A stretch of DNA of 64,000 nucleotides from Caldilineaceae bacterium (lineage in GTDB: Bacteria > Chloroflexota > Anaerolineae > Caldilineales > Caldilineaceae). The position numbers and the translations under genes were made by a program. The notes below the pieces were generated by a model that had not been told where the DNA came from, did not search any database, and saw only the letters and a list, made by a program, of their open reading frames with translations. Within the stretch, counting starts at the first letter, position 1. Each line of letters opens with the position of its first letter. This document shows positions 1-64,000 of this stretch, piece after piece. The stretch is taken from positions 1 to 64,000 of the forward strand of contig JAJEBF010000033.1 in the NCBI GenBank assembly GCA_022824025.1. Direction: 5' to 3'.

Positions 1-60
1 TGTTTCCAGTTCCTTGCGCTCCTCTGCGGTCAAGCGCACTCGATATCGTTTCGCTGGCAT
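1..60 (-). CDS. IS630-family-like transposase, N-terminal ~20 codons only; the gene runs off the left edge of the window
   Basis: Reverse complement of 1-60 reads ATG CCA GCG AAA CGA TAT CGA GTG CGC TTG ACC GCA GAG GAG CGC AAG GAA CTG GAA = MPAKRYRVRLTAEERKELE. This is the helix-turn-helix N-terminus typical of IS630/Tc1-type transposases (VxLTxEERxxLE). Confidence 0.45.
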   Translation of the reverse strand, partial: MPAKRYRVRLTAEERKELET

Positions 61-137
61 TTCCCCTCTCCTTGTGTTTGCCTTTATGGAGAGTGTGCCA
101 CAGTTTACTTATCCGTCAAACCGTTCCTGTTATACCA

Positions 138-800
138 CTAGGGTCCGGTGACATTTCGTTTGAGCCAGATGAGTGTAGAAGCAAAATGCAAAAAAGCCAT
201 GTAATGTCGTGCGAGTTTTTCGTAGCGAGTGAAGATGCGCCGGCACCACTTAATTTTGTTTATGAATCGCTCGACGTAGTTGCGCTCTTTGTAGCGGATG
301 CGGTCATAGTCCCGTGGTTGCTTGCGACGGCCTCGGGGAGGGACGACCACCCCAGCCTGTTGGGCTGCGAGCAGGTCTCGCAGAGGGTCAGAGTCGTCGC
401 CTTTGTCGGCAATAACAGCGTCAAACTCAAAGGAGGCAAGCAACGACTCAGCCTGGGTTATGTCATTGCGTTCACCTCCCGTCAATATGAACTTTAAGGG
501 TAGGCCAAGGGCATCGACGAGGAGATGGATTTCGCTGCTGAATCCGCCCCGGCTTCGCCCCAGGCACTGTTCTTGCTGTCGGCCCCCTTTTCTGAGCCGC
601 CCGCTGCGCACATATGGACACGCACAACTGTACTTCCCGGCATGACAGCAGCCATGTCTGGGTCCTGAGCGAAATGACTGAACATGTCGGCCCAGACACC
701 GTTCTCTTCCCAGCGGGCGAAGCGTTTGAAGACACTGTTCCACTTGCCATCGCTGTCCGGTAGAGCACGCCACTGGGCGCCGGTGCGCATGATCCAGCAA
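138..800 (-). CDS. IS5-family transposase OrfB (DDE catalytic domain); probably made as an OrfAB fusion by a -1 frameshift
   Basis: GRSRGGFSSEIHLLVDALGLPLKFILTGGERNDI ... RYEKLARHYMAFLHFASTLIWL is typical of DDE_Tnp_1 family C-termini. The orfA frame reads ..gaa aag ggg.. and the orfB frame reads ..aaa ggg ggc.., so they differ by -1 at A AAA G. Confidence 0.65.
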   Translation of the reverse strand: MLDHAHRRPVACSTGQRWQVEQCLQTLRPLGRERCLGRHVQSFRSGPRHGCCHAGKYSCACPYVRSGRLRKGGRQQEQCLGRSRGGFSSEIHLLVDALGLPLKFILTGGERNDITQAESLLASFEFDAVIADKGDDSDPLRDLLAAQQAGVVVPPRGRRKQPRDYDRIRYKERNYVERFINKIKWCRRIFTRYEKLARHYMAFLHFASTLIWLKRNVTGP

Positions 801-916
801 ACTGCCTCAACGAAACGGCGACACTTTTCCTCTTGGCCTGCGTAGGCACGAGGGTGTCCTTGCAGAAACACGTACAATTTCTGCCACTGATAGTTGGCTA
901 TTCTATATGTAGACAT
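494..916 (-). CDS. IS5-family transposase OrfA (N-terminal DNA-binding part)
   Basis: MSTYRIANYQWQKLYVFLQGHPRAYAGQEEKCRRFVEAVCWIMRTGAQWRALPDSDGKWNSVFKRFARWEENGVWADMF is the conserved N-terminal domain of IS5/IS4 transposases (DUF4096-like). Confidence 0.65.
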   Translation of the reverse strand: MSTYRIANYQWQKLYVFLQGHPRAYAGQEEKCRRFVEAVCWIMRTGAQWRALPDSDGKWNSVFKRFARWEENGVWADMFSHFAQDPDMAAVMPGSTVVRVHMCAAGGSEKGADSKNSAWGEAGADSAAKSISSSMPLAYP

Positions 917-1288
917 CCTACTATTGTCGCTGATCTGACAGAACAAACCAAACGTCAACGACACCTAGCACGACTTACTCCATTGAATTAATTCATGCCA
1001 GTCACTCTATCACAACCAACAGAATTCCGGCACTGCCTTCCTGCGAACAGGTAGGCTTAGTAGCTACCTCTTTTTCTCATAATTTCCATTCTCACTTACA
1101 ATAGGAAGGCCTCCCTTGGCACGGAACGCAGCCAATACAGCCGGTTCTTGGGTATGGGTGCCGGGCGATTGGCGCGAGATGAAGCTGATTGAGGCGCATT
1201 CCTCCTTGCTCTGAGGCCATCCCCAAAGGGTAGGCCACAATAGTTGCGTAAGTACTGCGGACCATGAAAGTAAATCGGTCCAACCTTC

Positions 1289-2701
1289 TTGAAGGGCTTG
1301 ACAATGACCCTGCAACTCCGCTTGCTCATCGGAATACTCCTGCTCGCTCTGAACTCCGTGGCCGCCTGCAATCGCTCTGACAGCGGGCCCACGACAACGC
1401 CGACCAAAACGTCCACGCCGATGGAGGAGACGAGCCAGGCGCCGACTGATACGCCGGCGCCTCCGACTGCGACAGCAACAAGCGAACCGGCGACGTCAAC
1501 GCCAGAGCCGGCGGACACGGCAACACCAATAGCGACGGAGGAGCAGCCACCGTCCGCGGATACGGAACAGGCCGGCGCAAGCGGCTTTCTGCCGGCGACC
1601 ATGGAGAGCCCTGATTTCGGTACGCAGGCCTTTCTGTGGTGGAGGCCGGAGGTAGCGGAACGGGATTTGAATCTGATCCGCGAGGCCGGTTTTCACTGGG
1701 TAAAGCAGACTTTCGCCTGGGAGAACATAGAGGGCGCAGGAAAGGGGCACTTAGACTGGTCGTTTTCGGATAGGGTGGTACAGCAGGTAAACGACAGCAA
1801 TCTGAAGCTCTTGGCGCGGATTTCCACTGACCCACAGAAGCGGGATTTTTGGGCCGGTCTTCCGCCTGAGAGCGCTGACCATTTTGCCGATTATATCTTT
1901 GCGCTGGCCAGCCGGTACAGTTGCAAGCCAGGGGCAGTTGGCTGCATTCAGGCTTATCAGATTTGGAACGAGCCGAATTTGAGCCGCGAGTGGGGGCACA
2001 AGCGCCCGAACCCGGCTGAATACGTGTATTTTCTTGGCAGAGCATATGAGGCGATCAAGCAGGCGAACCCGAATGCCCTCGTTGTCAGCGCTGGGATGGC
2101 GCCGACAGGGGATAACAACGAACTGGCGATGCCGGACGACCTGTATTACGAGCAGATGTACGAGGCGATGGGCGGCAGCAGCGACGGCTATTTCGACGCG
2201 CTCGGCGTTCATGGCGTTGGGTTTGCGGCGCCCCCGGAGTTGGACCCCGATACGGCGGCGGCGGAGGCCCGCTATGGTGGCCATCGGTTCTTCAGTTTTC
2301 GCCACGTAGAGGACATTCGCGGGATCATGGAGCGGCATGGCGACGCTGACAAGAAGATCGTCCTGCTGGAGTTTGGTTGGACTTCCGATCCGGTCAATCC
2401 GAACTATCGCTGGCACGGCAGGGACGCAGGCATCGACTTTGCTGTGCAGGCTGAATATTTGAAACGGGCCTATGAGTGGGCTGACGCCAACTGGCGTCCG
2501 TGGATCGGCCTGATGAGTTTGATCACGATGCCGAATCTGGCGTGGTTAAGCGACGGCGACCCTGAGGATGAGGAGCAGTATTGGTGGGGAATTATGGAGC
2601 CAAGCCCGTGTTGCGGCGCGCCGACGTTTCGGCCGGCCTACCTGGAGTTGTGCCGCTATTTGAATGCGAGGGAAGGCCAGGTCTGCGTACACGCGCCGTA
2701 G
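1289..2701 (+). CDS. Secreted lipoprotein, glycoside hydrolase family 5-like (cellulase-family TIM barrel) behind a Thr/Pro-rich linker
   Basis: Signal peptide plus lipobox ([10 protein letters not shown]). A PT-rich linker follows. IWNEPN (GH5 acid/base motif) and LLEFGW (candidate nucleophile Glu) are present. Confidence 0.65.
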
Positions 2702-2747
2702 GGCTGAGGTACGCAACCGGGATGGGGACGCGCGCGCAGCTGAGTCG

Positions 2748-2966
2748 TCACCCGGTGATCGCCTGGAAGGTCTGGATGGCGTCCTCGATGATGCCGGCGA
2801 TGATGTCAATCCAATCTTCGCCGCCAAACAGCGCATCCATGTTAATTTCCGCGGGATTGGGTTGCCAGTTGGCGGAGGCGTAGAGCCAGCCGAAGATCCC
2901 GGCGCCAATCACGAGGGCGAAGGAGATTCGGTTAAGGAACCGGCTGCGGGGCCTGAAACGAGGCAT
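2748..2966 (-). CDS. Hypothetical small single-pass membrane protein (~72 aa)
   Basis: MPRFRPRSRFLNRISFALVIGAGIFGWLYASANWQ... has one hydrophobic helix and protein-like composition. It is convergent with the GH5-like gene. There is no recognisable family and only a weak SD. Confidence 0.3.
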   Translation of the reverse strand: MPRFRPRSRFLNRISFALVIGAGIFGWLYASANWQPNPAEINMDALFGGEDWIDIIAGIIEDAIQTFQAITG

Positions 2967-3132
2967 GGACGTCCTGTGCGGTGATTGGTCGGCGTCCGAT
3001 TGTTGACGCGGACGTGATTTGGATGACGGTGACGTCATTTTGCAACGCGGGGCTGAATTTGCCAAACGTAGGGTCGATGCTATACTCGGCTGTGCTTTGG
3101 CAAGGGTTGGACCTTGACAGCATGAAATGCAA

Positions 3133-3206
<74 letters not shown>

Positions 3207-3440
3207 CCTTCCGCAGCGTTCGATGTCCCCTATGCGAGAAGTTCAGAATCCAGTTCATCTGGCAGTTGATGCGGTCGTCCGTGTCGAGACTTGACGCGGC
3301 CGCAACCTTAGGCGTCCTTCTACAGAAATGGCCGATCATTGCCCCTCCCCGTAAAGCCTGGGTTCAGCCGGCGTTTCGCAACAGAACATTGACTGAATAG
3401 GCTTTCGCGATCTGCGGGTCCTTTCATTGCCTGATAGCGG

Positions 3441-4247
3441 ATGACATCTCTCAAGAAGTCGGTCTACGAGATCATCGAGGAGGCTGCGCCGGGCCACCGC
3501 GCCAGCGAGATCTTCGACATATTCCTGATCGCGCTGATCTCTCTCAATGTCGTCGCGCTGATCGTGGGGACAGTAGAGGGGATTCACCTCATTTCCCCGC
3601 GGGGGTTTCACCTCTTTGAGGTCACATCGGTCGGCATATTTACGGTAGAATATGCGCTGCGGGTCTGGACCTGCACAGAGGATGCGAAATACGCCCATCC
3701 CGTAAAGGGTCGACTGCGGTATATGGTCTCTCCGCTGGCGCTGATTGACCTGATGGCGATTCTGCCGGTGTACCTGGTCTTTTTCGTCAATCTGCGCGGG
3801 CTTGACCTTCGCATGCTGCGAGTCGTTCGACTGCTAGCCCGTATCGTCCGACTCAGCCGTTACTTTTCCAGCTTGCGTACGTTGGGCAAGGTGTTGCACA
3901 CGAAGCGGGGCGACCTGATGGCGGTGGTATCGGTACTCTTCCTGCTGCTGGTGATCACTTCGTCGCTGATGTTTTTCGCGGAAAACGGAGCGCAGCCGGA
4001 GGAGTTCGCCAGCATTCCCAAGGCGATGTGGTGGAGTATTATCACGCTGACGACGGTGGGCTACGGCGATGTGTTTCCGGTTACCGCGGCGGGGCGGCTG
4101 CTGGCGGGGGTCATCGCGATCGTGGGCATTGGGCTGTTTGCGCTGCCGGCGGGCATTTTGGGGTCGGGTTTCATGGAGGCGTTGCAGGAGGAGGAGAGGC
4201 CTCCGGTGAGGTGTCCCCATTGCGGTGAGGTGATCGAGAGGATGTAA
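3441..4247 (+). CDS. Voltage-gated potassium channel (6TM Kv-like) with a C-terminal CxxC zinc-ribbon-like tail
   Basis: Selectivity filter TTVGYGD. S4-like Arg repeats RMLRVVRLLARIVRLSRYF. C-terminal CPHCGEVIER. Confidence 0.8.
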   Translation: MTSLKKSVYEIIEEAAPGHRASEIFDIFLIALISLNVVALIVGTVEGIHLISPRGFHLFEVTSVGIFTVEYALRVWTCTEDAKYAHPVKGRLRYMVSPLALIDLMAILPVYLVFFVNLRGLDLRMLRVVRLLARIVRLSRYFSSLRTLGKVLHTKRGDLMAVVSVLFLLLVITSSLMFFAENGAQPEEFASIPKAMWWSIITLTTVGYGDVFPVTAAGRLLAGVIAIVGIGLFALPAGILGSGFMEALQEEERPPVRCPHCGEVIERM

Positions 4248-4301
4248 CATAGGGAGGACCTGAGTTCAGACTCGCTCGGAAACTTTGGCGACGGGTGCCC
4301 T

Positions 4302-4506
4302 TCACTCGAAAAACGCCCTGGGTAACTGCGATTGGCGAATGATTGACATAAGGGTTCCCATCCACAGTTCTCTGAGGTCTGGAAACCAGGACGGTGATCG
4401 TATTCCCAGGGGCCGCTTTTTGCATTGTCACGTGACTGTCTCTTCGACGCACCTCAGCGAATCCGTTATGCCCCAGGATCCTGCGAACCTCACGACCCGA
4501 TAGCAC
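4302..4506 (-). pseudogene. hicA: hicA-like toxin gene (YcfA/HicA mRNA interferase family) with an apparent 1-nt frameshift
   Basis: From the GTG at 4506, frame 1 gives VLSGREVRRILGHNGFAEVRRRDSHVTMQKAAPGNTITVLV, a HicA N-terminus. The conserved C-terminus (P)DLRELWMGTLMSIIRQSQLPRAFFE* is in the -1 frame. The two join across the GGTTTCC run near 4380-4390. Hand-translated. Confidence 0.6.
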
Positions 4507-4735
4507 GCGGAGCCCAGGCAGCGGCGACTTCCACCTGAGTCACATATACTTCATGGTGCAAGCGACTCTTTATTTCGCTGGCAGAAGCGGTCTCGAAGAA
4601 CAGTGCGAGAGCCTCCTTCAAATTCTCGCGAGCCTCTGTAACGGTTTCTCCCTGACTTGCAATGTCGAGCTCCGGACAGAGTAAAACATAACCATCGCCT
4701 TCTCGTTCTATAATAGCCGTCAACTGCTTCGCCAT
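4490..4735 (-). CDS. hicB: HicB-family antitoxin (short UPF0150-type)
   Basis: MAKQLTAIIEREGDGYVLLCPELDIASQGETVTEARENLKEALALFFE...EVYVTQVEV matches the HicB-like fold signature. The stop overlaps the hicA GTG start. Confidence 0.7.
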   Translation of the reverse strand: MAKQLTAIIEREGDGYVLLCPELDIASQGETVTEARENLKEALALFFETASASEIKSRLHHEVYVTQVEVAAAWAPRAIGS

Positions 4736-4888
4736 TGACCACTCCTTCTGACCCTCTGAGCCAGTACCAAGGGAGAAGGAGGTAGTGCGCTTTTCGCCCT
4801 CGGTCTGTTACTAAGATTACTTGCCCTTGTCGGTGGCAGTTAGACCATCATTACTTTGACAAGAGGCAGCAACAAACCGGAAAAGCGC

Positions 4889-5671
4889 TTAACGTCCGCT
4901 GAACTGCGGCTGGCGGCGCTGGCGAAAAGCGGAAACGCCTTCTTGGGCGTCTGCCGTGTATGAGGCCAGGCTGCCGGCGATCGATTCGAGGACGGCTGCG
5001 TTGTCGCCGGCGGCCGGGCTGGCGGAGTCGATGAGCTGCTTGGTCATTTGCACTGCGACCGGACCGTTGGCGGCGATGGTTTTGGCCAGGCCAAGCGCGC
5101 GCTCGGCAAGTTGATCGGCCGGTACAGCTTCGTTTACAAGGCCCCACGTTTCGGCCTGCTCGGCTGACACTCGTTCTCCACTGAAGATCATCTGCTTGGC
5201 CCGGCTGGGTCCGATGAGCTGGGTGAGGCGTTGCGTTCCCCCCCAGCCGGGGATGACCCCCAGCTTTACCTCCGGGAATGAGAGTTGCGCGCCTGCGGCG
5301 GCGAGGCGCAGGTCTGCGGCCAGCGCCAGTTCGAGCCCGCCGCCGAATGTGTAGCCATTGAGCACGGCGATGACCGGCTGGGGCAGGCGCGCGTAACGGG
5401 TGAAGATGCGGTGGCCGTCGCGGATCCAGCGGCGGCCCATTTCCAGCGGCGTCAGGTCGCTCCACTCAAAGATATCGGCGCCGACGCAGAAGGCTCTGCC
5501 GGTGGCGGCGAGGAGGACGACGCGCACGTCCTGGTTGCAGTCCAGCTCGTGCGCGTACGCTTCGAGGGCGGTCAACATCTCAGAATTGAGGGCGTTGAGC
5601 TTGTCGGCGCGGTTGAGGACGATGGTTGCGATGGGTCCTTTGTATGTGAGTTGAACGAGGTCGGTGGCCAT
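4889..5671 (-). CDS. Enoyl-CoA hydratase/isomerase (crotonase) family protein
   Basis: AFCVGADI and NGYTFGGGLELALAADLRLAA are crotonase-fold motifs. Confidence 0.85.
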   Translation of the reverse strand: MATDLVQLTYKGPIATIVLNRADKLNALNSEMLTALEAYAHELDCNQDVRVVLLAATGRAFCVGADIFEWSDLTPLEMGRRWIRDGHRIFTRYARLPQPVIAVLNGYTFGGGLELALAADLRLAAAGAQLSFPEVKLGVIPGWGGTQRLTQLIGPSRAKQMIFSGERVSAEQAETWGLVNEAVPADQLAERALGLAKTIAANGPVAVQMTKQLIDSASPAAGDNAAVLESIAGSLASYTADAQEGVSAFRQRRQPQFSGR

Positions 5672-5980
5672 GGCGACTCCTTTAGGTAGGGAGCGGACGG
5701 AGATTCAGAAAGGGGGAAACGCTGAGAGCGCTATTTCCCTCCGCGAAGGGCCACGGAGGAAACTTTCTTGTTCATGGGAAGGTCGCGTTGGACATGGGTG
5801 GGGAATCCGGCATTTTTTGCGCGGCTGGGTGGCCATCCATGAGTCAGGATCACATTGGTTTCCCCCACTGGCTGGTCTGACCATTGTCAGCAGCGCCCAG
5901 CCCCTGTACGTGCTGTGGTTGGCTGTCGTTTTGCGAGCGGAATACGATGATTTTCGGACTTCGGTTGACCGGGTGACAGG

Positions 5981-7060
5981 TTATTCCTCGAAGACAACAT
6001 CTGGGACAGCCTGGTTGCTGGCAGTCAAGGCGCCGACGGGGATGGCATCGGGCAGTGCAGTCCGGATCATGCCTGTATGGTCTGCGCTGATGACGACGAC
6101 CATGCCGATCCCCATGTTGAATACGCGGTACGCTTCTTCACGGTCCATTTCGCTCCAGGAATGCAAGCGGCGAAAGACGGGCGGGGGATCCCAGGTATTT
6201 CGATCTATGAGGGCGCTCAGGCCGGAAGGCAGGATGCGCGGGACGTTGTCTACAAGCCCTCCGCCGGTGATGTGGGCGAGGCCTTTGATTGCGATGCCGG
6301 CTTCCTCCAGTTTCAGGAGCGCAGGCAGATAGGAGCGATGGGGGGCGAGTACGGCGTCGAGCAGTGTTTGGCCGTCTTCCAACTGTTGGTCCAGGTCGCG
6401 ATCGGCGAGGATACGGCGAATGAGTGAGTAGCCGTTTGTGTGGGGGCCGCTGCTGGGCAGGCCGAAGAGGCGGTCACCCGGTTGCATTTCGTGCGAGCGG
6501 GGAAGGAGGGCGTCCCGGTTGACCAGGCCGACGATCGTTCCGGCCACGTCGCAGGAGCCGGGCGTGTAGACGCCGGGCATTTCGGCGGTTTCGCCGCCGA
6601 GGAGGGCGCAGCCGGCGGCGCTGCAGGCCTCGGCCATGCCGGTCACGACTGCGGCCACGTTTTCCGGAACGAGCTCGTCGGCGGCGATGTAGTCGAGGAA
6701 GAAGAGCGGGCGCGCGCCTTGGACGAGGATGTCGTTCAGACAATGGTTGACGATGTCATGGCCGATTCCCTGCCAGGCGCTGTGCTCTGCGGCGAGCTTG
6801 ACCTTCGTGCCGGCGCCGTCGGTGGAAGCGACGAGCAGGGGCTGCGCGGGGAGATCGGAGAGGGCGAAGAGGCCGCCGAAGCTGCCTACGTCGGCGAGCA
6901 CGCCGGGCGTGAAGGTCAAGCGCACGGCCGCTTTCATTAGTTCGACGGCGCGGTTGCCGGCTTCGATGTCTACGCCGGCGGCGGCGTACTGACTGGACGG
7001 TTGGCTGGTGCGATCTAGCGTGTCTTTGGGTCGATCGGGACTGTTGCGCGGATGTGGCAT
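5981..7060 (-). CDS. purM: Phosphoribosylformylglycinamidine cyclo-ligase (AIR synthetase)
   Basis: YAAAGVDIEAGNRAVELMK, GIGHDIVNHCLNDILVQGARPLFFLDY and SGPHTNGYSLIRRIL are present. The true start may be downstream of the first in-frame ATG. Confidence 0.9.
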   Translation of the reverse strand: MPHPRNSPDRPKDTLDRTSQPSSQYAAAGVDIEAGNRAVELMKAAVRLTFTPGVLADVGSFGGLFALSDLPAQPLLVASTDGAGTKVKLAAEHSAWQGIGHDIVNHCLNDILVQGARPLFFLDYIAADELVPENVAAVVTGMAEACSAAGCALLGGETAEMPGVYTPGSCDVAGTIVGLVNRDALLPRSHEMQPGDRLFGLPSSGPHTNGYSLIRRILADRDLDQQLEDGQTLLDAVLAPHRSYLPALLKLEEAGIAIKGLAHITGGGLVDNVPRILPSGLSALIDRNTWDPPPVFRRLHSWSEMDREEAYRVFNMGIGMVVVISADHTGMIRTALPDAIPVGALTASNQAVPDVVFEE

Positions 7061-7234
7061 GGTGGAATAAAGTGCCCAAATGCGACAATTGAGCTAGTTG
7101 GGTCAGCGATGTGTAGGTGAAAGTGTCACTGACAGAGGGTTCTTATAGCGTTTGGCAAGGGCGTGTCGGTATTTGGCAATTTCACCACCCGGTAGACAGC
7201 CCGAAGAAACACCAAGAGAGACCTACAATCTGAC

Positions 7235-7575
7235 TCAAGGCGCACCCCGAATTACTCGAATCAGCTCACCTTCCAATGTTTCGTACTCTTCAATGGACTC
7301 ATGGACTCGTCTGGACTGCCTTTCAAAATCCCGATCGTAGGTACAAGTGACAATTCCAGAGTGAGTTGACGATTCCAAATGTAGACGTACGAAATCCCTA
7401 TGGTTCATGGTTAGTACTGCCCGCATATAGGTATCGCAACTGACAGTACGTCTTCATCTGGAATGCCGCGATTTGCCTTGCCATCTTCTTGGATTGTCAA
7501 GACGTCATGCCCCAAAGATCGCAGTCCTGCAACGACGGGAAATGGAAAGTCTTCGTCGGCGTGCAGGCGGGCCAC
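7235..7575 (-). pseudogene. DUF5615 (Mut7-C/PIN-like putative toxin) gene with an apparent 1-nt frameshift
   Basis: The GTG at 7575 lies 2 nt after the DUF433 stop. It gives (M)ARLHADEDFPFPVVAGLRSLGHDVLTIQEDGKANRGIPDEDVLSVAIP, then a stop. The remainder, MRAVLTMNHRDFVRLHLESSTHSGIVTCTYDRDFE... (family consensus RVLVTRDRDF), is in the other frame from ~7426. The join is in a TATAT stretch. Confidence 0.6.
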
Positions 7576-7577
7576 TC

Positions 7578-7907
7578 CTATGCCGCCTCGTTTTCTTTGT
7601 TCTGCTGTTCAATTTCTTCTCTATTGGCTCGATAGTATGCCCAAGCATTGGTCAGGTCCTCGGCACGAAGTGTTGGATAAGCCCTGAGAATTTCAGCTTC
7701 ACTACTGCCAAGGATTCTGGCTTGCGCCAAAAGCCACACAGGGATACGCGTGCGCACAATACAGGGATCACCCCCAGGCACTCCTGGCCTACTTTCGATG
7801 CCGGGAAACGCGCCGCCGATGTCACGAACAATCCACTGGAGCAATTCAGCTTTCTCTGCTGCTGCTATATCAGGAATTAATTCTCTGATTCTCTCTAATG
7901 TCGTCAT
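7578..7907 (-). CDS. DUF433 domain protein (putative antitoxin partner of DUF5615)
   Basis: PGGDPCIVRTRIPVWLL matches the DUF433 signature GGxPxIxGTRIPV. Confidence 0.75.
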   Translation of the reverse strand: MTTLERIRELIPDIAAAEKAELLQWIVRDIGGAFPGIESRPGVPGGDPCIVRTRIPVWLLAQARILGSSEAEILRAYPTLRAEDLTNAWAYYRANREEIEQQNKENEAA

Positions 7908-8136
7908 TTTCCTTTTCTCCCTGCCTAAACGGTTGCGAGAGAGAGCGGTTAAGGCAATGATAGCAGAGAAACGGAAATTCGTCGCAAGCCAATGCTCCCC
8001 CGCAACTTCCTTCCTCTGTGCTTGCCGTCGGCAGGATTGAGAGGCCAGATCCAGTCTTAAGGCATGTCGAAGCCTTAGACTATCGGACCCGATTCTTTTT
8101 CAACATTCTTCCGGAATTGCGATGATTCTCGGATGG

Positions 8137-9408
8137 TCATTCGTATTTAAAGCGGCGGATGCCGATGGCGAAGAGGACGACAGAAGCCGAGATGAGGACA
8201 CCTATTTCGGGGAGGACGTCAATGAAGCCGCCGTTGTACCAGATAAGGTCGTGAAAACCGTCCATGGCCCAGGCGACCGGGGAGAGATGCCCGAGCGTCT
8301 GCATGAATTCGGGCACGATTTCGAGCGGCCACCAGGCCCCGCCCAAGGGGGCGAGCGACAGAGACAGGAGTAGAACTAGGCCCCTGGCCTGGCCCTCGCT
8401 CTTGATCCAGGGGGCGAGGGCGAAGGTGAGGGCGGTGATGCAGAGGACGAAGGCGGCCATGACCGCGAGTAGCGCGGCAGGACTGCTGCCGAAGTCCATA
8501 CCGAGAGCTGCGCCGACAGCGAAAACGATGAAGTACTGAATCATGCCGAGTGAGAAATAGACGCCGATTTTGGCGCCGAGGATCTGGGCTCGGGATAGGG
8601 GAAGGGCCATCAGTCGTTGGAGCGTCCACTGGCTGCGCTCGCGCAGGAGGACGGCCATGCCGCCTAAGACTGTGAACATAACATACAGGGATCCCATTCC
8701 CGGCGCCGACTGGTTGAAGCCGTTCATTGAGCCGTCCTCGCTGGCGCTTTCGGCGTCGGCGACTCGGAAGCGGACGGGGGCTGGCTGCTCCGTCAGCATC
8801 TCTTGCGACCGCAGATAGAGGGCGCCAAGGAAGCCATCTAGCGTCTCAGTTTCAAGAGGCGGCAGTTCGAAGGCCGCCGTCAGATTCGTCAGCAGGGCGG
8901 CGGCCACACCCGTCGTCATGGATGCCGTGCTGGCGCGCTGCAGGACGGCGTTGAGGCTCTGCAGAACGGGGCCTGGCTGCATGGGGTCGGACAAAGAGTA
9001 GTAATCGACCGAGAAAATTTCGAACTCCTCCAAGGCCGCGGCGAAGCCAGCGGGGATCACGATCAGAGCGCTGGTGCGGCCCGTACGTGCGCGTTCGATG
9101 GCGCGCTCCAACTGTAATGGTTCCTCTCTCAGCCTGCAGAAGTCTTCAGCGTCGTTGTCGAGCGGGCACAGTACGATGGCGTCGTTGGCGGAGCGGAGGT
9201 CCTCGATCAGCTTGGCGGACATGCTGGTTTGGTCAAGATCGATCAGGTCGACTCGCAACCGGGTCGGTCCACCGCCGCCGATTTGGCCGAGACTCCATCC
9301 GATCACAAGTGTGAGGAGCACGGGGATGATGAGCAGGCCGGGGAGATTGGCCCGTTGCGAGAAGAAGATTTTCAGATCGTTGAGAATAATGGTCAGGATT
9401 GATCGCAT
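8137..9408 (-). CDS. ABC-2 type transporter permease
   Basis: N-terminal TM helix, a large extracytoplasmic loop, and a C-terminal 5-TM bundle. Confidence 0.75.
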   Translation of the reverse strand: MRSILTIILNDLKIFFSQRANLPGLLIIPVLLTLVIGWSLGQIGGGGPTRLRVDLIDLDQTSMSAKLIEDLRSANDAIVLCPLDNDAEDFCRLREEPLQLERAIERARTGRTSALIVIPAGFAAALEEFEIFSVDYYSLSDPMQPGPVLQSLNAVLQRASTASMTTGVAAALLTNLTAAFELPPLETETLDGFLGALYLRSQEMLTEQPAPVRFRVADAESASEDGSMNGFNQSAPGMGSLYVMFTVLGGMAVLLRERSQWTLQRLMALPLSRAQILGAKIGVYFSLGMIQYFIVFAVGAALGMDFGSSPAALLAVMAAFVLCITALTFALAPWIKSEGQARGLVLLLSLSLAPLGGAWWPLEIVPEFMQTLGHLSPVAWAMDGFHDLIWYNGGFIDVLPEIGVLISASVVLFAIGIRRFKYE

Positions 9409-9471
9409 TGCCGAATGCTGTCTAAAGTGCTGTTTTGCGTAGTCCGAATCAGTCGTAAGTCGAGCCGGAGG

Positions 9472-11070
9472 TTACAGATCCAAGCGGCGCTTGAAGAGCC
9501 ATGTGCCCACCAGAAAGAGAAGGATGCCCTGGCCAAAGAGAACAAGCAGGTTGACTGCGATGCCTGTCTGGGCATTGGCCAATTGCATGAATGCATCTAC
9601 GCCCCAGTAGATGAGAGAGAATCTGGCGGCCTGATCGGGCAGTGCAAAGCCGAAGGCGCCGCCCACAACGGCAAGAGAGATGTTTATCATCGGTCCGAAA
9701 AGATTAACCTGCTCTGGCGTCTTTGCCAGGCCTACCACAAATACACCCAGGCCCGATACGCAGAGTGCCAGCGCCAGGGTCACGATGATGATCGCAGCAA
9801 AGTTGGTTCCCCAGATCAATGTTGGCTGGCCGATGACAACGGAGGCAATCAGGGTCAGGGCGGCCAGGAGTATCAGTATCTGCAGGAAGACCGTGACCAG
9901 GTTTCCCAGCAGCTTGCCTGCCAGCAGGAAGATACGAGGGGTGGGTGATACGATCAGCCGCTGAAGGGTCCAGTACTTGCGCTCTTCGTAGATGGAATGG
10001 ATGCCGAAGACGCCGGTGAAGAGGGCGAAGAAGACCGCCTGCGACGCGCCGATCGGGACGATGGTGCGGGCGAAGCGGGGGGCTTCCTGAATGGGTTCCA
10101 GCGGCGGCTGGGCGGCGGTGATGTTGTTGGCGCCGGGGGTGATCAGGCAGCCGAGCGGTTCGAGCGCGGCGGCGTTCAGGTTTTGCAGACTGGTCGGGAG
10201 CGCCGACAGGTCAACTGCGCCAAGGTCGATTTCTCCCTCGACGATACCATTTGCAAGCGCATTTGCGGATGTTTCCAGAGTCGCCCCAAGCGCGACGCCG
10301 GCGCGCACAAACTGATTCACGATTCCCGAGACGATGCTGTGCAGGATGCGTGCGGAGACCGGCCGGCCGTTGTTGGCGTATACCTCGACTGTTCCGCCAT
10401 CGCCTGGAGATTGAGCTCGAAGTGTGAGGTTGTCATCGAAGGCAAATTTGGGCATTACCCGTTTGCTGAAGGCTGGGGGGACAATGACCGCGGCGACGAA
10501 TTCTCCATTGTCGACGGCGGCGCGCGCCTGTTCCGCATCGTCCATCGCAGTTGCATTCAGCAAGTCTTCCAGAGACCCTTGCGAAGCGACTGCAGGGGGG
10601 GCGGCACTCTCTGAATCGTCGAGCAGGCTGCATCCTAATTCGGTCAGATCGAATCCTTCAGTTGTGGTTGTACCGGTACCTTCCACCTGTTGGGACAACA
10701 GAATTGCGGCCAGTTGATCGCCGAAATTGAGCGCGGTTCCGTCCTGCGAGAGCTGGTCCGGTCCGACGCCGGCCTGGGTGAAGGCGCTGGCGAGATCACC
10801 GGGATCGAATGGCAGCGCATCCAGGTCGGCAAACTGGTCCGGCAGCGTGATCACCTCTTGCATGTCGACGCCTTCGTCGAGATTGACGACCGCGACCGGA
10901 ATGTCGGCGAAGTCAGGGAGTCCGGAGTCGCCGTTGCCGCCGATGCCGCCGAAGGCCAGCCCGATAATGGTGGACAGCACCAGCGGCGTCACGAACATGA
11001 GGAGCGCCAGGTTGCGATCGCGAAAGGCTGTGTATAATTCTTTGGAGGCGAAGGCGAGAATCTTTCGCAT
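9472..11070 (-). CDS. ABC-2 type transporter permease (second subunit)
   Basis: Same architecture as 8137-9408: a ~300-aa loop between TM1 and the C-terminal TM bundle. Confidence 0.75.
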   Translation of the reverse strand: MRKILAFASKELYTAFRDRNLALLMFVTPLVLSTIIGLAFGGIGGNGDSGLPDFADIPVAVVNLDEGVDMQEVITLPDQFADLDALPFDPGDLASAFTQAGVGPDQLSQDGTALNFGDQLAAILLSQQVEGTGTTTTEGFDLTELGCSLLDDSESAAPPAVASQGSLEDLLNATAMDDAEQARAAVDNGEFVAAVIVPPAFSKRVMPKFAFDDNLTLRAQSPGDGGTVEVYANNGRPVSARILHSIVSGIVNQFVRAGVALGATLETSANALANGIVEGEIDLGAVDLSALPTSLQNLNAAALEPLGCLITPGANNITAAQPPLEPIQEAPRFARTIVPIGASQAVFFALFTGVFGIHSIYEERKYWTLQRLIVSPTPRIFLLAGKLLGNLVTVFLQILILLAALTLIASVVIGQPTLIWGTNFAAIIIVTLALALCVSGLGVFVVGLAKTPEQVNLFGPMINISLAVVGGAFGFALPDQAARFSLIYWGVDAFMQLANAQTGIAVNLLVLFGQGILLFLVGTWLFKRRLDL

Positions 11071-11169
11071 CGTTCAAGGCAGTTTGCGGTGGATGGGGGG
11101 CGCTGGCCTCTCGCGGTCCCGCTGAGTACGTCCCGCAGCAGGGCAGTCCGGAGAAGAAGTGACCAGGAG

Positions 11170-12171
11170 TTAGTCTCTCAATGCGCGGCCTGTCAGAGCC
11201 AGGAACACCGCTTCAAGGTCCGGCTCGCGTACAGCTACGGATTGGATTTCGACGCCAGCCGCGTCCAGGTTCTGAATTAACTGCGGGAGCGCGGTGCGGC
11301 CCCGCTTTGCGAAGACTGTCAGACGAGAGGGGGTAGACTCGCTGCTGTCGTCGCTAACCTGCTCCGGCGGGTTGTAGAGGATACGGGTAACGCCTGCTGT
11401 CTCCTGTTGAATCCCTTCGGCCAATGATTCCTCGAATTCCTGTGCGCCAATTATGAATTCCAGGCGGTCCTCTTCGCCCACTTGCTGTGTCAGTTCGGTC
11501 TGGGTCCCTATGGCGATGATCTCGCCGTGATCCATGATGCCGACGCGGTCGCTCAGCTCCTGAGCCTCTTCCATCAGGTGGGTGGTGTAAAGGACTGTCA
11601 TGCCTTGTTCCTCACGCAGCAGCTTGACGGTGTCAAGGATGCGGCGCCGGCTCTGGGGATCGATGCCGACGGTGGGCTCGTCCATGTAGATGAGCGGAGG
11701 GCTGTTGAGGAGACCGGCAGCGAGGTTTATGCGGCGCTTCATGCCGCCGGAAAAGGTGTCGATGCGATCATTCTGACGGTCGGAGAGATCCACAAATTCG
11801 AGCAGTTCATCAACGCGGCGGCTCAGCTCCTTTCCGCCCAAGCCGTACATTCTACCGAAGAAGGCGAGGTTTTGGCGGGCGCTGAGTTCAGGGTAGAGGG
11901 CGATCTCCTGGGGAACGAAGCCCATGAGGCGCTTGGCGGCCATCGGCTCTTTGGTGATCGAGTAGCCGCCGATGGTTGCGTCGCCCCCGGTTGGCTCCAC
12001 CAGGCCGCTGATCATGGAGATCGTGGTGGTTTTGCCGGCGCCGTTGGGGCCGAGAAGGCTGAAGATCTCACCCTGGCGGATTTCGAGATCCACACCTTTG
12101 ACGGCTTCAATGGTGGAGCCATCGGGGCGTTTATAGGTTTTTCGCAGGTTGCGCGCCTCTACCATTAACTG
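11170..12171 (-). CDS. ABC transporter ATP-binding protein (ABC-2/DrrA-like)
   Basis: Walker A GPNGAGKTT, signature LSGGMKRR and Walker B LIYMDEP are present. The start was chosen at ATG CAG TTA (MQLMVEARNL), which is preceded by AAGGAG with a 5-nt spacer. The 466-aa six-frame ORF is an upstream in-frame extension. Confidence 0.85.
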   Translation of the reverse strand, partial: QLMVEARNLRKTYKRPDGSTIEAVKGVDLEIRQGEIFSLLGPNGAGKTTTISMISGLVEPTGGDATIGGYSITKEPMAAKRLMGFVPQEIALYPELSARQNLAFFGRMYGLGGKELSRRVDELLEFVDLSDRQNDRIDTFSGGMKRRINLAAGLLNSPPLIYMDEPTVGIDPQSRRRILDTVKLLREEQGMTVLYTTHLMEEAQELSDRVGIMDHGEIIAIGTQTELTQQVGEEDRLEFIIGAQEFEESLAEGIQQETAGVTRILYNPPEQVSDDSSESTPSRLTVFAKRGRTALPQLIQNLDAAGVEIQSVAVREPDLEAVFLALTGRALRD

Positions 12172-12590
12172 CATCGCGTCTCCTTTACTGTACATACGGC
12201 TGAGGATGGAGAAAGTTTCGGCGAGGGAGCACGGTCTGAATCGGGCAGCGCAAAGGTAGAATACCACTGGCTGTGAACTTGAAGCCAAGTTCGGACGTCT
12301 TGCTTCAGAGGTCGGTGATCGGTATGCGTTGGCCGGAGCCGGATAGGGAAAGGAGGCTGACAGGTGACCGGGGCGCGACCGGTTCTGCTGGGCAGATGGG
12401 ATAGGTTGTTGGGGAAATTGAGCATGGTGAAATCTGTGCGGCATTTTTTGCTTAGTTGTCGGAAGAGAAGTACAATTGTGCAGGCAGCCGGCGCCCCTGT
12501 GCCGCTGCCCCTTTTCATATGTCGATAGATGACAGCGCACGATGTTCTCCTTGCTTACGTCGGACGGCACCCACCTGGCGGACTTGAAGA

Positions 12591-13769
12591 ATGGCAGAAA
12601 CTTGCTCTACTCTCACACATCTTGCGTGCAGCCGGTGTGGTGAGGTATACGACTCGGAACAGCTGATGAATCTGTGCCCGGCCTGCGGGAAGCCGCTGCT
12701 GGCACGCTACGATCTGGGGCAGGCGGCGAAGACGCTGACCCGGGACTCTTTGCGGGCGCGTGAACCTTCGCTGTGGCGGTACGAAGAGGTGCTTCCGGTA
12801 CGGACGCGAGCGGGGCAGCTCAAGCTGGGTGAGGGATGGACGCCCCTGTTCCGCGCGCGGTCGCTGGGCAGTGAGATCGGATGCCCTGAAACTCTCATAA
12901 AGGATGAGTCGCTCAACCCGACGGGCAGCTTTAAGGCGCGAGGGTTGGTGATGGCGGTGGGTCGCGCTTTTGAGTTGGGGGCGGCGGAGCTGGCGATTCC
13001 GAGCGCGGGCAACGCGGCCGGCGCGATGAGCGCGTACGCCGCCAAGGCGGGACTGCCCGCCCATGTCTATATGCCTGAGGACGTACCGGCGGCGTTTCGC
13101 GTCGAGTGCAGCACGTTGGGTGCCCAGGTAACGCTTGTGGACGGCCTGATCACCGACTGCGGGGCGAAGGTGCGGGAGAAGGTCGAGGCGTTCGGCTGGT
13201 TTGACGTCAGCACGCTGAAGGAGCCCTACCGGATTGAGGGCAAGAAGACGATGGGCTATGAAATCGTTGAGCAGCTGGGCTGGCGCATGCCGGACGTCGT
13301 GATCTATCCGACGGGCGGCGGCACCGGGCTGGTGGGCATGTGGAAGGCGTTTGACGAGATGGAGGAGATGGGCCTGATTGGAAGCGAACGGCCGCGTATG
13401 GTGAGTGTGCAGAGCAGCGGCTGCGCGCCGATGGTGCGCGCGTTTGAGCAGGGGGATGAGTTTGCCGCGGCGTGGGAAGGCGCGAAGACGGTTGCGGACG
13501 GGCTGCGCGTTCCCGCGGCTGTGGGAGATTTCCTGATACTCGAAGCGGTTCGGGCAAGCGGCGGAGTGGCGCTCGCAGTCACCGACGAAGAGATGCTGGC
13601 CTGCGCCGAGCAGATGGGACGGCATACCGGCGTGTTTCCGGCGCCCGAGGGGGCGGCGACGCTGGCCGGTCAAAAGCGGTTGTTGGATTCAGGTTGGCTC
13701 CAGGGAGACGAAACGGTGGTATTGTTTAACACGGGCAGCGGGCTAAAGTATGCCCATTTATGGTCATAG
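12591..13769 (+). CDS. thrC: Threonine synthase, archaeal/class II type, with an N-terminal zinc ribbon
   Basis: CSRCGEVYDSEQLMNLCPACG is the zinc ribbon. PLP-lysine motif NPTGSFKARG is present. Fold-type II PLP enzyme. Confidence 0.7.
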   Translation: MAETCSTLTHLACSRCGEVYDSEQLMNLCPACGKPLLARYDLGQAAKTLTRDSLRAREPSLWRYEEVLPVRTRAGQLKLGEGWTPLFRARSLGSEIGCPETLIKDESLNPTGSFKARGLVMAVGRAFELGAAELAIPSAGNAAGAMSAYAAKAGLPAHVYMPEDVPAAFRVECSTLGAQVTLVDGLITDCGAKVREKVEAFGWFDVSTLKEPYRIEGKKTMGYEIVEQLGWRMPDVVIYPTGGGTGLVGMWKAFDEMEEMGLIGSERPRMVSVQSSGCAPMVRAFEQGDEFAAAWEGAKTVADGLRVPAAVGDFLILEAVRASGGVALAVTDEEMLACAEQMGRHTGVFPAPEGAATLAGQKRLLDSGWLQGDETVVLFNTGSGLKYAHLWS

Positions 13770-13775
13770 TCCTTA

Positions 13776-15476
13776 TTGCAACAGTCATGTAAAACAGTCG
13801 TGCCGGAAGAGAAGCCAAAGCACAAGGAAGACAATCGAGGTGTAAAGTTGGAACGCATCAAAAACTACAGGGCCGCGGTCGCCGGCCCGGAAGAGACCCA
13901 CGAGAGTCTGAGCGACGGCATAAACAGTATCGCTGATCTGCTGGCGCCGACACTTGGCCCGATTGGCGGCCACGTAGTGCATGAACGGGATGGCACGCGC
14001 GGTCCCGAGCTGCTGGATGACGCGGCGACGGCGGTGCGCCGCATACTGAGCCTGGGGGACCCGAAGGTGGATGTGGGCGCAATGTTGATGCGCCACATTG
14101 TTTGGCGGATTGCGGGGCAGGTGGGGGACGGCGGCACGGCAACAGCCCTGTTGACGCGGGAGATTTACCGCCAGGCCCTGAAGATGATGACGGCTGGTAT
14201 CGGCTACCGGGAGCTGGAGATCGGTCTGCAGGCGGCGACTGCAGCTGTACGCGAAGAGATGGCTGAGATGGCGAAGCCGGTCGAGACTGAGGACGAACTC
14301 TCTGTGGTGGCTCTGACGGTTGTCAAGGACCGCGACCTGGCCGCGACGATTGGCGAGTTGAGCTATCTGCTGGGCCCGGACGCACGAGTTTCGGTCGAGA
14401 AATTTGTGGCTCCGTACCTGGCCCGTGAATACCATGCCGGCGCCAATTACAAGGCGGAGATCGCCAGTTTCCATCTTTACACAGACCCGATTCGCAAATG
14501 GGCGATCTACGGCGACTCCACGGTTGCGCTTGTCGATGACACGCTCTCTGAGGCGTCTGAGACAGTTACGCTGATCGAGCGGGCGATGGAAATGGGCAAA
14601 AAGTCTCTTGTCATCATTGCCTCCCATATCAAGGAGGAGGCTCTGCATGTTATGGTGCGCAACCAGACCGAGGAGAAGAAGAAGCTTTCAATTCTCGGCA
14701 TCCAGCTGAAGGAGATTGGCGACCCGAGACGCATGGCATTCCAGGACCTTTCGACGCTCACGGGGGCCAATATTCTGGGCCGCAACTATTACGCATACGC
14801 GGCCAACGCCAAAGAGGCCGATCTGGGCGAAGCGATGCGGGTCCAGGTTGACCGCAAGATGATGCAGCTGCAGCCCTTTCAGAGCCGCATCGCCGAGATG
14901 CGGGAAACGGTCGATCAGCTACGAACCAGGCTGGAGGGACTGCGGGTGGATGATGAAGAACGCGATGACATCATCAACCGGCTGGCTGCGCTCACGGGCG
15001 GAATGGGTGTGCTGAAGGTCGGCACCAACCTCAAGCATGAGCGCGACCTCGTATCGGCTCTGTCGGAGCGGGCGCTGACAGCCGCGTCGCAGGCGCACAG
15101 GACCGGCGTCGTGCCGGGAGGCGGCGCGGCATTCGTGCATGCGCGCAGGGCGCTGGATACACTTGAGATGGACGGCGAGGAGAACGTCGGCGTCAAGGTG
15201 TTGAAGGATTCGCTGGGCGCGCCCTTTTTGCAGATTGTCCAGAACGCGGGCATCGAGTCTCCTTCGGTGGCGGCCCTTCGCCTGGAAGAGGCCGGGCCGG
15301 ACTATGCGTACGATGTTATCAAGAAGAAGCTGGTCAATGCCCGGGAAACGGGCCTGGTGGATGTAACGGGCGTGCAGACTGCGGTGCTGGAAACGGCCGT
15401 CAGCGGCGCGCTGATGGCGTTGGGCACCAACACAATCGTATTCCACCGCGATCCAACAGAAAGCATGGAACCGTAA
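13776..15476 (+). CDS. Divergent GroEL/Cpn60-family chaperonin paralogue (no GGM tail, Lys/Glu-rich N-terminal extension)
   Basis: Aligns to GroEL along its whole length: PTLGPIGGHVV (LGPKGRNVV), GDGGTATALL (GDGTTTATVL), LTGGMGVLKVGT (LAGGVAVIKVGA), VVPGGGAAFV (VVAGGGVALI). Ends ...HRDPTESMEP with no Gly-Gly-Met repeats. Start is 6 nt after the thrC stop. Confidence 0.8.
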   Translation: MQQSCKTVVPEEKPKHKEDNRGVKLERIKNYRAAVAGPEETHESLSDGINSIADLLAPTLGPIGGHVVHERDGTRGPELLDDAATAVRRILSLGDPKVDVGAMLMRHIVWRIAGQVGDGGTATALLTREIYRQALKMMTAGIGYRELEIGLQAATAAVREEMAEMAKPVETEDELSVVALTVVKDRDLAATIGELSYLLGPDARVSVEKFVAPYLAREYHAGANYKAEIASFHLYTDPIRKWAIYGDSTVALVDDTLSEASETVTLIERAMEMGKKSLVIIASHIKEEALHVMVRNQTEEKKKLSILGIQLKEIGDPRRMAFQDLSTLTGANILGRNYYAYAANAKEADLGEAMRVQVDRKMMQLQPFQSRIAEMRETVDQLRTRLEGLRVDDEERDDIINRLAALTGGMGVLKVGTNLKHERDLVSALSERALTAASQAHRTGVVPGGGAAFVHARRALDTLEMDGEENVGVKVLKDSLGAPFLQIVQNAGIESPSVAALRLEEAGPDYAYDVIKKKLVNARETGLVDVTGVQTAVLETAVSGALMALGTNTIVFHRDPTESMEP

Positions 15477-15479
15477 ACG

Positions 15480-16400
15480 ATGTCGATTATTCTCTCTCTT
15501 TCTGAACATGAAGGAAGTATCTGGGCCGCCGGCCCCTACGGCCTGTTTGCCGTTGGCGAAGAGGAGCTGACACCCACCCCCCAGCCGCAGGAAAGGTTGA
15601 CCGCGGCCTGCAGTCTTGGGGACCGCATCTTTACCGGTGGCGCGCCCTTTGGCGTGGCCTATCTTCTGGACAGTGCGGAACAGTGGCAGGCGGCGTGGCA
15701 GGAGGGCGCTGATTCAGCGGTACTCACATTTGCCTCGGCGCCGGACTACGACGATTCCGGCGTTATCCTGGCAGGCAGCGAGGGTGACGGCGTGCTTCGC
15801 AGTCGCGATCGGGGTCTGCGCTGGATGCCCAGCAATTTCGGATTGCGGAACCTGACGGTTCTGACGCTGGCGTGGGCGCCGCCGATGGACGAGGACACGT
15901 GGCCCCACTGGCAGGTCGTGTTCGCGGGAACGGAGGAGGGCATCTACCGTTCGCCGAATGCTGGGCTGGGGTGGAAGCGCAGCGAATCGGCTGACGCGGC
16001 CTACCAGACTGTGGCGGTTGCGCCTGACGTACATTGCAGCGGGCTGGTGCTGGCTGGAACCGAAGCGGGCGGACTTTGGCGGTCCACAGACGGAGGCCGC
16101 TCGTTCGACACGGTTGAAAAGGCGCCGGAGCAGGTGAACGCGTTGCTCGCCCTGGCAAACGGGTCGGAAGGCGCGTCCGCGGGCGGGGGAAGTTCGGCCG
16201 GCTGGTTACTGAGCGATGACACGCAGCTGTGGTGCTCGCAGGACGGTGCCGCCTGGTCCCCGGTTGAAGGCAGCACGCCGGCCCTGTGCATGCTGGAGAT
16301 AGACGGTCGCGTATACATTGGCGGCGAGAATGGCGTGACCGTGCTGAACAGCGCAAATTTGCAGGTGGAAAGGCTTCTACAGATTCCGCCCATTTCGTAG
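15480..16400 (+). CDS. BNR/Asp-box repeat beta-propeller protein (Ycf48-like), cytoplasmic (no signal peptide)
   Basis: Repeated blades AGSEGDGVLRSRDRGLRW, AGTEEGIYRSPNAGLGW, AGTEAGGLWRSTDGGRSF and GGENGVTVL. The ATG is 3 nt after the GroEL-like TAA. Confidence 0.7.
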   Translation: MSIILSLSEHEGSIWAAGPYGLFAVGEEELTPTPQPQERLTAACSLGDRIFTGGAPFGVAYLLDSAEQWQAAWQEGADSAVLTFASAPDYDDSGVILAGSEGDGVLRSRDRGLRWMPSNFGLRNLTVLTLAWAPPMDEDTWPHWQVVFAGTEEGIYRSPNAGLGWKRSESADAAYQTVAVAPDVHCSGLVLAGTEAGGLWRSTDGGRSFDTVEKAPEQVNALLALANGSEGASAGGGSSAGWLLSDDTQLWCSQDGAAWSPVEGSTPALCMLEIDGRVYIGGENGVTVLNSANLQVERLLQIPPIS

Positions 16401-16640
16401 AGGGCGCAGTATCACGTCCCGTCGACCTGAAGCGGCGGCCCAATGGAAACAGGCCGGCGTTCAAGGCGACGGGACCCTCACGGCCCGAAGTTTTCTTGCA
16501 CGCTTCCGCCGAGCCAAGGCCAATGCACGGGAAACCGAGCCGCTTTTGTGCACGCAACGCGCGTAGCCGTGCGATAGACCGTCCTCCCCTTTCTATATCA
16601 GCCTCAGCAAATAATTCACTCGCACGCCCGGGAGAATGCC

Positions 16641-17711
16641 ATGCTACTTATTGACGCCCACCTCGACCTGGCTATGAACGCGTTGCAGGGCAACCGGGAT
16701 CTGACGCGTTCGGTTTATACGATTCGCACGACCGAGCAGAAGATAAGCGGAAAGGGCAAGGGCTACGGCACGGTCGCCTTCCCGGAGATGCGGCAAGGCC
16801 GCGTCGCCCTCAGTTTCGCGACCGCGATCGCGCGGTCAACGGGACGCCCTACGCCCAATATCGACTACGATCACCCCACCCAGGCCAGCGCGATGGCGCA
16901 GGGTCATCTGGCGTATTACCGGGGGCTGGAGGACCTTGGGATCGTGCGCGTCATCACGACCGGGGCCGAGCTGGAAGAACACTGGAGCAGCTGGACGGCA
17001 TGGGAGGATACGGGAGGGGAGGAGCCGCCGCTCGGCTTTGTGCTGTCGATGGAGGGGGCGGACCCGATTCTGACGCCTGACCATGTCGAATTCTGGTATG
17101 AAGCGGGTTTGCGGGCAATCGGCCCGTCCCACTACGGGCCCAACCGCTATGCGGGCGGCACCGGGACCGAACTGGGACTGGGAGACATGGGGCCGGCGCT
17201 GCTGCGGGAGATGGAACGGTTGGGAATCATACTGGACCTGACGCACCTGTCGGATGAGTCGTTCTGGGAGGCGTTGGAGATCTACAATGGCCCGGTGCTG
17301 GCCAGCCACAACAACTGCCGGGCGATCGTTCCGCACCAGCGCCAGTTCAGCGATGAGCAGTTGCGGGCGATTATTGAACGCGGCGGAGTGGTCGGCATGG
17401 CAATGGACGTTTGGATGATGTCGACGAAGTGGCGGGCCGGGCAGGAGTGGAACTACGATATTATGCTGGAAGATTTGGCGCCGCACATCGATCACATTTG
17501 CGAGCTGGCGGGCAACGCCAGCAACATCGCCATCGGCACCGATCTTGACGGCGGCTTTGGCCGCGAGCAGTCTCCGGCCGACCTGGATACGATCGCGGAC
17601 CTGCAGCGGATCCCGGATTTGTTACGCGGGAACGGCTACGCGGAGGATGACATCGCGGCGATCTGTCATGGGAACTGGCTGCGGCTCTTGCGGGGGGCTT
17701 TGAAGGACTAG
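16641..17711 (+). CDS. Membrane dipeptidase (peptidase family M19)
   Basis: N-terminal LLIDAHLDLAMN (IDGHNDLP-like) and length are consistent with the renal dipeptidase family. Confidence 0.8.
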   Translation: MLLIDAHLDLAMNALQGNRDLTRSVYTIRTTEQKISGKGKGYGTVAFPEMRQGRVALSFATAIARSTGRPTPNIDYDHPTQASAMAQGHLAYYRGLEDLGIVRVITTGAELEEHWSSWTAWEDTGGEEPPLGFVLSMEGADPILTPDHVEFWYEAGLRAIGPSHYGPNRYAGGTGTELGLGDMGPALLREMERLGIILDLTHLSDESFWEALEIYNGPVLASHNNCRAIVPHQRQFSDEQLRAIIERGGVVGMAMDVWMMSTKWRAGQEWNYDIMLEDLAPHIDHICELAGNASNIAIGTDLDGGFGREQSPADLDTIADLQRIPDLLRGNGYAEDDIAAICHGNWLRLLRGALKD

Positions 17712-17714
17712 GAT

Positions 17715-18242
17715 ATGCCCATGCGGGGTCTGGCGCTCCTTACTGTGATGGCGGCGGCACTGGTCCTCTTCGCTTGCGCGCGGTCCGGCGGTGAAGAAAG
17801 CGGTCAGGCGCCGCTGAGCCAAACCCCGGCTGTGGAAGCAACGGCAACTCCGACTGAGGAGCCGGTTCCTCAACTGGAAGGGACAGTGGACAGGGCGGAC
17901 GTTTCCGATGCTCAACTGGTGGCGGTGGGAGAGGTCCTTTACCAGCGGCACTGCGCATCTTGTCACGGAGCAGAACTGGAGGGTCAGCCAAACTGGAAGC
18001 AACGGGATGAGAACGGATATTTACCGGCGCCCCCGCACGATGAGACAGGGCACACCTGGCATCATCCCGACGAGCAGTTATTTGAGATTACCAAGATCGG
18101 GACGGAAGCATTTGTCGGCATGGGATACAGGAGCAACATGATCGGGTTTGAAGATCAGCTCAGCGATTCCGAGATCTGGGCCGTGCTGGCATTTATCAAG
18201 AGCGAGTGGTCTCCAAGGATTCAGAGGGCACAGCCCAAATAG
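17715..18242 (+). CDS. Lipoprotein cytochrome c (class I, one heme)
   Basis: Lipobox LFACA. Heme-binding CASCH. Start overlaps the dipeptidase stop. Confidence 0.75.
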   Translation: MPMRGLALLTVMAAALVLFACARSGGEESGQAPLSQTPAVEATATPTEEPVPQLEGTVDRADVSDAQLVAVGEVLYQRHCASCHGAELEGQPNWKQRDENGYLPAPPHDETGHTWHHPDEQLFEITKIGTEAFVGMGYRSNMIGFEDQLSDSEIWAVLAFIKSEWSPRIQRAQPK

Positions 18243-18338
18243 ATTCATCTGTGGCGGAAATAGAGGAATCGCTTCCCCGCAAGAGTATGTATCGGGCTCC
18301 CAATACAATGCTGCGCCAGTATATTTGAAGAGGACGGA

Positions 18339-18506
18339 ATGACGATCATTTGTACAGTCCAGGAACTTCAGAGAACCGTTTCTCAACTCTCGGCGCAGGA
18401 CCTCGCTCGATTCAGGAAGTGGTTTGAGGAATTAGAGGCAAAAAGGTGGGACGAGCAGTTTGAAGAGGACGTCAAGAGTGGGAAACTGGACCATCTTGCC
18501 GAATAA
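18339..18506 (+). pseudogene. Orphan addiction-module antitoxin-like ORF (55 codons) ending at an in-frame TAA; no toxin partner
   Basis: MTIICTVQELQRTVSQLSAQDLARFRKWFEELEAKRWDEQFEEDVKSGKLDHLAE* followed in frame by TIADLRAGRCGVL*. Full-length relatives (recalled from memory) end ..KLDALAEKALQDHKAGRTTEL. SD GAGGAC is present. The ORF is below the 60-aa ORF-track cut-off. Confidence 0.4.
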
Positions 18507-18656
18507 ACCATTGCCGACTTGCGAGCTGGGAGGTGCGGAGTACTGTGAGGCTTTTCGCAAGACTTCCTTTGAAGGACTCTATAGCAAGATTGTTTGACAG
18601 AGATAGTGCATCCATACACTCTCTTCTTTTGTAAGAGATAACGGGAGACATCAGTA

Positions 18657-19037
18657 ATGCGTAAGGAAGTGTACACTGAGAAGGGAGCGCCGCCCGCGGG
18701 CATCTACTCGCAGGGCATCGTGGCAGACGGACCGGTCGCGTATATCGCGGGGCAGGGGCCGCTGGATCCGGCCACAGGTCAACGCGTCGAGGGCGGGTTT
18801 CGCGAGCAGGCGACGCGAGTATTCGACAATCTGACGATCCTGCTTGAGGCGGCGGGCACTTCGTGGGAACACGTGACGAAGGTCGGCGTCTTTCTGGCCG
18901 ACCTGAATGACTTCGCGGAGATGAACGAAGTCTACCAGCAGTATGTCACCAAGCCGTATCCGGCGCGTACGACGGTCGGCTGCCAGTTGCCAAACATCAT
19001 GATCGAAGTTGATTGCATTGCGGTCGTGCCGGAATAG
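18657..19037 (+). CDS. RidA/YjgF/TdcF-family reactive intermediate deaminase
   Basis: GAPPAGIYSQGIVADGPVAYIAGQGPLDP, with the typical length and C-terminus. Confidence 0.85.
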   Translation: MRKEVYTEKGAPPAGIYSQGIVADGPVAYIAGQGPLDPATGQRVEGGFREQATRVFDNLTILLEAAGTSWEHVTKVGVFLADLNDFAEMNEVYQQYVTKPYPARTTVGCQLPNIMIEVDCIAVVPE

Positions 19038-19089
19038 AGACGGTGAAGACAGAATCTGTCGACCAGTAGGATGGAAACAGGAGCGAAAA

Positions 19090-19383
19090 ATGACATTTGA
19101 CGAATTCAAGGCCAGCCTTTCGAACGAGGCGCCGCCGGACGATGTGAGCGCTCCCCTGCGTGCGCTTTGGATGGTGGAAGGCGACGACTGGGAAGGCGCC
19201 CACGTCCTTTTGCAGGATCTGCCTGACGGCAACGGCGTGGCGTGGGTGCACGCGTATCTGCACCGGGTTGAAGGCGATCTCCCGAATGCCGATCACTGGT
19301 ACCGCCGCGCGCAGAAACCGGCCAGCAGGGCGCCTCTGCCGCAGGAGTGGGAAGAGATCGCCCGCGCCCTGTTGGAGGCCTGA
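19090..19383 (+). CDS. Hypothetical protein (97 aa)
   Basis: ATG preceded by AGGAG. No recognisable family. Confidence 0.4.
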   Translation: MTFDEFKASLSNEAPPDDVSAPLRALWMVEGDDWEGAHVLLQDLPDGNGVAWVHAYLHRVEGDLPNADHWYRRAQKPASRAPLPQEWEEIARALLEA

Positions 19384-19460
19384 TCGTTTCGTAGCAAGCT
19401 GCTGATTGTCCGCGTGTTAACGCAAGTTTGTACGTTGCGGAAAGGATCTTCCCTACCCTG

Positions 19461-20672
19461 ATGCCATACCCATCCTTCGCGCCCTCTGCCGAACGCGTCC
19501 CGGAATCCCGCATTCGGGCGCTGGCGGACGTAGCCTTTGGCATGGAGGACGTGCTGTTCCTGCAGTTCGGCGAGTCGACCCTGCCGACACCACCCTACGT
19601 GGTGGACGCGGTCAACCGGGCAGCGCAGGAAGGTTGGACCTTTTATTCACCCAATCAGGGTTTACCGTCGCTGCGGGACGCGATCGTCGACCTGATCGCG
19701 AGATTGCACGGCGTAGAGATTGGGGCATCGGAAATCCAGGTCACGTCGGGGGGTGTGCAGGCGCTCAACCTGGCGATCAAGTGTGTGATCGATCCGGGTG
19801 ATGAGGTTCTGGTGCTGAGCCCGAACTGGCCGAACGGGTCGGCCATGGTAGAGATGTTCGGCGGACGGGCGATTGAGGTGCCGATGGCTCGTGTGGGGCA
19901 GCGGTTTACGCCGGACGTGGAGGCCATGGAACGCGCGCTGTCGCCGCGTACGCGCATGCTTTTGTACGCTTCGCCCTCCAATCCGCTTGGCTGGACGGCG
20001 ACGGTTTCTGAACAGCAGATGTTGCTGGATTTCACGCGCCAGAACGGGTTGTGGCTGCTGACTGACGAGGTCTACGAGCGGATATACTACGGCGGTCAGG
20101 GCGCTGTTGAGAGCGTGCAGGGTCAGGCAGGTTCCGGGCAGATCGCGCCGTCGATTCTTAAGCTGTGTTCGCGTGAAGACGCAGTCATCGTCGTCAACTC
20201 CTTTTCGAAGACCTACTGCATGACCGGCTGGCGGCTTGGATGGATGGTGAGCCGGGCGGACTTCGTGAGGAAAGCGGCGCAGCTGAACGAGTTCATCGTT
20301 TCGCACGCGCCGACGATGATCCAGCGGGGCGGCGAGGCTGCCATCGCCCACGGCGAAGACGACATCGCGGCGATGGTGGAGGAGTTTCAGGAACGGCGGG
20401 ACTTCTGCGCCGGGATGTTGAGAACTGTACCCGGTGTCAACCTGCCGGAGCCGGAGGGGGCCTTCTATCTGTTCCCGCAGCTCGAAGGCGTTGAAGACTC
20501 GTTCCAATTCTCTCTTGAGCTATTGCAGGAGAGGCATGTAGCCGTTGCCCCGGGCAGTGCTTTTGGCAACGGAGGCGAAGGATCGATTCGTATCTGTTAC
20601 GCGCCGGATATGGACGTCTTGAAGCCGGCGATGGAACGGATCTGCGAGTTCATACAGACATATCATTCCTAG
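19461..20672 (+). CDS. Class I/II PLP-dependent aminotransferase (aspartate aminotransferase-like)
   Basis: PLP lysine in NSFSKTYCMTGWRLGW. The start is uncertain: ATG at 19461, or the in-frame TTG at 19428. Confidence 0.8.
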   Translation: MPYPSFAPSAERVPESRIRALADVAFGMEDVLFLQFGESTLPTPPYVVDAVNRAAQEGWTFYSPNQGLPSLRDAIVDLIARLHGVEIGASEIQVTSGGVQALNLAIKCVIDPGDEVLVLSPNWPNGSAMVEMFGGRAIEVPMARVGQRFTPDVEAMERALSPRTRMLLYASPSNPLGWTATVSEQQMLLDFTRQNGLWLLTDEVYERIYYGGQGAVESVQGQAGSGQIAPSILKLCSREDAVIVVNSFSKTYCMTGWRLGWMVSRADFVRKAAQLNEFIVSHAPTMIQRGGEAAIAHGEDDIAAMVEEFQERRDFCAGMLRTVPGVNLPEPEGAFYLFPQLEGVEDSFQFSLELLQERHVAVAPGSAFGNGGEGSIRICYAPDMDVLKPAMERICEFIQTYHS

Positions 20673-20721
20673 CGGCAGCATGTCGCGCCAAAGCCGAGAC
20701 CTAGACCACAAGGAAGCCAGA

Positions 20722-21444
20722 ATGAATCCCGAAGCGATCCTGGAAGAGCTGAAGACAATCGATACGCCGTCGATCACCAATGTCGTTGCCACATACCCTG
20801 AAGATCCGCTCTGTCTGGGCCTTTACAACCCGTGGACGGAAAACTGGTATACGGATGAGACGATTCGCTGCATGTATCCTGAAATGGGCGCGCTGACCGG
20901 CTACGCGGTGACGTGCGTCTATGGGCTGCCTGACCCGAATTTTTCGCGGCTCTCATTCATGGACGTACTGGAGGCGCTGGACTCGTCTCCCAAGCCGACG
21001 ATTCTTGTGTTGGAACAGAAGTTTCCGCCTGAGATTGCCGGGAAGGTGGGGCTGGCCGGGGGCAACATGACGGCGGCGATGCAGGCGGTAGGCTGCGTGG
21101 GCTGCATTTCGAACGGTCCGTCGAGGGACATCGACGAGATCCGGCCGATGGGCTTCCAGTATCTGCTGAGCGGCGTTACGCCCGGGCACGGGGACATGGC
21201 GGTACATGCGGTGAATGTGCCGGTGCATGTCAAAGGCATGGATGTAGCGCCGGGCGAGATCGTGCATATGGATGAGAACGGCGCGTGCAAGTTCCCGGCA
21301 GACAGGATGGAGGAGGTCCTGCGCAACGTCAAGCAGCTGCTGGCGAATGAAGCTGACCGAATCGGGCTGATGCAGAAGGCTTCGAGCGCTGCGGAGGTTC
21401 GGGCAATCATGGCTGGGCATAGCTATGGGGATGATGAGGAGTGA
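20722..21444 (+). CDS. RraA-family protein (RraA/4-hydroxy-4-methyl-2-oxoglutarate aldolase-like)
   Basis: CISNGPSRDIDEI ... PGEIVHMDENGACKFP is the RraA-like fold. Start chosen at the ATG preceded by AAGGAAG. Confidence 0.7.
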   Translation: MNPEAILEELKTIDTPSITNVVATYPEDPLCLGLYNPWTENWYTDETIRCMYPEMGALTGYAVTCVYGLPDPNFSRLSFMDVLEALDSSPKPTILVLEQKFPPEIAGKVGLAGGNMTAAMQAVGCVGCISNGPSRDIDEIRPMGFQYLLSGVTPGHGDMAVHAVNVPVHVKGMDVAPGEIVHMDENGACKFPADRMEEVLRNVKQLLANEADRIGLMQKASSAAEVRAIMAGHSYGDDEE

Positions 21445-21454
21445 AAAAGCTGGG

Positions 21455-21489
21455 GTGAGGAGTGAGGAGTGAGGAGTGAGGAGTGAGAG
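21455..21489. repeat. Tandem heptamer (GTGAGGA) x ~4.5
   Basis: gtgagga gtgagga gtgagga gtgagga gtgagag, directly after the RraA-like stop. The last copy forms the 5' arm of the terminator hairpin. Confidence 0.8.
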
Positions 21490-21510
21490 AGCTTCTCACT
21501 CCTTTTTTTT
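21480..21510 (+). terminator. Rho-independent terminator
   Basis: GGAGTGAG - agagctt - CTCACTCC is a perfect 8-bp stem. TTTTTTTT follows. Confidence 0.8.
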
Positions 21511-21530
21511 CTTTTGGGGAATGCTTGTTC

Positions 21531-21998
21531 TCAGGGGAGGGAGTCTTCGGTTTCGATTACATCGATGCGGACGGCTACCCAGCCGTCGTTGTCGCTGAGG
21601 ATGTCGTCGTTGATGCGCAGGTAGAGGATGCCGTGCTCGCCTGCTTGCATGTTCACGGCTTGGCCGACGATGAAGCGCGCTCCGCTTTCGCCGATGCGGC
21701 CAATGAGCGCGCCGCCGGCCCCGCTGGAAATTGGGTAGAAACTGGCGGCGGGGAATCTGGGATGTCCGGCAGGCCCGTGAAACTCATCGGGCGTGTAGAG
21801 CCATTGCCCGGTTGCGGCGATTCTGACTCGGTCTCCGTAATCGATCCGAATCCCTGTACTTTGCCAGTCGCGGTAGGCGTAGATGCGTTTGGCGACAAGG
21901 TCGCTGTGGCGCTTGGAGACCGTCAGGGCCGGTTGAGCGGTTTGCGCCAGGGCCGCCAGGACAGTCACGGCGCCTGCCAGAAGGAGTAGCTTTCGCAT
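21531..21998 (-). CDS. Secreted PA-IL/LecA-like lectin-fold protein
   Basis: Signal peptide MRKLLLLAGAVTVLAALA. The stretch DYGDRVRIAATGQWLYTPDEFHGPAG...GALIGRIGESG...ILYLRINDDILSDNDG resembles the PA-IL galactophilic lectin pattern, recalled from memory. Confidence 0.55.
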   Translation of the reverse strand: MRKLLLLAGAVTVLAALAQTAQPALTVSKRHSDLVAKRIYAYRDWQSTGIRIDYGDRVRIAATGQWLYTPDEFHGPAGHPRFPAASFYPISSGAGGALIGRIGESGARFIVGQAVNMQAGEHGILYLRINDDILSDNDGWVAVRIDVIETEDSLP

Positions 21999-22001
21999 GG
22001 T

Positions 22002-23858
22002 CTACTCCTCTACGGAGGGCCGCAGCTCGAGGATCGGCTCAGCGCCGGCTCCCAGGATCCACTTGCTGTTCTCCTTCAGTTCGACGGCGATGAGATAGTC
22101 GATGTACTTTTCGGCGAGCGCGCCCTTGCCTTCCAGTTCGCTAAGAATGGCGCGGACCGCGAGTTGCTGTGCCTCGGTCGTGAGCTGGATTTGTTCGGCT
22201 TCGGCTGCGGCGGTGGTGGTGATGCGGTAGGCGTGGGCTTCGGCCTCCTTTTGGGCGGCGTAGAACTGTGCGTCGGCGACGGTGCGCTGCTGCGCCGCTT
22301 CGGCTTCGGCCTGTTCCTGGCGTTGCACGGCCACCATGCGGTCCTTGATAGCGGACAGCACCTCGGTGGGCGGTGACGCGCTCTGAATCTGGACGGTTAT
22401 GAACTCGACACCGTACTGATCCTCTTTCTCCTCCAACTCCTGCATGATCTCAAGGTTCATCTCGGTGCGCTGGTTTATGACGCCGGTCATGGGCTTGGTA
22501 TTGATCACGTCGCGCAGCCGTCCCTGCACGAATTCGAAGACGATGCGTTCCGGGTCGTCAACGGCGAGGGCAAAGCGCTGCGGATCAGTTACGCGATAGG
22601 TGAATTGGAGCGATACGTCCATCGTCACATTGTCGGAGGTCATGGCGGCGATGCGTTCGACGTAGCCGAGTCGTTCGTTGACTTTGACGATGATGACTGT
22701 ATCGACCAGAGGGACCTGGATGTGCCAGCCGGGCATTTGCACGCCGAGGAAGCGGCCGCCGCGCAGGTGGAGGCCGCGCTCGAATTCGTGAATCTTGTAG
22801 ACAGCGGCGCGACCCACGTAGAGAGCGACCAGAATGACGGCCAGCGCCGCCAGGATCGTGATTGACAGCTTATAGAGGCGGTCCAGGGTGGGGCCGGCGG
22901 TTTGGCGCGTGTCGGTTACGGCCGTCGCAACTGTTTCTTCGCTCATGTTTTCCTCACTTTTTGGGGGATAGTCACCTGCTTTTTCGGAATCAGTCGGGTC
23001 AGAATAGTCTTTGAACCTTGTGACTGCGCTGGTCAAGGCCGGCAGGACCTGTTCGACCTTTTTGCCTAGATGGCCAATTTCCCTTTTTGCTTTGAGCGCA
23101 CGGACCAGCCATTGGACAAGTGGGGGCAGCAGGAGCGGCCCGCTCAGGATTATCCATCCGAGGCTGACCAGCGCGGTCAACATTACCAGAAAGTCTCGGA
23201 CTCTTCCAACGTCATCCAGATAACCCAGACCGATGAAGAAGAGTGTGTGGGTCGGGATCACACCTCCATAGAGCACAGCAGTCCGAATCCAGTTGGTTTC
23301 CCCCTGCGCGAACCTGGACAGAGGGTACCAGTACAGAGTTGCGATTGCAGCGCCTGCCACGGCTGATAGAAAGACGCCAGACAGATCTCCGGGAGATTGC
23401 CCTCCGGTCACGAGAATAAAGAGCGGTATGGTCAGGCCGGCATGGGGAAAGACGGTGTAGGCTGCAAGTTGCCGCTGCGGGCGGCGCCAGCCCAGCCAAA
23501 GCGCGGCCGCGAAGTAGGGTGCGAATGCCGTAGGAAGGAGAATGAGGCCCAGGAGAATCATGAGGGGGCCGTCGCCCCAACCCGTGATAAGGAAGGTGAT
23601 TTGCAGCAGGATGGCCACCGCCGCGTAGACGGCGAATCCCAACCATGGGTAAAACCAGTGCGGACGCCCGGCGCGCCACCCGATTATGGCCCCGACGAAG
23701 TAGATTGCTCGCAGCGCCCAGATCACGCCCGCCTGCCAGCCGCTGGCGGGAACTGGTCCGGGGGCGTTGGCTGCCAGCCAGAATGCGCCAGGCAGAAGCA
23801 AGAAGGGCAAGAAAATGAGTGCTGCGGCGCGGAGCAGATGGGTTTGGTTCATGGGCAA
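22002..23858 (-). CDS. Polytopic membrane protein with a C-terminal SPFH/band-7 (stomatin/HflK-like) domain
   Basis: About 8 predicted TM helices in the first 300 aa. Then IQVPLVDTVIIVKVNERLGYVERIAAMTSDNVTMDVSLQFTYRV ... YGVEFITVQIQSASPP, which is SPFH. An Ala/Glu-rich coiled-coil tail follows. The stop lies 3 nt upstream of the lectin-like gene start. Confidence 0.75.
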   Translation of the reverse strand: MPMNQTHLLRAAALIFLPFLLLPGAFWLAANAPGPVPASGWQAGVIWALRAIYFVGAIIGWRAGRPHWFYPWLGFAVYAAVAILLQITFLITGWGDGPLMILLGLILLPTAFAPYFAAALWLGWRRPQRQLAAYTVFPHAGLTIPLFILVTGGQSPGDLSGVFLSAVAGAAIATLYWYPLSRFAQGETNWIRTAVLYGGVIPTHTLFFIGLGYLDDVGRVRDFLVMLTALVSLGWIILSGPLLLPPLVQWLVRALKAKREIGHLGKKVEQVLPALTSAVTRFKDYSDPTDSEKAGDYPPKSEENMSEETVATAVTDTRQTAGPTLDRLYKLSITILAALAVILVALYVGRAAVYKIHEFERGLHLRGGRFLGVQMPGWHIQVPLVDTVIIVKVNERLGYVERIAAMTSDNVTMDVSLQFTYRVTDPQRFALAVDDPERIVFEFVQGRLRDVINTKPMTGVINQRTEMNLEIMQELEEKEDQYGVEFITVQIQSASPPTEVLSAIKDRMVAVQRQEQAEAEAAQQRTVADAQFYAAQKEAEAHAYRITTTAAAEAEQIQLTTEAQQLAVRAILSELEGKGALAEKYIDYLIAVELKENSKWILGAGAEPILELRPSVEE

Positions 23859-24653
23859 AGCATGGCGCAGGATCCGTTTCCGATTCAGTTTACCATCAGG
23901 GGCGATGGGTTCCCGGATTCGTTTCGGTCCGTTTACGGGCGGATAGTGTACGGATTGGCCGGTAGGCAGAGGTAAATTTTGAAACGGGCATTTGGCTTCC
24001 CGAGCGTGTGGATTCTCTTATGGCGGCTCCAACTCGGCCAATTTCCGCAGCTGGCAGGCCATTTCCGGTGTACGGGCTTCCTGTGATATCCGCAGGGGCG
24101 AAGAGAGGAACACCTTGGGGTTCCAATGGACTGCAGTGGTCGGAGGTTAGTTGGCAAGCTGGCGAGGATTGAGGGAGTGGTGAGTTGGTGGGGGGTGAGG
24201 GGCGGGGATGTCCCCCGGCCTGGTACAGACTTCAGCCGTCGGGGAGCGGGGCAAGGCCACCCGGTCCAGGCACTGCCCCGCCCGGTGGCAAAGAGAACCG
24301 GCGGCTAGAGGCGTTCGATTGCATTTGCGTGCGGCGGCTCACGCGGAGGGCGGGGCGCGGAGGGGGCGCCGACACAGGGCAAGGCAAAAAGGTTGATGGG
24401 TGGGGGTTGGGGAAGGACCGCAACGACATTAGATAGTGGGTAGGTGCGAGAGGACTTTTTGCAAAGGCCTTGAGAATTTAGAAGGGGTTGTGGCTTGGCA
24501 TTCGCCTGAATCCTTTTAATATTATTGCGTTTTTGCCACTTGCGCCTGTATCAGATGTGGATAAAATGACATTAAATTAACTCTCGTATGCTACGGACCG
24601 TTTTTCGTTTTGTTCTGAAAGCCGAGAGTTTTCACCTTGCATGGAGGGTCAAC

Positions 24654-26000
24654 ATGGGAACACAGCAAAGTCTTAGTCGACGCAGGTTCTTGCAGACTGC
24701 CGGTATGGGCGCGGCGGGCGTTGCGCTTGCGGCCTGCGCAGCGCCAACGACGGCGCCTGCCGAAGAGGAGTCGGGGGCGCCGGCCGCCGAGATGGTTGAA
24801 TTCATTTTTTGGCATCCGTCTGAAGACCGGGCCTTGAACATGCAGGACAAGTTCAACGAATCGGGACAGGGCATCACGGCGGTCTGGAACCTCGGTGAAT
24901 ATGATCAGAATACAAAGACCATGGCCGCCCTGGCAGCCGGCACACCGCCCCCGGTCTCATATCTGGGCCGGTGGCAGAGCGCGGACCTGGCTGTGCGCGA
25001 TGCCTTGGTCGTGCTGGACGACTACATAGAGGGAGCCCAGCACTTCGCATGGGACGACATCTGGGAGCGGCTCCAGAAAGATTCGATTCTCTGGGGCAAG
25101 AAGTGGATCGTTCCCTACACGACAGACACGCGCGCCTTGCTCTACAATCGGACGGTCATGGCCGAGGCGGGTCTGGACCCGGACTCGCCGCCGCTGACTT
25201 GGGACGCATTGCACCAGATGGCGATTGAGATAACTGAATTTGATGACGCGGGCCGCCTGGACGTGGTCGGTTTTACGCCTACATTCGGCAATCCGCCTGT
25301 CCATCTCATGTTTTTGACTCTGATCTGGTGTCTGGACAGCGACATGGTCAATGAGGATTTGACCCAAGTGACGATTACGGACAGGGGTGAGGAGGCGATG
25401 ACCTTCCTCAAGCAGTTGATGGACGATCAGGGAGGGTACGAAGCGGCCGGGGCCTTTACCCGAGGTCTAAGCCTGGCCGAGGGCATTGACGCATTTTCGG
25501 CGGGGAAGGTTGGTTTGGCGATGCACGGCCAATGGGTGCTTCGCAACTATGACCGCTATTCGCCCGATCTCGATTTCGGGATGATCCCGGGGCCGGTCTT
25601 CGAAGGGTACGACATTCACGCAAACTACGATGGCGGAGGAGGCTGGTTCCTGTTCAAGGAGGGCGGACAGCACGACGAAGCCTGGGCCTTCGTCGACTTC
25701 GTGATGAGCGAGGAGTTCTATGTCGACCATGCCAACCGGTTCCACCTGTTGCCGGCGCGCTCGGACGTAGGGGAGCAGTGGGCCGCATTCGACGAGCGGC
25801 GCGAAGTCTTCGCGGCGACGGCCAACACGGTGCGGTGGATTCCGATCTTTGTGGGCATTCTGGAAACATTGGGCGATCTGGCCAATATGTTTGACAACAT
25901 TCTGATTGGCGGGAACGACATTGCGTCCGAACTGCAGATCGCGGAAGAGAAGATTCAGGCCGTGCTGGACCGGCACAACGAATTCCCGGTGCCCTCCTGA
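24654..26000 (+). CDS. Sugar ABC transporter substrate-binding lipoprotein (family 1 SBP) with a Tat signal
   Basis: SRRRFLQTAGMGAAGVALAACAAP. ATG preceded by GGAGGG. Confidence 0.8.
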   Translation: MGTQQSLSRRRFLQTAGMGAAGVALAACAAPTTAPAEEESGAPAAEMVEFIFWHPSEDRALNMQDKFNESGQGITAVWNLGEYDQNTKTMAALAAGTPPPVSYLGRWQSADLAVRDALVVLDDYIEGAQHFAWDDIWERLQKDSILWGKKWIVPYTTDTRALLYNRTVMAEAGLDPDSPPLTWDALHQMAIEITEFDDAGRLDVVGFTPTFGNPPVHLMFLTLIWCLDSDMVNEDLTQVTITDRGEEAMTFLKQLMDDQGGYEAAGAFTRGLSLAEGIDAFSAGKVGLAMHGQWVLRNYDRYSPDLDFGMIPGPVFEGYDIHANYDGGGGWFLFKEGGQHDEAWAFVDFVMSEEFYVDHANRFHLLPARSDVGEQWAAFDERREVFAATANTVRWIPIFVGILETLGDLANMFDNILIGGNDIASELQIAEEKIQAVLDRHNEFPVPS

Positions 26001-26146
26001 TCGAGAGCGGGAGTTTACGCAAATGTACCTGGGCCGGGGATTGGTGTGCTCCGATTCCCGGCCCCCTGATCAATGTACTTCACACTTTGGGCATGGAAGG
26101 AGGCATCATTCCCTCATCGGGGAACCGGTTGTTGACTATGTGAGCT

Positions 26147-27010
26147 ATGCTAAACATTTATTTGGGTCGGTTTGAAGGGAAAAGCCGCAAGGTTGCCCAA
26201 GCCGCGTTGGTCTACCTTCTGCTTCTTGGTTTGGGATTCCTGTTTGCCATGCCGCTGGTGTGGCTGCTCTCCACTTCGCTGAAGAGCAATGAGCAGGTGG
26301 GGATGTGGCCGCCTGTATGGATACCGTATCCATTCGTCTGGCAAAACTTTTTTGTTGCCTGGACGAGCGGCAACTTCGGCCTTTATTTCTTCAATACGAC
26401 ATTGATTACGGTGCTGGCAACAGTAGGTCAACTTCTGACGGCCTCCATGGCCGCATTCGGGTTTGCCCGACTGCGCTTTCCGGGTCGCGAGTTCCTGTTT
26501 GCCGTTTTGCTGGCGACCCTGATGTTGCCTTTTGTCGTCACGATGATCCCTACCTTCATTCTTTTCAAGTACCTTGGGTGGTTAAACTCCTTCAAGCCGC
26601 TGATCGTTCCTTCTTACTTCGGGGGCGGCGCCTTCTTCATCTTTCTTTTGCGGCAGTTTTTTAAGACTTTGCCGACGGAGATGTTTGAGCAGGCGACGAT
26701 AGACGGGGCATCGAACTATCGGATTTACTTCCAGATATTGCTGCCGCTGTCCAAACCGGCACTTTCGACAGTGGCGATATTCGGCTTTATGCAGCATTGG
26801 AATGATTTCCTCGGCCCGCTAATCTACCTGAGCAGCCCGGAAAAGTTCACGCTGGCGCTGGGTTTGCGGCAGTTTATCCAGCGTACTGAGGTCCGATATC
26901 AGGAAATGATGGCGATGGCGTTGTTGATGACGCTGCCGGTGCTGCTGGTCTTCTTTTTCTTTCAGCAGTACTTTATTCGGGGTGTCGTCATGACTGGAAT
27001 CAAGGGGTAA
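26147..27010 (+). CDS. Carbohydrate ABC transporter permease (MalG/UgpE-type)
   Basis: 6 TM helices and the EAA-like loop DGASNYRIYFQILLPLSKPAL. Confidence 0.85.
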   Translation: MLNIYLGRFEGKSRKVAQAALVYLLLLGLGFLFAMPLVWLLSTSLKSNEQVGMWPPVWIPYPFVWQNFFVAWTSGNFGLYFFNTTLITVLATVGQLLTASMAAFGFARLRFPGREFLFAVLLATLMLPFVVTMIPTFILFKYLGWLNSFKPLIVPSYFGGGAFFIFLLRQFFKTLPTEMFEQATIDGASNYRIYFQILLPLSKPALSTVAIFGFMQHWNDFLGPLIYLSSPEKFTLALGLRQFIQRTEVRYQEMMAMALLMTLPVLLVFFFFQQYFIRGVVMTGIKG

Positions 27011-27093
27011 GCCTCCGATTGGAGGATACGGTGAATCAGGAAGTATCTCGGAGGGCGGGTACATAGCTGGCTGTTCAGCGAAGAGGCAAAGCA

Positions 27094-28089
27094 GTGAGTC
27101 AGGAATCTATTTCCATATCGGACGGCGGGGCGACAGAGTCTCTCAAATCCAGGCCGCGCAGTGTTTGGGCAAGTCCACTTCGCCGCAGGGAGGCATTTGA
27201 CGGCATTGTTTTCATCATGCCCTGGTTTTTGGGCCTGATCATCTTTATCCTGGGACCGTTTGCCGCCGGCTTTTATTACAGCTTGACCGAATACGACAGC
27301 CTGTTGCCTCCGCAGTGGCTGGGCCTACAGAACTACCAACGCATCCTGGTTGGCGATGATCGTTTTTGGGTTGCCGTGTACAATACGGTCTGGTATGTGA
27401 TGGCGGCGGTGGCGCCGCAGGTGATTCTTGGCCTGTTGTTGGCCATTCTGTTAAACCAGAAGGCGCGCGGGATTACGGTCTTTCGCACCGTCTTTTTCAT
27501 GCCGTCCATCGTGCCGATTGTTGCCTCCGTTTCCCTTTTCATTTTCATCCTGCATGACCGATTCGGATTGTTGAACGAGACTCTCTACCAGGTATTTGGC
27601 ATTGTCGGCCCTAACTGGCTCACAAGCCCCGACTGGTCAAAGCCCTCGCTGGTTCTCTGGAGCCTGTGGGGCATTGGCGGGGGGATGATCATTTATCTGG
27701 CGGGGCTGCAAGGGATTCCGGAGACTCTCTATGAGGCCGCCGCGATAGACGGGGCGGGGGCTCTGCGCAGCTTCTGGAAGATCACGGTCCCCATGATTTC
27801 GCCCACCATCCTATTTGTTCTCATCATGGGAATCATCGGCAGTTTCCAGATTTTCACACCGGTGTTCCTGTTGGGCGGCACGAATTACGGGCAGGCTGCC
27901 TCCGGCCCGATGGATTCACTGCTCTTCTGGGTTGTCTTTATCTATAATCAGGGCTTTTTCTATTTTCGCATGGGGTATGCAAGCGCCCTTGCCTGGCTGT
28001 TGTTTCTGCTGCTGGTGATTCTCACGTTGATTCAGTTCCGCTTGGCCGGTCGCTGGGTTTACTATGAGGACGAAGCGACCAATCGTTAG
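27094..28089 (+). CDS. Carbohydrate ABC transporter permease (MalF/UgpA-type)
   Basis: EAAAIDGAGALRSFWKITVPMISPTI. Confidence 0.85.
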   Translation: MSQESISISDGGATESLKSRPRSVWASPLRRREAFDGIVFIMPWFLGLIIFILGPFAAGFYYSLTEYDSLLPPQWLGLQNYQRILVGDDRFWVAVYNTVWYVMAAVAPQVILGLLLAILLNQKARGITVFRTVFFMPSIVPIVASVSLFIFILHDRFGLLNETLYQVFGIVGPNWLTSPDWSKPSLVLWSLWGIGGGMIIYLAGLQGIPETLYEAAAIDGAGALRSFWKITVPMISPTILFVLIMGIIGSFQIFTPVFLLGGTNYGQAASGPMDSLLFWVVFIYNQGFFYFRMGYASALAWLLFLLLVILTLIQFRLAGRWVYYEDEATNR

Positions 28090-28142
28090 GCGCGCTGCCA
28101 GATGGGCGGTGACACAGGTCGGCGCATAGAGGAGGGTTCTAC

Positions 28143-29453
28143 GTGGACGATTCCCAGCTTCGGGTGGGTTTTGGTGAGACGGATATTACGCCGCCGGTCG
28201 GTCTTTACATGTGCGGCGGCCTGGATCCGCGCGAGAATGATGGGATGAGCGACCCGCTGCAGTCCCATGCGATGGTGGTCGAGTGCGGGGGCGCAAGGAT
28301 CGCAGTCGTGGGCGTCGACCTGATTGGGCTGCCCAAGGCGCTGTCGGATGAGATCATCGCGGAATCGGCCGGCCGCAGCGGCATCGGCCGCGATGCGATT
28401 CTGATAGCGAGCAGCCACACGCACAGCGGTCCTTACACCGCGGAGGGCCTTTACTCATTTCAAGTGACCGACGCCGAATATCTATCATCGCTGCCGGACC
28501 GCATTGCAGCAAGCGTTGAGCAGGCGGCCGGTCGGGTGGAACCGGCTACGATGCATATCGGCAGGTCGCTGGTGCATCACGGTCTGCACAACCGTCGCGT
28601 GATTTGCCCGGACGGCAAGGCGCTCAACACGTGGATGCCGGAAGCGTTGAATGACCTGGAGCTTGTTCCCCAGGTGTTGGGTACTGCCGGCCCGGTCGAT
28701 CCCGAACTATGGGTGATCCGCTTTGACAGGCTGGATGGATCGACGCTGGGCATCTTCTACAATTTCTCGCTGCATACCAACTCCAAGGGCGGCACGACCT
28801 GGTCGGCGGACTATCCCTGCGTGGTGGCTGAGCAGATGCGGGAAACCTATGGGCCGCAAGTGATCTGTGTCTATACGCCGGGGGCGTGCGCGGACATAAA
28901 TGTGACGATGGGGGGCGCCCGCTGGCGAGAGAGCGCGGCATATTTTGCGGAGCAGGCAGTGGACGCCGCGCGACGGGCCATTCCGGTGGAAGGGCCGATC
29001 AGAGTGGGCGCAGTGCGGCGCGAGATCGGGGTGCCGCGGCGGAACCCGGCTGACCAGCCGCCTGAGGCAATTGGCCGGCTAAACTGGGGCGGAGCAGGGG
29101 GGCGGGCCGATGTCTTTGACAGGCAGGCCGATTGGGTGGCGGCGATGCCGGAGCAGTTGACCGTAGTGGTGGGCGCGGCCCGCATCGGCCCGTTTGCAAT
29201 CGCGTCCAATCCGGGGGAGTTGTTCGTGGAACATGGGCTCACGATCAAACGGCGCTCCCCATTTCCGCATACGGTCGTTTCCGAGTTGACGAATGATCTG
29301 ATCATGTATCAGCCGACCAGGGAGGCTTTCGCCCAGCAGGGCTATGAGACATTGGTCGGGCCGAATCGCGTCTCGATGGAGGGCGTTGAGCGCATTGTGG
29401 AGACCGCGGTAGAACTGACTGAAGAGTTGTGGGACAAACATCATGCTGAGTAA
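28143..29453 (+). CDS. Neutral/alkaline ceramidase-like hydrolase
   Basis: GTG start preceded by GAGGAGG. N-terminal VGFGETDITPPVGLYMCG and the later HTHSGP fit the neutral ceramidase N-terminal domain pattern. Family call is tentative. Confidence 0.55.
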   Translation: MDDSQLRVGFGETDITPPVGLYMCGGLDPRENDGMSDPLQSHAMVVECGGARIAVVGVDLIGLPKALSDEIIAESAGRSGIGRDAILIASSHTHSGPYTAEGLYSFQVTDAEYLSSLPDRIAASVEQAAGRVEPATMHIGRSLVHHGLHNRRVICPDGKALNTWMPEALNDLELVPQVLGTAGPVDPELWVIRFDRLDGSTLGIFYNFSLHTNSKGGTTWSADYPCVVAEQMRETYGPQVICVYTPGACADINVTMGGARWRESAAYFAEQAVDAARRAIPVEGPIRVGAVRREIGVPRRNPADQPPEAIGRLNWGGAGGRADVFDRQADWVAAMPEQLTVVVGAARIGPFAIASNPGELFVEHGLTIKRRSPFPHTVVSELTNDLIMYQPTREAFAQQGYETLVGPNRVSMEGVERIVETAVELTEELWDKHHAE

Positions 29454-29512
29454 CGGGAGATCAGGCCGCTGGAGACGGCGGCAGGCAACGTGATGAAGGA
29501 GCAGCGTACGGT

Positions 29513-30595
29513 ATGAGTAAGCTAAGGACGGGATTTGTCGGGTTGCACCGAGGCGGCGGTTTGATGCGGAGCCTGGCCGGGCATCCGCGGGTGGAGGTTG
29601 CCGCGCTTTGCGATATAGACGAGGAGACACTGGCCGACACGGGCGCGGCGTTCTCGCTGCCGGACGAGAGGATGTTCACGCAATTCGAGGATTTCGTGAA
29701 CGCGCCGCTGGATATTGTGGTGGTGGCGACGCCGATCGAGTATCACGCGGCGCATTCGATAGCGGCGATGGAGAGCGGCAAGCACGTCTTGTGCGAACAG
29801 ACGGCGGCGTACACGGTGGAGGATTGCGCGCGGCTGGTGGAGACGGTGCGGAAGACGGGCCGCGTTTACATGATGGGTGAGAACTACTGCTACTTTCACT
29901 ATATTCGGGAGTGGCGGGACTGGATCAAGCAGGGGAAGCTGGGCAAGATTTTCCATGCGGAAGGCGAGTACATTCACGAGATCGTACCGCTGCTCCGAAA
30001 CCCTGAGACGGGCGAGCGCCGATGGCGCTATACGCGCGCGCCGATCTGGTATTGCGCGCACTGTCTGGGTCCGATTCTTACCTTGATGGAGGACCGCATC
30101 GTCAAGGCGACCGGTGTGCATTCGGGGAAGAACATCTACCCCGATGAAGGTCTGGGATACCTGGATATGGAAGTGGGGCTGTTCCAGACGGAGAAGGGGT
30201 CAACGGTCAAGATCCTGCGCAGCCAGGTGGCGCCGCGGCATCCGGACATGATCTTTTACACGCTATATGGCGAGAAGGGCTTTGTAGAGAACGGCCGTCA
30301 GGGCGGATGGGGCGGCACGACGGGTCTGTTCTACAGTGAGGAAGAGGCGTCGGCAGATGAGGGCGCGCGGCAGATTGCGTGCCCGACGGTGGACCCGAAT
30401 GCGCCGGAGGAGGCGCGTCAGGGCGGGCACGGCACGTCGGAGTACTACATGGTGCGGGACTTTATTGACGCGATAGAAAATAACACGAAGCCGCCCGTCG
30501 ATGTGGTGCGGGCGCTGGACTTCACGATTCCCGGCATCATCGCGCACGAGTCGGCGATGCAGGGCGGCAAGTGGCTGGATGTGCCTCTGTTCTGA
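29513..30595 (+). CDS. Gfo/Idh/MocA-family NAD(P)-dependent oxidoreductase
   Basis: N-terminal Rossmann LRTGFVGLHRGGG...VEVAALCDID and EYHA. Confidence 0.8.
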   Translation: MSKLRTGFVGLHRGGGLMRSLAGHPRVEVAALCDIDEETLADTGAAFSLPDERMFTQFEDFVNAPLDIVVVATPIEYHAAHSIAAMESGKHVLCEQTAAYTVEDCARLVETVRKTGRVYMMGENYCYFHYIREWRDWIKQGKLGKIFHAEGEYIHEIVPLLRNPETGERRWRYTRAPIWYCAHCLGPILTLMEDRIVKATGVHSGKNIYPDEGLGYLDMEVGLFQTEKGSTVKILRSQVAPRHPDMIFYTLYGEKGFVENGRQGGWGGTTGLFYSEEEASADEGARQIACPTVDPNAPEEARQGGHGTSEYYMVRDFIDAIENNTKPPVDVVRALDFTIPGIIAHESAMQGGKWLDVPLF

Positions 30596-30643
30596 TCTCG
30601 CTTACCTCGGCGTAGCTCTGCCCTGACAACTCTCTCGAGGCGT

Positions 30644-31536
30644 CTAATCGAACTCGTCGGCGGCTTTTTCGGCGAAGGGCTGGTTGTTCTGCTTGTCTGC
30701 TTGGGGCTGGGCGCCGGACCGACGCCGGCGTTTGCGTCCTTTGCGGCGGGGTTTGGGTCTTTCGGGTGAAATTTCGTCCTGGGAGATGACGGGGTAGGAG
30801 GCGAAGACGGCCTGGTCCGCCTCGCTGTCGGCGAAGTAGATGCGTTCGCGGCGGAGCGTGCGGGCGTAGTCATCGAAGCCGAGAGCGGCGACAAGCTCGT
30901 CAGGACGGCCGGTTGCGCCAGGACGCACTTGGACGCGCAGCGCAATGCGGTGTTCGGCCGCGTCGGCGTCGAAACGGTCGTAACGAAGCTCCAGCACCAG
31001 TGGGCGCAGGTTGTAGCGGTAGCGCTGGCCGTGCCGTTCCCTTTCGCGCCAGGCCGCGTCTCCCTCCAGAAATGCCTCGATTTTTGCCTGCAGCGCCTGC
31101 TCAGACACCTCTTCAGGTTCGGCATAGATCAGAATTGTATAGTCGGCGCCGATTGTCAGGGATTGGGGCGACACCGATTTGAAAGGCACTTCGGATGCGT
31201 GGAGCAGGCGTACGCCGGGGGGCAGCTTTTCGCGAATCCTCATTGCGAGTTCATCGAGCGGGACTGGCGGGCTGAACGCCGCGTCCAACAGTTCGCGGAC
31301 GCCGGTCATGCCGAGGCCGAGCGGCGCGGCGAACTGGATGTGGGGTTGCGGGTTGAAGCCGCGCTTGTAGAGCAGCGGCAGGTTGGCGCGTCGCAGGGTC
31401 CTCTCCCAGAGGCGGGACTCATCCTGGTGGCTGATGAACTTGATGGCCTCGCCCTTTTCGTAGGTGAAGCGGACGCGCTGGCGAACAGGCGCCTCGGTGG
31501 CATCTTGCGGCTGGGGAGGCTGGGTGGTCGTGCGCG

Positions 31537-31540
<4 letters not shown>
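30644..31540 (-). CDS. DUF2344 (TIGR03936-like) radical-SAM-associated protein with a Lys/Arg-rich C-terminal tail
   Basis: VRFTYEKGEAIKFISHQDESRLWERTLRRANLPLLYKRGFNPQP. The start overlaps the stop of the upstream radical SAM gene. Confidence 0.7.
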
Positions 31541-33660
<2,120 letters not shown>

Positions 33661-33932
33661 ATTCAGTTCCTTCTCATCTGCCGACCGGCGGCGCGGTCCC
33701 GGTTGGGCGGTCACGCTTGCGGCCGGGCGGGATTTGAACCCGCTCATTGCCAAGCGGCGCCGGGTGGCGCAAGGGCTTGGCGAATCGAATTCCGAACTGT
33801 CCGGGTGGACGCGCGGAGTTGCCGTCATTATAGAAGGTGCGGGCGGGAGGATCAAATCTGTTGGCGAAGTGGTTTTGACTTCGTAACGCTTTTCTCCTAT
33901 ACTGTCTGCTGTCACGGCTTGGCAGAAGTTCT

Positions 33933-34005
33933 GCCCCGTTCGTCTAGAGGCCCAGGACACCACCCTCTCAAGGTGGAGACAGGGGTTCGACTCCCCTACG
34001 GGGTA
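33933..34005 (+). tRNA. tRNA-Glu (anticodon CTC)
   Basis: Acceptor GCCCCGT pairs with ACGGGGT (G1-U72). Anticodon stem is CCACC/GGTGG with loop CTCTCAA. T-arm contains GGTTCGACTCC. Confidence 0.8.
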
Positions 34006-34014
34006 CAGGAAGAG

Positions 34015-34046
34015 AAAATCCCGCTGCGTTCAGCGGGATTTTCTGT
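34015..34046 (+). terminator. Rho-independent terminator after tRNA-Glu
   Basis: AAAATCCCGCTG - cgtt - CAGCGGGATTTT is a 12-bp perfect stem. Confidence 0.65.
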
Positions 34047-34931
34047 CTTGCTGATCGGAATCCCTTACGTTGGTTTTTTACAACCTTCTTTCCTCATAAC
34101 GTGGAGGAGAAAGAAATGGCGATAGTCATCCCGGCGTCCGCCTTTAGTGATGACAGAATAACGTCCGGTTAAGAGAGGGCGCTTCGGACCCTGCGAGACG
34201 GACTAGATGATTCTGTTTTACTTTGGTTTCAGCCAACAGCTGCGGCAGCCACATGAGCCGATATCATTGCATACATACCCGAACTTGGAATCATATTATA
34301 TGAGATAAAGGATTGGACTCTTGACAACATCCGAGACGCCAATGACCTGCCCTCGACGTTTGTAGATCCATCGCGAGTGACATTATGAGCTTGGCCCCAA
34401 AAACTGGACCACGAGCTATGGTGTATGGTGGAGCAATTCACCTAGCCTGTGGAGGGGCAGAACGATGGTCAAGAAACGGCGGCGACACACAAAGGTATCA
34501 TGCGACGTAATCCCGCTCGGTAACGGCAGAAACCTGGCCAACCATTCCTTCTTTGCCCGACCCAATTCCGCAACCGCTTCCCAGTCATCCGCACTTCACA
34601 GGATTGTACATATCGTTATCACCAGCATGTCCAGCATCTGATGGTGCCGATTGACCGTTGCGCGCGGATCCTCTAATTCCCTAATGTGATTGTCGAACGC
34701 CTCCCAAGATTCATTCACCACGTCTTCCCTTCTGCTAAGGTTTTTACGTGAGAACAAATCCCTTTCTCATTTTGTCAACCCTCCTTAAGGTTCGCGATTG
34801 CCCTGGGGCTTGCCCCACCGTAACATCTCTGACATCGCTACTGCTTTCCAGTGACACTTATGCACACCCCTCATTTAAGTATGCTATAATATAGGCGGAT
34901 GGCAGTCTGCCAGTCCACAACGAACAGGGAG

Positions 34932-35237
34932 ATGGCAAGCATGAAAGGCGAAATCAACAGGTGCCGTATGTGCCACTATGAGGGTGGCCCAGACGAAGTG
35001 AAGGTCAATCCGCAAGTTTACGATAAGCGGGGGAGGAAAGTTGCCCACATAAAGGCGATTTGCGTTGATAGGGATGATTGCCGGGATAGGCAGTCCCGGC
35101 GGGTTCACAAGCGCTCGCCGGAGGAACTTTCAGCACTATTGAGCTTGCGGCAAGAGTATCTGAGCGCACGGACTGCGGCACCGCGGTTGCGATACTGGGC
35201 GGCTCATGGGTTCTTTCCCCCTCCGCGGCGGCGCTGA
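34932..35237 (+). CDS. Hypothetical small Cys-rich (zinc-ribbon-like) protein
   Basis: MASMKGEINRCRMCHYEGGPDEVKVNPQVYDKRGRKVAHIKAICVDRDDCRDRQ. Possible TATAAT-like -10 (tatgctataatat) upstream. Confidence 0.25.
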   Translation: MASMKGEINRCRMCHYEGGPDEVKVNPQVYDKRGRKVAHIKAICVDRDDCRDRQSRRVHKRSPEELSALLSLRQEYLSARTAAPRLRYWAAHGFFPPPRRR

Positions 35238-35560
35238 CACCGAATCGGACTGAACGCGGTTGCAGAAGGTCTCTAACGGGCAAAATCAAGGGCCTGAGAG
35301 CGACTCTAAGCGAAAATGCGCTGTGAAACGCCAGAGAGTCGGCCCCACATTCCCGGAAAAGAGGTTGAAATTTACCTGTTATCACGGAGAGCGGCGGGAG
35401 ATTGGTCGAATTGGACCCACTGAGAGGTCCTTTACCGTTCTCGAGGTGCTGTGGCATGGCCTGACCGGGCCGAAAATGGTTGTCTCATTCCAAATAGAAT
35501 GACTTATGCTAATCTAGGAAATATCACTTTATTTTGATGCGGGAGAGCAGCAGGGTTTGA

Positions 35561-35740
35561 GGTAATGTCGAAGCGACGGCCAGGGCGCTCTCCTATACGT
35601 TTCTGGAGGTGCGTGTGCTGACGGAGCGGTACAGGCGGACTTACAGCCGGGTCAGACCGCACAGCTCTCTGGGCTACCGGCCGCCAGTGCCTGAGCCTGA
35701 CGGTCTCGACAATATTTTCTGCCAAGGGGCTGGAGATTGA
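35561..35740 (+). pseudogene. Transposase/integrase-core C-terminal remnant (IS3/IS481-like rve end)
   Basis: ...FLEVRVLTERYRRTYSRVRPHSSLGYRPPVPE matches the YNxERPHSSLGYxTP motif. No N-terminal part is present. Confidence 0.5.
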
Positions 35741-35744
35741 AGTA

Positions 35745-35954
35745 GTGTATCTTGTAGGATTAGAACTCTATCCGTGGTCGATACGAAATAAAAGGGAAAA
35801 CGCTTCGATACATTATGTAGCAATGACACGGGCAAAGTCAGAGCTCTACATGTTTTCTACTGAGCACACTTCATATGTGAGAGACATTAAGTCAACCTTG
35901 GAGGAAAATGGGCCCACGATGTGGAATTGGGCATTCAAAATGCTAGACGCTTAG
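35745..35954 (+). pseudogene. UvrD/PcrA-like superfamily I helicase C-terminal remnant
   Basis: NASIHYVAMTRAKSELYMFS matches helicase motif VI (LLYVGITRAKxxLYL). Confidence 0.4.
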
Positions 35955-36156
35955 ACGGGAGTAAAAGCATAGTCCATGTTTAGTTTGGGAAAGTCCATTT
36001 TTCCTTGAACAATAAAGGGATCCCTGGGGATCCCTTTTTGCCTCATAGTAGATTGAACCCTTCAGTTAAGCGGATCTCAGACTTGCAACTCTTGAATTGC
36101 CACCGTCCCTCTAATGCCGGAAGACTGTCATTATTATAGTGGACTAGGTAGCAGAC

Positions 36157-36612
36157 TTAGTCGACGGCGATGATGGCTTCGATTTCGACGGCCCAGTTGG
36201 CGGGCACGGTGAGGCCGATGGCGCTGCGGGCGTGGCGGCCGGCGTCGCCGAAGAGCTCGATGAAGAGTTCGCTGCAGCCGTGGATCACGGATGGTGTGTC
36301 GTTAAAGTCGGGCCCTACGTTGACCATGCCGAAGACCTTGACGACCTGGCGGACGTTGTCGAGGCCGGCGATGGTGTGGACGGCCTGGAGGATGTTGAGC
36401 GCGCAGAGCTGTGCGGCGCGGTAGCCCTCTTCGGTGGTCAGGTCCTGCCCGACCTTGCCGATTATCTCTTCATCGCCCCACCGGGAGACCTGGCCGGAGA
36501 CGTAGACATGGTCGCCGGAGCGGACTGCGGCCATAAGGCGGCCGCCGTCGAGGTCGATCTTCTCCAGTTCGTAGCCCATTTCCTTAAGTTTTGCCAAATA
36601 AGACACGTTTTG
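36157..36612 (-). CDS. RidA/YjgF-family protein (second paralogue)
   Basis: GTG start preceded by AGGAG. DGGRLMAAVRSGDHVYVSGQV ... VKVFGMVNVGPDFND. Confidence 0.75.
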   Translation of the reverse strand, partial: QNVSYLAKLKEMGYELEKIDLDGGRLMAAVRSGDHVYVSGQVSRWGDEEIIGKVGQDLTTEEGYRAAQLCALNILQAVHTIAGLDNVRQVVKVFGMVNVGPDFNDTPSVIHGCSELFIELFGDAGRHARSAIGLTVPANWAVEIEAIIAVD

Positions 36613-36692
36613 CTCCTGTTGTTTGTTTCGCGGACGGCGGACTGCCGCGCGGTCATAAGGTTGTAAGGTGGAAAGTAAGTCGTTCGACTGTT

Positions 36693-37967
36693 TCAGGTGG
36701 CGAGCGTCAGCACGGGGCCCCCTTTGGCGCGCGTGTACAGGTCTTCGAATTCGCCGCTGCCGTCGTCGTCCAGGTAGGCTGTTTCGACGCCGCGCTCGTA
36801 GACGGGCTGATTGGCGGTGCGCCAGTAGTCCCACATGTCGGAGCGCTGGCTCCAGCTGGAGTCTGCGAAGTAGACGCGGACGCCATTAGGGCGGCTGTAG
36901 CGAACCAGGCGGCGGGGCAAGCTGAAATCGGCCTTGTCGACGCGATAGGTATCGAGCGCGTTTTCGTCGAGGGTAATGCCGAGGCCGGGTGATTCGGGCG
37001 TTTGGGCGTAGCCGCCGACGATGGGTATGCGCTGGTCGAGCAGGTTGTGCTGATAGAGCTCGTGGCAGTTGATGCCGGGCCACTGGGCATGGCTCAGGAC
37101 GGCGCCGAGGTGGAGAGACATTGCTGTGGTGATGCCGGTGCCGACCATCTGGAGGAAGAAGGGCATGTTGGCGGCGGCGGCGGAAACGCCGGCGTGCAGA
37201 ACTTTGGTGACGCCGCCGGCGACGACGAAGCCATCGCAGTATCCCTCCTGGATTGCGACGGAGCCGTCCACGCTGCCGTAGTGGTGGGCGATGGGCGTGC
37301 GGACTTTTTCGCGCAGGAGTCGGTTGCCGGCAACGTCGCGGGCGTTGATGGGCCCTTCCCAGATCGAGATTTTGGGGAATTCGGCTTCAAGCGCGCGGAG
37401 CACGGGCACGGCCGTGGAAACGTCGAGCAGGAAGTCGTTCCAGTCGCAGTCGATGTGGAACCAGTCGGGCGTGGCGTCGCTGATGCGTTTGACGGTTTCG
37501 TAGACGTCGTGCCAGGGGCGGGTCTTGATTTTGATGGAGGTGAAGCCGAGCTCAACGGCGACTCTGGCCTCGTGCTCGTAGTGTAGGGGGCCCATGTCGT
37601 GGTCCCAAAAGGAGAGCGGGCACCAGTCGCGCACTTTGTGGCCGAGGAGGCGGTGCACGGGTACACCGGCGAGTTTGCCAGCGGCGTCGAAGAGGGCCAT
37701 TTGGAGGCCGGCGCCGAGTGAATCATCCCACATGCAATCGAAAGGTGAGAGGCCGATGACGCGGTCGGTGTCTTCGACGCGTCCCCAGGTGTAGTTCTGG
37801 ATGGTTTCACCGTAGCCGATGGTGCCGTCGTCAAGTGTGACGCGGATGACTTCGGACTCGGACCAGCGGTGGATGTTGGCGCGTTCCATTTCGCGGCGCA
37901 CGCGGTCAACCATGGGGATGACGAGTAGGATGCGTTCGACGTCGGTGATATTGGCGGTGGCGGTCAT
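36693..37967 (-). CDS. Enolase-superfamily enzyme (mandelate racemase/muconate lactonizing enzyme family) with a C-terminal extension
   Basis: TIGYGET, KIKTRPWHDVYET, HIDCDWND and ISIWEGP are MR/MLE-type metal and catalytic motifs. Confidence 0.8.
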   Translation of the reverse strand: MTATANITDVERILLVIPMVDRVRREMERANIHRWSESEVIRVTLDDGTIGYGETIQNYTWGRVEDTDRVIGLSPFDCMWDDSLGAGLQMALFDAAGKLAGVPVHRLLGHKVRDWCPLSFWDHDMGPLHYEHEARVAVELGFTSIKIKTRPWHDVYETVKRISDATPDWFHIDCDWNDFLLDVSTAVPVLRALEAEFPKISIWEGPINARDVAGNRLLREKVRTPIAHHYGSVDGSVAIQEGYCDGFVVAGGVTKVLHAGVSAAAANMPFFLQMVGTGITTAMSLHLGAVLSHAQWPGINCHELYQHNLLDQRIPIVGGYAQTPESPGLGITLDENALDTYRVDKADFSLPRRLVRYSRPNGVRVYFADSSWSQRSDMWDYWRTANQPVYERGVETAYLDDDGSGEFEDLYTRAKGGPVLTLAT

Positions 37968-38200
37968 TGGGCGCTCCTATTGGGGTGGATCGGCAACGTG
38001 GGTCGGGATGGGTTGGAATGAAGGGAATCTTATCACGATTCCTGCCAATTGCATTGCGGGGATGCCGTCAAACTTAGCTGAAAGGTTGAACAAAAATGTT
38101 GAACAACAGAGCCATTTCGGTCCTTTGGCTCGGGTTATTCCACCCTTAGACTATGCGAAGAGAGATCGGGTCGCGTACGGGGGCACCTGGAATGTACCCT

Positions 38201-38398
38201 TTACTCGATGGGTCTGTCTCTTACGGCGGCAATTGCTTCTTCAATCGCTTCTTGGACGTCTTCTTCTGGCACGTCAGGCATTTGAGCATGCATTTCGTCC
38301 AGGAACTTGCTTAGACGATCTCTAGTCTGATCCTGGACACGGCCCGTTGGGTCATCGGATCGTCCCCTCTTCTTTGGGTCGCCAAGTTCCTGTGTCAT
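38201..38398 (-). CDS. Hypothetical small acidic protein (65 aa)
   Basis: MTQELGDPKKRGRSDDPTGRVQDQTRDRLSKFLDEMHAQMPDVPEEDVQEAIEEAIAAVRDRPIE. Isolated by ~360 nt of AT-rich non-coding DNA. Confidence 0.35.
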   Translation of the reverse strand: MTQELGDPKKRGRSDDPTGRVQDQTRDRLSKFLDEMHAQMPDVPEEDVQEAIEEAIAAVRDRPIE

Positions 38399-38761
38399 AA
38401 GAGGCGCCTAGTCACTGATGAACACGCTACCTAAAACAAGCCTTCTTCTTTGATAGGGATGCAATGCTGATGGTCGAGGCAGAATTGACGGCTTCAGCCG
38501 CCGTATCGATTTCCGGCTGCAGCTACGTAGGCGGATGTTTACTGCATTCTGCTACATTTCCAGACATCTTCAGGTAAGCATCTGCAAGTTGCAAAATTGG
38601 CAGAGAAGGCGTCAGAGTGTGCCGAAAAGAATAATGCTGGCGGGTTAACTAAAATGTAGACTTCCAAAACGCTGGGAAGAGGTGGAATATCTCCGGTACG
38701 CGCTGGAGTTGGACGCCGTATCGCAGTTAGAGGTCAACCCTCACTTAGGGCTGAATTGCAT

Positions 38762-39142
38762 TCAACCCACTTCAGGAAGATCCAACCGCTCATCCACCCA
38801 TTCACGCATTAGTGCAGAGACTGACTTGTCAGCCGCGATGGCCTCGGCATGGAGAACCCCCTTGACATATTCATCCAGATGGATCGTGAGCGAACTCCGA
38901 CTGGTTTCTTCATTTGGCAGAAAAGGTTCAAAGTATTCGGCGGGATAGAGGTAACCGTTTTCACTTCCCGCTTCTCCGAAACTTTCATCAATGATCCGAA
39001 TCATTCCATGCTCTTCGGCGACGGGATCGGAGATGGCTTTGTACACCTTCCCTATCGTCAGACCATATAGCGGATCGTCCTGTTCAGGCTGATGTGGTGG
39101 TTGCAGATAGGGCCGGTTTGAGATGCACTTAACGTAACTCAT
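38762..39142 (-). CDS. Hypothetical protein with a C-terminal ribbon-helix-helix-like segment
   Basis: C-terminal SSLTIHLDEYVKGVLHAEAIAADKSVSALMREWVDERL resembles a CopG/Arc RHH. The ATGA overlaps the upstream 83-aa ORF. Confidence 0.45.
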   Translation of the reverse strand: MSYVKCISNRPYLQPPHQPEQDDPLYGLTIGKVYKAISDPVAEEHGMIRIIDESFGEAGSENGYLYPAEYFEPFLPNEETSRSSLTIHLDEYVKGVLHAEAIAADKSVSALMREWVDERLDLPEVG

Positions 39143-39390
39143 AATATTCTCTCAAGGTGATATGCGACTTTGTGGTCTTTCTGTCCGATACCGTGCGCCT
39201 CGAACCAATGTATCTCTGCCAACCACACTGAGCCGTCGTCATACTGTACCGTTGCCCGGCCTTTTAACTTGCGCCAACGTCCTCGCCCGTATCGGCGATT
39301 CAGGTAGTGTCGAGCACGGACTCCATTCCCTCGCGCTATTGTGTCAATGTCATATATTTCGCTCAAAAACTCAAATCTGTGTTGGTCCAA
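39139..39390 (-). CDS. Hypothetical small basic protein (83 aa), candidate toxin-like partner
   Basis: SEIYDIDTIARGNGVRARHYLNRRYGRGRWRKLKGRATVQYDDGSVWLAEIHWFEAHGIGQKDHKV. No family recognised. Confidence 0.4.
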   Translation of the reverse strand: MDQHRFEFLSEIYDIDTIARGNGVRARHYLNRRYGRGRWRKLKGRATVQYDDGSVWLAEIHWFEAHGIGQKDHKVAYHLERIL

Positions 39391-39448
39391 TGTCTTTAGC
39401 CAACTCTAATGCCAAGGCAAAGATCAAAGCGCACACGTCTCCAATCGC

Positions 39449-40564
39449 TCAACCCTGTATCTCCTCCACGAGGCGGGCCAGGACGATTTCTTCCTCGCCG
39501 TCTTCGAGGGTCATTGGATTCAGCATAAGCGTTTCGTCGGCCATTCCGTAGCCGACCGAGACCGCGGGGCTTCCACTTTGCAGGCCCTGATTTATCTCTT
39601 GACGGCTTCGCCCGACAACGGCGGGGTCGATTCGGACCTGGGCGCGGGGCGCGGGCTGGTTGGCTTCGCTGGGAAATGACCGCGTCGCGGTGACACCGTC
39701 CAGCCGGTTCAGCTCAGTGCACCATCCCTCTACTATCTCTTCCATCTGCGAGGCGCGCGCTTCGTGGTCCAGCGCGAGGTAGCGTTCGACGGCTGCGAGC
39801 AGGCCCAGCATCTCTTCTTTGCCGACCTTCATGGGGCGGCCGATGCTGTGGTTGGGATTTCCGTTTAGAGCGCAGGCGTCAATGAGCCATTGTTTGCCAA
39901 GCACGAGGCCGGAGGACTGTGGGCCGCGCAGGTCTTTGCCTCCGCTGAAGATGGCGGCGTCGGCGCCCATCTGGGTGAACTTCCACAGGTTTTCGACGGG
40001 CGGGAGCTGGGCGGCGGCGTCCACGAGGACGGGCACGCCGTGTGCGTGGGCGACATCGATCACCTTTTCCAGGGGGATGTCGCCGGGGGTCCTCATCGCT
40101 CCTTCAAACCAGATGACCGCGGCGGTCTTCTCGTTAATCGCTCTCTCCAGATGCCAGACCTGGGCTTCGCCGGGCCAGCCGATCTCGACGAGCTGGACGC
40201 CGACTTGGCGGACGGCGTGATCGTAACCGTTGCGGTGGGCCTTCTGGACCACGACCTCACTTTTGAGACCGGTGAGATCGGGCAGCTGTTCAATCGCCCA
40301 TTTCTCGTTTCCGGTGATGCAGGCGGCGATGGCGACTACGATGCCGCCGGCCGCGCCGGAGCTGATGTAGCAGGCCTCGTTCTGGGTGAGGAGGGCGATA
40401 CGGTTGCCGACTTGGCGCTGAAGTTCCGGCAGTTCCACAAAGGACTTGGCCGCCTCCATCATGGCTTCCAGGACTTCGGGCGGCATGAGAGAGCCTCCGA
40501 GCCTGGTGAGGGTGGCGTTGGCGTTGATCATGGGTGTTATTCCCAGTTCGGCGTAGGAAGGCAT
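39449..40564 (-). CDS. SelA-like PLP-dependent enzyme (D-glucosaminate-6-phosphate ammonia-lyase DgaE-like family)
   Basis: PLP-lysine region FSGGKDLRGPQSSGLVLGK matches SelA FSGDKLLGGPQAGII. ~370 aa without the SelA N-terminal domain. Confidence 0.7.
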   Translation of the reverse strand: MPSYAELGITPMINANATLTRLGGSLMPPEVLEAMMEAAKSFVELPELQRQVGNRIALLTQNEACYISSGAAGGIVVAIAACITGNEKWAIEQLPDLTGLKSEVVVQKAHRNGYDHAVRQVGVQLVEIGWPGEAQVWHLERAINEKTAAVIWFEGAMRTPGDIPLEKVIDVAHAHGVPVLVDAAAQLPPVENLWKFTQMGADAAIFSGGKDLRGPQSSGLVLGKQWLIDACALNGNPNHSIGRPMKVGKEEMLGLLAAVERYLALDHEARASQMEEIVEGWCTELNRLDGVTATRSFPSEANQPAPRAQVRIDPAVVGRSRQEINQGLQSGSPAVSVGYGMADETLMLNPMTLEDGEEEIVLARLVEEIQG

Positions 40565-40669
40565 GCGTGTACCACCTCTTATTTGGTGAAGGGAGGAGCG
40601 TTGTCAGGAACAGCGCGGCGCGTGCCGTTATGTCGACACGCGCCGCGGACCAGACACTGCCTGGCGAAA

Positions 40670-41266
40670 TCAGGCTGGTTCCGGAAGAACGAGATCACAG
40701 GCGTCGGCGGGCATCCAGTGGGCATCTTCGCCGGCCCACTTGACGTTGCAGCCGATCGGGTTGGTCAGGGTCGTGGCGACCGGCTGGCCGGAGGTGTGCT
40801 CTTCCAGGGCCTTGTCGAGGTCAAAGACGGTGGCCAGGGTGGCGTCTCTGGGATTGTCGACGCCGCGGCCGGTGTAGACCAGTTCACGGTCCTTGTTGAA
40901 GACGTAGAAGTGGGGCGTGCGGAGAGCGCCGTAGGCTTTGGCGACTTCCTGGGTTTCGTCGCGCAGGTAGACCCAGGGGAATTTCTGCTCGGCCATGCGC
41001 TCGACCATGTGTCGGAAGTCGTCTTCGGCGTTGACGTGGACACTGTTGGAGTTGATGCCGACGAACTTCACGCCTTTGGCGGCGAACTTATCGGCGGTGG
41101 CGCGGGTGGCTTCGTCGGAGCCGATCACGTAAGGGCAGTGGTTGCAGGTGAAGAAGACGACGAGAGTTTCAGCGTCATCGAAGCAGCCGAGCGTGTAAAC
41201 TTCGCCGTCGGTGGCGATGAGCTTAAAGTCGATTGCCTTTTCACCGAGTTCTAGAGTGAATGCCAT
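40670..41266 (-). CDS. Thioredoxin-fold protein (AhpC/TSA/TlpA-like), CxxC
   Basis: [13 protein letters not shown]. Confidence 0.75.
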
Positions 41267-41350
41267 TGTTTCCTCCTATAGAGAAGAATGGGGGGCCGGC
41301 GGCCCCGCCCGCCTGAGAGCGGAGGGAGCCGCGGCTGATGCGGTTTACGA

Positions 41351-42709
41351 TCAGGCGGGACGGGGTTCGTCGAGCACGGCCTGCGTCTTGCGGTCGATCT
41401 CAGGCGCGTGTTCGGCGAAGGTGACCTCGCCTTCCCAGATCAGGTTGAGTTCGGATCGGAAGATGTTGTTCGCTTCCGTGAAGCGGGTATTCCAGGGCAT
41501 CGGATAGGGCTCGACGCCGTCGGTGATCAGCTGGTCGGTGAAGCCGTACATGAAGTTGACTTCGTTGACCTGCGGATCGGTCCATACCGACTTGCGCCCG
41601 TTGGTCTGGCGCTTGGCCTCCAGCACCTGGAAGACACCGGCGTCGTAAGAGGTGTAGGCTTTGACAAGCCCCCATGCCTCGTCAACGTGCGCGGTATCGG
41701 AGTTGATCATCCAGTGGTTGCCGGAGAAGCAGGTGCCCTGGCGTCCTTCGGAGCCGACGGGCAGCGGCACGGAACCGACTTCGAAGCGGTCGCCGACGCG
41801 GGCCTGGTTGTTGGTGAGGATGCCGACGGTGCTGGCGTGGGTGGCTTCGAGGCCGGCGACGAAGAGGTTGGGTTCGACACCTTCGCGATCGGCGTCGCGG
41901 GAGGCGACCTTTTCGTCGAGGAGGCCGACATACCATTCGGCGATCTCGGCGTGAAGATCGTTGTTGTAGGACATGGTGCGTCCCTCTTCATCCATGATCC
42001 AGGAGTCGGTGGAATCGGGGGCGCCGAAAGAGCGAGAGACGTTGCTATAGTAGTGCATGGCGATCATGCTGTCGAAGCCGATGCCGAATACGCCGGCGTC
42101 GGGGTCGGCGGCTGCACGGGCGATCTCCGTCCAGTCTGCGATGGTCCAACCCTGCTGCGGCTCGGGCAGGCCCTTTTCTTCCAGCATCGTCTTGTTGTAG
42201 TTGACGGCGATGTTGCCGCCGGGGTGAACGACATCGGGCAGGCTGAAGTTTTTGCCTTCCCACTGGTTGCCTTCGAGGACGCTGGGATAGAAGTCGTCGA
42301 AGTCGTCCGGGGGAGCGGAGTCCAGCAGATCGTCGATTTCGAGATAGATGCCCTTAAGGAAGTTAATGAAGATCCAGCGGTGGTGGCCGTAGACCAGGTC
42401 CTGCAGGGTTCCCGAGATGTAACCGGTCTGGGTCTTGGTCTCGATTTCGCCATAGATAGTGTCTTCGACTTCGACCTGGACGCCGGTCTCGTCGGCAAAG
42501 CGGGTGGCGAACTCGTGGGGCATGAGCGCGCCGTTGCCTGCGGGCGCCTGGACGCGAAGCATGATCGCTTCGGCAGCCGGCATGTCATCGCCGGACTCGG
42601 TGGCTGCGGGGGCAGCGGGAGCTGCGCAGGCCGCCAGCGCGGCGCCTGCTCCGGTCATCGCCATCCCTTTGAGGAATGCTCTTCGCGTGAAGTGTTGCTT
42701 CGTGGTCAT
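41351..42709 (-). CDS. Sugar ABC transporter substrate-binding lipoprotein with a Tat signal
   Basis: TRRAFLKGMAMTGAGAALAACAAP. Confidence 0.8.
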   Translation of the reverse strand: MTTKQHFTRRAFLKGMAMTGAGAALAACAAPAAPAATESGDDMPAAEAIMLRVQAPAGNGALMPHEFATRFADETGVQVEVEDTIYGEIETKTQTGYISGTLQDLVYGHHRWIFINFLKGIYLEIDDLLDSAPPDDFDDFYPSVLEGNQWEGKNFSLPDVVHPGGNIAVNYNKTMLEEKGLPEPQQGWTIADWTEIARAAADPDAGVFGIGFDSMIAMHYYSNVSRSFGAPDSTDSWIMDEEGRTMSYNNDLHAEIAEWYVGLLDEKVASRDADREGVEPNLFVAGLEATHASTVGILTNNQARVGDRFEVGSVPLPVGSEGRQGTCFSGNHWMINSDTAHVDEAWGLVKAYTSYDAGVFQVLEAKRQTNGRKSVWTDPQVNEVNFMYGFTDQLITDGVEPYPMPWNTRFTEANNIFRSELNLIWEGEVTFAEHAPEIDRKTQAVLDEPRPA

Positions 42710-42858
42710 TCTGTTCTCCTGAATGGTGAATGAAATGGAAAGGGCCCGTTGCCCTTGCCGTAGATGACGTATGCTTCAATATAAGATTGTGTGCGTATTG
42801 CAGCCAGAGGGAAGCAGGACTCTATTGTGATTGGCGGATCTCCTTTATGGTTGTGTGG

Positions 42859-43764
42859 TTAGCCTTTGATGCCGGACATGACGATGCCCTGGACAAAGAA
42901 GCGCTGTCCGAAGAAGAACATGAGAATGATGGGAACCATTGACATGACGCAGGCGGCCATCAGCAGGTGTTGCATCGGTTCGCCGCCGACTTCGGGCACG
43001 GCGTTGAAGAACTGGAGGCCAACCGAAACGGTGAACTTCTCCGGCGTGTTGAGGTAGATGAGCGGCCCCAGGAAGTCGCTCCAACTTGCGATGATGGTGA
43101 TGATGGCAAGGGTTGCGAGCACGGGTTTACAGAGGGGCATCAGAATCGACCAGAAGATGCGGAAGTAGCCGGCGCCATCGATCAGGGCTGCTTCATCGAG
43201 GTCTCTGGGCAGGGTCAGGAAGAACTGACGCATCAGGAAGATGGCGAATGCGCCGCCGCCGAGCCAGTGGGGCACCCACAGGGGAAGGTGTGTGTTGATC
43301 CATCCCAGCCTGTAGAAGAGGACGAACTGCGGGATGAGGGTGACCTGAGCGGGGAGCATCATGGTCGAGAGCGTGATCATAAAGAGGACATCCCGTCCGC
43401 GATATTCGAAGCGGGCGAGGGAGTAGGCGACGAGGGAGGCGGTGATCAGCGTGCCCAAGGTGGTGAGAATCACGATCATGACGGAGTTGACAAACCACTG
43501 GCCCACCGGGTAGTCGATATTGAGAACGGTCCAGTAGTTGGCCCACTGCGGGATGGAAGGGACCAGGATCGGCGGGAAGGAGAACATTTCCGGAATCGTT
43601 TTGAGCGAGCTCATCACGGTCCAGAAGAGGGGGAAGCCAAAGAGGACGCAGAGGACGAAGATGATCAGATAGGTTACCCCGCGGTTGAGAAGTTGCATGG
43701 CGCGTTGCGGGGATACGGGTCCACTTTGCAGAAGGGTATCCTGGGTCATTGTTCTCTGTGCCAT
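42859..43764 (-). CDS. Carbohydrate ABC transporter permease (MalG-type)
   Basis: MAQRTMTQ... with 6 TM helices and EAALIDGAGYFRIFWSILMPL. The 480-aa six-frame ORF is an upstream in-frame extension into the next gene. Confidence 0.8.
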   Translation of the reverse strand: MAQRTMTQDTLLQSGPVSPQRAMQLLNRGVTYLIIFVLCVLFGFPLFWTVMSSLKTIPEMFSFPPILVPSIPQWANYWTVLNIDYPVGQWFVNSVMIVILTTLGTLITASLVAYSLARFEYRGRDVLFMITLSTMMLPAQVTLIPQFVLFYRLGWINTHLPLWVPHWLGGGAFAIFLMRQFFLTLPRDLDEAALIDGAGYFRIFWSILMPLCKPVLATLAIITIIASWSDFLGPLIYLNTPEKFTVSVGLQFFNAVPEVGGEPMQHLLMAACVMSMVPIILMFFFGQRFFVQGIVMSGIKG

Positions 43765-43775
43765 CGGGCTTTTGC

Positions 43776-44750
43776 TTAGCCTCCCTCGTAGTGGACCCAG
43801 CGCCGCGAGTAGCGTACCTGCACCCAGGTGAAGAAGATCAGAATGGCGGCGAGCACCCAAGCGAGGGCGCTGCCATAGCCGAGGCGGAAGTACTGGAAGG
43901 CCTGGAAGTAGATGTGCAGGGCGAAAAACCAGGTGGCGTAGGAGGGCCCGCCCTGGGTGGCGACCCACGCGGTGGTGAAGACTTTGAGGGCTCCGATTAC
44001 GGCGAGCACAACGTTGAAGAAGATGGTGGGGGTGAGCATGGGCAAGGTAACGTGGCGGAATTTGGCCCATGCGCCGCCGCCGTCGATTGAGGCGGCGTCG
44101 TAGAGTTCCTGTGGGACGCCCTGCAGGCCGGCAAGGAAGATGAGCATGGTGTTGCCGCCCATGGCGGCCCACACATTGATCATGGTGACTGAGGCCAGCG
44201 CGCTGTCGCGAGAGGCCAACCAGCCCGGAGGGTCGGAGATGCCGATACCGCGCAGGAATTCGTTCACCGGGCCGACGCGGGGCGCCAGCAGGAAGGTCCA
44301 CAGAACCGCGAGCGCCACGGCGGGGATCAGGTGGGGCACGAAAAAGAGGGTGCGGAAGACGGTGGTCCCCATCAGTTTCTGGTTGAGCAGGATCGCGAGG
44401 ATGAGGGCGCCGCCGACAGCGAAGGGAATATACATGCCGGCGAAGGTGAAGGTTCGGCCAAGAGAGGGCCAGAAGAGTTCATCACCGCTGAACGCCCTGA
44501 TGTAGTTGCTCAGGCCGGTGAACTTGGGGCTGCCGATCACAGCGTATTCGGTGAAGCCGAAGTAAAAGGATGCGATGATAGGGCCGCCCCAAAAGATAAT
44601 GAGACCCAGAATCCAGGGCGCGGCGTAGACATATCCCCAGAGCGCACGTTTGGTTTGAAACGGGGTCTGCGCGCCAACCAGTTTGCTGAGCAGGCTGGCC
44701 TTGCTATCTGGCGCTCCTCCTACAGGGGCGCCGGTCTCTGCGACCGCCAC
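43776..44750 (-). CDS. Carbohydrate ABC transporter permease (MalF-type)
   Basis: YDAASIDGGGAWAKFRHVTLPML. Confidence 0.8.
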   Translation of the reverse strand: MAVAETGAPVGGAPDSKASLLSKLVGAQTPFQTKRALWGYVYAAPWILGLIIFWGGPIIASFYFGFTEYAVIGSPKFTGLSNYIRAFSGDELFWPSLGRTFTFAGMYIPFAVGGALILAILLNQKLMGTTVFRTLFFVPHLIPAVALAVLWTFLLAPRVGPVNEFLRGIGISDPPGWLASRDSALASVTMINVWAAMGGNTMLIFLAGLQGVPQELYDAASIDGGGAWAKFRHVTLPMLTPTIFFNVVLAVIGALKVFTTAWVATQGGPSYATWFFALHIYFQAFQYFRLGYGSALAWVLAAILIFFTWVQVRYSRRWVHYEGG

Positions 44751-45126
44751 GTTGGCCTCCGTTTTTTTGGGATCGAGTCAGGCGTCTCTGAGAATTGGCA
44801 AGGTAACCCAAGAGCCAAGCCCGGAAATATCCAGGAGGGGAGACGTCCTGAAGAATCAGGACGACTTGCCTGTCTTGCTTGCTGTCGATGTGTGTCAAAG
44901 GGAATTGCGTATCAAGCGTAGAGAGCGGATAATGCCCCTATCGATACACCGCCTTTGAGGAGAATTATACTTATTTGGCGTATTTCAGCAAGAATAAGCA
45001 GGTCTGACATCGACAGGCTCATTGCGTCCGGAGTGTCAGTCGTGCGGCGAAGGAATTGGACCTGTTTCGGGAAATTGGAAAACGGGGTCGTCCGTGAGCG
45101 GCGCCCAGGAGGAGAAGATTTTGACT

Positions 45127-46587
45127 ATGCGCATAGGCGTGGCATTGCTTTCGCACGAATCGAATACATTTGCGTCCTTTCCGACGGCGCTATCTGATTT
45201 TCAGATTGCGCGGGGGGCGGCGTTTGCGGATCGGTACCGAGGGACATTTCACGAGGTTGGGGGGTTTATCGCGGGGGCGGAGGCGTATGGCTATGAGATC
45301 ATGCCGCTTTTTGGCGCGAACGCGACACCGGGGGGGACGGTGCGGGCGGCTGCCTACGAGGCCCTGACGGCGGAGTTGCTGGAACGGATCTGGGGCGCGA
45401 TGCCGCTGGACGGACTGCTGTTGGGGTTGCACGGGGCGATGGCGGCGGAGGGTTTTCCGCAGGCCGACGGGGAGACTGTGAGCCGTGTGCGGGCGCTCCT
45501 GGGGCCGGACATTCCTCTATTCGTAACGCACGATTATCACGGCAATGTGCCGCCGCAGCTGGTGGAGGATGCGACGGCGCTGATCATTTACAAGACGTGC
45601 CCGCACATCGACCAGCGGGAGCGGGGACTGCAAGCGGCGGAGTTGTTGACGCGCACGGTGCGGGGGGAAGTACAGCCTGTCTCCAGTATCGCCAAACCGG
45701 AGCTTGTCTATAATATTGCATTCCACAATACGAATATGGGGCCGATGAAACCGGTGATGGACGCTGCAATCGAGTTGGAGGGGCAGCCGGGGATTCTGGC
45801 GGCGAGCGTTGCAGCCGGGTACCAATATGCGGATGTGCCGTGGATGGGGCCGTGCATCGTGGTGGTGGCGGACGGTGATCAGGACCTTGCTGACCGGGAA
45901 GCGCAGAGACTGGCCGACCTGATGTGGTCGTTGCGAGATGAGCTGCTGCCGACGATTCCGAGCCCAGCCGAAGCCGTGGCGACGGCGATCGCGAGCGAGG
46001 ATAAACCGGTCTCGATGATGGAGATGGGTGACAATATCGGCGGCGGCAGCGCGGGGGACTCGACGTTTGTTTTGGAGGAGTTGCTGCGACAAGGTGCGAG
46101 CGGTTGGGTATTGGCTCTCTACGATCCGGAGGCCGTGGAGGCCTGCGCTGCGGCGGGTATCGGCGCTCAGTTGACGCTGCTGGTGGGAGGCAAGGTAGAT
46201 GACGAGCACGGGCCGACGCTGACGGTGGAAGGGACGGTACGAACCCTGCATGACGGCAAATTCATTGAGACCGAGGTCCGCCACGGGGGCGGAAGGTACT
46301 GGAACCAGGGCCTGACCGCTGTGCTGGAGACGAGCGGGGGCTTGCTGGCGTTGAACAGCAGGCGGACGCCGCCGATGAGTCTCAATCAGCTGCGGTCGGT
46401 GGGGATCATGCCGGAGCAGCACGAAATTTTTGTGGCGAAGGGTTCGGTTGCCCCGCGGGCGGCGTACGAGCCGGTTTCGGCGCGCATTATCGAGGTGGAC
46501 TCAGGCGGGGCGACGTCGATCAGCCGCCCGCGGGAGGACTATCAGCTGGCGCGGAGCGGGCTGTACGAGTGGACACGGCAGAGTTAG
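45127..46587 (+). CDS. MlrC-like (M81 family) metallopeptidase-fold protein
   Basis: [19 protein letters not shown] is the DUF1485 N-terminus. An MlrC C-terminal domain follows. Confidence 0.7.
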
Positions 46588-48097
46588 AGTGCCGGGACGC
46601 GGCTGGCGAGCGGGCGCGCTTTGTTATGGGATCGCCGATGAGGGCGTCGACGATTTTGGCGGAGGAGACCACGCCGGGGACGCCTGCGCCGGGGTGTGTG
46701 CCGGCGCCGACGAGGTAGAGGTTGTCGATGTCTTCTGATTGGTTGTGCGGTCGGAACCATGCGCTCTGGGTAAGGGTGGGCTGGATCGAGAAAGCGGAGC
46801 CGAGATAGCTGTTGAGCGTGTGGGCGAAGTGGCGGGGATCGATGCGGTGTTCGGCCACGATGTTGGCTTGGAGATTGGGGAGATAGTTTCGCTCGAGGAA
46901 ATCCATGATGGAGTCGCGGTAGGGCTGGGCCTGTTGTTCCCAGTCGATGTTGGCGCCGAGATGGGGCACGGGGGAGAGGACGTAGAAGGTTTCGCCGCCT
47001 GCTGGGGCCAGTGACGGGTCGGTGAGTGTCGGCATGTGCAGATAGAGCGAAAAGTCCTCGGGTAAGTCTTTGTTGCGGAAGATGTCGCGCAGCAGGCCGG
47101 TGTAGTTGGGGTCCATGATTATGTTATGGTGGGCGAGGCCGGCATCGCGATATTGGCGCTTTGTGCCGAAGTAGACGACAAACAGGGACATCGAGTAATT
47201 CTTGCTTTTGATGCGGCGGTCGCTGTTGCGGGGCCGCTTTTCTTTTGGGATGAGGTTGAGGTAGGTCCAGGCGGCGTCGGCGTTGGAAACGACAGCGTCG
47301 GCCCCGTGGACTGAGCCGTTCTTGAGACGGATGCCCTGGGCGCGCCGCTCGTTGACGAGGATCTGGTCGACTTCGGCGTTGAGGTGAATGTTGACGCCGA
47401 GTTCCTGAAGGAGGCGGGCGAAGGCGGCGATGATTGCGCCGGTGCCGCCGAGGGCGTAGTGGATGCCCCATTTCCGCTCCAGGTAGTGAATAAGCACGTA
47501 GATGCTTGCGGCGCTGAGGGGATTGCCGCCGATGAGGAGGGGTTGAAAGGAGAAACAGCAGCGCAAGAATTCGTTTTGGAAGAACTTTGAGACGTAGCCA
47601 TAGACGCTGCGGTAACTTTGGAGGCGGATGAGGTCGGGCACGACGCTGAGCATGTCGGAGAGGTTAAGGAAGGGCTGGTCGATGAGCGCCATGCCCGTTT
47701 CGAAGATTTCTTTGGTGCTGGCGAGGAAGTTGCTGTAGCCGTCAACGTCGGCTGGGCTGCGCTGTTCGATTTGGCGGAGCATGGCGTCGCGGTCGGCGCT
47801 GACGTCGAAGGGCCGGTTGTTGTGGTCGAAGATACGGTAGAAGGGGTTGCAGGGGACGAGGGTGAAGTAGTCCTGGCGGCGGCGGCCGGCAGCCTGCCAG
47901 ATTTCGTCGAAGATCCAGGGGGCGGTTATAACGGTGGGGCCGCCGTCGAAGCGGAAGCCGTTGATTTCGTAGACGTAGGCGCGGCCGCCGAGTTTGTCGC
48001 GTTTTTCGAAGAGGTCGACCTGGTGGCCGCGAGCGGCGAGGCGGGCGGCTGCGCTGAGGCCGCCGAAGCCGGAGCCGATAACGATAATCCTGGACAC
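46520..48097 (-). CDS. Phytoene desaturase-family FAD oxidoreductase (CrtI/CrtD-like)
   Basis: [40 protein letters not shown] is the dinucleotide-binding fold. C-terminal [14 protein letters not shown]. The 3' end overlaps the convergent MlrC-like gene by ~68 nt. Confidence 0.85.
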
Positions 48098-48631
48098 GGG
48101 TATCCTCCGTTGGATGATGCCGGGGCTGCCATAGCGCCGACTGTGTCGTCACTACGGGAGTATGACACAGTTCGGGCTGAAAGTGCGAACCTGATCTGGG
48201 ACGGAATTTGTGTACAAAACTTGTTCATATTTGACATTCCTGCGGTTTGTTTAGTTATTATACACCGAAACAGGATTCGCGGAAGGCAGGGGGCAGAAAT
48301 CAGGATGGGTAGGATTTATGAGGGAGCAGTGCCGGGGGATGGGGGTGGGGGCAATTGGCACTGCATTTACTTTGGAGGGCGTTGAGATTTGGCTGATTGT
48401 GGTTCCTGTCATATACTTTTTGTTTGTGTGGGCGGCGCGCCCCTGGGTGTGCCGGCCTGACATAAGGGCTGGATTTCGAGTTGGATGCAGACCCATTTTA
48501 CGTCCGTATTGCGGAGCCTGATCTGCCTCAAGTTGTGAGGCGCGCGTTCGTATTACGCCCGCAAGCCGCTTTCCGAAGTTCCGGGGACGTTGAGCAGGAT
48601 GTCTCTGGGCGCGGTCAAAGGAGAGAGAACG

Positions 48632-49480
48632 ATGTATGCAGTAGTTCGCACCGGCGGAAAACAGTATCGAGTTTCCCCCGGCGACATTCTTGAGGTAGAG
48701 AAGCTGGCCGGCGAAGTCGGCGACAGTGTTGTTTTGGACGATGTGCTGCTGGTTGCCGGTGAAGACGGTGTTGAGATTGGCCGGCCGAACGTGGCCGGGG
48801 CGTCTGTGACGGCCAGGATAACGGGCCAGCACCGGGGCGAGAAGATTCTGGTCTTTCGCTACCGGCCGAAGAAGCGGGTACGGGTGCGGCGCGGTCACCG
48901 GCAGTATCTGACTCGCCTGCAGGTACACAAGATCAGCGGCGACGGCTATGAATACGTGGAAGAGGGGATGGAAGAGGCCTCGCCTGAAGAGATAGTCGAG
49001 GAGGCGGTTGCGGCGGTCGCGATGACGGACTCGGTCGTTGAGGCGGCAGGGGCAGACGGGACAGAGAGTGAAGAGGCAACGGCTGACGAGACAGCGGCCG
49101 AAGAGACAGAGAGTGCCGGGATAGAGGAAGATGCCGACATTGGCGACAAGGCGGTGGCCGCGGTGCGGGATAAGGTTGCCAGGGCCAGCGACGCGGTTGA
49201 GGCTGCCGGTGATGCGGCAGAGGATGCCGTCGAGGCTGTGGGCGACGCGGCGAGCGATGCGATCGAGGCTGTAGGCGATGTCGCGGAGGGCGCTGTGGAG
49301 GCTGTCAGCGAAGCGGTGGAAGACGCGGTTGAGGCAGTGAGTGACCTTGCCAGCGATGCGGCGGATGCGGTGGATGCCGTTGCCGATAAAGCGGGCGACG
49401 CTGTGGAATCGGTTGCGGATAATCTGAAGGGGTTGGTCGGCCGAGGCAGAAGGGACAGCGACGAGGCCAAGGACAGTTAG
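48632..49480 (+). CDS. rplU: Ribosomal protein L21 with a ~180-aa acidic, repetitive C-terminal extension
   Basis: [25 protein letters not shown]...[26 protein letters not shown] is canonical L21. ([10 protein letters not shown])n-like repeats follow. ATG preceded by AAAGGAGAG. Confidence 0.85.
49200..49420 (+). repeat. Imperfect ~30-nt tandem repeats encoding the Ala/Glu/Asp/Val-rich L21 tail
   Basis: Units of the type gaXgcXgtXgaggctgtXggcgaX recur about 6-7 times. Confidence 0.5.
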
Positions 49481-49515
49481 GCCGCGAAAGACTAGAAAAA
49501 AGAGGAGTAGGAGAT

Positions 49516-49797
49516 ATGGCTCACAAAAAAGGCGGCGGTTCCAGCCGTAACAACCGGGATTCGAATGGCCAGCGACTGGGCGTGAAAAAGTATGGCGGGG
49601 AGTTTGTAAGGTGCGGCAACATTTTGATTCGCCAGCGGGGCACGCCGATCTTCCCAGGCGCGAATGTCGGCAAGGGCAAGGATGACACGCTCTATGCCAT
49701 GCAGGACGGATATGTGACCTTTGAATGGGCCAAGAAGAACCGCAAAAAGGTCAGTGTGTACACGGCAGAAGAGAAGCAGGCGTTGGGGAAGGTGTAG
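49516..49797 (+). CDS. rpmA: Ribosomal protein L27
   Basis: [41 protein letters not shown]. Confidence 0.95.
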
Positions 49798-49801
49798 CAA
49801 G

Positions 49802-50167
49802 ATGAAGCGAGAAATTCATCCTGAATACTATGCTGCCGCGCGTGTGTATTGCTCGTGCGGAAACAGCTGGGTGACGGGTAGCACGCAGGCAGAAATCAAC
49901 GTCAATATCTGCAGCCAGTGCCATCCTTTTTATACCGGCGAGCAGCGGATCGTAGACTCGGTCGGCCGTGTTGAGCGGTTTGTAAGACGGTTGGAGTCGC
50001 GGCAGAGCGCGGCGGCCCGGCAGCAGATCGAGGCGACGGCGCGGCAGGAAGCCGATGCGGCGGCGCGGCGGGCGCGAGCGCGCGGGGACGATCCGGAAGC
50101 GGCCGCAGCGGAAGTGATGGCCCGGTACGAAGAGGAAGCGGGAGCCGAAGCGGAGGCAGAGGCGTAG
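49802..50167 (+). CDS. rpmE: Ribosomal protein L31 (Zn-ribbon type) with an Ala/Arg/Glu-rich C-terminal extension
   Basis: [10 protein letters not shown]...[12 protein letters not shown]...[10 protein letters not shown]. Confidence 0.85.
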
Positions 50168-50191
50168 CCGAAAGCGCGGGCGAAACGGGGC

Positions 50192-50836
50192 ATGCACTTT
50201 CAATCCGGCGGCGGATGGATCGAACTGATCTGCGGTTCGATGTTCAGCGGCAAGACGGAAGAGTTGCTGCGCCGGGTACGGCGGTCGGAGATCGCGCGGC
50301 GGCGCATTCAGTTGTTCAAGCCTCAGATAGACAATCGCTACGGGCGTGAGCGGCTGGCCTCGCACAATGGCATGTCGCGCGGCGATGTCGCTATTCTAGA
50401 GGACACGGCTTCATTGTTGGAGCAGGTGAAGCCGGACACTGAGGTGGTGGCGATCGACGAGGTGCAGTTTTTTGACCCGGCGGTTGCAGGTATCTGCCAG
50501 GCGCTGGCTGACCGCGGAATGCAGGTGATCGCTGCAGGGCTGGACCAGGATTTCCGCGGGGAGCCGTTCGGCGCGATGCCGCTGTTGATGGCGCTGGCTG
50601 AGCGGGTGGATAAGTTGCACGCGATCTGTGTGCGGTGCGGCGCGTCGGCGACGCGAACGCAGCGGTTGATTGACGGGAAACCGGCCCGCTATGATGAACC
50701 GGTGATTCTGGTGGGCGGGAGTGAAAGCTACGAGGCGCGCTGCCGCGGTTGCCATGATGTGCCGGGGAGACCGGTTGCGGCGTCAATGGGGCGGAGTAGG
50801 CCGGCCGGCAGGGGTTCGACGGGCGTGACAGTTTAA
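50192..50836 (+). CDS. tdk: Thymidine kinase
   Basis: P-loop GSMFSGKT. C-terminal Zn ribbon CVRCG...CRGCH. Confidence 0.9.
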
Positions 50837-50856
50837 GAGATATATTTTGGAGAGGG

Positions 50857-50880
50857 CGGGCCGGTCTGGCCCGTTTTTTT
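50857..50880 (+). terminator. Rho-independent terminator after tdk
   Basis: CGGGCC - ggtct - GGCCCG followed by TTTTTTT. Confidence 0.65.
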
Positions 50881-50931
50881 GTCGCCGCGGCCCGGGATGG
50901 GCGGCGGCTTCCCTTTGTCAGGAATTTGGGC

Positions 50932-50946
50932 AATCAGGATTGGGAG
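50932..50946. promoter_or_regulatory. Palindromic AATCAGGATT / CAGGATTGGG motif, ~109 nt upstream of the acyl-CoA ligase ATG
   Basis: Same 10-mer as at 52592, and a related CAGGATTrGGGG as at 52572. Confidence 0.35.
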
Positions 50947-51043
50947 AAGGGATGGATTGTCGGGATGGAAGGTTGCGAAAGGTGGGGGAGGTTTTATATA
51001 GTAGCCGGGGCAGGGGGAACTGAATTGGGGAGGACTGGTTGAT

Positions 51044-52570
51044 ATGAATTTATTGGATCTTTTTGCGATTGGGCGGGAGCGGGAGCCGGGGAAGAAGGCG
51101 GTTGAGTTTGTGGATTCACGCGGGCCGCTGGGACGACGGGACTTGACGTTTGGGGCGCTGCAGCAGGAGGCGCAGAGATGGGCGGCGGCGTTTGCACGGA
51201 TGGGAGTGCGGAAGGGCGACCGGGTCGCGCTCTATTTGCCCAACCGGCCGGAGTTTGTGATCGCCTATCTGGCGACCCTGGAGGCAGGGGCGGTGATGGT
51301 TCCGATCAACTTGCGCTACCGGCGGCGGGAGTTGAGTCACATTCTGAATGACGCTGAACCGGCGCTGCTGGTGGTTGAGGATGCGCAGCAGGCAGTGCTG
51401 GATGAGATCCTGGGCGCGGATGTGGGCCCGGGACTGGCTGTGCTGTCTGTGGACAGGGTGGAGAGCTGGTTGGACGAGGCCGATGAGGAGGCGCGGGGCG
51501 ATGGGTCGCGTGCGGCGGCAAGAGGCGAGGACGCGGCGCTGATTATGTACACGAGCGGCACGACAGGAACGAGCAAGGGCGCTGTGCTGAGCCATAACCA
51601 TGTGCTGGCGACTGTGACGGGGCTGCTGAGCGCGTGGGCGTGGCAGGCGGATGACGTGCTGCTGCTGCCGTTGCCGCTGTTTCATACGCACGGGCTGATT
51701 GTAGGGCTGCACTGCGCGCTGGCGATGGGTGCGACGGTGCGTCTGCGTACGGCGTTCGATGCCGAGGAGACGGTGGAGACGCTGTCGACGGGCGGGGCAA
51801 CGCTTTTTTTTGCCGTGCCGACGATTTATACGCGGTTGGTTGATCTGCTTGGAAAGGAGAAGGAGCCGCCGAAGTTTAAGGGGATGCGACTGTTCTGTTC
51901 AGGCAGCGCGCCGCTGCCGGCGGAAGTTCACAATGCGTTTGAAAGACTGACGGGTCAACGCATTCTGGAGCGGTACGGGATGACGGAGACGGGCATGAAT
52001 TTCAGCAATCCCTATGCAGGGCCGCGCGTGGCGGGTACGGTGGGTACGCCGCTGCCAGGGGTGTTCGCCCGCATCGTGGACGCGGCGGGAACGGATCTGC
52101 CGGCAGGGGAGGAAGGCGAGCTGCTGCTGCGGGGGAGCAATGTGTTCGACGAGTACTGGCGGGCGCCGCAGAAGACGGCAGAGAGTTTTGTGCATGACGA
52201 GCTGGGGAATCGCTGGTTTTTGACGGGGGACCTGGCGCGCATGGACCCGCAGACGGGGTATGTGACGCTGCTCGGGAGGAGCCATGAACTGATTATTTCG
52301 GGCGGACTGAATATCTACCCGCGCGAGGTGGAAGAGATGTTGACGACGTTTCCCGGTATTGAGGAGGCGGCGGTGGTGGGAGAGCCGGACACCGAGTGGG
52401 GCGAGGCGCCGGTGGCCTACCTGGTTTGCAGCGGTGCGATTGATGAGGGGGAACTGGAGCGGTACTGCCGGGGGCAGCTGGCTTCGTATAAGTTGCCGAA
52501 ACGGTTGCGGTTTGTGAGGGAGCTGCCGCGGAATGCGATGGGGAAGGTGCAGAAGCACAGGCTCGTCTAG
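51044..52570 (+). CDS. AMP-dependent acyl-CoA synthetase/ligase
   Basis: AMP-binding motif LIMYTSGTTGTSKGAVLSH. C-terminal GEEGELLLRG...DLARMD. Confidence 0.85.
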   Translation: MNLLDLFAIGREREPGKKAVEFVDSRGPLGRRDLTFGALQQEAQRWAAAFARMGVRKGDRVALYLPNRPEFVIAYLATLEAGAVMVPINLRYRRRELSHILNDAEPALLVVEDAQQAVLDEILGADVGPGLAVLSVDRVESWLDEADEEARGDGSRAAARGEDAALIMYTSGTTGTSKGAVLSHNHVLATVTGLLSAWAWQADDVLLLPLPLFHTHGLIVGLHCALAMGATVRLRTAFDAEETVETLSTGGATLFFAVPTIYTRLVDLLGKEKEPPKFKGMRLFCSGSAPLPAEVHNAFERLTGQRILERYGMTETGMNFSNPYAGPRVAGTVGTPLPGVFARIVDAAGTDLPAGEEGELLLRGSNVFDEYWRAPQKTAESFVHDELGNRWFLTGDLARMDPQTGYVTLLGRSHELIISGGLNIYPREVEEMLTTFPGIEEAAVVGEPDTEWGEAPVAYLVCSGAIDEGELERYCRGQLASYKLPKRLRFVRELPRNAMGKVQKHRLV

Positions 52571-52571
52571 G

Positions 52572-52601
52572 CAGGATTAGGGGGACCGGGGGAATCAGGA
52601 T
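52572..52601. promoter_or_regulatory. CAGGATTAGGGGG ... AATCAGGATT motif pair, ~110 nt upstream of the acyl-CoA dehydrogenase ATG
   Basis: Shared with 50932-50946. A related TGATTAGGGGG lies at ~53904. Confidence 0.35.
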
Positions 52602-52681
52602 TTGCGGGATGATTGGATTTACGGGATTCCGGCGCCCAGAGTTGCCGATTCGGCTGACCCCTTCCACCCGGTATATTAACG

Positions 52682-53860
52682 ATGTCACTCTACCAGATTG
52701 AACTTGATACGAGCGGACGCTACTCCCAGCTGCGGCGCGGCGTAAGACAGCTGTGCACGCGTTTTCCGGGGGCGTATTGGCGGCGGCTGGATGGGGAGCG
52801 GGGGTATCCTGTCGAATTTGTGGAGGCGATGACGGAAGCGGGGTTTTTGGCCGCGCTGATTCCGGAGGAATACGGGGGCGGGGGCGCGACGGTTGCGGAG
52901 GCTTCGGTGATTCTGGAGGAGGTGAACCGGAGCGGAGGGAACGCGGGGGTTTGCCATGCGCAGATGTACGTGATGGGAGCGCTGGCGCGGCATGGGTCGG
53001 CGGCGCAGAAGGAGCGGTGGCTGCCGCCCCTGGCGGAGGGAAAGCTGCGGCTGCAGGCGTTCGGCGTGACGGAGCCGACAGCGGGTTCGGATACGACGCG
53101 GATTCAGACGCGGGCGGAGCGGGACGGCGACGAGTATGTGATCACGGGGCAGAAGATCTGGACGAGCCGGGCGGAACATTCCGATTTGATGCTGCTGCTG
53201 GCGCGTACGACGCCACTGGAAGAAGTGAAGAAGCGGACGGAAGGGCTGTCGCTGTTCATGGTGGATTTGCGGGACGCGGATGAGCAGGCGTTGACGATCC
53301 GGCCGCTGGAAACAATGATCAATCATCATACGACTGAGGTGTTTTTTGACGGGCTGCGCGTGCCGGCGGCGAACCGCATCGGCGAGGAAGGTAAGGGGTT
53401 CCGGTATATCCTGGACGGGATGAATGCGGAACGGATTTTGATTGCGGCGGAGTCGATTGGCGATGGAGGCTGGTTTGTTGAGCGATCGGTGGCGTATGCG
53501 AACGAGCGGGTGGTTTTTGACCGGCCGATAGGGCAGAATCAGGGGGTACAGTTTCCGATTGCGCAGGTGTACGCGAGTTTGCGGGCGGCCGATTTGATGC
53601 GCTGGGAGGCGGCGCGGTTGTATGACAGCGGGCTGCCTTGCGGGGCGGAGGCGAATATGGCAAAGATGTTGGCGGCGGATGCGGCGTGGGAGGCGGCGAA
53701 TGTGTGCCTGCAGACGCACGGCGGGTTCGGTTTTGCGAGAGAGCACGATGTGGAGAGGAAGTTTCGCGAGGCGAAGTTGTACCAGATAGCGCCGGTGGCG
53801 AATAATCTTGTGTTGTCCTATTTGGCGCAGCATGTGTTAGGGTTGCCGCGATCATATTGA
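52682..53860 (+). CDS. Acyl-CoA dehydrogenase
   Basis: Typical ACAD length and motifs (GVTEPTAGSD, QTHGGFGFAREH). Confidence 0.9.
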   Translation: MSLYQIELDTSGRYSQLRRGVRQLCTRFPGAYWRRLDGERGYPVEFVEAMTEAGFLAALIPEEYGGGGATVAEASVILEEVNRSGGNAGVCHAQMYVMGALARHGSAAQKERWLPPLAEGKLRLQAFGVTEPTAGSDTTRIQTRAERDGDEYVITGQKIWTSRAEHSDLMLLLARTTPLEEVKKRTEGLSLFMVDLRDADEQALTIRPLETMINHHTTEVFFDGLRVPAANRIGEEGKGFRYILDGMNAERILIAAESIGDGGWFVERSVAYANERVVFDRPIGQNQGVQFPIAQVYASLRAADLMRWEAARLYDSGLPCGAEANMAKMLAADAAWEAANVCLQTHGGFGFAREHDVERKFREAKLYQIAPVANNLVLSYLAQHVLGLPRSY

Positions 53861-53928
53861 TTCTGGGGGGGAAGGCGGGGAACGGCGAGGCACGGTGGGG
53901 GTGGGGTTTTTGACTGATTAGGGGGTAG

Positions 53929-55134
53929 TTGGCTATGGCGACGGTTGATGGTGGGTTGGGTTTGCCTTTGTCGCACGTGACTGTTGTTTCGCTGGAGCAG
54001 GCGATTGCGGCGCCTCTGGCGACGCGGCATCTGGCGGATTTGGGGGCGCGGGTCATTAAAGTGGAAAGGCCGGGCGGCGGAGATTTTGCGCGCCATTATG
54101 ATAAGGCGGCAGAGGGTCTTTGCAGCCACTTCGCGTGGGCAAACCGCTCGAAGGAGTCGATTACACTGGACCTGAAGACGGCGGAGGGCAAAGAGATCCT
54201 GGCGAAGTTGCTGGAGCGGGCGGATGTATTCGTGCAGAACCTGGCTCCTGGGGCGGTGGGGCGGCTTGGGTTCGACGATGACCGGCTGCAGGCGGACTAC
54301 CCTGAGCTGATAGTATGCCATGTAAGCGGGTATGGCGCTGACGGGCCATACCGGGACAAGAAGGCGTATGATCTGCTGATCCAGGCGGAGACCGGTGTCG
54401 TGTCGGTGACGGGCACAGAGGAGGAGGCGGCCAAGACGGGAATTCCGGTGGCCGATTTGGCGGGTGGGATGTACGCGTACAGCAGCATCCTGGCGGGGCT
54501 GCTGCAGCGCGAGCGGAGCGGCGGGGGATGCGTGCTGCAGGTTTCGCTGTTTGACGGGCTGTGCGACTGGATGGGCTTTCCGGCCTATTTCGCCTTGGGA
54601 GGAGAGCGCTTGACCCGTAACGGGGCCAACCATGCGTCGATTGCGCCGTATGGCCCGTATGCGACGGGAGACGGGCGCACGGTTTTGTTCTCGATACAGA
54701 GCCAGCGGGAGTGGGAGCAGTTCTGCACGGTGGTGCTGGAGAGGCCGGCGTTTGCGGTGGACGCGCGTTTTGTTGACAATACAAGGCGATTTCAAAACAA
54801 GGAGGCGCTGCGACGGGAGCTGGAATCTGTCTTTGCCGACTTTTCGGCGGCGGAGGTGGAGTCTCGGATGGAGGCGGCGCAGATCGCGCACGCGCAGTTG
54901 CGAGACATGGAGGCGTTTTGGGAGCATCCGCAACTGCAGGCGCGGGGACGGATCGGGGAGGTGCCGTCACCGGTGGGGCCTCTGCCGGCGCTGCATCCGG
55001 CGACGACGAACGACGAATGGCCGCCGCGCTTTGACCCGATCCCGGCAACAGGGGAGCATACGCGGGCGCTGCTGATGGAGTTGGGTTATGGGTTGGATGC
55101 AGTTGAGCAGTTGAAGCGGGATGGCGTTGTATGA
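53929..55134 (+). CDS. Family III CoA-transferase (CaiB/BaiF)
   Basis: LSHVTVVSLEQAIAAPLATRHLADLGARVIKVERPGGGD is the family III N-terminus. Confidence 0.85.
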   Translation: MAMATVDGGLGLPLSHVTVVSLEQAIAAPLATRHLADLGARVIKVERPGGGDFARHYDKAAEGLCSHFAWANRSKESITLDLKTAEGKEILAKLLERADVFVQNLAPGAVGRLGFDDDRLQADYPELIVCHVSGYGADGPYRDKKAYDLLIQAETGVVSVTGTEEEAAKTGIPVADLAGGMYAYSSILAGLLQRERSGGGCVLQVSLFDGLCDWMGFPAYFALGGERLTRNGANHASIAPYGPYATGDGRTVLFSIQSQREWEQFCTVVLERPAFAVDARFVDNTRRFQNKEALRRELESVFADFSAAEVESRMEAAQIAHAQLRDMEAFWEHPQLQARGRIGEVPSPVGPLPALHPATTNDEWPPRFDPIPATGEHTRALLMELGYGLDAVEQLKRDGVV

Positions 55135-55185
55135 TGGAGAACGGCGGGTCTGGGTTTTCTACCTGCGCGCAGGAAGGGATCTGAG

Positions 55186-55689
55186 ATGTCCACACAGTCA
55201 GATAGCCGGGGCCGATATTTTGAGGATTTCAGCGTCGGAGATGTTTTTGAGCACAGTTTGGGGCGGACGGTGCTGGCGGCGGACAATGTCTGGTTTACCC
55301 TGCTGACGGTGAACGCGAACCCGATTCATTTTGACGCCCACTATGCAAGCCAGACCGAATGGGGGCGTCCGCTGGTCGATTCGACGTTCACGCTGGCGCT
55401 GGTGACGGGGCTATCGGTGGCGGACATTTCGCAGAATGCGGTCAATCTCGGCTGGGACGAGGTACGATTGCCGGCGCCGGTGTTTGAGGGCGACACGATC
55501 TATGCGCAAAGCGAGGTGCTGCATTTGCGGCCGTCCGGGAGTCGTGCGCATCAGGGAATCGTCACGGTGCGCACGGTTGGCTTCAACCAGGACGGTGTGA
55601 TCGTCATCGAATTTAAGCGCACTTTACTTGTCTACAGGCGCGGCCATGGACCGAAGAATCGTCGACCGGTTGTACAGGATATTGGGTAG
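55186..55689 (+). CDS. MaoC-like (R)-specific enoyl-CoA hydratase/dehydratase (hot-dog fold)
   Basis: FEDFSVGDVFEHSLGRTVLAADNVWFTLLTVNANPIHFD. Confidence 0.75.
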   Translation: MSTQSDSRGRYFEDFSVGDVFEHSLGRTVLAADNVWFTLLTVNANPIHFDAHYASQTEWGRPLVDSTFTLALVTGLSVADISQNAVNLGWDEVRLPAPVFEGDTIYAQSEVLHLRPSGSRAHQGIVTVRTVGFNQDGVIVIEFKRTLLVYRRGHGPKNRRPVVQDIG

Positions 55690-55744
55690 GGGGCGCCGGC
55701 GCGAAGGCGGGCCGCCGGGCGCACACGGCAACAGTGGACCGCCC

Positions 55745-56293
55745 ATGCTTGAGGCTGGCGGGAGAGGCGAGCCAGGTGAATTGACGGTGAAGCGCTTGGA
55801 TACGCCGCGAATGACGATTATCGCGTTGACGGTGCAGCAGATGCGCTGGCAGCGGGACAGTTTTGCACGGTTGGAGCAGACGTTGGGTCTGGCGGCGAGC
55901 GGGCAGCGGCTGGAGGACGAGTTGCGGCCGATCGTTTCGCGGGCGATCAGCCATATGCGGCGGAGGCCGCATCAAGCGCGCTGGCATTGCCAGTGGGTTG
56001 CGGTGTTGAAGAGTGAGCGGCGGATAGTTGGAAGCCTGGCGTTCAAGGGGCCGCCGGACCGGGACGATTCGGTGGAGATAGGGTACGGTTTCGACCCGTT
56101 TTATCATAATCGGGGTCTGGCGACGGAGGCGGTTGGGGAGATGGTCCGCTGGGCGTTGGGTGAGGATGGGGTGGAGGCGGTGATCGCGGAGACGGCGAAC
56201 ATGAATGTGGCGTCGATGCGGGTATTGCAGAAGGTGGGGTTTGTGATTGTGTCCGCGACGAGCCGGTACCTGTATTGGAAGGTCGGTGGATAG
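55745..56293 (+). CDS. GNAT-family N-acetyltransferase (RimJ/RimL-like)
   Basis: C-terminal ETANMNVASMRVLQKVGFV. Start uncertain: 55745 or 55811. Confidence 0.6.
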   Translation: MLEAGGRGEPGELTVKRLDTPRMTIIALTVQQMRWQRDSFARLEQTLGLAASGQRLEDELRPIVSRAISHMRRRPHQARWHCQWVAVLKSERRIVGSLAFKGPPDRDDSVEIGYGFDPFYHNRGLATEAVGEMVRWALGEDGVEAVIAETANMNVASMRVLQKVGFVIVSATSRYLYWKVGG

Positions 56294-56339
56294 AACGGCA
56301 GGGCAGAGGGGCGAGGGGGTAGGGGCCAGGGGGTCGGCT

Positions 56340-57197
56340 TCAGGTTTTGTGGACGATGTAAATGAGTTCGGAGGAGTATGTGAGGGAGTCGGCCTGCCAG
56401 CCGGCTTTTTCTATTTGGGAGAGGAAGGAGGCGGTGTGGTGTTGGGCCATGCCTTGTTTGCGGCCGGCGAGCGAGTGGTTGGGGAAGGAGACGATGAGGA
56501 TAGGGGCGTCGATCTGGTGGAGGAGGCGTTGGGCGGCGCCCGATTGGATCTGTTCGAGGCAGGGGAGGGTTTTGAGGAGGAAAGCGACGTCGGCTGAGGG
56601 GGCGCTCATGTCGTCGAGGGCATTGCGCTGTTCGACGGAGCCGGCGTAGCCCATGAGGCGGAAGAAGCGGTTGAGGAAGTCGGCCTGGTCGGCGAAGATG
56701 TCGCAGGCGAAGTAGGGCAGGTCGGGAGGGAGGGGCATCCAGGGACGGGCCAGGGGATGGAGGCCGCAGGCGATGTCGAGGACGGAGTGGACGGGGGGAA
56801 GGCGCTGGAAGAGCTGGGAATAGAGGGTATCGAGCAGGGGCAGCCTTTCGTGGGTGGAGGCGTGGGCGGCCATGAGGCGGCGGAGGAGGGCGAGCACGGG
56901 CTCGGCATCGCGGGGCGGGCCGGGGCCGTGGGCGCGAGAGGGGGGCTTCAGGGCTGATTGCAGCTGGAGGAGGGCGTCGTCGTAGTTCAGGTTGCGCCGG
57001 ATGTAGGCGGCGGCGCTCTGGTGCAGCTGGTTCTTGGCCGCTTTGACGGCCTCTTTGACGGAGCGGCCTTTGGCCAGCTCTGCAGAAGCGATGGCGCGTG
57101 CGAGGCCGGGGTGCACGCTGCGATATTTGCGGGCGGAGAGAAGAGCGGCGAGAGCCTTTTCAAGCTGGTCGTCGGGCTGCTGCGGGGCGGCATTCAT
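56340..57197 (-). CDS. 16S rRNA (guanine1405-N7)-methyltransferase homologue of the FmrO/Rmt/ArmA aminoglycoside-resistance family
   Basis: Collinear match to RmtB recalled from memory: SARKYRSVHPGLARAI, HASTHERLPLLDTLYSQLF..VLDIACGLHPLA, SFPNHSLAGRKQGM, ELIYIVHK. Start chosen at the ATG giving MNAAPQQPDD. A TTG 51 nt upstream is an alternative. Confidence 0.7.
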   Translation of the reverse strand: MNAAPQQPDDQLEKALAALLSARKYRSVHPGLARAIASAELAKGRSVKEAVKAAKNQLHQSAAAYIRRNLNYDDALLQLQSALKPPSRAHGPGPPRDAEPVLALLRRLMAAHASTHERLPLLDTLYSQLFQRLPPVHSVLDIACGLHPLARPWMPLPPDLPYFACDIFADQADFLNRFFRLMGYAGSVEQRNALDDMSAPSADVAFLLKTLPCLEQIQSGAAQRLLHQIDAPILIVSFPNHSLAGRKQGMAQHHTASFLSQIEKAGWQADSLTYSSELIYIVHKT

Positions 57198-57261
57198 CGA
57201 GCTTGTCAGGATGGCGTAGACGACGGCCGGCGCGGGGGCGGCTTGCAACCGGTCTCAGAGG

Positions 57262-57756
57262 CTAGCCGCTGAACTGCTGTTTGAGGGCGCGGTTGACGTC
57301 TCTTTCGGCATCGCGCCTGGCGATGGACTGCCGTTTGTCGTATTGGCGCTTGCCGCGCACAAGTGCGATCTGGACTTTGGCGAGGCCGGCGCCGTTGATG
57401 TACATGCGGAGGGGCACGATGGTCCAGTTTCGCTGGGTGGCGCGTGCGTGCAGGTGATCGATTTGGCGCCGGTGGAGGAGAAGCTTGCGGGAGCGGGTTT
57501 CCTGGTGGTTGGCGCGATTTCCGTGCCGGTATTGGGCGATATGGACGCCCATGAGCCAGGCTTCGCCATCTCGGACGAGAACGAAACCTTCACGCAGGTT
57601 TACAGAGCCGGCGCGCACCGACTTGATCTCAGTGCCGGTGAGGGCGAGGCCGGCCTCGAAGGTTTCTTCGATGAAGTAGTCGTGGCGGGCTTTGCGATTT
57701 GTGGCGACGGTGCGGGGACCGGTGGGAGCCGTCCGTTCCTTCTTCTTTTTGGCCAA
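57262..57756 (-). CDS. smpB: SsrA-binding protein
   Basis: NRKARHDYFIEETFEAGLALTGTEIKSVR... Confidence 0.9.
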   Translation of the reverse strand: MAKKKKERTAPTGPRTVATNRKARHDYFIEETFEAGLALTGTEIKSVRAGSVNLREGFVLVRDGEAWLMGVHIAQYRHGNRANHQETRSRKLLLHRRQIDHLHARATQRNWTIVPLRMYINGAGLAKVQIALVRGKRQYDKRQSIARRDAERDVNRALKQQFSG

Positions 57757-57807
57757 TGTCAGTTCTCTATGTGCCTAACTCACGCTGTCGGGAGGCGGGC
57801 GTCTCGC

Positions 57808-59103
57808 TCAGTCGCCGCCGGTGAGCAGTTCGATCGCCCGGTCGAGCTGGGGATCTTCTTCATTTTCAATCTGCTCGTTGGTCCGCTCGATCACGATATC
57901 CGGTTCGAGCCCTGTATCGTCGATGGAGCGGTCGGCGGGCGTATACCAGAGAGCGATGGTGACGCGCAGCAGGCTGTCATCGCTGAGGGTATGGGGCAGT
58001 TGCACGCTGCCTTTGCCAAAGGTTGTTTCGCCGATCAGGGTGGCGCGTTCAACGTCCTGTAGGGCGCCGGCGACGATTTCGCTGGCGCTGGCGCTGCCTT
58101 TGTTGACGAGTACGACGATGGGCAGATCGTCGGGTACGAGAGCATTGCCTTCGGTATTGTAGATTTCTTCGCTGCCGTCGGAGAAGCGCTCGATGAGGAC
58201 GCGCTCGTCTTCGAGGAAGATACTGGTCACTCGGATGGCTTCGCGCAGGAGGCCGCCCGGGTTGCCGCGCAGGTCGAAGATAAGGCCCTCGGTGTCGTTG
58301 GTCAGGAGCGCTTCGAGTTCGTCGCGCAGCTTGGCTCCGGCATCGGAGGAGAAGCGTTTGAGGGCGACATAGGCGAACTGGTCGTCGTCGCCGTATCGGT
58401 CGCTTTCGACGATGGGGATATCGATAAGGTCCCGGGTAACGGGAAACTCGAGTGGGTCGTCGAGCCCGTCGCGGCGGACGGTGAGGTTGACTTCAGTGCC
58501 TTTGGGGCCTTTGATCCTGTTGATGGCTTCATTGAGGTTGGCCAGTTCGGCCACATCCTGGCCGTTGATGGCGATGATCAGGTCGCCGCGGCGGATGCCG
58601 GCATTCCAGGCAGGTTGGTCTTCAAAGGGCTCGATGATGCGCACTGCGCTTTCTTCTTCGGCCCATTCCACGAGGGCGCCGATGCCTTCGAAGCTGCCCT
58701 CTATGCTTTCCATGAAACTGGTCGCTTCGGCGGGGGTGAGGAAGCCGGTGTTCTGGTCATGGAGTGTATCGAGGACGCCGCGGATGGCTCCGTAGCTGCG
58801 TTCGTTGGGCGCGGGCAGCTCGCCGTAGAAGTCTTCCTCGAGGAGCTCCATGGCTTCCCAGAAGATACCAAGGTCTTCGGGGGCGAGGGCGCGGTCCGTT
58901 TCGGCGGCGACCACCGGAGACGCGGGGGTGTCGCCGCCAATGCTTAAACGTCCCAGCACGAAGCCGAGGCCGGATCCGGCAGAGAAGATGAGCGCGGCGA
59001 TGACGACGACGGCGACGACGGTGAGGCGCAGTTTTTGGCGGGAGGCACTCTGTTTGCCCAGACTGAGCCTGGTCAGCGCCGTCGGTTCAACATTATTGGC
59101 CAT
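57808..59103 (-). CDS. C-terminal processing (tail-specific) peptidase, S41 family, with a PDZ domain
   Basis: LIFDLRGNPGGLL and a TM anchor. Start chosen at MANNVEPTAL. The upstream in-frame extension is rejected. Confidence 0.85.
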   Translation of the reverse strand: MANNVEPTALTRLSLGKQSASRQKLRLTVVAVVVIAALIFSAGSGLGFVLGRLSIGGDTPASPVVAAETDRALAPEDLGIFWEAMELLEEDFYGELPAPNERSYGAIRGVLDTLHDQNTGFLTPAEATSFMESIEGSFEGIGALVEWAEEESAVRIIEPFEDQPAWNAGIRRGDLIIAINGQDVAELANLNEAINRIKGPKGTEVNLTVRRDGLDDPLEFPVTRDLIDIPIVESDRYGDDDQFAYVALKRFSSDAGAKLRDELEALLTNDTEGLIFDLRGNPGGLLREAIRVTSIFLEDERVLIERFSDGSEEIYNTEGNALVPDDLPIVVLVNKGSASASEIVAGALQDVERATLIGETTFGKGSVQLPHTLSDDSLLRVTIALWYTPADRSIDDTGLEPDIVIERTNEQIENEEDPQLDRAIELLTGGD

Positions 59104-59510
59104 GCGGGTATTCCTGACCTGAAAAAGACGGCCCTTTGCTGCGCGGTGGCCTGGGCCCGATGTCCCCTGGGACGGAACGAGTCCTGGCAGGGGGACGGTA
59201 TGGAACGGGTGAAGTTGGAGAGATTTTACCATAGGCGGGAACGGCAGGGCGAACGGCGGGGCACACAGGTTAGGGATAAGCCGCATGGCGGGCGTACGGG
59301 GGATCGGAAGGAAGGGGATTCCCGGAGCCTGAACGAACTGTCGGTGACAACGCGACGGCATGCTTTGTGGGAGGGGGATTCCAGAGAGGGAGAGGTTGGG
59401 GCTATAATAGGGGCGGCGCAGATGCTTGGCGCCGGGTTGGAATGGCGTGCGCGCTGAAGGGATTGTGCAGGGTTAGGAATGGGATCGTTCAGTGAACCGG
59501 AGGAGAAGAG

Positions 59511-60257
59511 ATGACAGTTCAGACTGAGGACATCCAGCGCCCGCCGCGTGGGTTGTCAGAAGGGCTGGCGAAGGTCGGGACGGCGACAGTGAGCGGGGAG
59601 TTGAGCAGGATGGGGATCAGCGATGCGCAGATACATGGGCCGCGGCCATGGACGCCAGGGAAGGTGGCGGCGGGGCCGGCGCTGACCCTGCAGTTTATGC
59701 CGAAGCGGGAGGACCAGTACAATGTGGACGAGTACAACGACCCTGAGAAGCAGCTCCACCGGCATGTCCTTTATCATACGCAGCCGGGGGATATGGTGGT
59801 TGTTGACGCCAGAGGGAACATGGCGAGCGGCGTTTTCGGCGAGATGATGCTCACCTTTTTCCAGGGGCGCGGAGGCATCGGCGTTGTCATTGACGGATGC
59901 ATTCGGGATTATCCGAAGGCGCAGGAACTGGATTTGGGGTTGTGGCTGCGGGGTGTTACGCCGAATTTCCATACGCAGACAAGCATCTTCCCGTTTGCGG
60001 TGAATGTTCCGGTGGCCTGCGGCGATACGCTGGTGATGCCGGGCGACATCGTGGTTGCGGACGACGACGGGGTTGTTGTTGTGCCGATTGGGCTGGCGGC
60101 GGAGCTGCTGGACAAGGCGGGAGAACACGCGGAGTGGGAGGAGTTCTCGCGGATGAGGCTGGCCGAGGGCGGTGATCTGCGGAAATATTATCCGTTGCGC
60201 GAAGATGCCCGGGCGGAGTATGAGGCGTGGAAGGAGAGTGCGGAAGGGCAGGGGTGA
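59511..60257 (+). CDS. RraA-family protein (second paralogue)
   Basis: GVVIDGCIRD ... PGDIVVADDDGVVVVP. Confidence 0.75.
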   Translation: MTVQTEDIQRPPRGLSEGLAKVGTATVSGELSRMGISDAQIHGPRPWTPGKVAAGPALTLQFMPKREDQYNVDEYNDPEKQLHRHVLYHTQPGDMVVVDARGNMASGVFGEMMLTFFQGRGGIGVVIDGCIRDYPKAQELDLGLWLRGVTPNFHTQTSIFPFAVNVPVACGDTLVMPGDIVVADDDGVVVVPIGLAAELLDKAGEHAEWEEFSRMRLAEGGDLRKYYPLREDARAEYEAWKESAEGQG

Positions 60258-60364
60258 GGGACGAGGGGCTGGATGGGCGGCGGCGGAAGGGATGAAGGGA
60301 ATTGGCGAAGGTATGGTATCATCATGCCGCTTCCAGTTGTCGCCAATGTAAATGGAAACTCTCG

Positions 60365-60877
60365 ATGACTACCTTTGCCGAATCCAAGAGAATGCCCGGC
60401 AGCGAGTGGTTGAAGGACCGACCGCGCCTGTTGGAGGCAGTCTACCGGGGATCGGAGGCGGGCTTGCGGCTGCTTTACCCGGTGTTGAGACGGGTACTGC
60501 CGGCAGGGTGGACGGAGCGCGTCTTCGTGTGGACCGAAGAGGTATCGAAGGGGTACCTGTTCAACTGTCAGATGTGCGGGCAGTGTATTCTTCACAGCAC
60601 GGGCATGACGTGCCCGATGAACTGCCCGAAGAATCTGCGCAACGGGCCGTGCGGGGGCGTGCGCCAGAACGGGAATTGCGAGGTGATCCCGGATATGCCG
60701 TGCGTTTGGGTACAGGCGTGGCGACGGGATGCGCAGATGGAGAGGTACAGCGGCGAGATCCTGCTGTTGCAGCGGCCGGTGAACCGGGCGTTACAGGACA
60801 GCAGCGCGTGGCTGAACCTGCTGGAGGGGGTTGACGCGCAAGGGCCGCCCGGCTGGTCTGCGATCGAGTTGGAGTAG
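60365..60877 (+). CDS. metV: MetV-like Cys-rich small subunit (MTHFR C-terminal-domain family) preceding metF
   Basis: CQMCGQCILHSTGMTCPMNCPKNLRNGPCGG. Confidence 0.6.
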   Translation: MTTFAESKRMPGSEWLKDRPRLLEAVYRGSEAGLRLLYPVLRRVLPAGWTERVFVWTEEVSKGYLFNCQMCGQCILHSTGMTCPMNCPKNLRNGPCGGVRQNGNCEVIPDMPCVWVQAWRRDAQMERYSGEILLLQRPVNRALQDSSAWLNLLEGVDAQGPPGWSAIELE

Positions 60878-60976
60878 GTCTGTTCCTCAGGGTCCGGCTA
60901 GCAAGTTTTCTGGCGGCGCGAGACCCGATTCATCGTCCTCAAACTCAAAAAACGCCCACACTTTATTGCTCTGCAC

Positions 60977-61948
60977 ATGGGGAATTCAGACCGGACGCCG
61001 GAAGCCAGTCAAGGGGATTCGCGGAGCGGCGAATCCCGACTGCGCCGGGTGTTGGAGGCCGGCCAGTTTGCGGTAACGGCGGAGTTGAGCACGCCGGACT
61101 CAGCTGACCCGCAGGATGTATTCGCGAACGCGGCGAAGTTGGGAGGCGTGTGCGACGGCATCAATGCGACGGACGGGTCGGGCGCGAACTGCCACATGAG
61201 CAGTGTGGCCTGCTGCGCGCTGATGGCGCGGGCTGGCTATGAGCCGGTCCTGCAAATCAGTTGCCGGGACCGCAACCGGATCGCGATACAGGGGGATCTG
61301 CTGGGTGCGGCTGCGCTGGGCGTACGCAATGTGCTGTGCCTGACGGGCGACGACGTGAGCGCGGGCGATCAGCCGGAGGCGCGGCGCGTTTTCGACTTTG
61401 ATGCGCTGCAGTTGCTGCGCACGGCGGAGATCATGCGGGACCGGGGCGTGTTGCTGAGCGGGCGCAAGTTGACGACGCCGCCGGCGTACTTTCTTGGCGC
61501 GGCGGCGAACCCGTTCGTGCCGCCGCGCGATCTGCGGCATCTGCGGTTGGCGAAGAAGATCGAGGCGGGCGCGCAGTTTATCCAAACACAGTACTGTTTC
61601 GATGTGCCGGTCTTGGAGGCGTTTATGCGCAGAGCGCGCGACATGGGCCTGCACGGGAATGTCCACCTGCTGGTTGGGGTGGGTCCGCTGCGTTCTGAGC
61701 GGGCGGCGGAGTTCATGCGCCGCCGGGTGCCGGGGGTGCATATTCCCGATGCGATCGTGGAGAGGTTGGCGAAGACCCCGCGGAAGAGCAAGCGTGAGGA
61801 GGGAATCCGCATCTGCGTGGAGATTATTGAGCAGGTGAAGCAGATCGAGGGTGTGCGCGGCGTCCATATTATGGCGTACCGGCAGGAGGAGACGGTGCCT
61901 GAGATCGTGGAGCGGGCGGGGCTTCTGCGGGAGAAGCCGACGGTGTAA
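60977..61948 (+). CDS. metF: 5,10-methylenetetrahydrofolate reductase
   Basis: FAVTAELSTP, GVRNVLCLTGDD and QFIQTQYCFD are MTHFR motifs. Confidence 0.85.
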   Translation: MGNSDRTPEASQGDSRSGESRLRRVLEAGQFAVTAELSTPDSADPQDVFANAAKLGGVCDGINATDGSGANCHMSSVACCALMARAGYEPVLQISCRDRNRIAIQGDLLGAAALGVRNVLCLTGDDVSAGDQPEARRVFDFDALQLLRTAEIMRDRGVLLSGRKLTTPPAYFLGAAANPFVPPRDLRHLRLAKKIEAGAQFIQTQYCFDVPVLEAFMRRARDMGLHGNVHLLVGVGPLRSERAAEFMRRRVPGVHIPDAIVERLAKTPRKSKREEGIRICVEIIEQVKQIEGVRGVHIMAYRQEETVPEIVERAGLLREKPTV

Positions 61949-62087
61949 ATCGGCTCTGCCATTTGAACGTTTCCGGCTGGCTCGCGCTCTGGGCAACCAT
62001 CGTCTTCTTCAACCAGGGGACTCCATTGGGCGCGGTTTGCTCACTGGTTGCCTGACACCAGCTTCCTGTTTCAGCGGGATTGACACA

Positions 62088-63050
62088 ATGAAGCGTATCG
62101 GAATCGAGTTCCCGAGACTGGGCATAGCAAGAATGGTCGACTTGCCCGCCCCCCCCAAACCCGGCCCCACTGAGATAGTGACGAGGACCCTGTTCTCCGG
62201 CGTCACAAACGGAACCGAACGCCACAGGCTGATGGCCGATTTCGTTAGCTATTTCCCGATCCGGTATGGCTACCAGCATGTGAGCGTCATCGAGGAAGCG
62301 GGTCGTCGGGTCGACCAGTTCTCAGTGGGAGAGACGGTGTTTTTGGGCGTTCAGGGCGGCCACCGGGGCTGGCACCTTGTCGACCTTGCCGCGGCCAACG
62401 AAAGTGACCGTCTCTGCATCCGACTGCCGCCCGAAATCGAGCATGAGTTTTGCGCGCTCTTCGGTATCGCGGGCGTAGGATTCCGGCATTCGAGGCGTAT
62501 CCGCGTCGCCGCGCCGATGCGCGTGTGGGTTGCCGGCCTAGGGCTGATCGGTCAGTCGGCGGCGCAGGCCGCGCGGGCGCTCGGCGCCCATGTCACAGTC
62601 ACAGACTTTGACCCGCGCCGCCTTGATGTTTCCGGCCGGCTCGGCGCACATCGAGTAATCGACTTCAACGAGGATACCGCCATCGAGTCTCTCACTGAGG
62701 GCGGGCCCTATGACCGCATCGTTGACGCCTGCGGAGCGCCGGACCTCTTCGACTTCATAAATGAGCACGGGTTGCTTGCGCCTTACGGGGTGATCGGCGC
62801 GCTCGCCGGCCGCCAGCCAACAGTCTTTCATCAGACGATGCTGCACGCATTGCGCGCGTCGATCGAGTCATCGTCCCACTTTACGTTGGAAGATTTGGAG
62901 ATTCTGCTCCACTTCTACCAACTGGGGACAGTTCGGATCGAGCCTATGGTGACACATCGGGTTCCGGTTGAGGAGGCGCCCGCCGTCTACGCCGCCCTGC
63001 GCGACGATCCTGCTGAGCTTCTTGGAGTTATCTTCGACTGGGGAAGTTAA
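62088..63050 (+). CDS. Medium-chain dehydrogenase/reductase-like (zinc-type alcohol dehydrogenase fold) protein
   Basis: Nucleotide-binding WVAGLGLIGQSAA. The N-terminal GroES-like part is divergent and the start is uncertain. Confidence 0.55.
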   Translation: MKRIGIEFPRLGIARMVDLPAPPKPGPTEIVTRTLFSGVTNGTERHRLMADFVSYFPIRYGYQHVSVIEEAGRRVDQFSVGETVFLGVQGGHRGWHLVDLAAANESDRLCIRLPPEIEHEFCALFGIAGVGFRHSRRIRVAAPMRVWVAGLGLIGQSAAQAARALGAHVTVTDFDPRRLDVSGRLGAHRVIDFNEDTAIESLTEGGPYDRIVDACGAPDLFDFINEHGLLAPYGVIGALAGRQPTVFHQTMLHALRASIESSSHFTLEDLEILLHFYQLGTVRIEPMVTHRVPVEEAPAVYAALRDDPAELLGVIFDWGS

Positions 63051-63148
63051 GCGGGGCTTGCTCCACCTGCGCCGCACCAGCACTTGTTGACGTCTGGTTC
63101 GCAGAACGCGAGACAGTCTCCGGCGCAAGCCTCATTCAAGTCATACCC

Positions 63149-64000
63149 CTACTTGTTCGGCAGTACAAAGTAGAAGCGGGCTCCGCCTTCGGCGCGGTTT
63201 TCGACGCCGATGACGCCGTCGTGGGCTTCAACGACGGCTTTGGCGATGGTGAGGCCGAGGCCGGAGCCTCCGCCGCTGGCGCGGCTGCGGGAGGGTTCGA
63301 CGCGGTAGAACTGTTCGAAGACTTTGGCGAGGCTTTCTTCGGGGATGCCTGGTCCGGAGTCAAAGACGTCGACGCGCACGCCGCCGGCGACGGCTTGCGC
63401 GCTGACGGCGACGGAGCCGCCCAGAGGCGTGTGGCGTATGGCATTGCCAATGAGGTTGGTGAGGACGCGGCCGACGAGTCCGGCATCGAGCATGACAGGG
63501 TCGACGCGCGGGTCAGCGCTGCCAGAGAGGCCGATGCCCAGTTCCCCGGCGCGGACGGCAAAGCTCTCCAGCGTATCGGAGATCAGGTCGGCGAGGGAAA
63601 TGGGGTGTTTGTCGAGCTGGAGGCCCCCTGCTTCGATTTCGGCCATTTCGAAGAGCTCGTCGATGAGGACGGAGAGGGCGGCGGCATCGCGCTGGATCGT
63701 GCGGAGGTAGCGCTGCGTCTCGTTGGGGTCGGTGATATAGCCGTCGGTGAGGGCTTCTACAAGGGCCTGAATCGAGGCGAGGGGGGTGCGGAGATCATGG
63801 CCGATCCAGGCGAGGAGGTTGCGGCGAAGTTGCTCGGTTTCACGGTGGCGTGTTTCGGCTGCTTCTAGACGGGCAGCCATCATGTTGAAGGTGGTTCCCA
63901 AGCGCGCCAGTTCATCTTTGCCGACTACCTCGACGCGCACATTGCGACGGCCCTCGGCGATGGCGGCTGCGGCCCGCCCGACCCACTGGATCTTTTCAGT
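63149..64000 (-). CDS. Sensor histidine kinase (HAMP-HisKA-HATPase_c); C-terminal part only, 5' end beyond the window
   Basis: H-box AWIGHDLRTPL. G-boxes DSGPGIPEE and GGSGLGLTIAK. Confidence 0.75.
   Translation of the reverse strand, partial: TEKIQWVGRAAAAIAEGRRNVRVEVVGKDELARLGTTFNMMAARLEAAETRHRETEQLRRNLLAWIGHDLRTPLASIQALVEALTDGYITDPNETQRYLRTIQRDAAALSVLIDELFEMAEIEAGGLQLDKHPISLADLISDTLESFAVRAGELGIGLSGSADPRVDPVMLDAGLVGRVLTNLIGNAIRHTPLGGSVAVSAQAVAGGVRVDVFDSGPGIPEESLAKVFEQFYRVEPSRSRASGGGSGLGLTIAKAVVEAHDGVIGVENRAEGGARFYFVLPNK

Follow-up and report, generated by a model that had tools for sequence, protein, structure and literature searches.

Why should a GroEL-like gene be followed, a few nucleotides downstream, by a gene for a beta-propeller? 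In the textbooks, group I chaperonins are general folding cages driven by ATP, and their paralogues are usually seen as spare or stress copies. In the 64,000-nucleotide stretch of Caldilineaceae DNA analysed here (the window), longest-ORF reading gives three ORFs on the + strand (12591-13769, 13776-15476 and 15480-16400), which an initial annotation had taken as one tight operon of threonine synthase (thrC), a divergent GroEL/Cpn60 paralogue and a BNR propeller. The three same-direction ORFs are present in this order. For the last two genes, a neighbourhood conserved in a whole Chloroflexota class points, by sequence comparison, to an undescribed two-protein partnership.

The start of the Cpn60-like gene had to be moved. 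Because its homologues are 542 aa long, because orthologous loci hold in-frame stop codons upstream of a Shine-Dalgarno-like GAGGTG, inside the supposed N-terminal extension, and because the GAGGTG-5 nt-TTG arrangement is conserved in these loci, we placed the start at the TTG at 13848. The GAGGTG (13837..13842, + strand) was read directly from the sequence, and its motif and spacing to the TTG, 5 nt downstream, recur in the orthologous loci. The gene, first of the conserved pair, therefore spans 13848..15476 (+ strand) and encodes 542 aa (58.9 kDa); the Lys/Glu-rich extension that had been ascribed to the protein is non-coding, and the reported 6-nt gap to thrC is an artefact of longest-ORF reading, the real gap being 78 nt. 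The 3-nt gap on the other side stands as described: the junction reads TAA ACG ATG (15474..15482, + strand) and leads into the propeller gene, second of the pair (15480..16400, + strand; 306 aa, 32.2 kDa, pI 4.2). In relatives the distance between the two genes ranges from -53 to +316 nt, with 4-nt overlaps in many loci. The earlier remark that no groES lies nearby holds for the entire 64-kb window, where we found neither a GroES-like sequence nor a canonical groEL nor a CIRCE heat-shock operator; in place of a canonical groESL pairing, the propeller gene lies downstream. None of the three proteins matched a PADLOC defence-system model.

The assignment of the second protein to the Cpn60/TCP-1 superfamily is supported by a PF00118 match (95.9 bits, Pfam cut-off 34.3) and by a three-domain AF2 model (pLDDT 89.5, pTM 0.82), which Foldseek aligned to GroES-bound GroEL subunits at TM 0.78-0.83. 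It shares this fold with canonical GroEL and is collinear with E. coli GroEL residues ~11-523, at 27% identity (27-31% to canonical GroELs, and about 25-37% per domain to the canonical GroEL of the organism). The description as a divergent paralogue was borne out, since the protein falls under every NCBIfam GroEL cut-off, including those of the best-scoring model NF009487 (270.9 bits vs 352) and of TIGR02348 for canonical GroEL (237.9 bits vs 582.1). Models of thermosome and CCT give it no more than 33 bits (cut-offs 400-695), which makes its group I origin clear, and it lies outside the chlamydial variant families GroEL2/GroEL3 (NF038370/NF038369; 61.8 and 91.4 bits vs a cut-off of 600). Source databases name the protein 'chaperonin GroEL'.

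The claim that the ATP motifs are kept was correct in part. In E. coli numbering, D52, D87, G414-416 and D495 are retained in the family and the wider clade, and the TLGP motif is also kept; the catalytic Asp398, however, is an arginine (Arg408, codon 15069..15071, + strand; EDAL to ERAL, with the spacing to the GGG motif as in GroEL), the phosphate loop GDGTTT (GroEL residues 86-91) aligns with GDGGTA (residues 93-98; 14124..14141, + strand), and K51 is Asp. Both motif changes are invariant in the 64 Caldilineales family members, all of which carry Arg at position 398 and Gly in place of T89, and T90 is Ala in 86/87 clade sequences. Among these 87 clade members position 398 is never Asp (Arg in 39, Lys in 16, Gln in 12, Ala in 10, Glu in 6 and others in 4). 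The predicted structure and the alignment together show that the GroEL architecture of three domains is retained, as is a conserved nucleotide pocket. An intact ATPase cannot be assumed from this sequence, since Asp398 is lost throughout the clade; the invariant Arg could allow catalysis by some other chemistry, and we therefore infer, and do not assert, a loss of ATPase activity.

Outside the pocket, the allosteric contacts R197-E386 and D83-K327 are changed (R197 to Ala, E386 to Lys), and the residue-level hints that bear on a tetradecameric double ring, GroES binding and an ATP-driven cycle are the mostly lost inter-ring salt bridge R452-E461 and R, T or S in place of V264. Family alignment against E. 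coli GroEL reveals a short charged insertion (EEKKK; 14661..14687, + strand) behind the counterpart of apical helix I (following E. coli residue 267), which measures 6 aa in the window copy and up to ~40 aa in relatives. Conservation is lowest in the apical domain (42% vs 50-55% in the other domains), the reverse of canonical GroEL, where this domain is the most conserved. Also different from canonical GroEL, and as first noted, is the lack of a GGM tail: the C-terminus, ...VFHRDPTESMEP, is conserved in the family, with the short tail HRDPTESMEP (15444..15473, + strand) in place of the Gly-Met-rich one. The pattern V[YF]H[RK]xPxxSxxP occurs in all Caldilineales orthologues, and most wider-clade members end in a comparable tail, again Pro-terminated (...H[RK]xPxxSxEP). 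In isolation the tail is modelled with low AF2 confidence, and it is not demonstrably tied to the propeller partner, because it is also kept in 10 wider-clade loci where no propeller is adjacent.

The third ORF, announced as a 300-aa BNR propeller, encodes an all-beta protein of 306 aa whose repeated S-x-D-x-G-x-x-W motifs and seven-bladed AF2 model (pLDDT 89.6, pTM 0.89) place it among the BNR/Asp-box propellers; no Pfam BNR or PSII_BNR model matched it above threshold, and no signal-peptide-like N-terminus was evident by eye. It shares the Asp-boxes and the seven-bladed fold with Ycf48/HCF136, other BNR propellers and GH74 xyloglucanases. Ycf48 (5oj3) and GH74 were two of the many propellers that Foldseek returned, at a TM of only ~0.6 and 12-18% identity. 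We rejected a Ycf48/HCF136 assignment (PSII_BNR, PF14870): PF14870 did not match the window propeller and gave faint matches only for distant partners, and the alignment to 5oj3 (TM 0.61, 12% identity) was no better than to unrelated propellers. The F510_1955 family glycosylhydrolase model (NF045728) was set aside as well, at 76.2 bits vs a cut-off of 175. JGI labels some of the propeller orthologues 'photosystem II stability/assembly factor-like'; phototrophy is not known in the source organism. In the wider clade, about half of the partners measure 586-679 aa (~67 kDa), and these double-length proteins are probably tandem double propellers.

Across Caldilineales the two genes are consistently paired. 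Wherever a propeller orthologue was present, the Cpn60-like gene lay immediately upstream on the same strand (63/63 species-level loci), and these two were the only genes common to all 36 of 36 diverse loci, all other neighbours being variable. The pairing extends to a wider non-canonical Cpn60 clade of at least ~130 clusters at 50% identity, with named members from Anaerolineae/Chloroflexota only: a homologous propeller gene lies directly downstream, often with a 4-nt overlap, in 50 of the 62 evaluable loci, on the opposite strand in two, and is not adjacent in ten. In a distance tree this clade is monophyletic, on a long branch away from canonical GroELs, and the propeller pairing is spread across all of its sub-clades. 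Distant propeller relatives outside Chloroflexota had no Cpn60 neighbour. Adjacency in related genomes and clustering with ordinary GroEL2 copies beside unrelated genes had been set as the two refutation tests, and both came out favourably: the adjacency is conserved, and the family forms a separate clade with its own propeller neighbour. The choice originally offered, between a dedicated client and a non-chaperone use of the Cpn60 fold, is still the right pair of hypotheses. We found no description of such a pair in the searchable literature.

Tentatively, we read the genes at 13848-15476 and 15480-16400 as an ancient, co-inherited module in which a pseudo-chaperonin would act on the propeller as its own holdase or assembly factor, dedicated to it and with no GroEL-like cycling. 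Such a module, a GroEL-derived pseudo-chaperonin with its cognate seven-bladed Asp-box propeller, would range over Chloroflexota of the class Anaerolineae, including Caldilineales. The Cpn60-like protein probably still forms rings, and the known phenotype of GroEL D398A suggests that, with Asp398 lost and the phosphate loop remodelled, nucleotide would be bound and hydrolysis would be slow or absent; a GroES-capped, rapidly cycling folding cage would not be expected. The propeller, presumably translated right after it from the same mRNA, may be captured and held on this dedicated platform until it closes or is passed on. The limit of the GroEL-GroES cage is roughly 60 kDa, so the ~67 kDa partners would be too large for a GroES-capped cage. 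A canonical system also exists apart from the module, with groES and groEL next to it in two Caldilineales loci (L064 and L062).

A eukaryotic parallel lends this holdase or assembly-factor reading some appeal. CCT/TRiC folds WD40 propellers, several of the G-beta/Cdc20/RACK1 kind being among its clients, and the chaperonin-like BBS6, BBS10 and BBS12 assist the assembly of BBSome propellers. The window propeller model superposes on the WD40 propellers of G-beta, Cdc20 and RACK1, and by analogy both situations tie a chaperonin-fold protein to a seven-bladed propeller, the BBS proteins being divergent assembly factors too. However, those chaperonins belong to group II whereas the window protein is of group I origin, the window propeller is of the Asp-box/BNR and not the WD40 type (8-14% identity), and we found no evidence of homology between the module and the CCT/BBS systems. 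If the chaperone-client relationship is true, the module would parallel in bacteria the relationship of CCT with WD40 propellers and be a natural system for asking why propellers fold with difficulty. Several observations weigh against it: a coupled 1:1 arrangement and equal conservation of the two proteins suit a stable complex no less than a chaperone and its client; specific docking on the apical domain is hard to square with how poorly that domain is conserved; ten of the 62 evaluable wider-clade loci have no propeller next to the Cpn60-like gene; and the R452-E461 bridge between rings is mostly gone.

A stable, non-chaperone hetero-complex is a close rival, and one that we regard as possible. 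Here a catalytically silent, GroEL-derived ring would act as a nucleotide-binding and nucleotide-sensing scaffold, not as a folding cage, in permanent complex with a single or double-length propeller that serves as its ligand- or partner-binding module, together forming a new cytoplasmic machine of the Anaerolineae. The clade-wide loss of Asp398 within an otherwise strongly conserved pocket is a pattern typical of pseudo-enzymes, stop codons that overlap or nearly overlap the next start suggest that the two proteins are made 1:1, the propeller and its partner are equally well conserved, the ~67 kDa partners exceed the encapsulation size, and the module is co-inherited at class level. Yet all long Cpn60 matches were tandem Cpn60-Cpn60 proteins and none a Cpn60-propeller fusion, the 36 diverse loci share no third gene that would hint at a pathway, conservation in the propeller falls mostly on structural repeat positions and picks out no evident active or binding site, and the variable apical domain speaks against a fixed interface there. 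Should the complex exist, it would exemplify a chaperonin turned pseudo-enzyme scaffold. Under either explanation, a large monophyletic clade annotated just as 'GroEL' has lost Asp398 and the Gly-Met tail and is tied to a beta-propeller across class-level divergence; this corrects a widespread annotation, and the simple two-gene system is amenable to co-expression.

Chaperonin specificity subunits, for which chloroplast Cpn60 alpha/beta and BBS6/10/12 with CCT are models, offer a third explanation, in which the Cpn60-like protein would co-assemble with, or hand over to, canonical GroEL/GroES and recruit the propeller. Canonical groES-groEL directly follow the module in two loci of Caldilineales, L064 (labelled Litorilinea sp.) and L062 (labelled Caldilineaceae); databases also contain some tandem proteins that join a canonical to a non-canonical Cpn60, and conservation is higher in the equatorial domain, which makes the ring contacts, than in the apical one. 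We consider this explanation unlikely. The canonical adjacency is rare (2/63 Caldilineales loci, with no second Cpn60 match in 84 wider-clade loci). The low per-domain identity to the organism's canonical GroEL stands against co-assembly, and mixed rings are less likely because the R197-E386 and D83-K327 contacts are changed.

Similarly improbable is a plain spare GroEL2-type general chaperone with a classical ATP/GroES cycle, next to a propeller that is just a co-transcribed neighbour or an ordinary client. The database label, the retained fold and most pocket residues, and the partly retained hydrophobic positions of helices H/I (L234V/I, L237I/M/L, L259L, V263V) agree with this view, but the missed NCBIfam cut-offs, the loss of Asp398 in 87/87 sequences together with the altered GDGTTT and absent GGM tail, the long branch, and a propeller linkage far above ordinary synteny, with other neighbours varying, do not. 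Chlamydial GroEL2/GroEL3, mycobacterial GroEL1/Cpn60.1 and Myxococcus GroEL2 are divergent paralogues with proposed narrow client ranges (PMC5904260, PMC11978752), and they resemble the window gene as extra copies with no adjacent groES and an atypical C-terminus. A strictly conserved propeller neighbour is not reported for them in these two sources, and the five phyla that the reviews list as having multiple chaperonins do not include Chloroflexota. The phiEL gp146-type phage chaperonins (bioRxiv 10.1101/2020.02.24.962803) are likewise divergent, group-I-like and GroES-independent, working without a separate lid; they differ in being viral, active ATPases for which no propeller is reported as a conserved partner, and they are absent from the best PDB sequence matches of the window protein.

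The first ORF (12591..13769, + strand) is indeed a threonine synthase (NF006050, 587.8 bits vs a cut-off of 303), and its inclusion in the operon unit did not hold. A three-gene operon in which chaperonin and propeller serve threonine biosynthesis would draw on thrC lying upstream on the same strand, in the window and in one sub-clade, and is highly improbable, being already contradicted by synteny: thrC is absent from 26 of the 36 diverse loci, two opposite-strand genes separate it from the pair in L001, and wider-clade loci carry unrelated genes upstream. Instead, thrC is a lineage-specific neighbour outside the conserved module, adjacent in 10 of the 36 loci and confined to those whose Cpn60-like protein has at least 52% identity to that of the window.

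Scanning one genome per species with the propeller alignment as query recovered 63 loci with an orthologue of the window propeller (43–95% identity), all labelled Caldilineaceae, Caldilineales, Litorilinea or Chloroflexota. The Cpn60-like gene lies immediately 5' of the propeller gene, on the same strand, in every one of these loci, with gaps of 1–316 nt. Five Cpn60-like homologues (42–86% identity), which occupy differing genomic contexts, each have an orthologous propeller gene of 277–311 aa at their 3' side, and the more weakly matching propellers of other phyla (identity up to 36%) lack a Cpn60-like neighbour. Across 36 diverse loci, only the Cpn60-like and propeller genes are common to all, and a search there for a conserved third gene found none. 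The two genes are strictly co-inherited, usually tightly coupled, and form a real, conserved two-gene module. In the long-read MAG locus L069 (2240–4680), both genes match in fragments only, which could mean that the module is pseudogenised there or that the assembly is faulty. One Caldilineales sub-clade carries, 5' of the pair, a conserved protein of 129 aa that has a hydrophobic helix at its N-terminus (MKRLFKFLFFVALIGAVAYVV...), seen at eight loci (L048, L050–L054, L065 and L066).

The module extends well beyond this order. An exhaustive profile-free search, clustered at 50% identity, revealed at least about 130 clusters nearer to the Cpn60-like query than canonical GroELs are; all organisms for which a source supplies a name are given as Anaerolineae, Anaerolineales or Chloroflexota. 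This wider clade has a phosphate loop of the form GDGxAT(A), a residue other than Asp at position 398 (E. coli GroEL numbering throughout), and a short C-terminal tail matching ...H[RK]xPxxSxEP. A homologous BNR propeller stands beside three of four distant members (E-values against the window propeller, 1e-26 to 1e-35). A metagenome scan contributed 80 further loci. Of the 62 wider-clade loci that were evaluable, having at least 900 nt of downstream sequence, 50 carry a same-strand propeller homologue as the next gene downstream (gap -53 to +244 nt, with many 4-nt overlaps), two have one on the opposite strand and 10 have none. The central idea of the initial annotation, a Cpn60-like protein tied to a propeller gene, is supported both in Caldilineales and across these wider-clade loci. 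The propeller is absent within 1.3–4 kb downstream at L093–L096, L098, L121, L126, L155, L080 and L084, and IS110 and DDE transposases lie on either side of the L080 Cpn60-like gene. A neighbour-joining tree unites the non-canonical Cpn60s in one clade on a long branch from canonical GroELs, with partnered members present in every sub-clade, so that the pairing would most simply be ancestral to the clade; on this phylogeny, the module appears much older than Caldilineales.

The Cpn60-like protein belongs to the Cpn60/TCP-1 superfamily and derives from group I chaperonins. It shares 27% identity with E. coli GroEL and scores below every curated GroEL cut-off (best 271 bits vs 352, NCBIfam). Its AF2 model (pLDDT 89.5, pTM 0.82) predicts a GroEL-like fold, a complete three-domain subunit with a TM-score of 0.78–0.83 to GroES-bound cis-ring subunits and 0.61 to apo GroEL, a difference that we do not take to indicate a functional state. 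When 64 Caldilineales members were aligned to E. coli GroEL, T30–P33 (TLGP), D52, D87, G414–416 and D495 were kept, whereas the catalytic D398 is Arg and T89 is Gly in all 64, K51 is Asp, R404 is Ser, the inter-subunit pair R197/E386 is Ala/Lys, and the inter-ring residues E461 and R452 are mostly lost. Among 87 wider-clade members, residue 398 is never Asp (R 39, K 16, Q 12, A 10, E 6, H 2, T 1, M 1) and T90 is Ala in 86. In GroEL, the D398A mutant binds ATP and GroES, but its ATP hydrolysis is down to a few per cent of wild type. Given this phenotype and the clade-wide loss of Asp398, the canonical hydrolytic cycle has very probably been given up while the conserved pocket was kept; the intact ATPase that had been read from the retained motifs is not supported, with residue 398 changed and GDGTTT altered.

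In the apical domain, several groove positions of helices H and I remain hydrophobic in the Caldilineales family, V264 is R, T or S, and in the family alignment helix I is followed by a charged insertion, 6 to about 40 aa long. This domain is the least conserved of the family (mean identity 42%, vs 50% for the equatorial and 55% for the intermediate domain), whereas it is the most conserved (63%) between the canonical GroELs of E. coli and of L064, a relative's locus labelled Litorilinea sp. The Gly-Met tail, correctly annotated as missing, is replaced by a nine-residue family-conserved tail that ends in Pro and has low confidence in the AF2 monomer model. Across the whole clade, neither the catalytic Asp nor the GGM tail is retained. 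A sub-threshold match to Pfam DUF7557 (window 14985–15059; E 1.6e-5, 24.6 bits vs a cut-off of 25) covers residues 380–404 of the 566-aa ORF, within the helical segment after the apical domain, and is probably a chance coiled-helix match.

The window propeller has no Pfam match above threshold and carries the Asp-box motifs SRDRGLRW, SPNAGLGW, STDGGRSF and SQDGAAW. Its AF2 model, built on a 39-sequence alignment, is all-beta with seven times four strands (pLDDT 89.6, pTM 0.89). The partner is an Asp-box propeller of seven blades that also occurs at double length: partners fall into two size classes, of about 246–341 aa and of 586–679 aa (about 67 kDa), the latter with a doubled repeat pattern, probably representing two propellers. 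Double-length partners make up about half of those in the wider clade (among others at L085, L091, L100, L101, L103, L106 and L137), and their genes frequently share a 4-nt overlap with the Cpn60-like stop codon.

We infer that the two proteins act together and that ATP turnover of the Cpn60-like protein is slow or absent. The GroEL–GroES cage has a limit of roughly 60 kDa. GroES-capped encapsulation is unlikely to be the mode of action, because Asp398 is lost, the groove is altered and the larger partners (about 67 kDa) exceed this limit. Our leading interpretation, put forward tentatively, is that the Cpn60-like protein would serve its own propeller as a dedicated holdase or assembly platform that does not cycle. 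The conserved pairing could also reflect a permanent, non-chaperone complex of the two proteins, which we hold to be possible and somewhat less probable than the holdase or platform. Mirror-tree partial correlations with propeller divergence are 0.53 for the apical, 0.60 for the intermediate and 0.23 for the equatorial domain; since the pairs share phylogeny and are not independent, the higher apical and intermediate values give a weak hint.

Canonical chaperonin genes stand alongside the module in two Caldilineales loci, where the pair is directly followed by groES and canonical groEL: L064 (3–4254; groES 2191–2487, groEL 2623–4254) and L062, labelled Caldilineaceae (2248–6424). These groELs share 58–60% identity with the E. 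coli protein; GDGTTT, EDAL and a Gly-Met tail are all present in the L064 copy, which is complete. Because canonical groES and groEL exist separately in both loci, the Cpn60-like gene is an additional, specialised paralogue. Such adjacency is rare; it may be left over from the duplication that gave rise to the paralogue, or may point to co-regulation. That the Cpn60-like protein is a specificity subunit operating with canonical GroEL, a reading in keeping with these two loci, is unlikely given how seldom the genes adjoin. Six database proteins of 830–1170 aa (P0288, P0300, P0324, P0325, P0367 and P0380) run in a single frame from a canonical-type Cpn60 (GDGTTT) into a non-canonical one, and are either real tandem fusions or two gene calls merged into one; P0380 carries a further N-terminal region of about 270 aa. 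Rosetta-stone Cpn60–propeller fusions were sought among the long matches, all of which proved to be such tandem Cpn60–Cpn60 proteins.

The gene is a group I chaperonin paralogue, and an ordinary GroEL2-like chaperone would share its predicted fold; this reading we consider just as unlikely as the specificity subunit, with the protein placed in a separate clade. It differs from canonical GroEL in curated score, Asp398, GDGTTT, GGM tail and groES linkage, and scores below the family cut-offs of chlamydial GroEL2/3 and group II chaperonins. CCT is linked to WD40 propellers, and the chaperonin-like BBS6/10/12 act in BBSome propeller assembly; these would be the nearest functional analogies, by analogy and not homology. 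The module is apparently undescribed so far: neither clade nor pairing appeared in a full-text literature search or in two reviews that report multiple chaperonins in five phyla, Chloroflexota not among them (PMC5904260, PMC11978752), and literature beyond that searched could exist.

Three plus-strand genes make up the window locus. The first (12591–13769) is a threonine synthase gene, thrC, as annotated (NCBIfam NF006050, 588 bits vs a cut-off of 303; Pfam PALP match). The second, in its longest reading (13776–15476), matches the Cpn60/TCP-1 superfamily (PF00118, 95.9 bits), and the third (15480–16400) is the propeller gene with repeated Asp-box motifs. The start at TTG 13776 was rejected: orthologous loci have in-frame stop codons in the 72 nt 5' of TTG 13848, GAGGTG + 5 nt + TTG is conserved, and homologues have 542 aa vs 566 aa for the longest ORF, which together place the start at 13848. 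The proposed Lys/Glu-rich N-terminal extension is therefore untranslated, and the gap to thrC is 78 nt rather than 6. The 3 nt between the Cpn60-like stop and the propeller start are confirmed (TAA ACG ATG). Counting thrC into the operon unit fails on synteny, the gene being a neighbour in 10 of the 36 diverse loci (M19 dipeptidase 7/36, short-chain dehydrogenase 7/36), and a thrC-linked function of the pair, its adjacency here aside, is very improbable. A groES, initially said to be missing nearby, was found nowhere in the 64-kb window, nor was a second Cpn60 or a CIRCE/HrcA operator; sigma-70 and terminator scans gave no signal above chance, and PADLOC defence models did not match the three proteins.

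Upstream, an ABC-2 type exporter operon (8137–12570, minus strand) comprises one ATPase gene and two genes for ABC2 membrane proteins. The ATPase ORF as listed (466 aa, GTG 12570) probably has too long an N-terminus, since the ABC domain begins at residue 158 and relatives have 334 aa (L006). Downstream of the pair lie an M19 membrane dipeptidase (16641–17711, Pfam scan of the window gene) and, by Pfam labels of syntenic L006 genes, a c-type cytochrome (17715–18242), a RidA/L-PSP protein (18657–19037) and an aminotransferase (19428–20672), an order kept in this close relative. GC skew is positive in nearly all 2-kb bins of the window (1–64000), reaching 0.2–0.33 between 46 and 62 kb, and cumulative skew climbs steadily to 4.9. 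Lower-GC islands occur at 26–28 kb (GC 0.54, AT skew -0.25), 34–36 kb (0.51) and 38–40 kb (0.54). The only Rfam/ARAGORN matches in the window are tRNA-Val(CAC) (3133–3208) and tRNA-Glu(CTC) (33933–34006). The latter borders a low-GC island and falls inside two long, mutually overlapping ORFs, 31537–33963 (-) and 31540–34125 (+), at least one of which must be a shadow ORF.

Follow-up and report, generated by a model that had tools for sequence, protein, structure and literature searches.

Is the gene that lies directly behind smpB in a Caldilineaceae bacterium a 16S rRNA (guanine1405-N7) methyltransferase gene, and if it is, does it belong to the lineage itself, to an antibiotic pathway, or to the pool of mobile resistance genes?

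Gene Boundaries and Host

The gene is located on the minus strand at positions 56340..57197 of a 64-kb stretch of DNA, which is referred to as the window throughout. Pfam and PDB searches, AF2/Foldseek modeling, and dN/dS analysis led to its description as the gene for a SAM-dependent methyltransferase of the FmrO/Arm family, a predicted 16S rRNA (guanine1405-N7) methyltransferase of 285 aa. The first-pass annotation had given a product of 285–302 aa from an apparently non-actinomycete host, and both statements were confirmed. The host is a member of the Caldilineaceae (Chloroflexota) and is probably associated with a sponge. The longest open reading frame, 56340..57248 on the minus strand, starts at a TTG and encodes 302 aa, and initiation at the ATG at position 57197 yields 285 aa. 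Sequence comparison identifies the ATG as the true start, because homologs are 283–285 aa long and begin with MN(A/S/T), and because the preceding 105 nt show no conservation at the protein level and are interrupted by in-frame stops in most orthologs. The in-frame 17-codon extension to the TTG (57198..57248, minus strand) is thus probably not translated. The TTG start was chosen by some gene callers, giving 302-aa cluster members. The GC content of the gene is unremarkable, with both GC and GC3 being native.

Relationship to Characterized G1405 Methyltransferases

The product had been grouped in the FmrO family with RmtB, ArmA, and Sgm, an assignment that was borne out by sequence, predicted fold, and conserved mapped residues. 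A HMMER search with the Pfam FmrO profile (PF07091), proposed earlier as a check, gave a full-length match far beyond chance (E = 4.8e-53; 180.6 bits, cutoff 27; profile positions 2–255 of 255). The NCBIfam Rmt-family model matched with E = 6e-61. Against the equivalog model NF000466 ("Rmt family 16S rRNA (guanine(1405)-N(7))-methyltransferase") the protein scored 205.9 bits, short of the curated threshold of 250; the relatives linked to smpB scored 200–223, and the homolog from Thermosporothrix (254.9) and an RmtE-like protein from Bdellovibrionales (283.8) passed. Scores with the named NCBIfam subfamily models, for which cutoffs are 500–550, were 40–118 bits; RmtB was best with 118 bits, followed by RmtC, RmtD, RmtE, RmtF, RmtG, and RmtH with 40–104 bits, and no RmtA or ArmA model was among the NCBIfam matches.

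Searching the PDB by sequence retrieved Sgm, RmtB, a 6pi9 chain (RmtF), ArmA, and the RmtC chains 6cn0, 6pqb, and 8ghu. The closest solved relative was Sgm (3lcu; E = 3.3e-47), with 38% of 268 aligned columns identical. Identity was 35% to RmtB and 27% to ArmA, and alignment identities to the acquired enzymes as a group were 22–35%, the RmtC sequence being taken from a plasmid record. Thus, the earlier choice of RmtB, ArmA, and Sgm as comparison set holds at the level of the family, and the nearest characterized enzyme is Sgm rather than RmtB or ArmA.

The predicted structure pointed in the same direction. The AF2 model (pLDDT 86.8, pTM 0.85) comprises two helical subdomains, N1 and N2, and a Rossmann methyltransferase domain of class I, and is superposable on the solved members of the family. 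Foldseek comparison with the PDB placed Sgm first (TM 0.85/0.93, rmsd 2.0 Å), followed by RmtF, RmtB, RmtC, and ArmA. All of the top 16 matches were G1405 methyltransferases, and the next ones were unrelated O-methyltransferases with an rmsd of ~20 Å. The best match in both sequence and structure is therefore Sgm, the sisomicin-gentamicin resistance methylase of Micromonospora zionensis (3lcu/3lcv; Kgm/Arm "large subfamily"), with which the window protein shares the two-subdomain N terminus and the Rossmann C-terminal domain. The host of Sgm is an aminoglycoside-producing actinomycete, whereas the window gene is part of a housekeeping operon in a member of the Chloroflexota. The acquired, plasmid-borne enzymes RmtB, RmtF, RmtG, RmtE, ArmA, and RmtC have the Pfam family and the fold in common with the window protein, but unlike theirs its gene lies off mobile elements, and it lacks the upstream tgt found with rmtG and rmtE.

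Judged by its sequence, the window protein is an intact relative of the G1405-methylating enzymes and a real member of a clade already in the literature, where Chloroflexi proteins were drawn as "uncharacterized homologs" in the family tree of Nosrati et al. 2019 (10.1101/712810, Fig. 1A). An experimental report on any Chloroflexi homolog was not found in the literature. Two such homologs, from Thermosporothrix hazakensis (WP_111325637.1; P0146) and Ca. Promineifilum breve (P0078), are 45–47% identical to the window protein and share with it the chromosomal location and the phylum-level grouping. The sub-clade of the window protein is marked by linkage to S41-smpB; Thermosporothrix has tgt-FmrO instead, and in Promineifilum the FmrO gene is flanked by a P-type ATPase gene on one side and by MacB-type ABC and PadR genes on the other.

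Motifs and Functional Residues

The N-terminal, SAM-binding, and C-terminal blocks that had been reported as shared were all recovered in gap-free alignment with RmtB and Sgm: RKYRSVHPGLARAI; HASTHERLPLLDTLY...VLDIACGLHPLA; and SFPNHSLAGRKQGM / ELIYIVHK. In comparison with RmtB, the blocks KYR..P, HAST.ERL..LDTLY, LDIACGL.PLA, SFP..SL.GR..GM, and ELIY are nearly identical. An insertion of ~35 aa, also claimed in the first-pass annotation, was not substantiated. The actual lengthening, in a variable loop, is 9–22 aa depending on the reference enzyme: 9–10 residues relative to Sgm and to non-sponge Caldilineaceae homologs, 16–22 relative to the short RmtF, ArmA, RmtG, and RmtB, and just 2 when RmtC is the reference. 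Within the string quoted as insertion, ...LALLRRL is not inserted but aligned to a conserved helix. The alignment gap relative to Sgm confines the real insertion to residues 88–97 (RAHGPGPPRD; 56907..56936, minus strand), a lineage-specific lengthening of an N2-subdomain loop. This is the least conserved stretch among orthologs (0.60 against 0.85 overall), and pLDDT falls below 50 at residues 88–95.

Functional residues were mapped from Sgm mutagenesis (PMC2896518) and from structural and MIC work on RmtC (10.1101/712810, PMC10054953). Residues Phe64, Glu107, Arg108, Asp131, Gly135, Asp156, Lys199, and Pro229 of Sgm correspond to Tyr65, Glu117, Arg118, Asp141, Gly145, Asp166, Lys209, and Pro239 of the window protein. 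Motif I, DIACG (Asp141...Gly145; 56763..56777, minus strand), is predicted to bind the methionine moiety of SAM and aligns to Asp131...Gly135 of Sgm; in the family alignment the aspartate is found in 153 of 154 sequences and the glycine in 152. Loss of the SAM-binding block on proper alignment, which had been named as an argument against the assignment, was not seen. From the SAM-binding set as a whole (Arg108, Asp131, Gly135, Asp156, and Asp182 in Sgm; Ser107, Arg111, Asp160, and Asp188 in RmtC), Ser114, Arg118, Asp141, Gly145, and Asp166 are present. The motif III position is occupied by Asn192 instead of Asp182 of Sgm. The D182A mutant of Sgm lost SAM binding (PMC2896518); asparagine is found in the functional enzyme ArmA (Asn163) and in 27 of 154 family members.

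Equivalents of the residues that define m7G1405 function in RmtC (Tyr60, Lys204, Arg241, Met245, Lys20, Tyr21, Arg50, and His54) are all present and invariant in 20 orthologs. The residues kept are Lys24/Tyr25 (Lys20/Tyr21 in RmtC), Lys55 (Arg50), His59 (His54), Tyr65 (Tyr60), Ser114 (Ser107), Arg118 (Arg111), Asp166 (Asp160), Lys209 (Lys204), Arg246 (Arg241), and Met250 (Met245); Asp141, Gly145, and Pro239 are conserved as well. Conserved mapped residues did not vary among the 20 orthologs except for Pro239, which is alanine in one, and they are near-invariant in the 154-sequence family alignment. The segment PNHSLAGRKQGM (Pro239–Met250; 56448..56483, minus strand) aligned without gaps to RmtC, Sgm, and RmtB and is the equivalent of Loop237–246 of RmtC, which orders on the 30S subunit and distorts helix 44 and which is disordered in the free enzymes (10.1101/712810, PMC10054953). 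It includes Arg246 and Met250, and pLDDT below 50 at residues 245–249 matches this disorder. The coordinates given for this loop, for motif I, and for residues 88–97 were checked by translation. The loop also includes His241 in place of RmtC Lys236 (Lys231 in Sgm). Lys236 contacts the G1405 base, K236E lowers MICs, and a basic residue at this position is reported to be conserved in intrinsic and acquired enzymes (10.1101/712810, PMC10054953). Histidine or glutamine occupies the column across the clade of the window protein; among the 154 environmental and known sequences it holds Arg in 56, Lys in 23, His in 20, Ala in 18, and Gln in 12, i.e. Arg/Lys in 79 and His/Ala/Gln in 50.

These substitutions raise the idea that the enzyme has come to act on a different target, whether some other nucleotide of 16S rRNA or an RNA of another kind, and gives no aminoglycoside resistance. 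His241 in the place of the G1405-contacting lysine/arginine, Asn192 in the place of the motif III aspartate, the lengthened N2 loop, and the score under the NCBI equivalog cutoff would fit such a drift. However, the protein keeps the G1405-positioning pair Tyr65 and Lys209, the helix 44-distorting pair Arg246 and Met250, and all of the N1 docking residues, the whole-chain predicted fold fits Sgm at 2.0 Å, and the deviating residues are not unusual, His, Gln, and Ala being common in the Lys236 column and ArmA having asparagine in motif III. We therefore regard a change of substrate as unlikely.

Genomic Neighborhood

The gene had been described as co-oriented with smpB, 13–64 nt downstream of it, and as convergent with a GNAT acetyltransferase gene; both descriptions proved accurate. 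The smpB gene (57262..57756, minus strand) encodes the SsrA-binding protein of trans-translation, as identified by Pfam SmpB (E = 6.2e-59) and by NCBIfam PRK05422 (205.8 bits, cutoff 130), and a 64-nt spacer separates its end from the ATG. This spacer (57198..57261, minus strand), which measures 14–100 nt in relatives, is devoid of a predicted terminator or promoter. No terminator-like site was found on the minus strand in the scanned region 55500–59600, including the interval between smpB and the FmrO gene. Nor was a sigma-70-like promoter found in 55500–59600, with a sigma-70-type scan that may not suit Chloroflexota and is uninformative there. On the sole grounds of spacing and absence of predicted signals, smpB and the FmrO gene are presumably co-transcribed. 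The block begins with a gene for an S41 C-terminal processing peptidase with a PDZ domain (57808..59361, minus strand; Pfam Peptidase_S41 E = 8e-50 plus PDZ), whose N-terminal start is uncertain and which is located upstream of smpB in all relatives.

The convergent GNAT gene (55628..56293, plus strand; Pfam Acetyltransf_3 E = 6e-19) ends 46 nt from the FmrO stop codon. Its product is RimJ-like, and the best PDB match was the ribosomal-protein-S5-alanine N-acetyltransferase 3igr (E = 4e-6). The possibility that it represents a second aminoglycoside-resistance gene was rejected: AAC(6') models of NCBIfam gave only 26 bits against cutoffs of 250–400, and RimJ is the closest relative of solved structure.

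A Pfam scan covered every one of the 46 called genes in the window and a MaoC-like open reading frame at 55186–55689. The matches fell into housekeeping, transport, or central-metabolism families, and six genes had no Pfam match. The closest characterized relative of the protein, Sgm, is a producer enzyme, so that a role in the self-protection of an aminoglycoside producer, such as sgm, kgmB, grmA, and fmrO have in actinomycetes, has to be considered. Against this, no aminoglycoside-pathway domain was detected among the 46 called genes, six of them matchless, and the MaoC-like frame, a cluster search that covered one 64-kb window of the genome, and the housekeeping flanks are identical in 19 genomes. 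A role in producer self-resistance is thus very improbable.

Inheritance and Distribution

The S41-smpB-FmrO block, the convergent GNAT gene, and three acyl-CoA genes were found in the same order in 19 species-level Caldilineaceae genomes, with 73–93% protein identity. S41-smpB-FmrO is kept in homologs at 47–60% identity, and the smpB-FmrO pairing is still present at 47–50%. An smpB-tgt-FmrO order, perhaps an intermediate one, was seen at locus L038. Genome contigs were scanned with exact peptide patterns, by which only close orthologs and two RmtE-like genes were recovered. Median dN/dS was 0.23 for the FmrO gene (20 orthologs), 0.07 for smpB, and 0.23 for the GNAT gene, showing that the FmrO gene is under purifying selection. 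As evident from the synteny in the 19 genomes and in relatives, the gene is chromosomal, as had been stated, and vertically inherited. This accords with the two earlier suggestions of an intrinsic determinant or a housekeeping enzyme.

The third suggestion, a reservoir, found no support in the sense of a direct progenitor. Best tblastn matches to plasmid genes were RmtG (33.8%), RmtF (32.5%), RmtB (31.0%), and ArmA (26.6%), with RmtE also within 27–34%, so that identity to plasmid genes did not exceed about 34%. In the neighbor-joining tree, the sponge sub-clade received a bootstrap of 100 and the smpB-linked sub-clade one of 72, and no known enzyme fell inside the clade. The phylogeny with producer and acquired clades that had been asked for thus separates the clade from all known enzymes; its deep branches have a bootstrap of 0 for placement versus Sgm and the Rmt enzymes, and no sister subfamily is claimed. 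Insertions just downstream of the FmrO gene in two orthologous loci, an IS66 transposase gene (L008) and an HTH/M78 gene (L004), could be taken to indicate a recently acquired mobile resistance gene or a direct progenitor of a clinical enzyme. The synteny kept across 19 species, the native GC and GC3, the low plasmid identities, and the 100% bootstrap of a clade without a known enzyme speak against it, as does the window itself, in which neither a transposase or other mobile-element gene (Pfam, 46 called genes plus the MaoC-like frame) nor a GC anomaly was detected. This origin is the most improbable of those considered. The gene is not mobile and is not a clinical resistance gene. Given its distance from every mobile allele and its location off mobile elements, the practical risk that it poses for antimicrobial resistance looks low.

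A rival reading with the same chemistry is that m7G1405 is a constitutive housekeeping mark of the Caldilineaceae ribosome, selected because it serves decoding or the quality control of ribosomes. It would be regulated together with trans-translation, and aminoglycoside insensitivity would be a by-product. We know of no organism shown to use m7G1405 in this way. The translation-related operon with the S41 protease gene and smpB, kept in relatives down to 47% identity, is in favor of such a role, as are the lack of a biosynthetic cluster in the window and the size of the family, for which environmental data yielded 1530 clusters at 50% identity (E ≤ 1e-3). Other non-producer homologs are located directly downstream of the tRNA-modification gene tgt, the Thermosporothrix neighborhood containing hflX, rlmN, and L28 in addition, and rmtG was reported within an rsmH-tgt-rsmL operon (PMC9311965). 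On the other hand, the FmrO gene is not universal. Among 44 metagenomic smpB loci extending 900 nt or further downstream, a rough negative control consisting mostly of SmpB from other phyla, it was present in 2, and it was absent beside SmpB relatives at 62–69% identity. Its dN/dS of 0.23 is more relaxed than that of smpB, and acquired G1405 methylation is reported to block endogenous methylation and to affect host fitness in Escherichia coli (PMC3923132). A housekeeping role as such is possible, though less likely than not.

Proposed Function and Mechanism

Taken together, we consider it probable, at roughly 0.7, that the gene product is a functional member of the Arm/Kgm/FmrO family of SAM-dependent methyltransferases (class I) that most probably methylates N7 of G1405 on the 30S subunits of its own host, making it a probable intrinsic m7G1405 methyltransferase. 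Counting against this assignment are the 205.9 bits under the NF000466 cutoff of 250, His241 for RmtC Lys236, and Asn192 for Sgm Asp182. The target nucleotide (G1405, part of helix 44) and the resistance phenotype are inferred; the substrate would be the assembled 30S subunit, which enzymes of this family require. In a mechanism modeled on the RmtC-30S structure, the N-terminal helical subdomains would dock on the h24/h27/h44/h45 surface via Lys24, Tyr25, Lys43, Lys52, Lys55, and His59. The Pro239–Met250 loop, with Arg246 and Met250, would distort helix 44 and flip out G1405, and Tyr65 and Lys209 would place its base beside SAM, bound by Ser114, Arg118, Asp141, Gly145, Asp166, and Asn192. As the putative final gene in the conserved transcription unit S41 protease-smpB-FmrO, the gene would be expressed with the ribosome-rescue machinery and not with an antibiotic pathway. 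The expected outcome would be a ribosome constitutively and intrinsically insensitive to 4,6-disubstituted deoxystreptamine aminoglycosides. In E. coli, m7G1405 blocks the modification made by RsmF (m5C1407).

Should the enzyme be active, entire lineages of Chloroflexota, environmental as well as sponge-associated, would have ribosomes constitutively protected from gentamicin/kanamycin-type drugs without producing such drugs. The natural range of m7G1405 would then be wider than known, which bears on the origin of the clinical Rmt/Arm genes. A tentative extension is that m7G1405 is a constitutive native mark throughout the Caldilineaceae, its gene being transcribed with smpB and a tail-specific-type S41 protease gene, that beyond actinomycete producers the family would primarily serve housekeeping rRNA modification in translation operons, and that the clinical genes might have been recruited from there. 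The placement behind smpB, with other homologs behind tgt, offers a testable hint that translation-maintenance operons are where the family belongs. In the broader reading, the operon partner would be smpB here, and tgt both in the Ktedonobacteria, Clostridiales, and Bdellovibrionales and in the forerunners of rmtE and rmtG.

The Gene, Its Family, and Its Fold

The minus-strand gene could be read as a 302-codon open reading frame from TTG (56340..57248) or as a 285-aa frame from the ATG at 57197 (56340..57197). Comparison of homologs indicated that the ATG is the true start. Homologs in the public protein collection were 283–285 aa long, 19 of 19 orthologous loci started at the equivalent ATG with MN(A/S/T), and the 105 nt 5' of it showed no protein-level conservation and carried in-frame stops in most loci. 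The coordinates proposed in the first-pass annotation, 56340-57197, are exactly those of the ATG-start gene. Its GC3 of 0.84 was typical of the genes of the window (0.68–0.84), and no local GC anomaly was seen at the gene within the window. GC skew of the plus strand was strongly positive across 50000-62000 (0.11–0.48) irrespective of gene strand, peaking at 0.47–0.48 over the minus-strand FmrO gene.

The proposed membership in the FmrO family was borne out by Pfam, in which PF07091 matched the protein over the entire profile (E = 4.8e-53). A sequence search of the PDB returned eight matches: Sgm (E = 3.3e-47), RmtB twice, the 6pi9 chain (labeled RmtF in the structural search), ArmA, and the RmtC chains 6cn0, 6pqb, and 8ghu. 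An AlphaFold2 model built from 33 homologs (mean pLDDT 86.8, pTM 0.85) matched Sgm best in Foldseek against the PDB (TM 0.85/0.93, rmsd 2.0 Å). Ranks 1–16 were all G1405 methyltransferases (Sgm, RmtF, RmtB, RmtC including the 30S-bound 8ghu, and ArmA), followed by unrelated O-methyltransferases at rmsd ~20 Å. Identities in a common alignment were 38% to Sgm, 35% to RmtB, 34% each to RmtF and RmtG, 30% to RmtE, 27% to ArmA, and 22% to RmtC. Sgm, of the producer type, is thus the nearest characterized enzyme, ahead of RmtB and ArmA. All three motif blocks noted earlier proved real and align without gaps.

The FmrO family is well known, and Chloroflexi members already feature as "uncharacterized homologs" in the tree of Nosrati et al. 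2019 (bioRxiv 10.1101/712810, Fig. 1A). In environmental data, the family comprised 1530 clusters (50% identity) at E ≤ 1e-3, of which 299 reached E ≤ 1e-30, and the clade of the window protein made up a single such cluster. Against the cutoff of 250 bits of the curated NCBI Rmt-family equivalog model, the window protein scored 205.9, smpB-linked relatives 200–223, and the Thermosporothrix homolog 254.9, above the cutoff. Resistance-gene pipelines would therefore not call the window gene. Public annotations of orthologs read "16S rRNA methyltransferase" in some cases and "hypothetical protein" in others.

Of the ~35-aa insertion described in the first-pass annotation, a lengthened loop remained, but the extra is about 10 residues. 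The distance from the conserved LHQ histidine to HxSTxER is 53 residues in the window protein, 44 in Sgm, 51 in RmtC, 42 in RmtE, 43–46 in other Chloroflexi homologs, and 31–37 in RmtB, RmtG, ArmA, and RmtF. The lineage-specific extra comprises residues 88–97 (RAHGPGPPRD; 56907-56936, minus strand). The stretch was modeled with pLDDT <50 and was the least conserved among orthologs (0.60 versus 0.85 overall); it appears to form a flexible loop in the variable N2 subdomain.

Functional Residues and Predicted Mechanism

Residue roles were taken from mutagenesis and ITC of Sgm (PMC2896518), the crystal structure and mutagenesis of RmtC (bioRxiv 10.1101/712810), and the RmtC-30S cryo-EM study (PMC10054953), and were mapped via an alignment including RmtC, RmtB, RmtE, RmtF, RmtG, and ArmA from plasmid records. 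The N1 docking residues are kept as Lys24/Tyr25 (RmtC Lys20/Tyr21), Lys55 (Arg50), and His59 (His54), and the residues that stack and position the base as Tyr65 (RmtC Tyr60) and Lys209 (RmtC Lys204). The SAM-binding block recognized earlier withstood proper alignment: Ser114 (RmtC Ser107), Arg118 (RmtC Arg111, Sgm Arg108), Asp141/Gly145 (Sgm Asp131/Gly135), and Asp166 (RmtC Asp160, Sgm Asp156) are present, and the motif III aspartate (Sgm Asp182, RmtC Asp188) deviates to Asn192, as it does in ArmA and 27 of 154 family members. The loop that distorts helix 44 retains Arg246 (RmtC Arg241), Met250 (RmtC Met245), and Pro239 (Sgm Pro229). The residues so retained were invariant across 20 orthologs, except for Ala at Pro239 in one. 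Model confidence was also low at residues 245–249, where free RmtC, RmtB, and Sgm have a disordered loop that becomes ordered on the 30S subunit (10.1101/712810, PMC10054953). Overall, the machinery for catalysis and recognition appears to be intact.

RmtC Lys236, which contacts G1405 (PMC10054953), is replaced by His241 and across the clade by His or Gln. Together with Asn192, the lengthened loop, and an NCBIfam score under the cutoff, this substitution could be taken to indicate an altered target, which we regard as improbable. In the 154-sequence alignment of environmental and known proteins, the Lys236 column held Arg 56, Lys 23, His 20, Ala 18, and Gln 12 times, a mix suggesting that a basic residue is not strictly required there outside the characterized enzymes.

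The preferred reading, to which we assign a probability of roughly 70%, is an active G1405 methyltransferase conferring intrinsic resistance. The protein would catalyze SAM-dependent N7 methylation of G1405 in helix 44 of the mature 30S subunit. As in RmtC, its N-terminal subdomains would dock on h24/h27/h44/h45, the Pro239–Met250 loop would distort helix 44 and flip G1405, and Tyr65 and Lys209 would keep the base next to SAM. The gene appears to share its expression with smpB; the host's pool of ribosomes would therefore carry the modification constitutively and be insensitive to 4,6-disubstituted deoxystreptamine aminoglycosides.

Genomic Context

Pfam was run on all 46 called genes of the 64 kb and on a MaoC-like ORF at 55186-55689. 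Matches included L21, thymidine kinase, acyl-CoA ligase, dehydrogenase, transferase, and hydratase, ABC transporters, a radical-SAM protein, a chaperonin-like protein, and a histidine kinase; six called genes had no match. ORFs with coding-like GC3 and no match at E ≤ 1e-5 lie at 1289-2701 (+), 15480-16400 (+), 21531-21998 (−), and 36232-36666 (+). The L21 gene (48590-49480, +) encodes 296 aa, with the L21p domain confined to residues 15–115 and a C-terminal extension of roughly 180 residues that weakly matched Phasin_2 (E = 1e-4).

No 2-deoxystreptamine-pathway, glycosyltransferase, or transposase domain was found among these genes, so that neither producer self-resistance nor a mobile element finds support in the window. 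Self-resistance of an aminoglycoside producer is considered very unlikely. Recent acquisition, or a direct progenitor of the clinical genes, we consider even less probable, as the best plasmid matches were only RmtG (33.8%), RmtF (32.5%), RmtB (31.0%), and ArmA (26.6%).

The convergent GNAT gene (55628-56293, +) had a ribosomal-protein-S5-alanine acetyltransferase as its best solved relative (E = 4e-6) and reached 26 bits on AAC(6') models with cutoffs of 250–400; by sequence, its product is RimJ-like. Its ~110 N-terminal residues lacked a domain match, Acetyltransf_3 beginning at residue 110 (profile position 45), and in the related locus L011 only residues 56–220 were matched, which leaves doubt about the annotated start or the N-terminal region.

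On the minus strand, no terminator-like site was found in the 51-nt gap between the S41 peptidase gene (57808..59361) and smpB (57262..57756) or in the 64-nt gap between smpB and the FmrO gene. We infer that the three genes probably form one transcription unit.

Inheritance and Linkage to smpB

The nearest proteins (98%, then 60–83% identity) came from Caldilineaceae (Chloroflexota) metagenome-assembled genomes, in agreement with the non-actinomycete host suspected at first, and several of the relatives' genes sit on 5–6 Mb chromosomes. The bin names SB066x and COS1 presumably point to sponge metagenomes as the source. SB066x bins have been cited alongside sponge Poribacteria bins (PMC7883664).

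Gene order was kept in all 19 species-level genomes recovered, with a few lineage-specific insertions: RraA-like (opposite strand), S41 peptidase, smpB, FmrO, convergent GNAT, MaoC-like hydratase, family-III CoA-transferase, and acyl-CoA dehydrogenase. Protein identity across these genomes was 73–93% for FmrO, similar to S41 and GNAT, and 90–99% for SmpB. Median pairwise dN/dS was 0.23 for FmrO, 0.07 for smpB, and 0.23 for GNAT, pointing to purifying selection on FmrO rather than decay. In a neighbor-joining tree of 154 sequences, the deeper nodes of which lack support, the sponge sub-clade (bootstrap 100%) and the smpB-linked clade (72%) contained no known enzymes. The gene is almost certainly a chromosomal, vertically inherited member of the FmrO family.

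Individual orthologous or related loci differed in detail. An IS66-family transposase (L008:6098-7546) or an HTH_3 plus Peptidase_M78 (ImmA/IrrE-like) gene (L004:6532-7854) lay 3' of FmrO, and a 312-aa ORF without Pfam match (L010:4002-4940) lay between smpB and FmrO. On one Caldilineaceae chromosome (L019:7720-7925), a partial second FmrO-like fragment, 57–62% identical to residues 216–284, lay between the intact gene and GNAT, apparently left over from a duplication.

The S41-smpB-FmrO block also accompanied the distant homologs P0061 (about 60%) and P0066, P0073, and P0089 (47–50%), two of these loci having an Acetyltransf_3 GNAT downstream. It was absent from Thermosporothrix hazakensis, which has tgt-FmrO instead, and from Ca. 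Promineifilum breve. On contigs of the latter (L022:5916-10057), FmrO has a P-type cation ATPase on one side and an FtsX/MacB_PCD permease plus ATPase (a MacB-type ABC transporter) with a PadR regulator on the other, a neighborhood more suggestive of resistance or efflux. FmrO occurred at only two of the 44 metagenomic smpB loci, drawn from many phyla, that extended far enough downstream; the linkage is thus characteristic of Caldilineaceae rather than general. As far as literature searches show, its stability across Caldilineaceae and the residue-level case that the clade is catalytically intact both appear to be new.

SsrA-tagged proteins are among the substrates of S41 tail-specific proteases. 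In an E. coli ssrA mutant, growth is reportedly impaired specifically by aminoglycosides (PMC11721466). A functional link among the operon partners would make some biological sense, although this is speculation. Selection of the same chemistry as a housekeeping modification is possible but doubtful; it is compatible with the preferred reading of an active G1405 methyltransferase.

Homologs Linked to tgt

Outside the smpB-linked clade, FmrO homologs repeatedly lay directly 3' of tgt, an association already recorded for rmtG (PMC9311965). RmtE-like proteins were so placed in a human-gut Clostridiales MAG (HRGM_Genome_3705, L020:3666-5534; 56% identical to RmtE2) and a Bdellovibrionales MAG (L021:3896-5738; 51%, 283.8 bits on the NCBIfam Rmt model), as were plasmid rmtE2 (L030) and rmtG (L116). 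The recurrence of the tgt association in distant chromosomes supports the view that non-producer FmrO members live in translation-related operons.

In T. hazakensis, a cultured member of the Ktedonobacteria, tgt and the FmrO homolog (WP_111325637.1; 45% identical to the window protein) overlap by 14 nt (L117/L118:3896-5831), with hflX, rlmN, and L28 nearby. This organism could serve to look for native m7G1405. A metagenome contig (WUUC01106544.1, L038:1-3437) carries S41 (1-864), smpB (915-1400), tgt (1393-2610; Pfam TGT, E = 3e-93), and an FmrO homolog (2616-3437) that shares 53% identity with the protein of locus L025 and 44% with the window protein, possibly an intermediate state between linkage to smpB and linkage to tgt.
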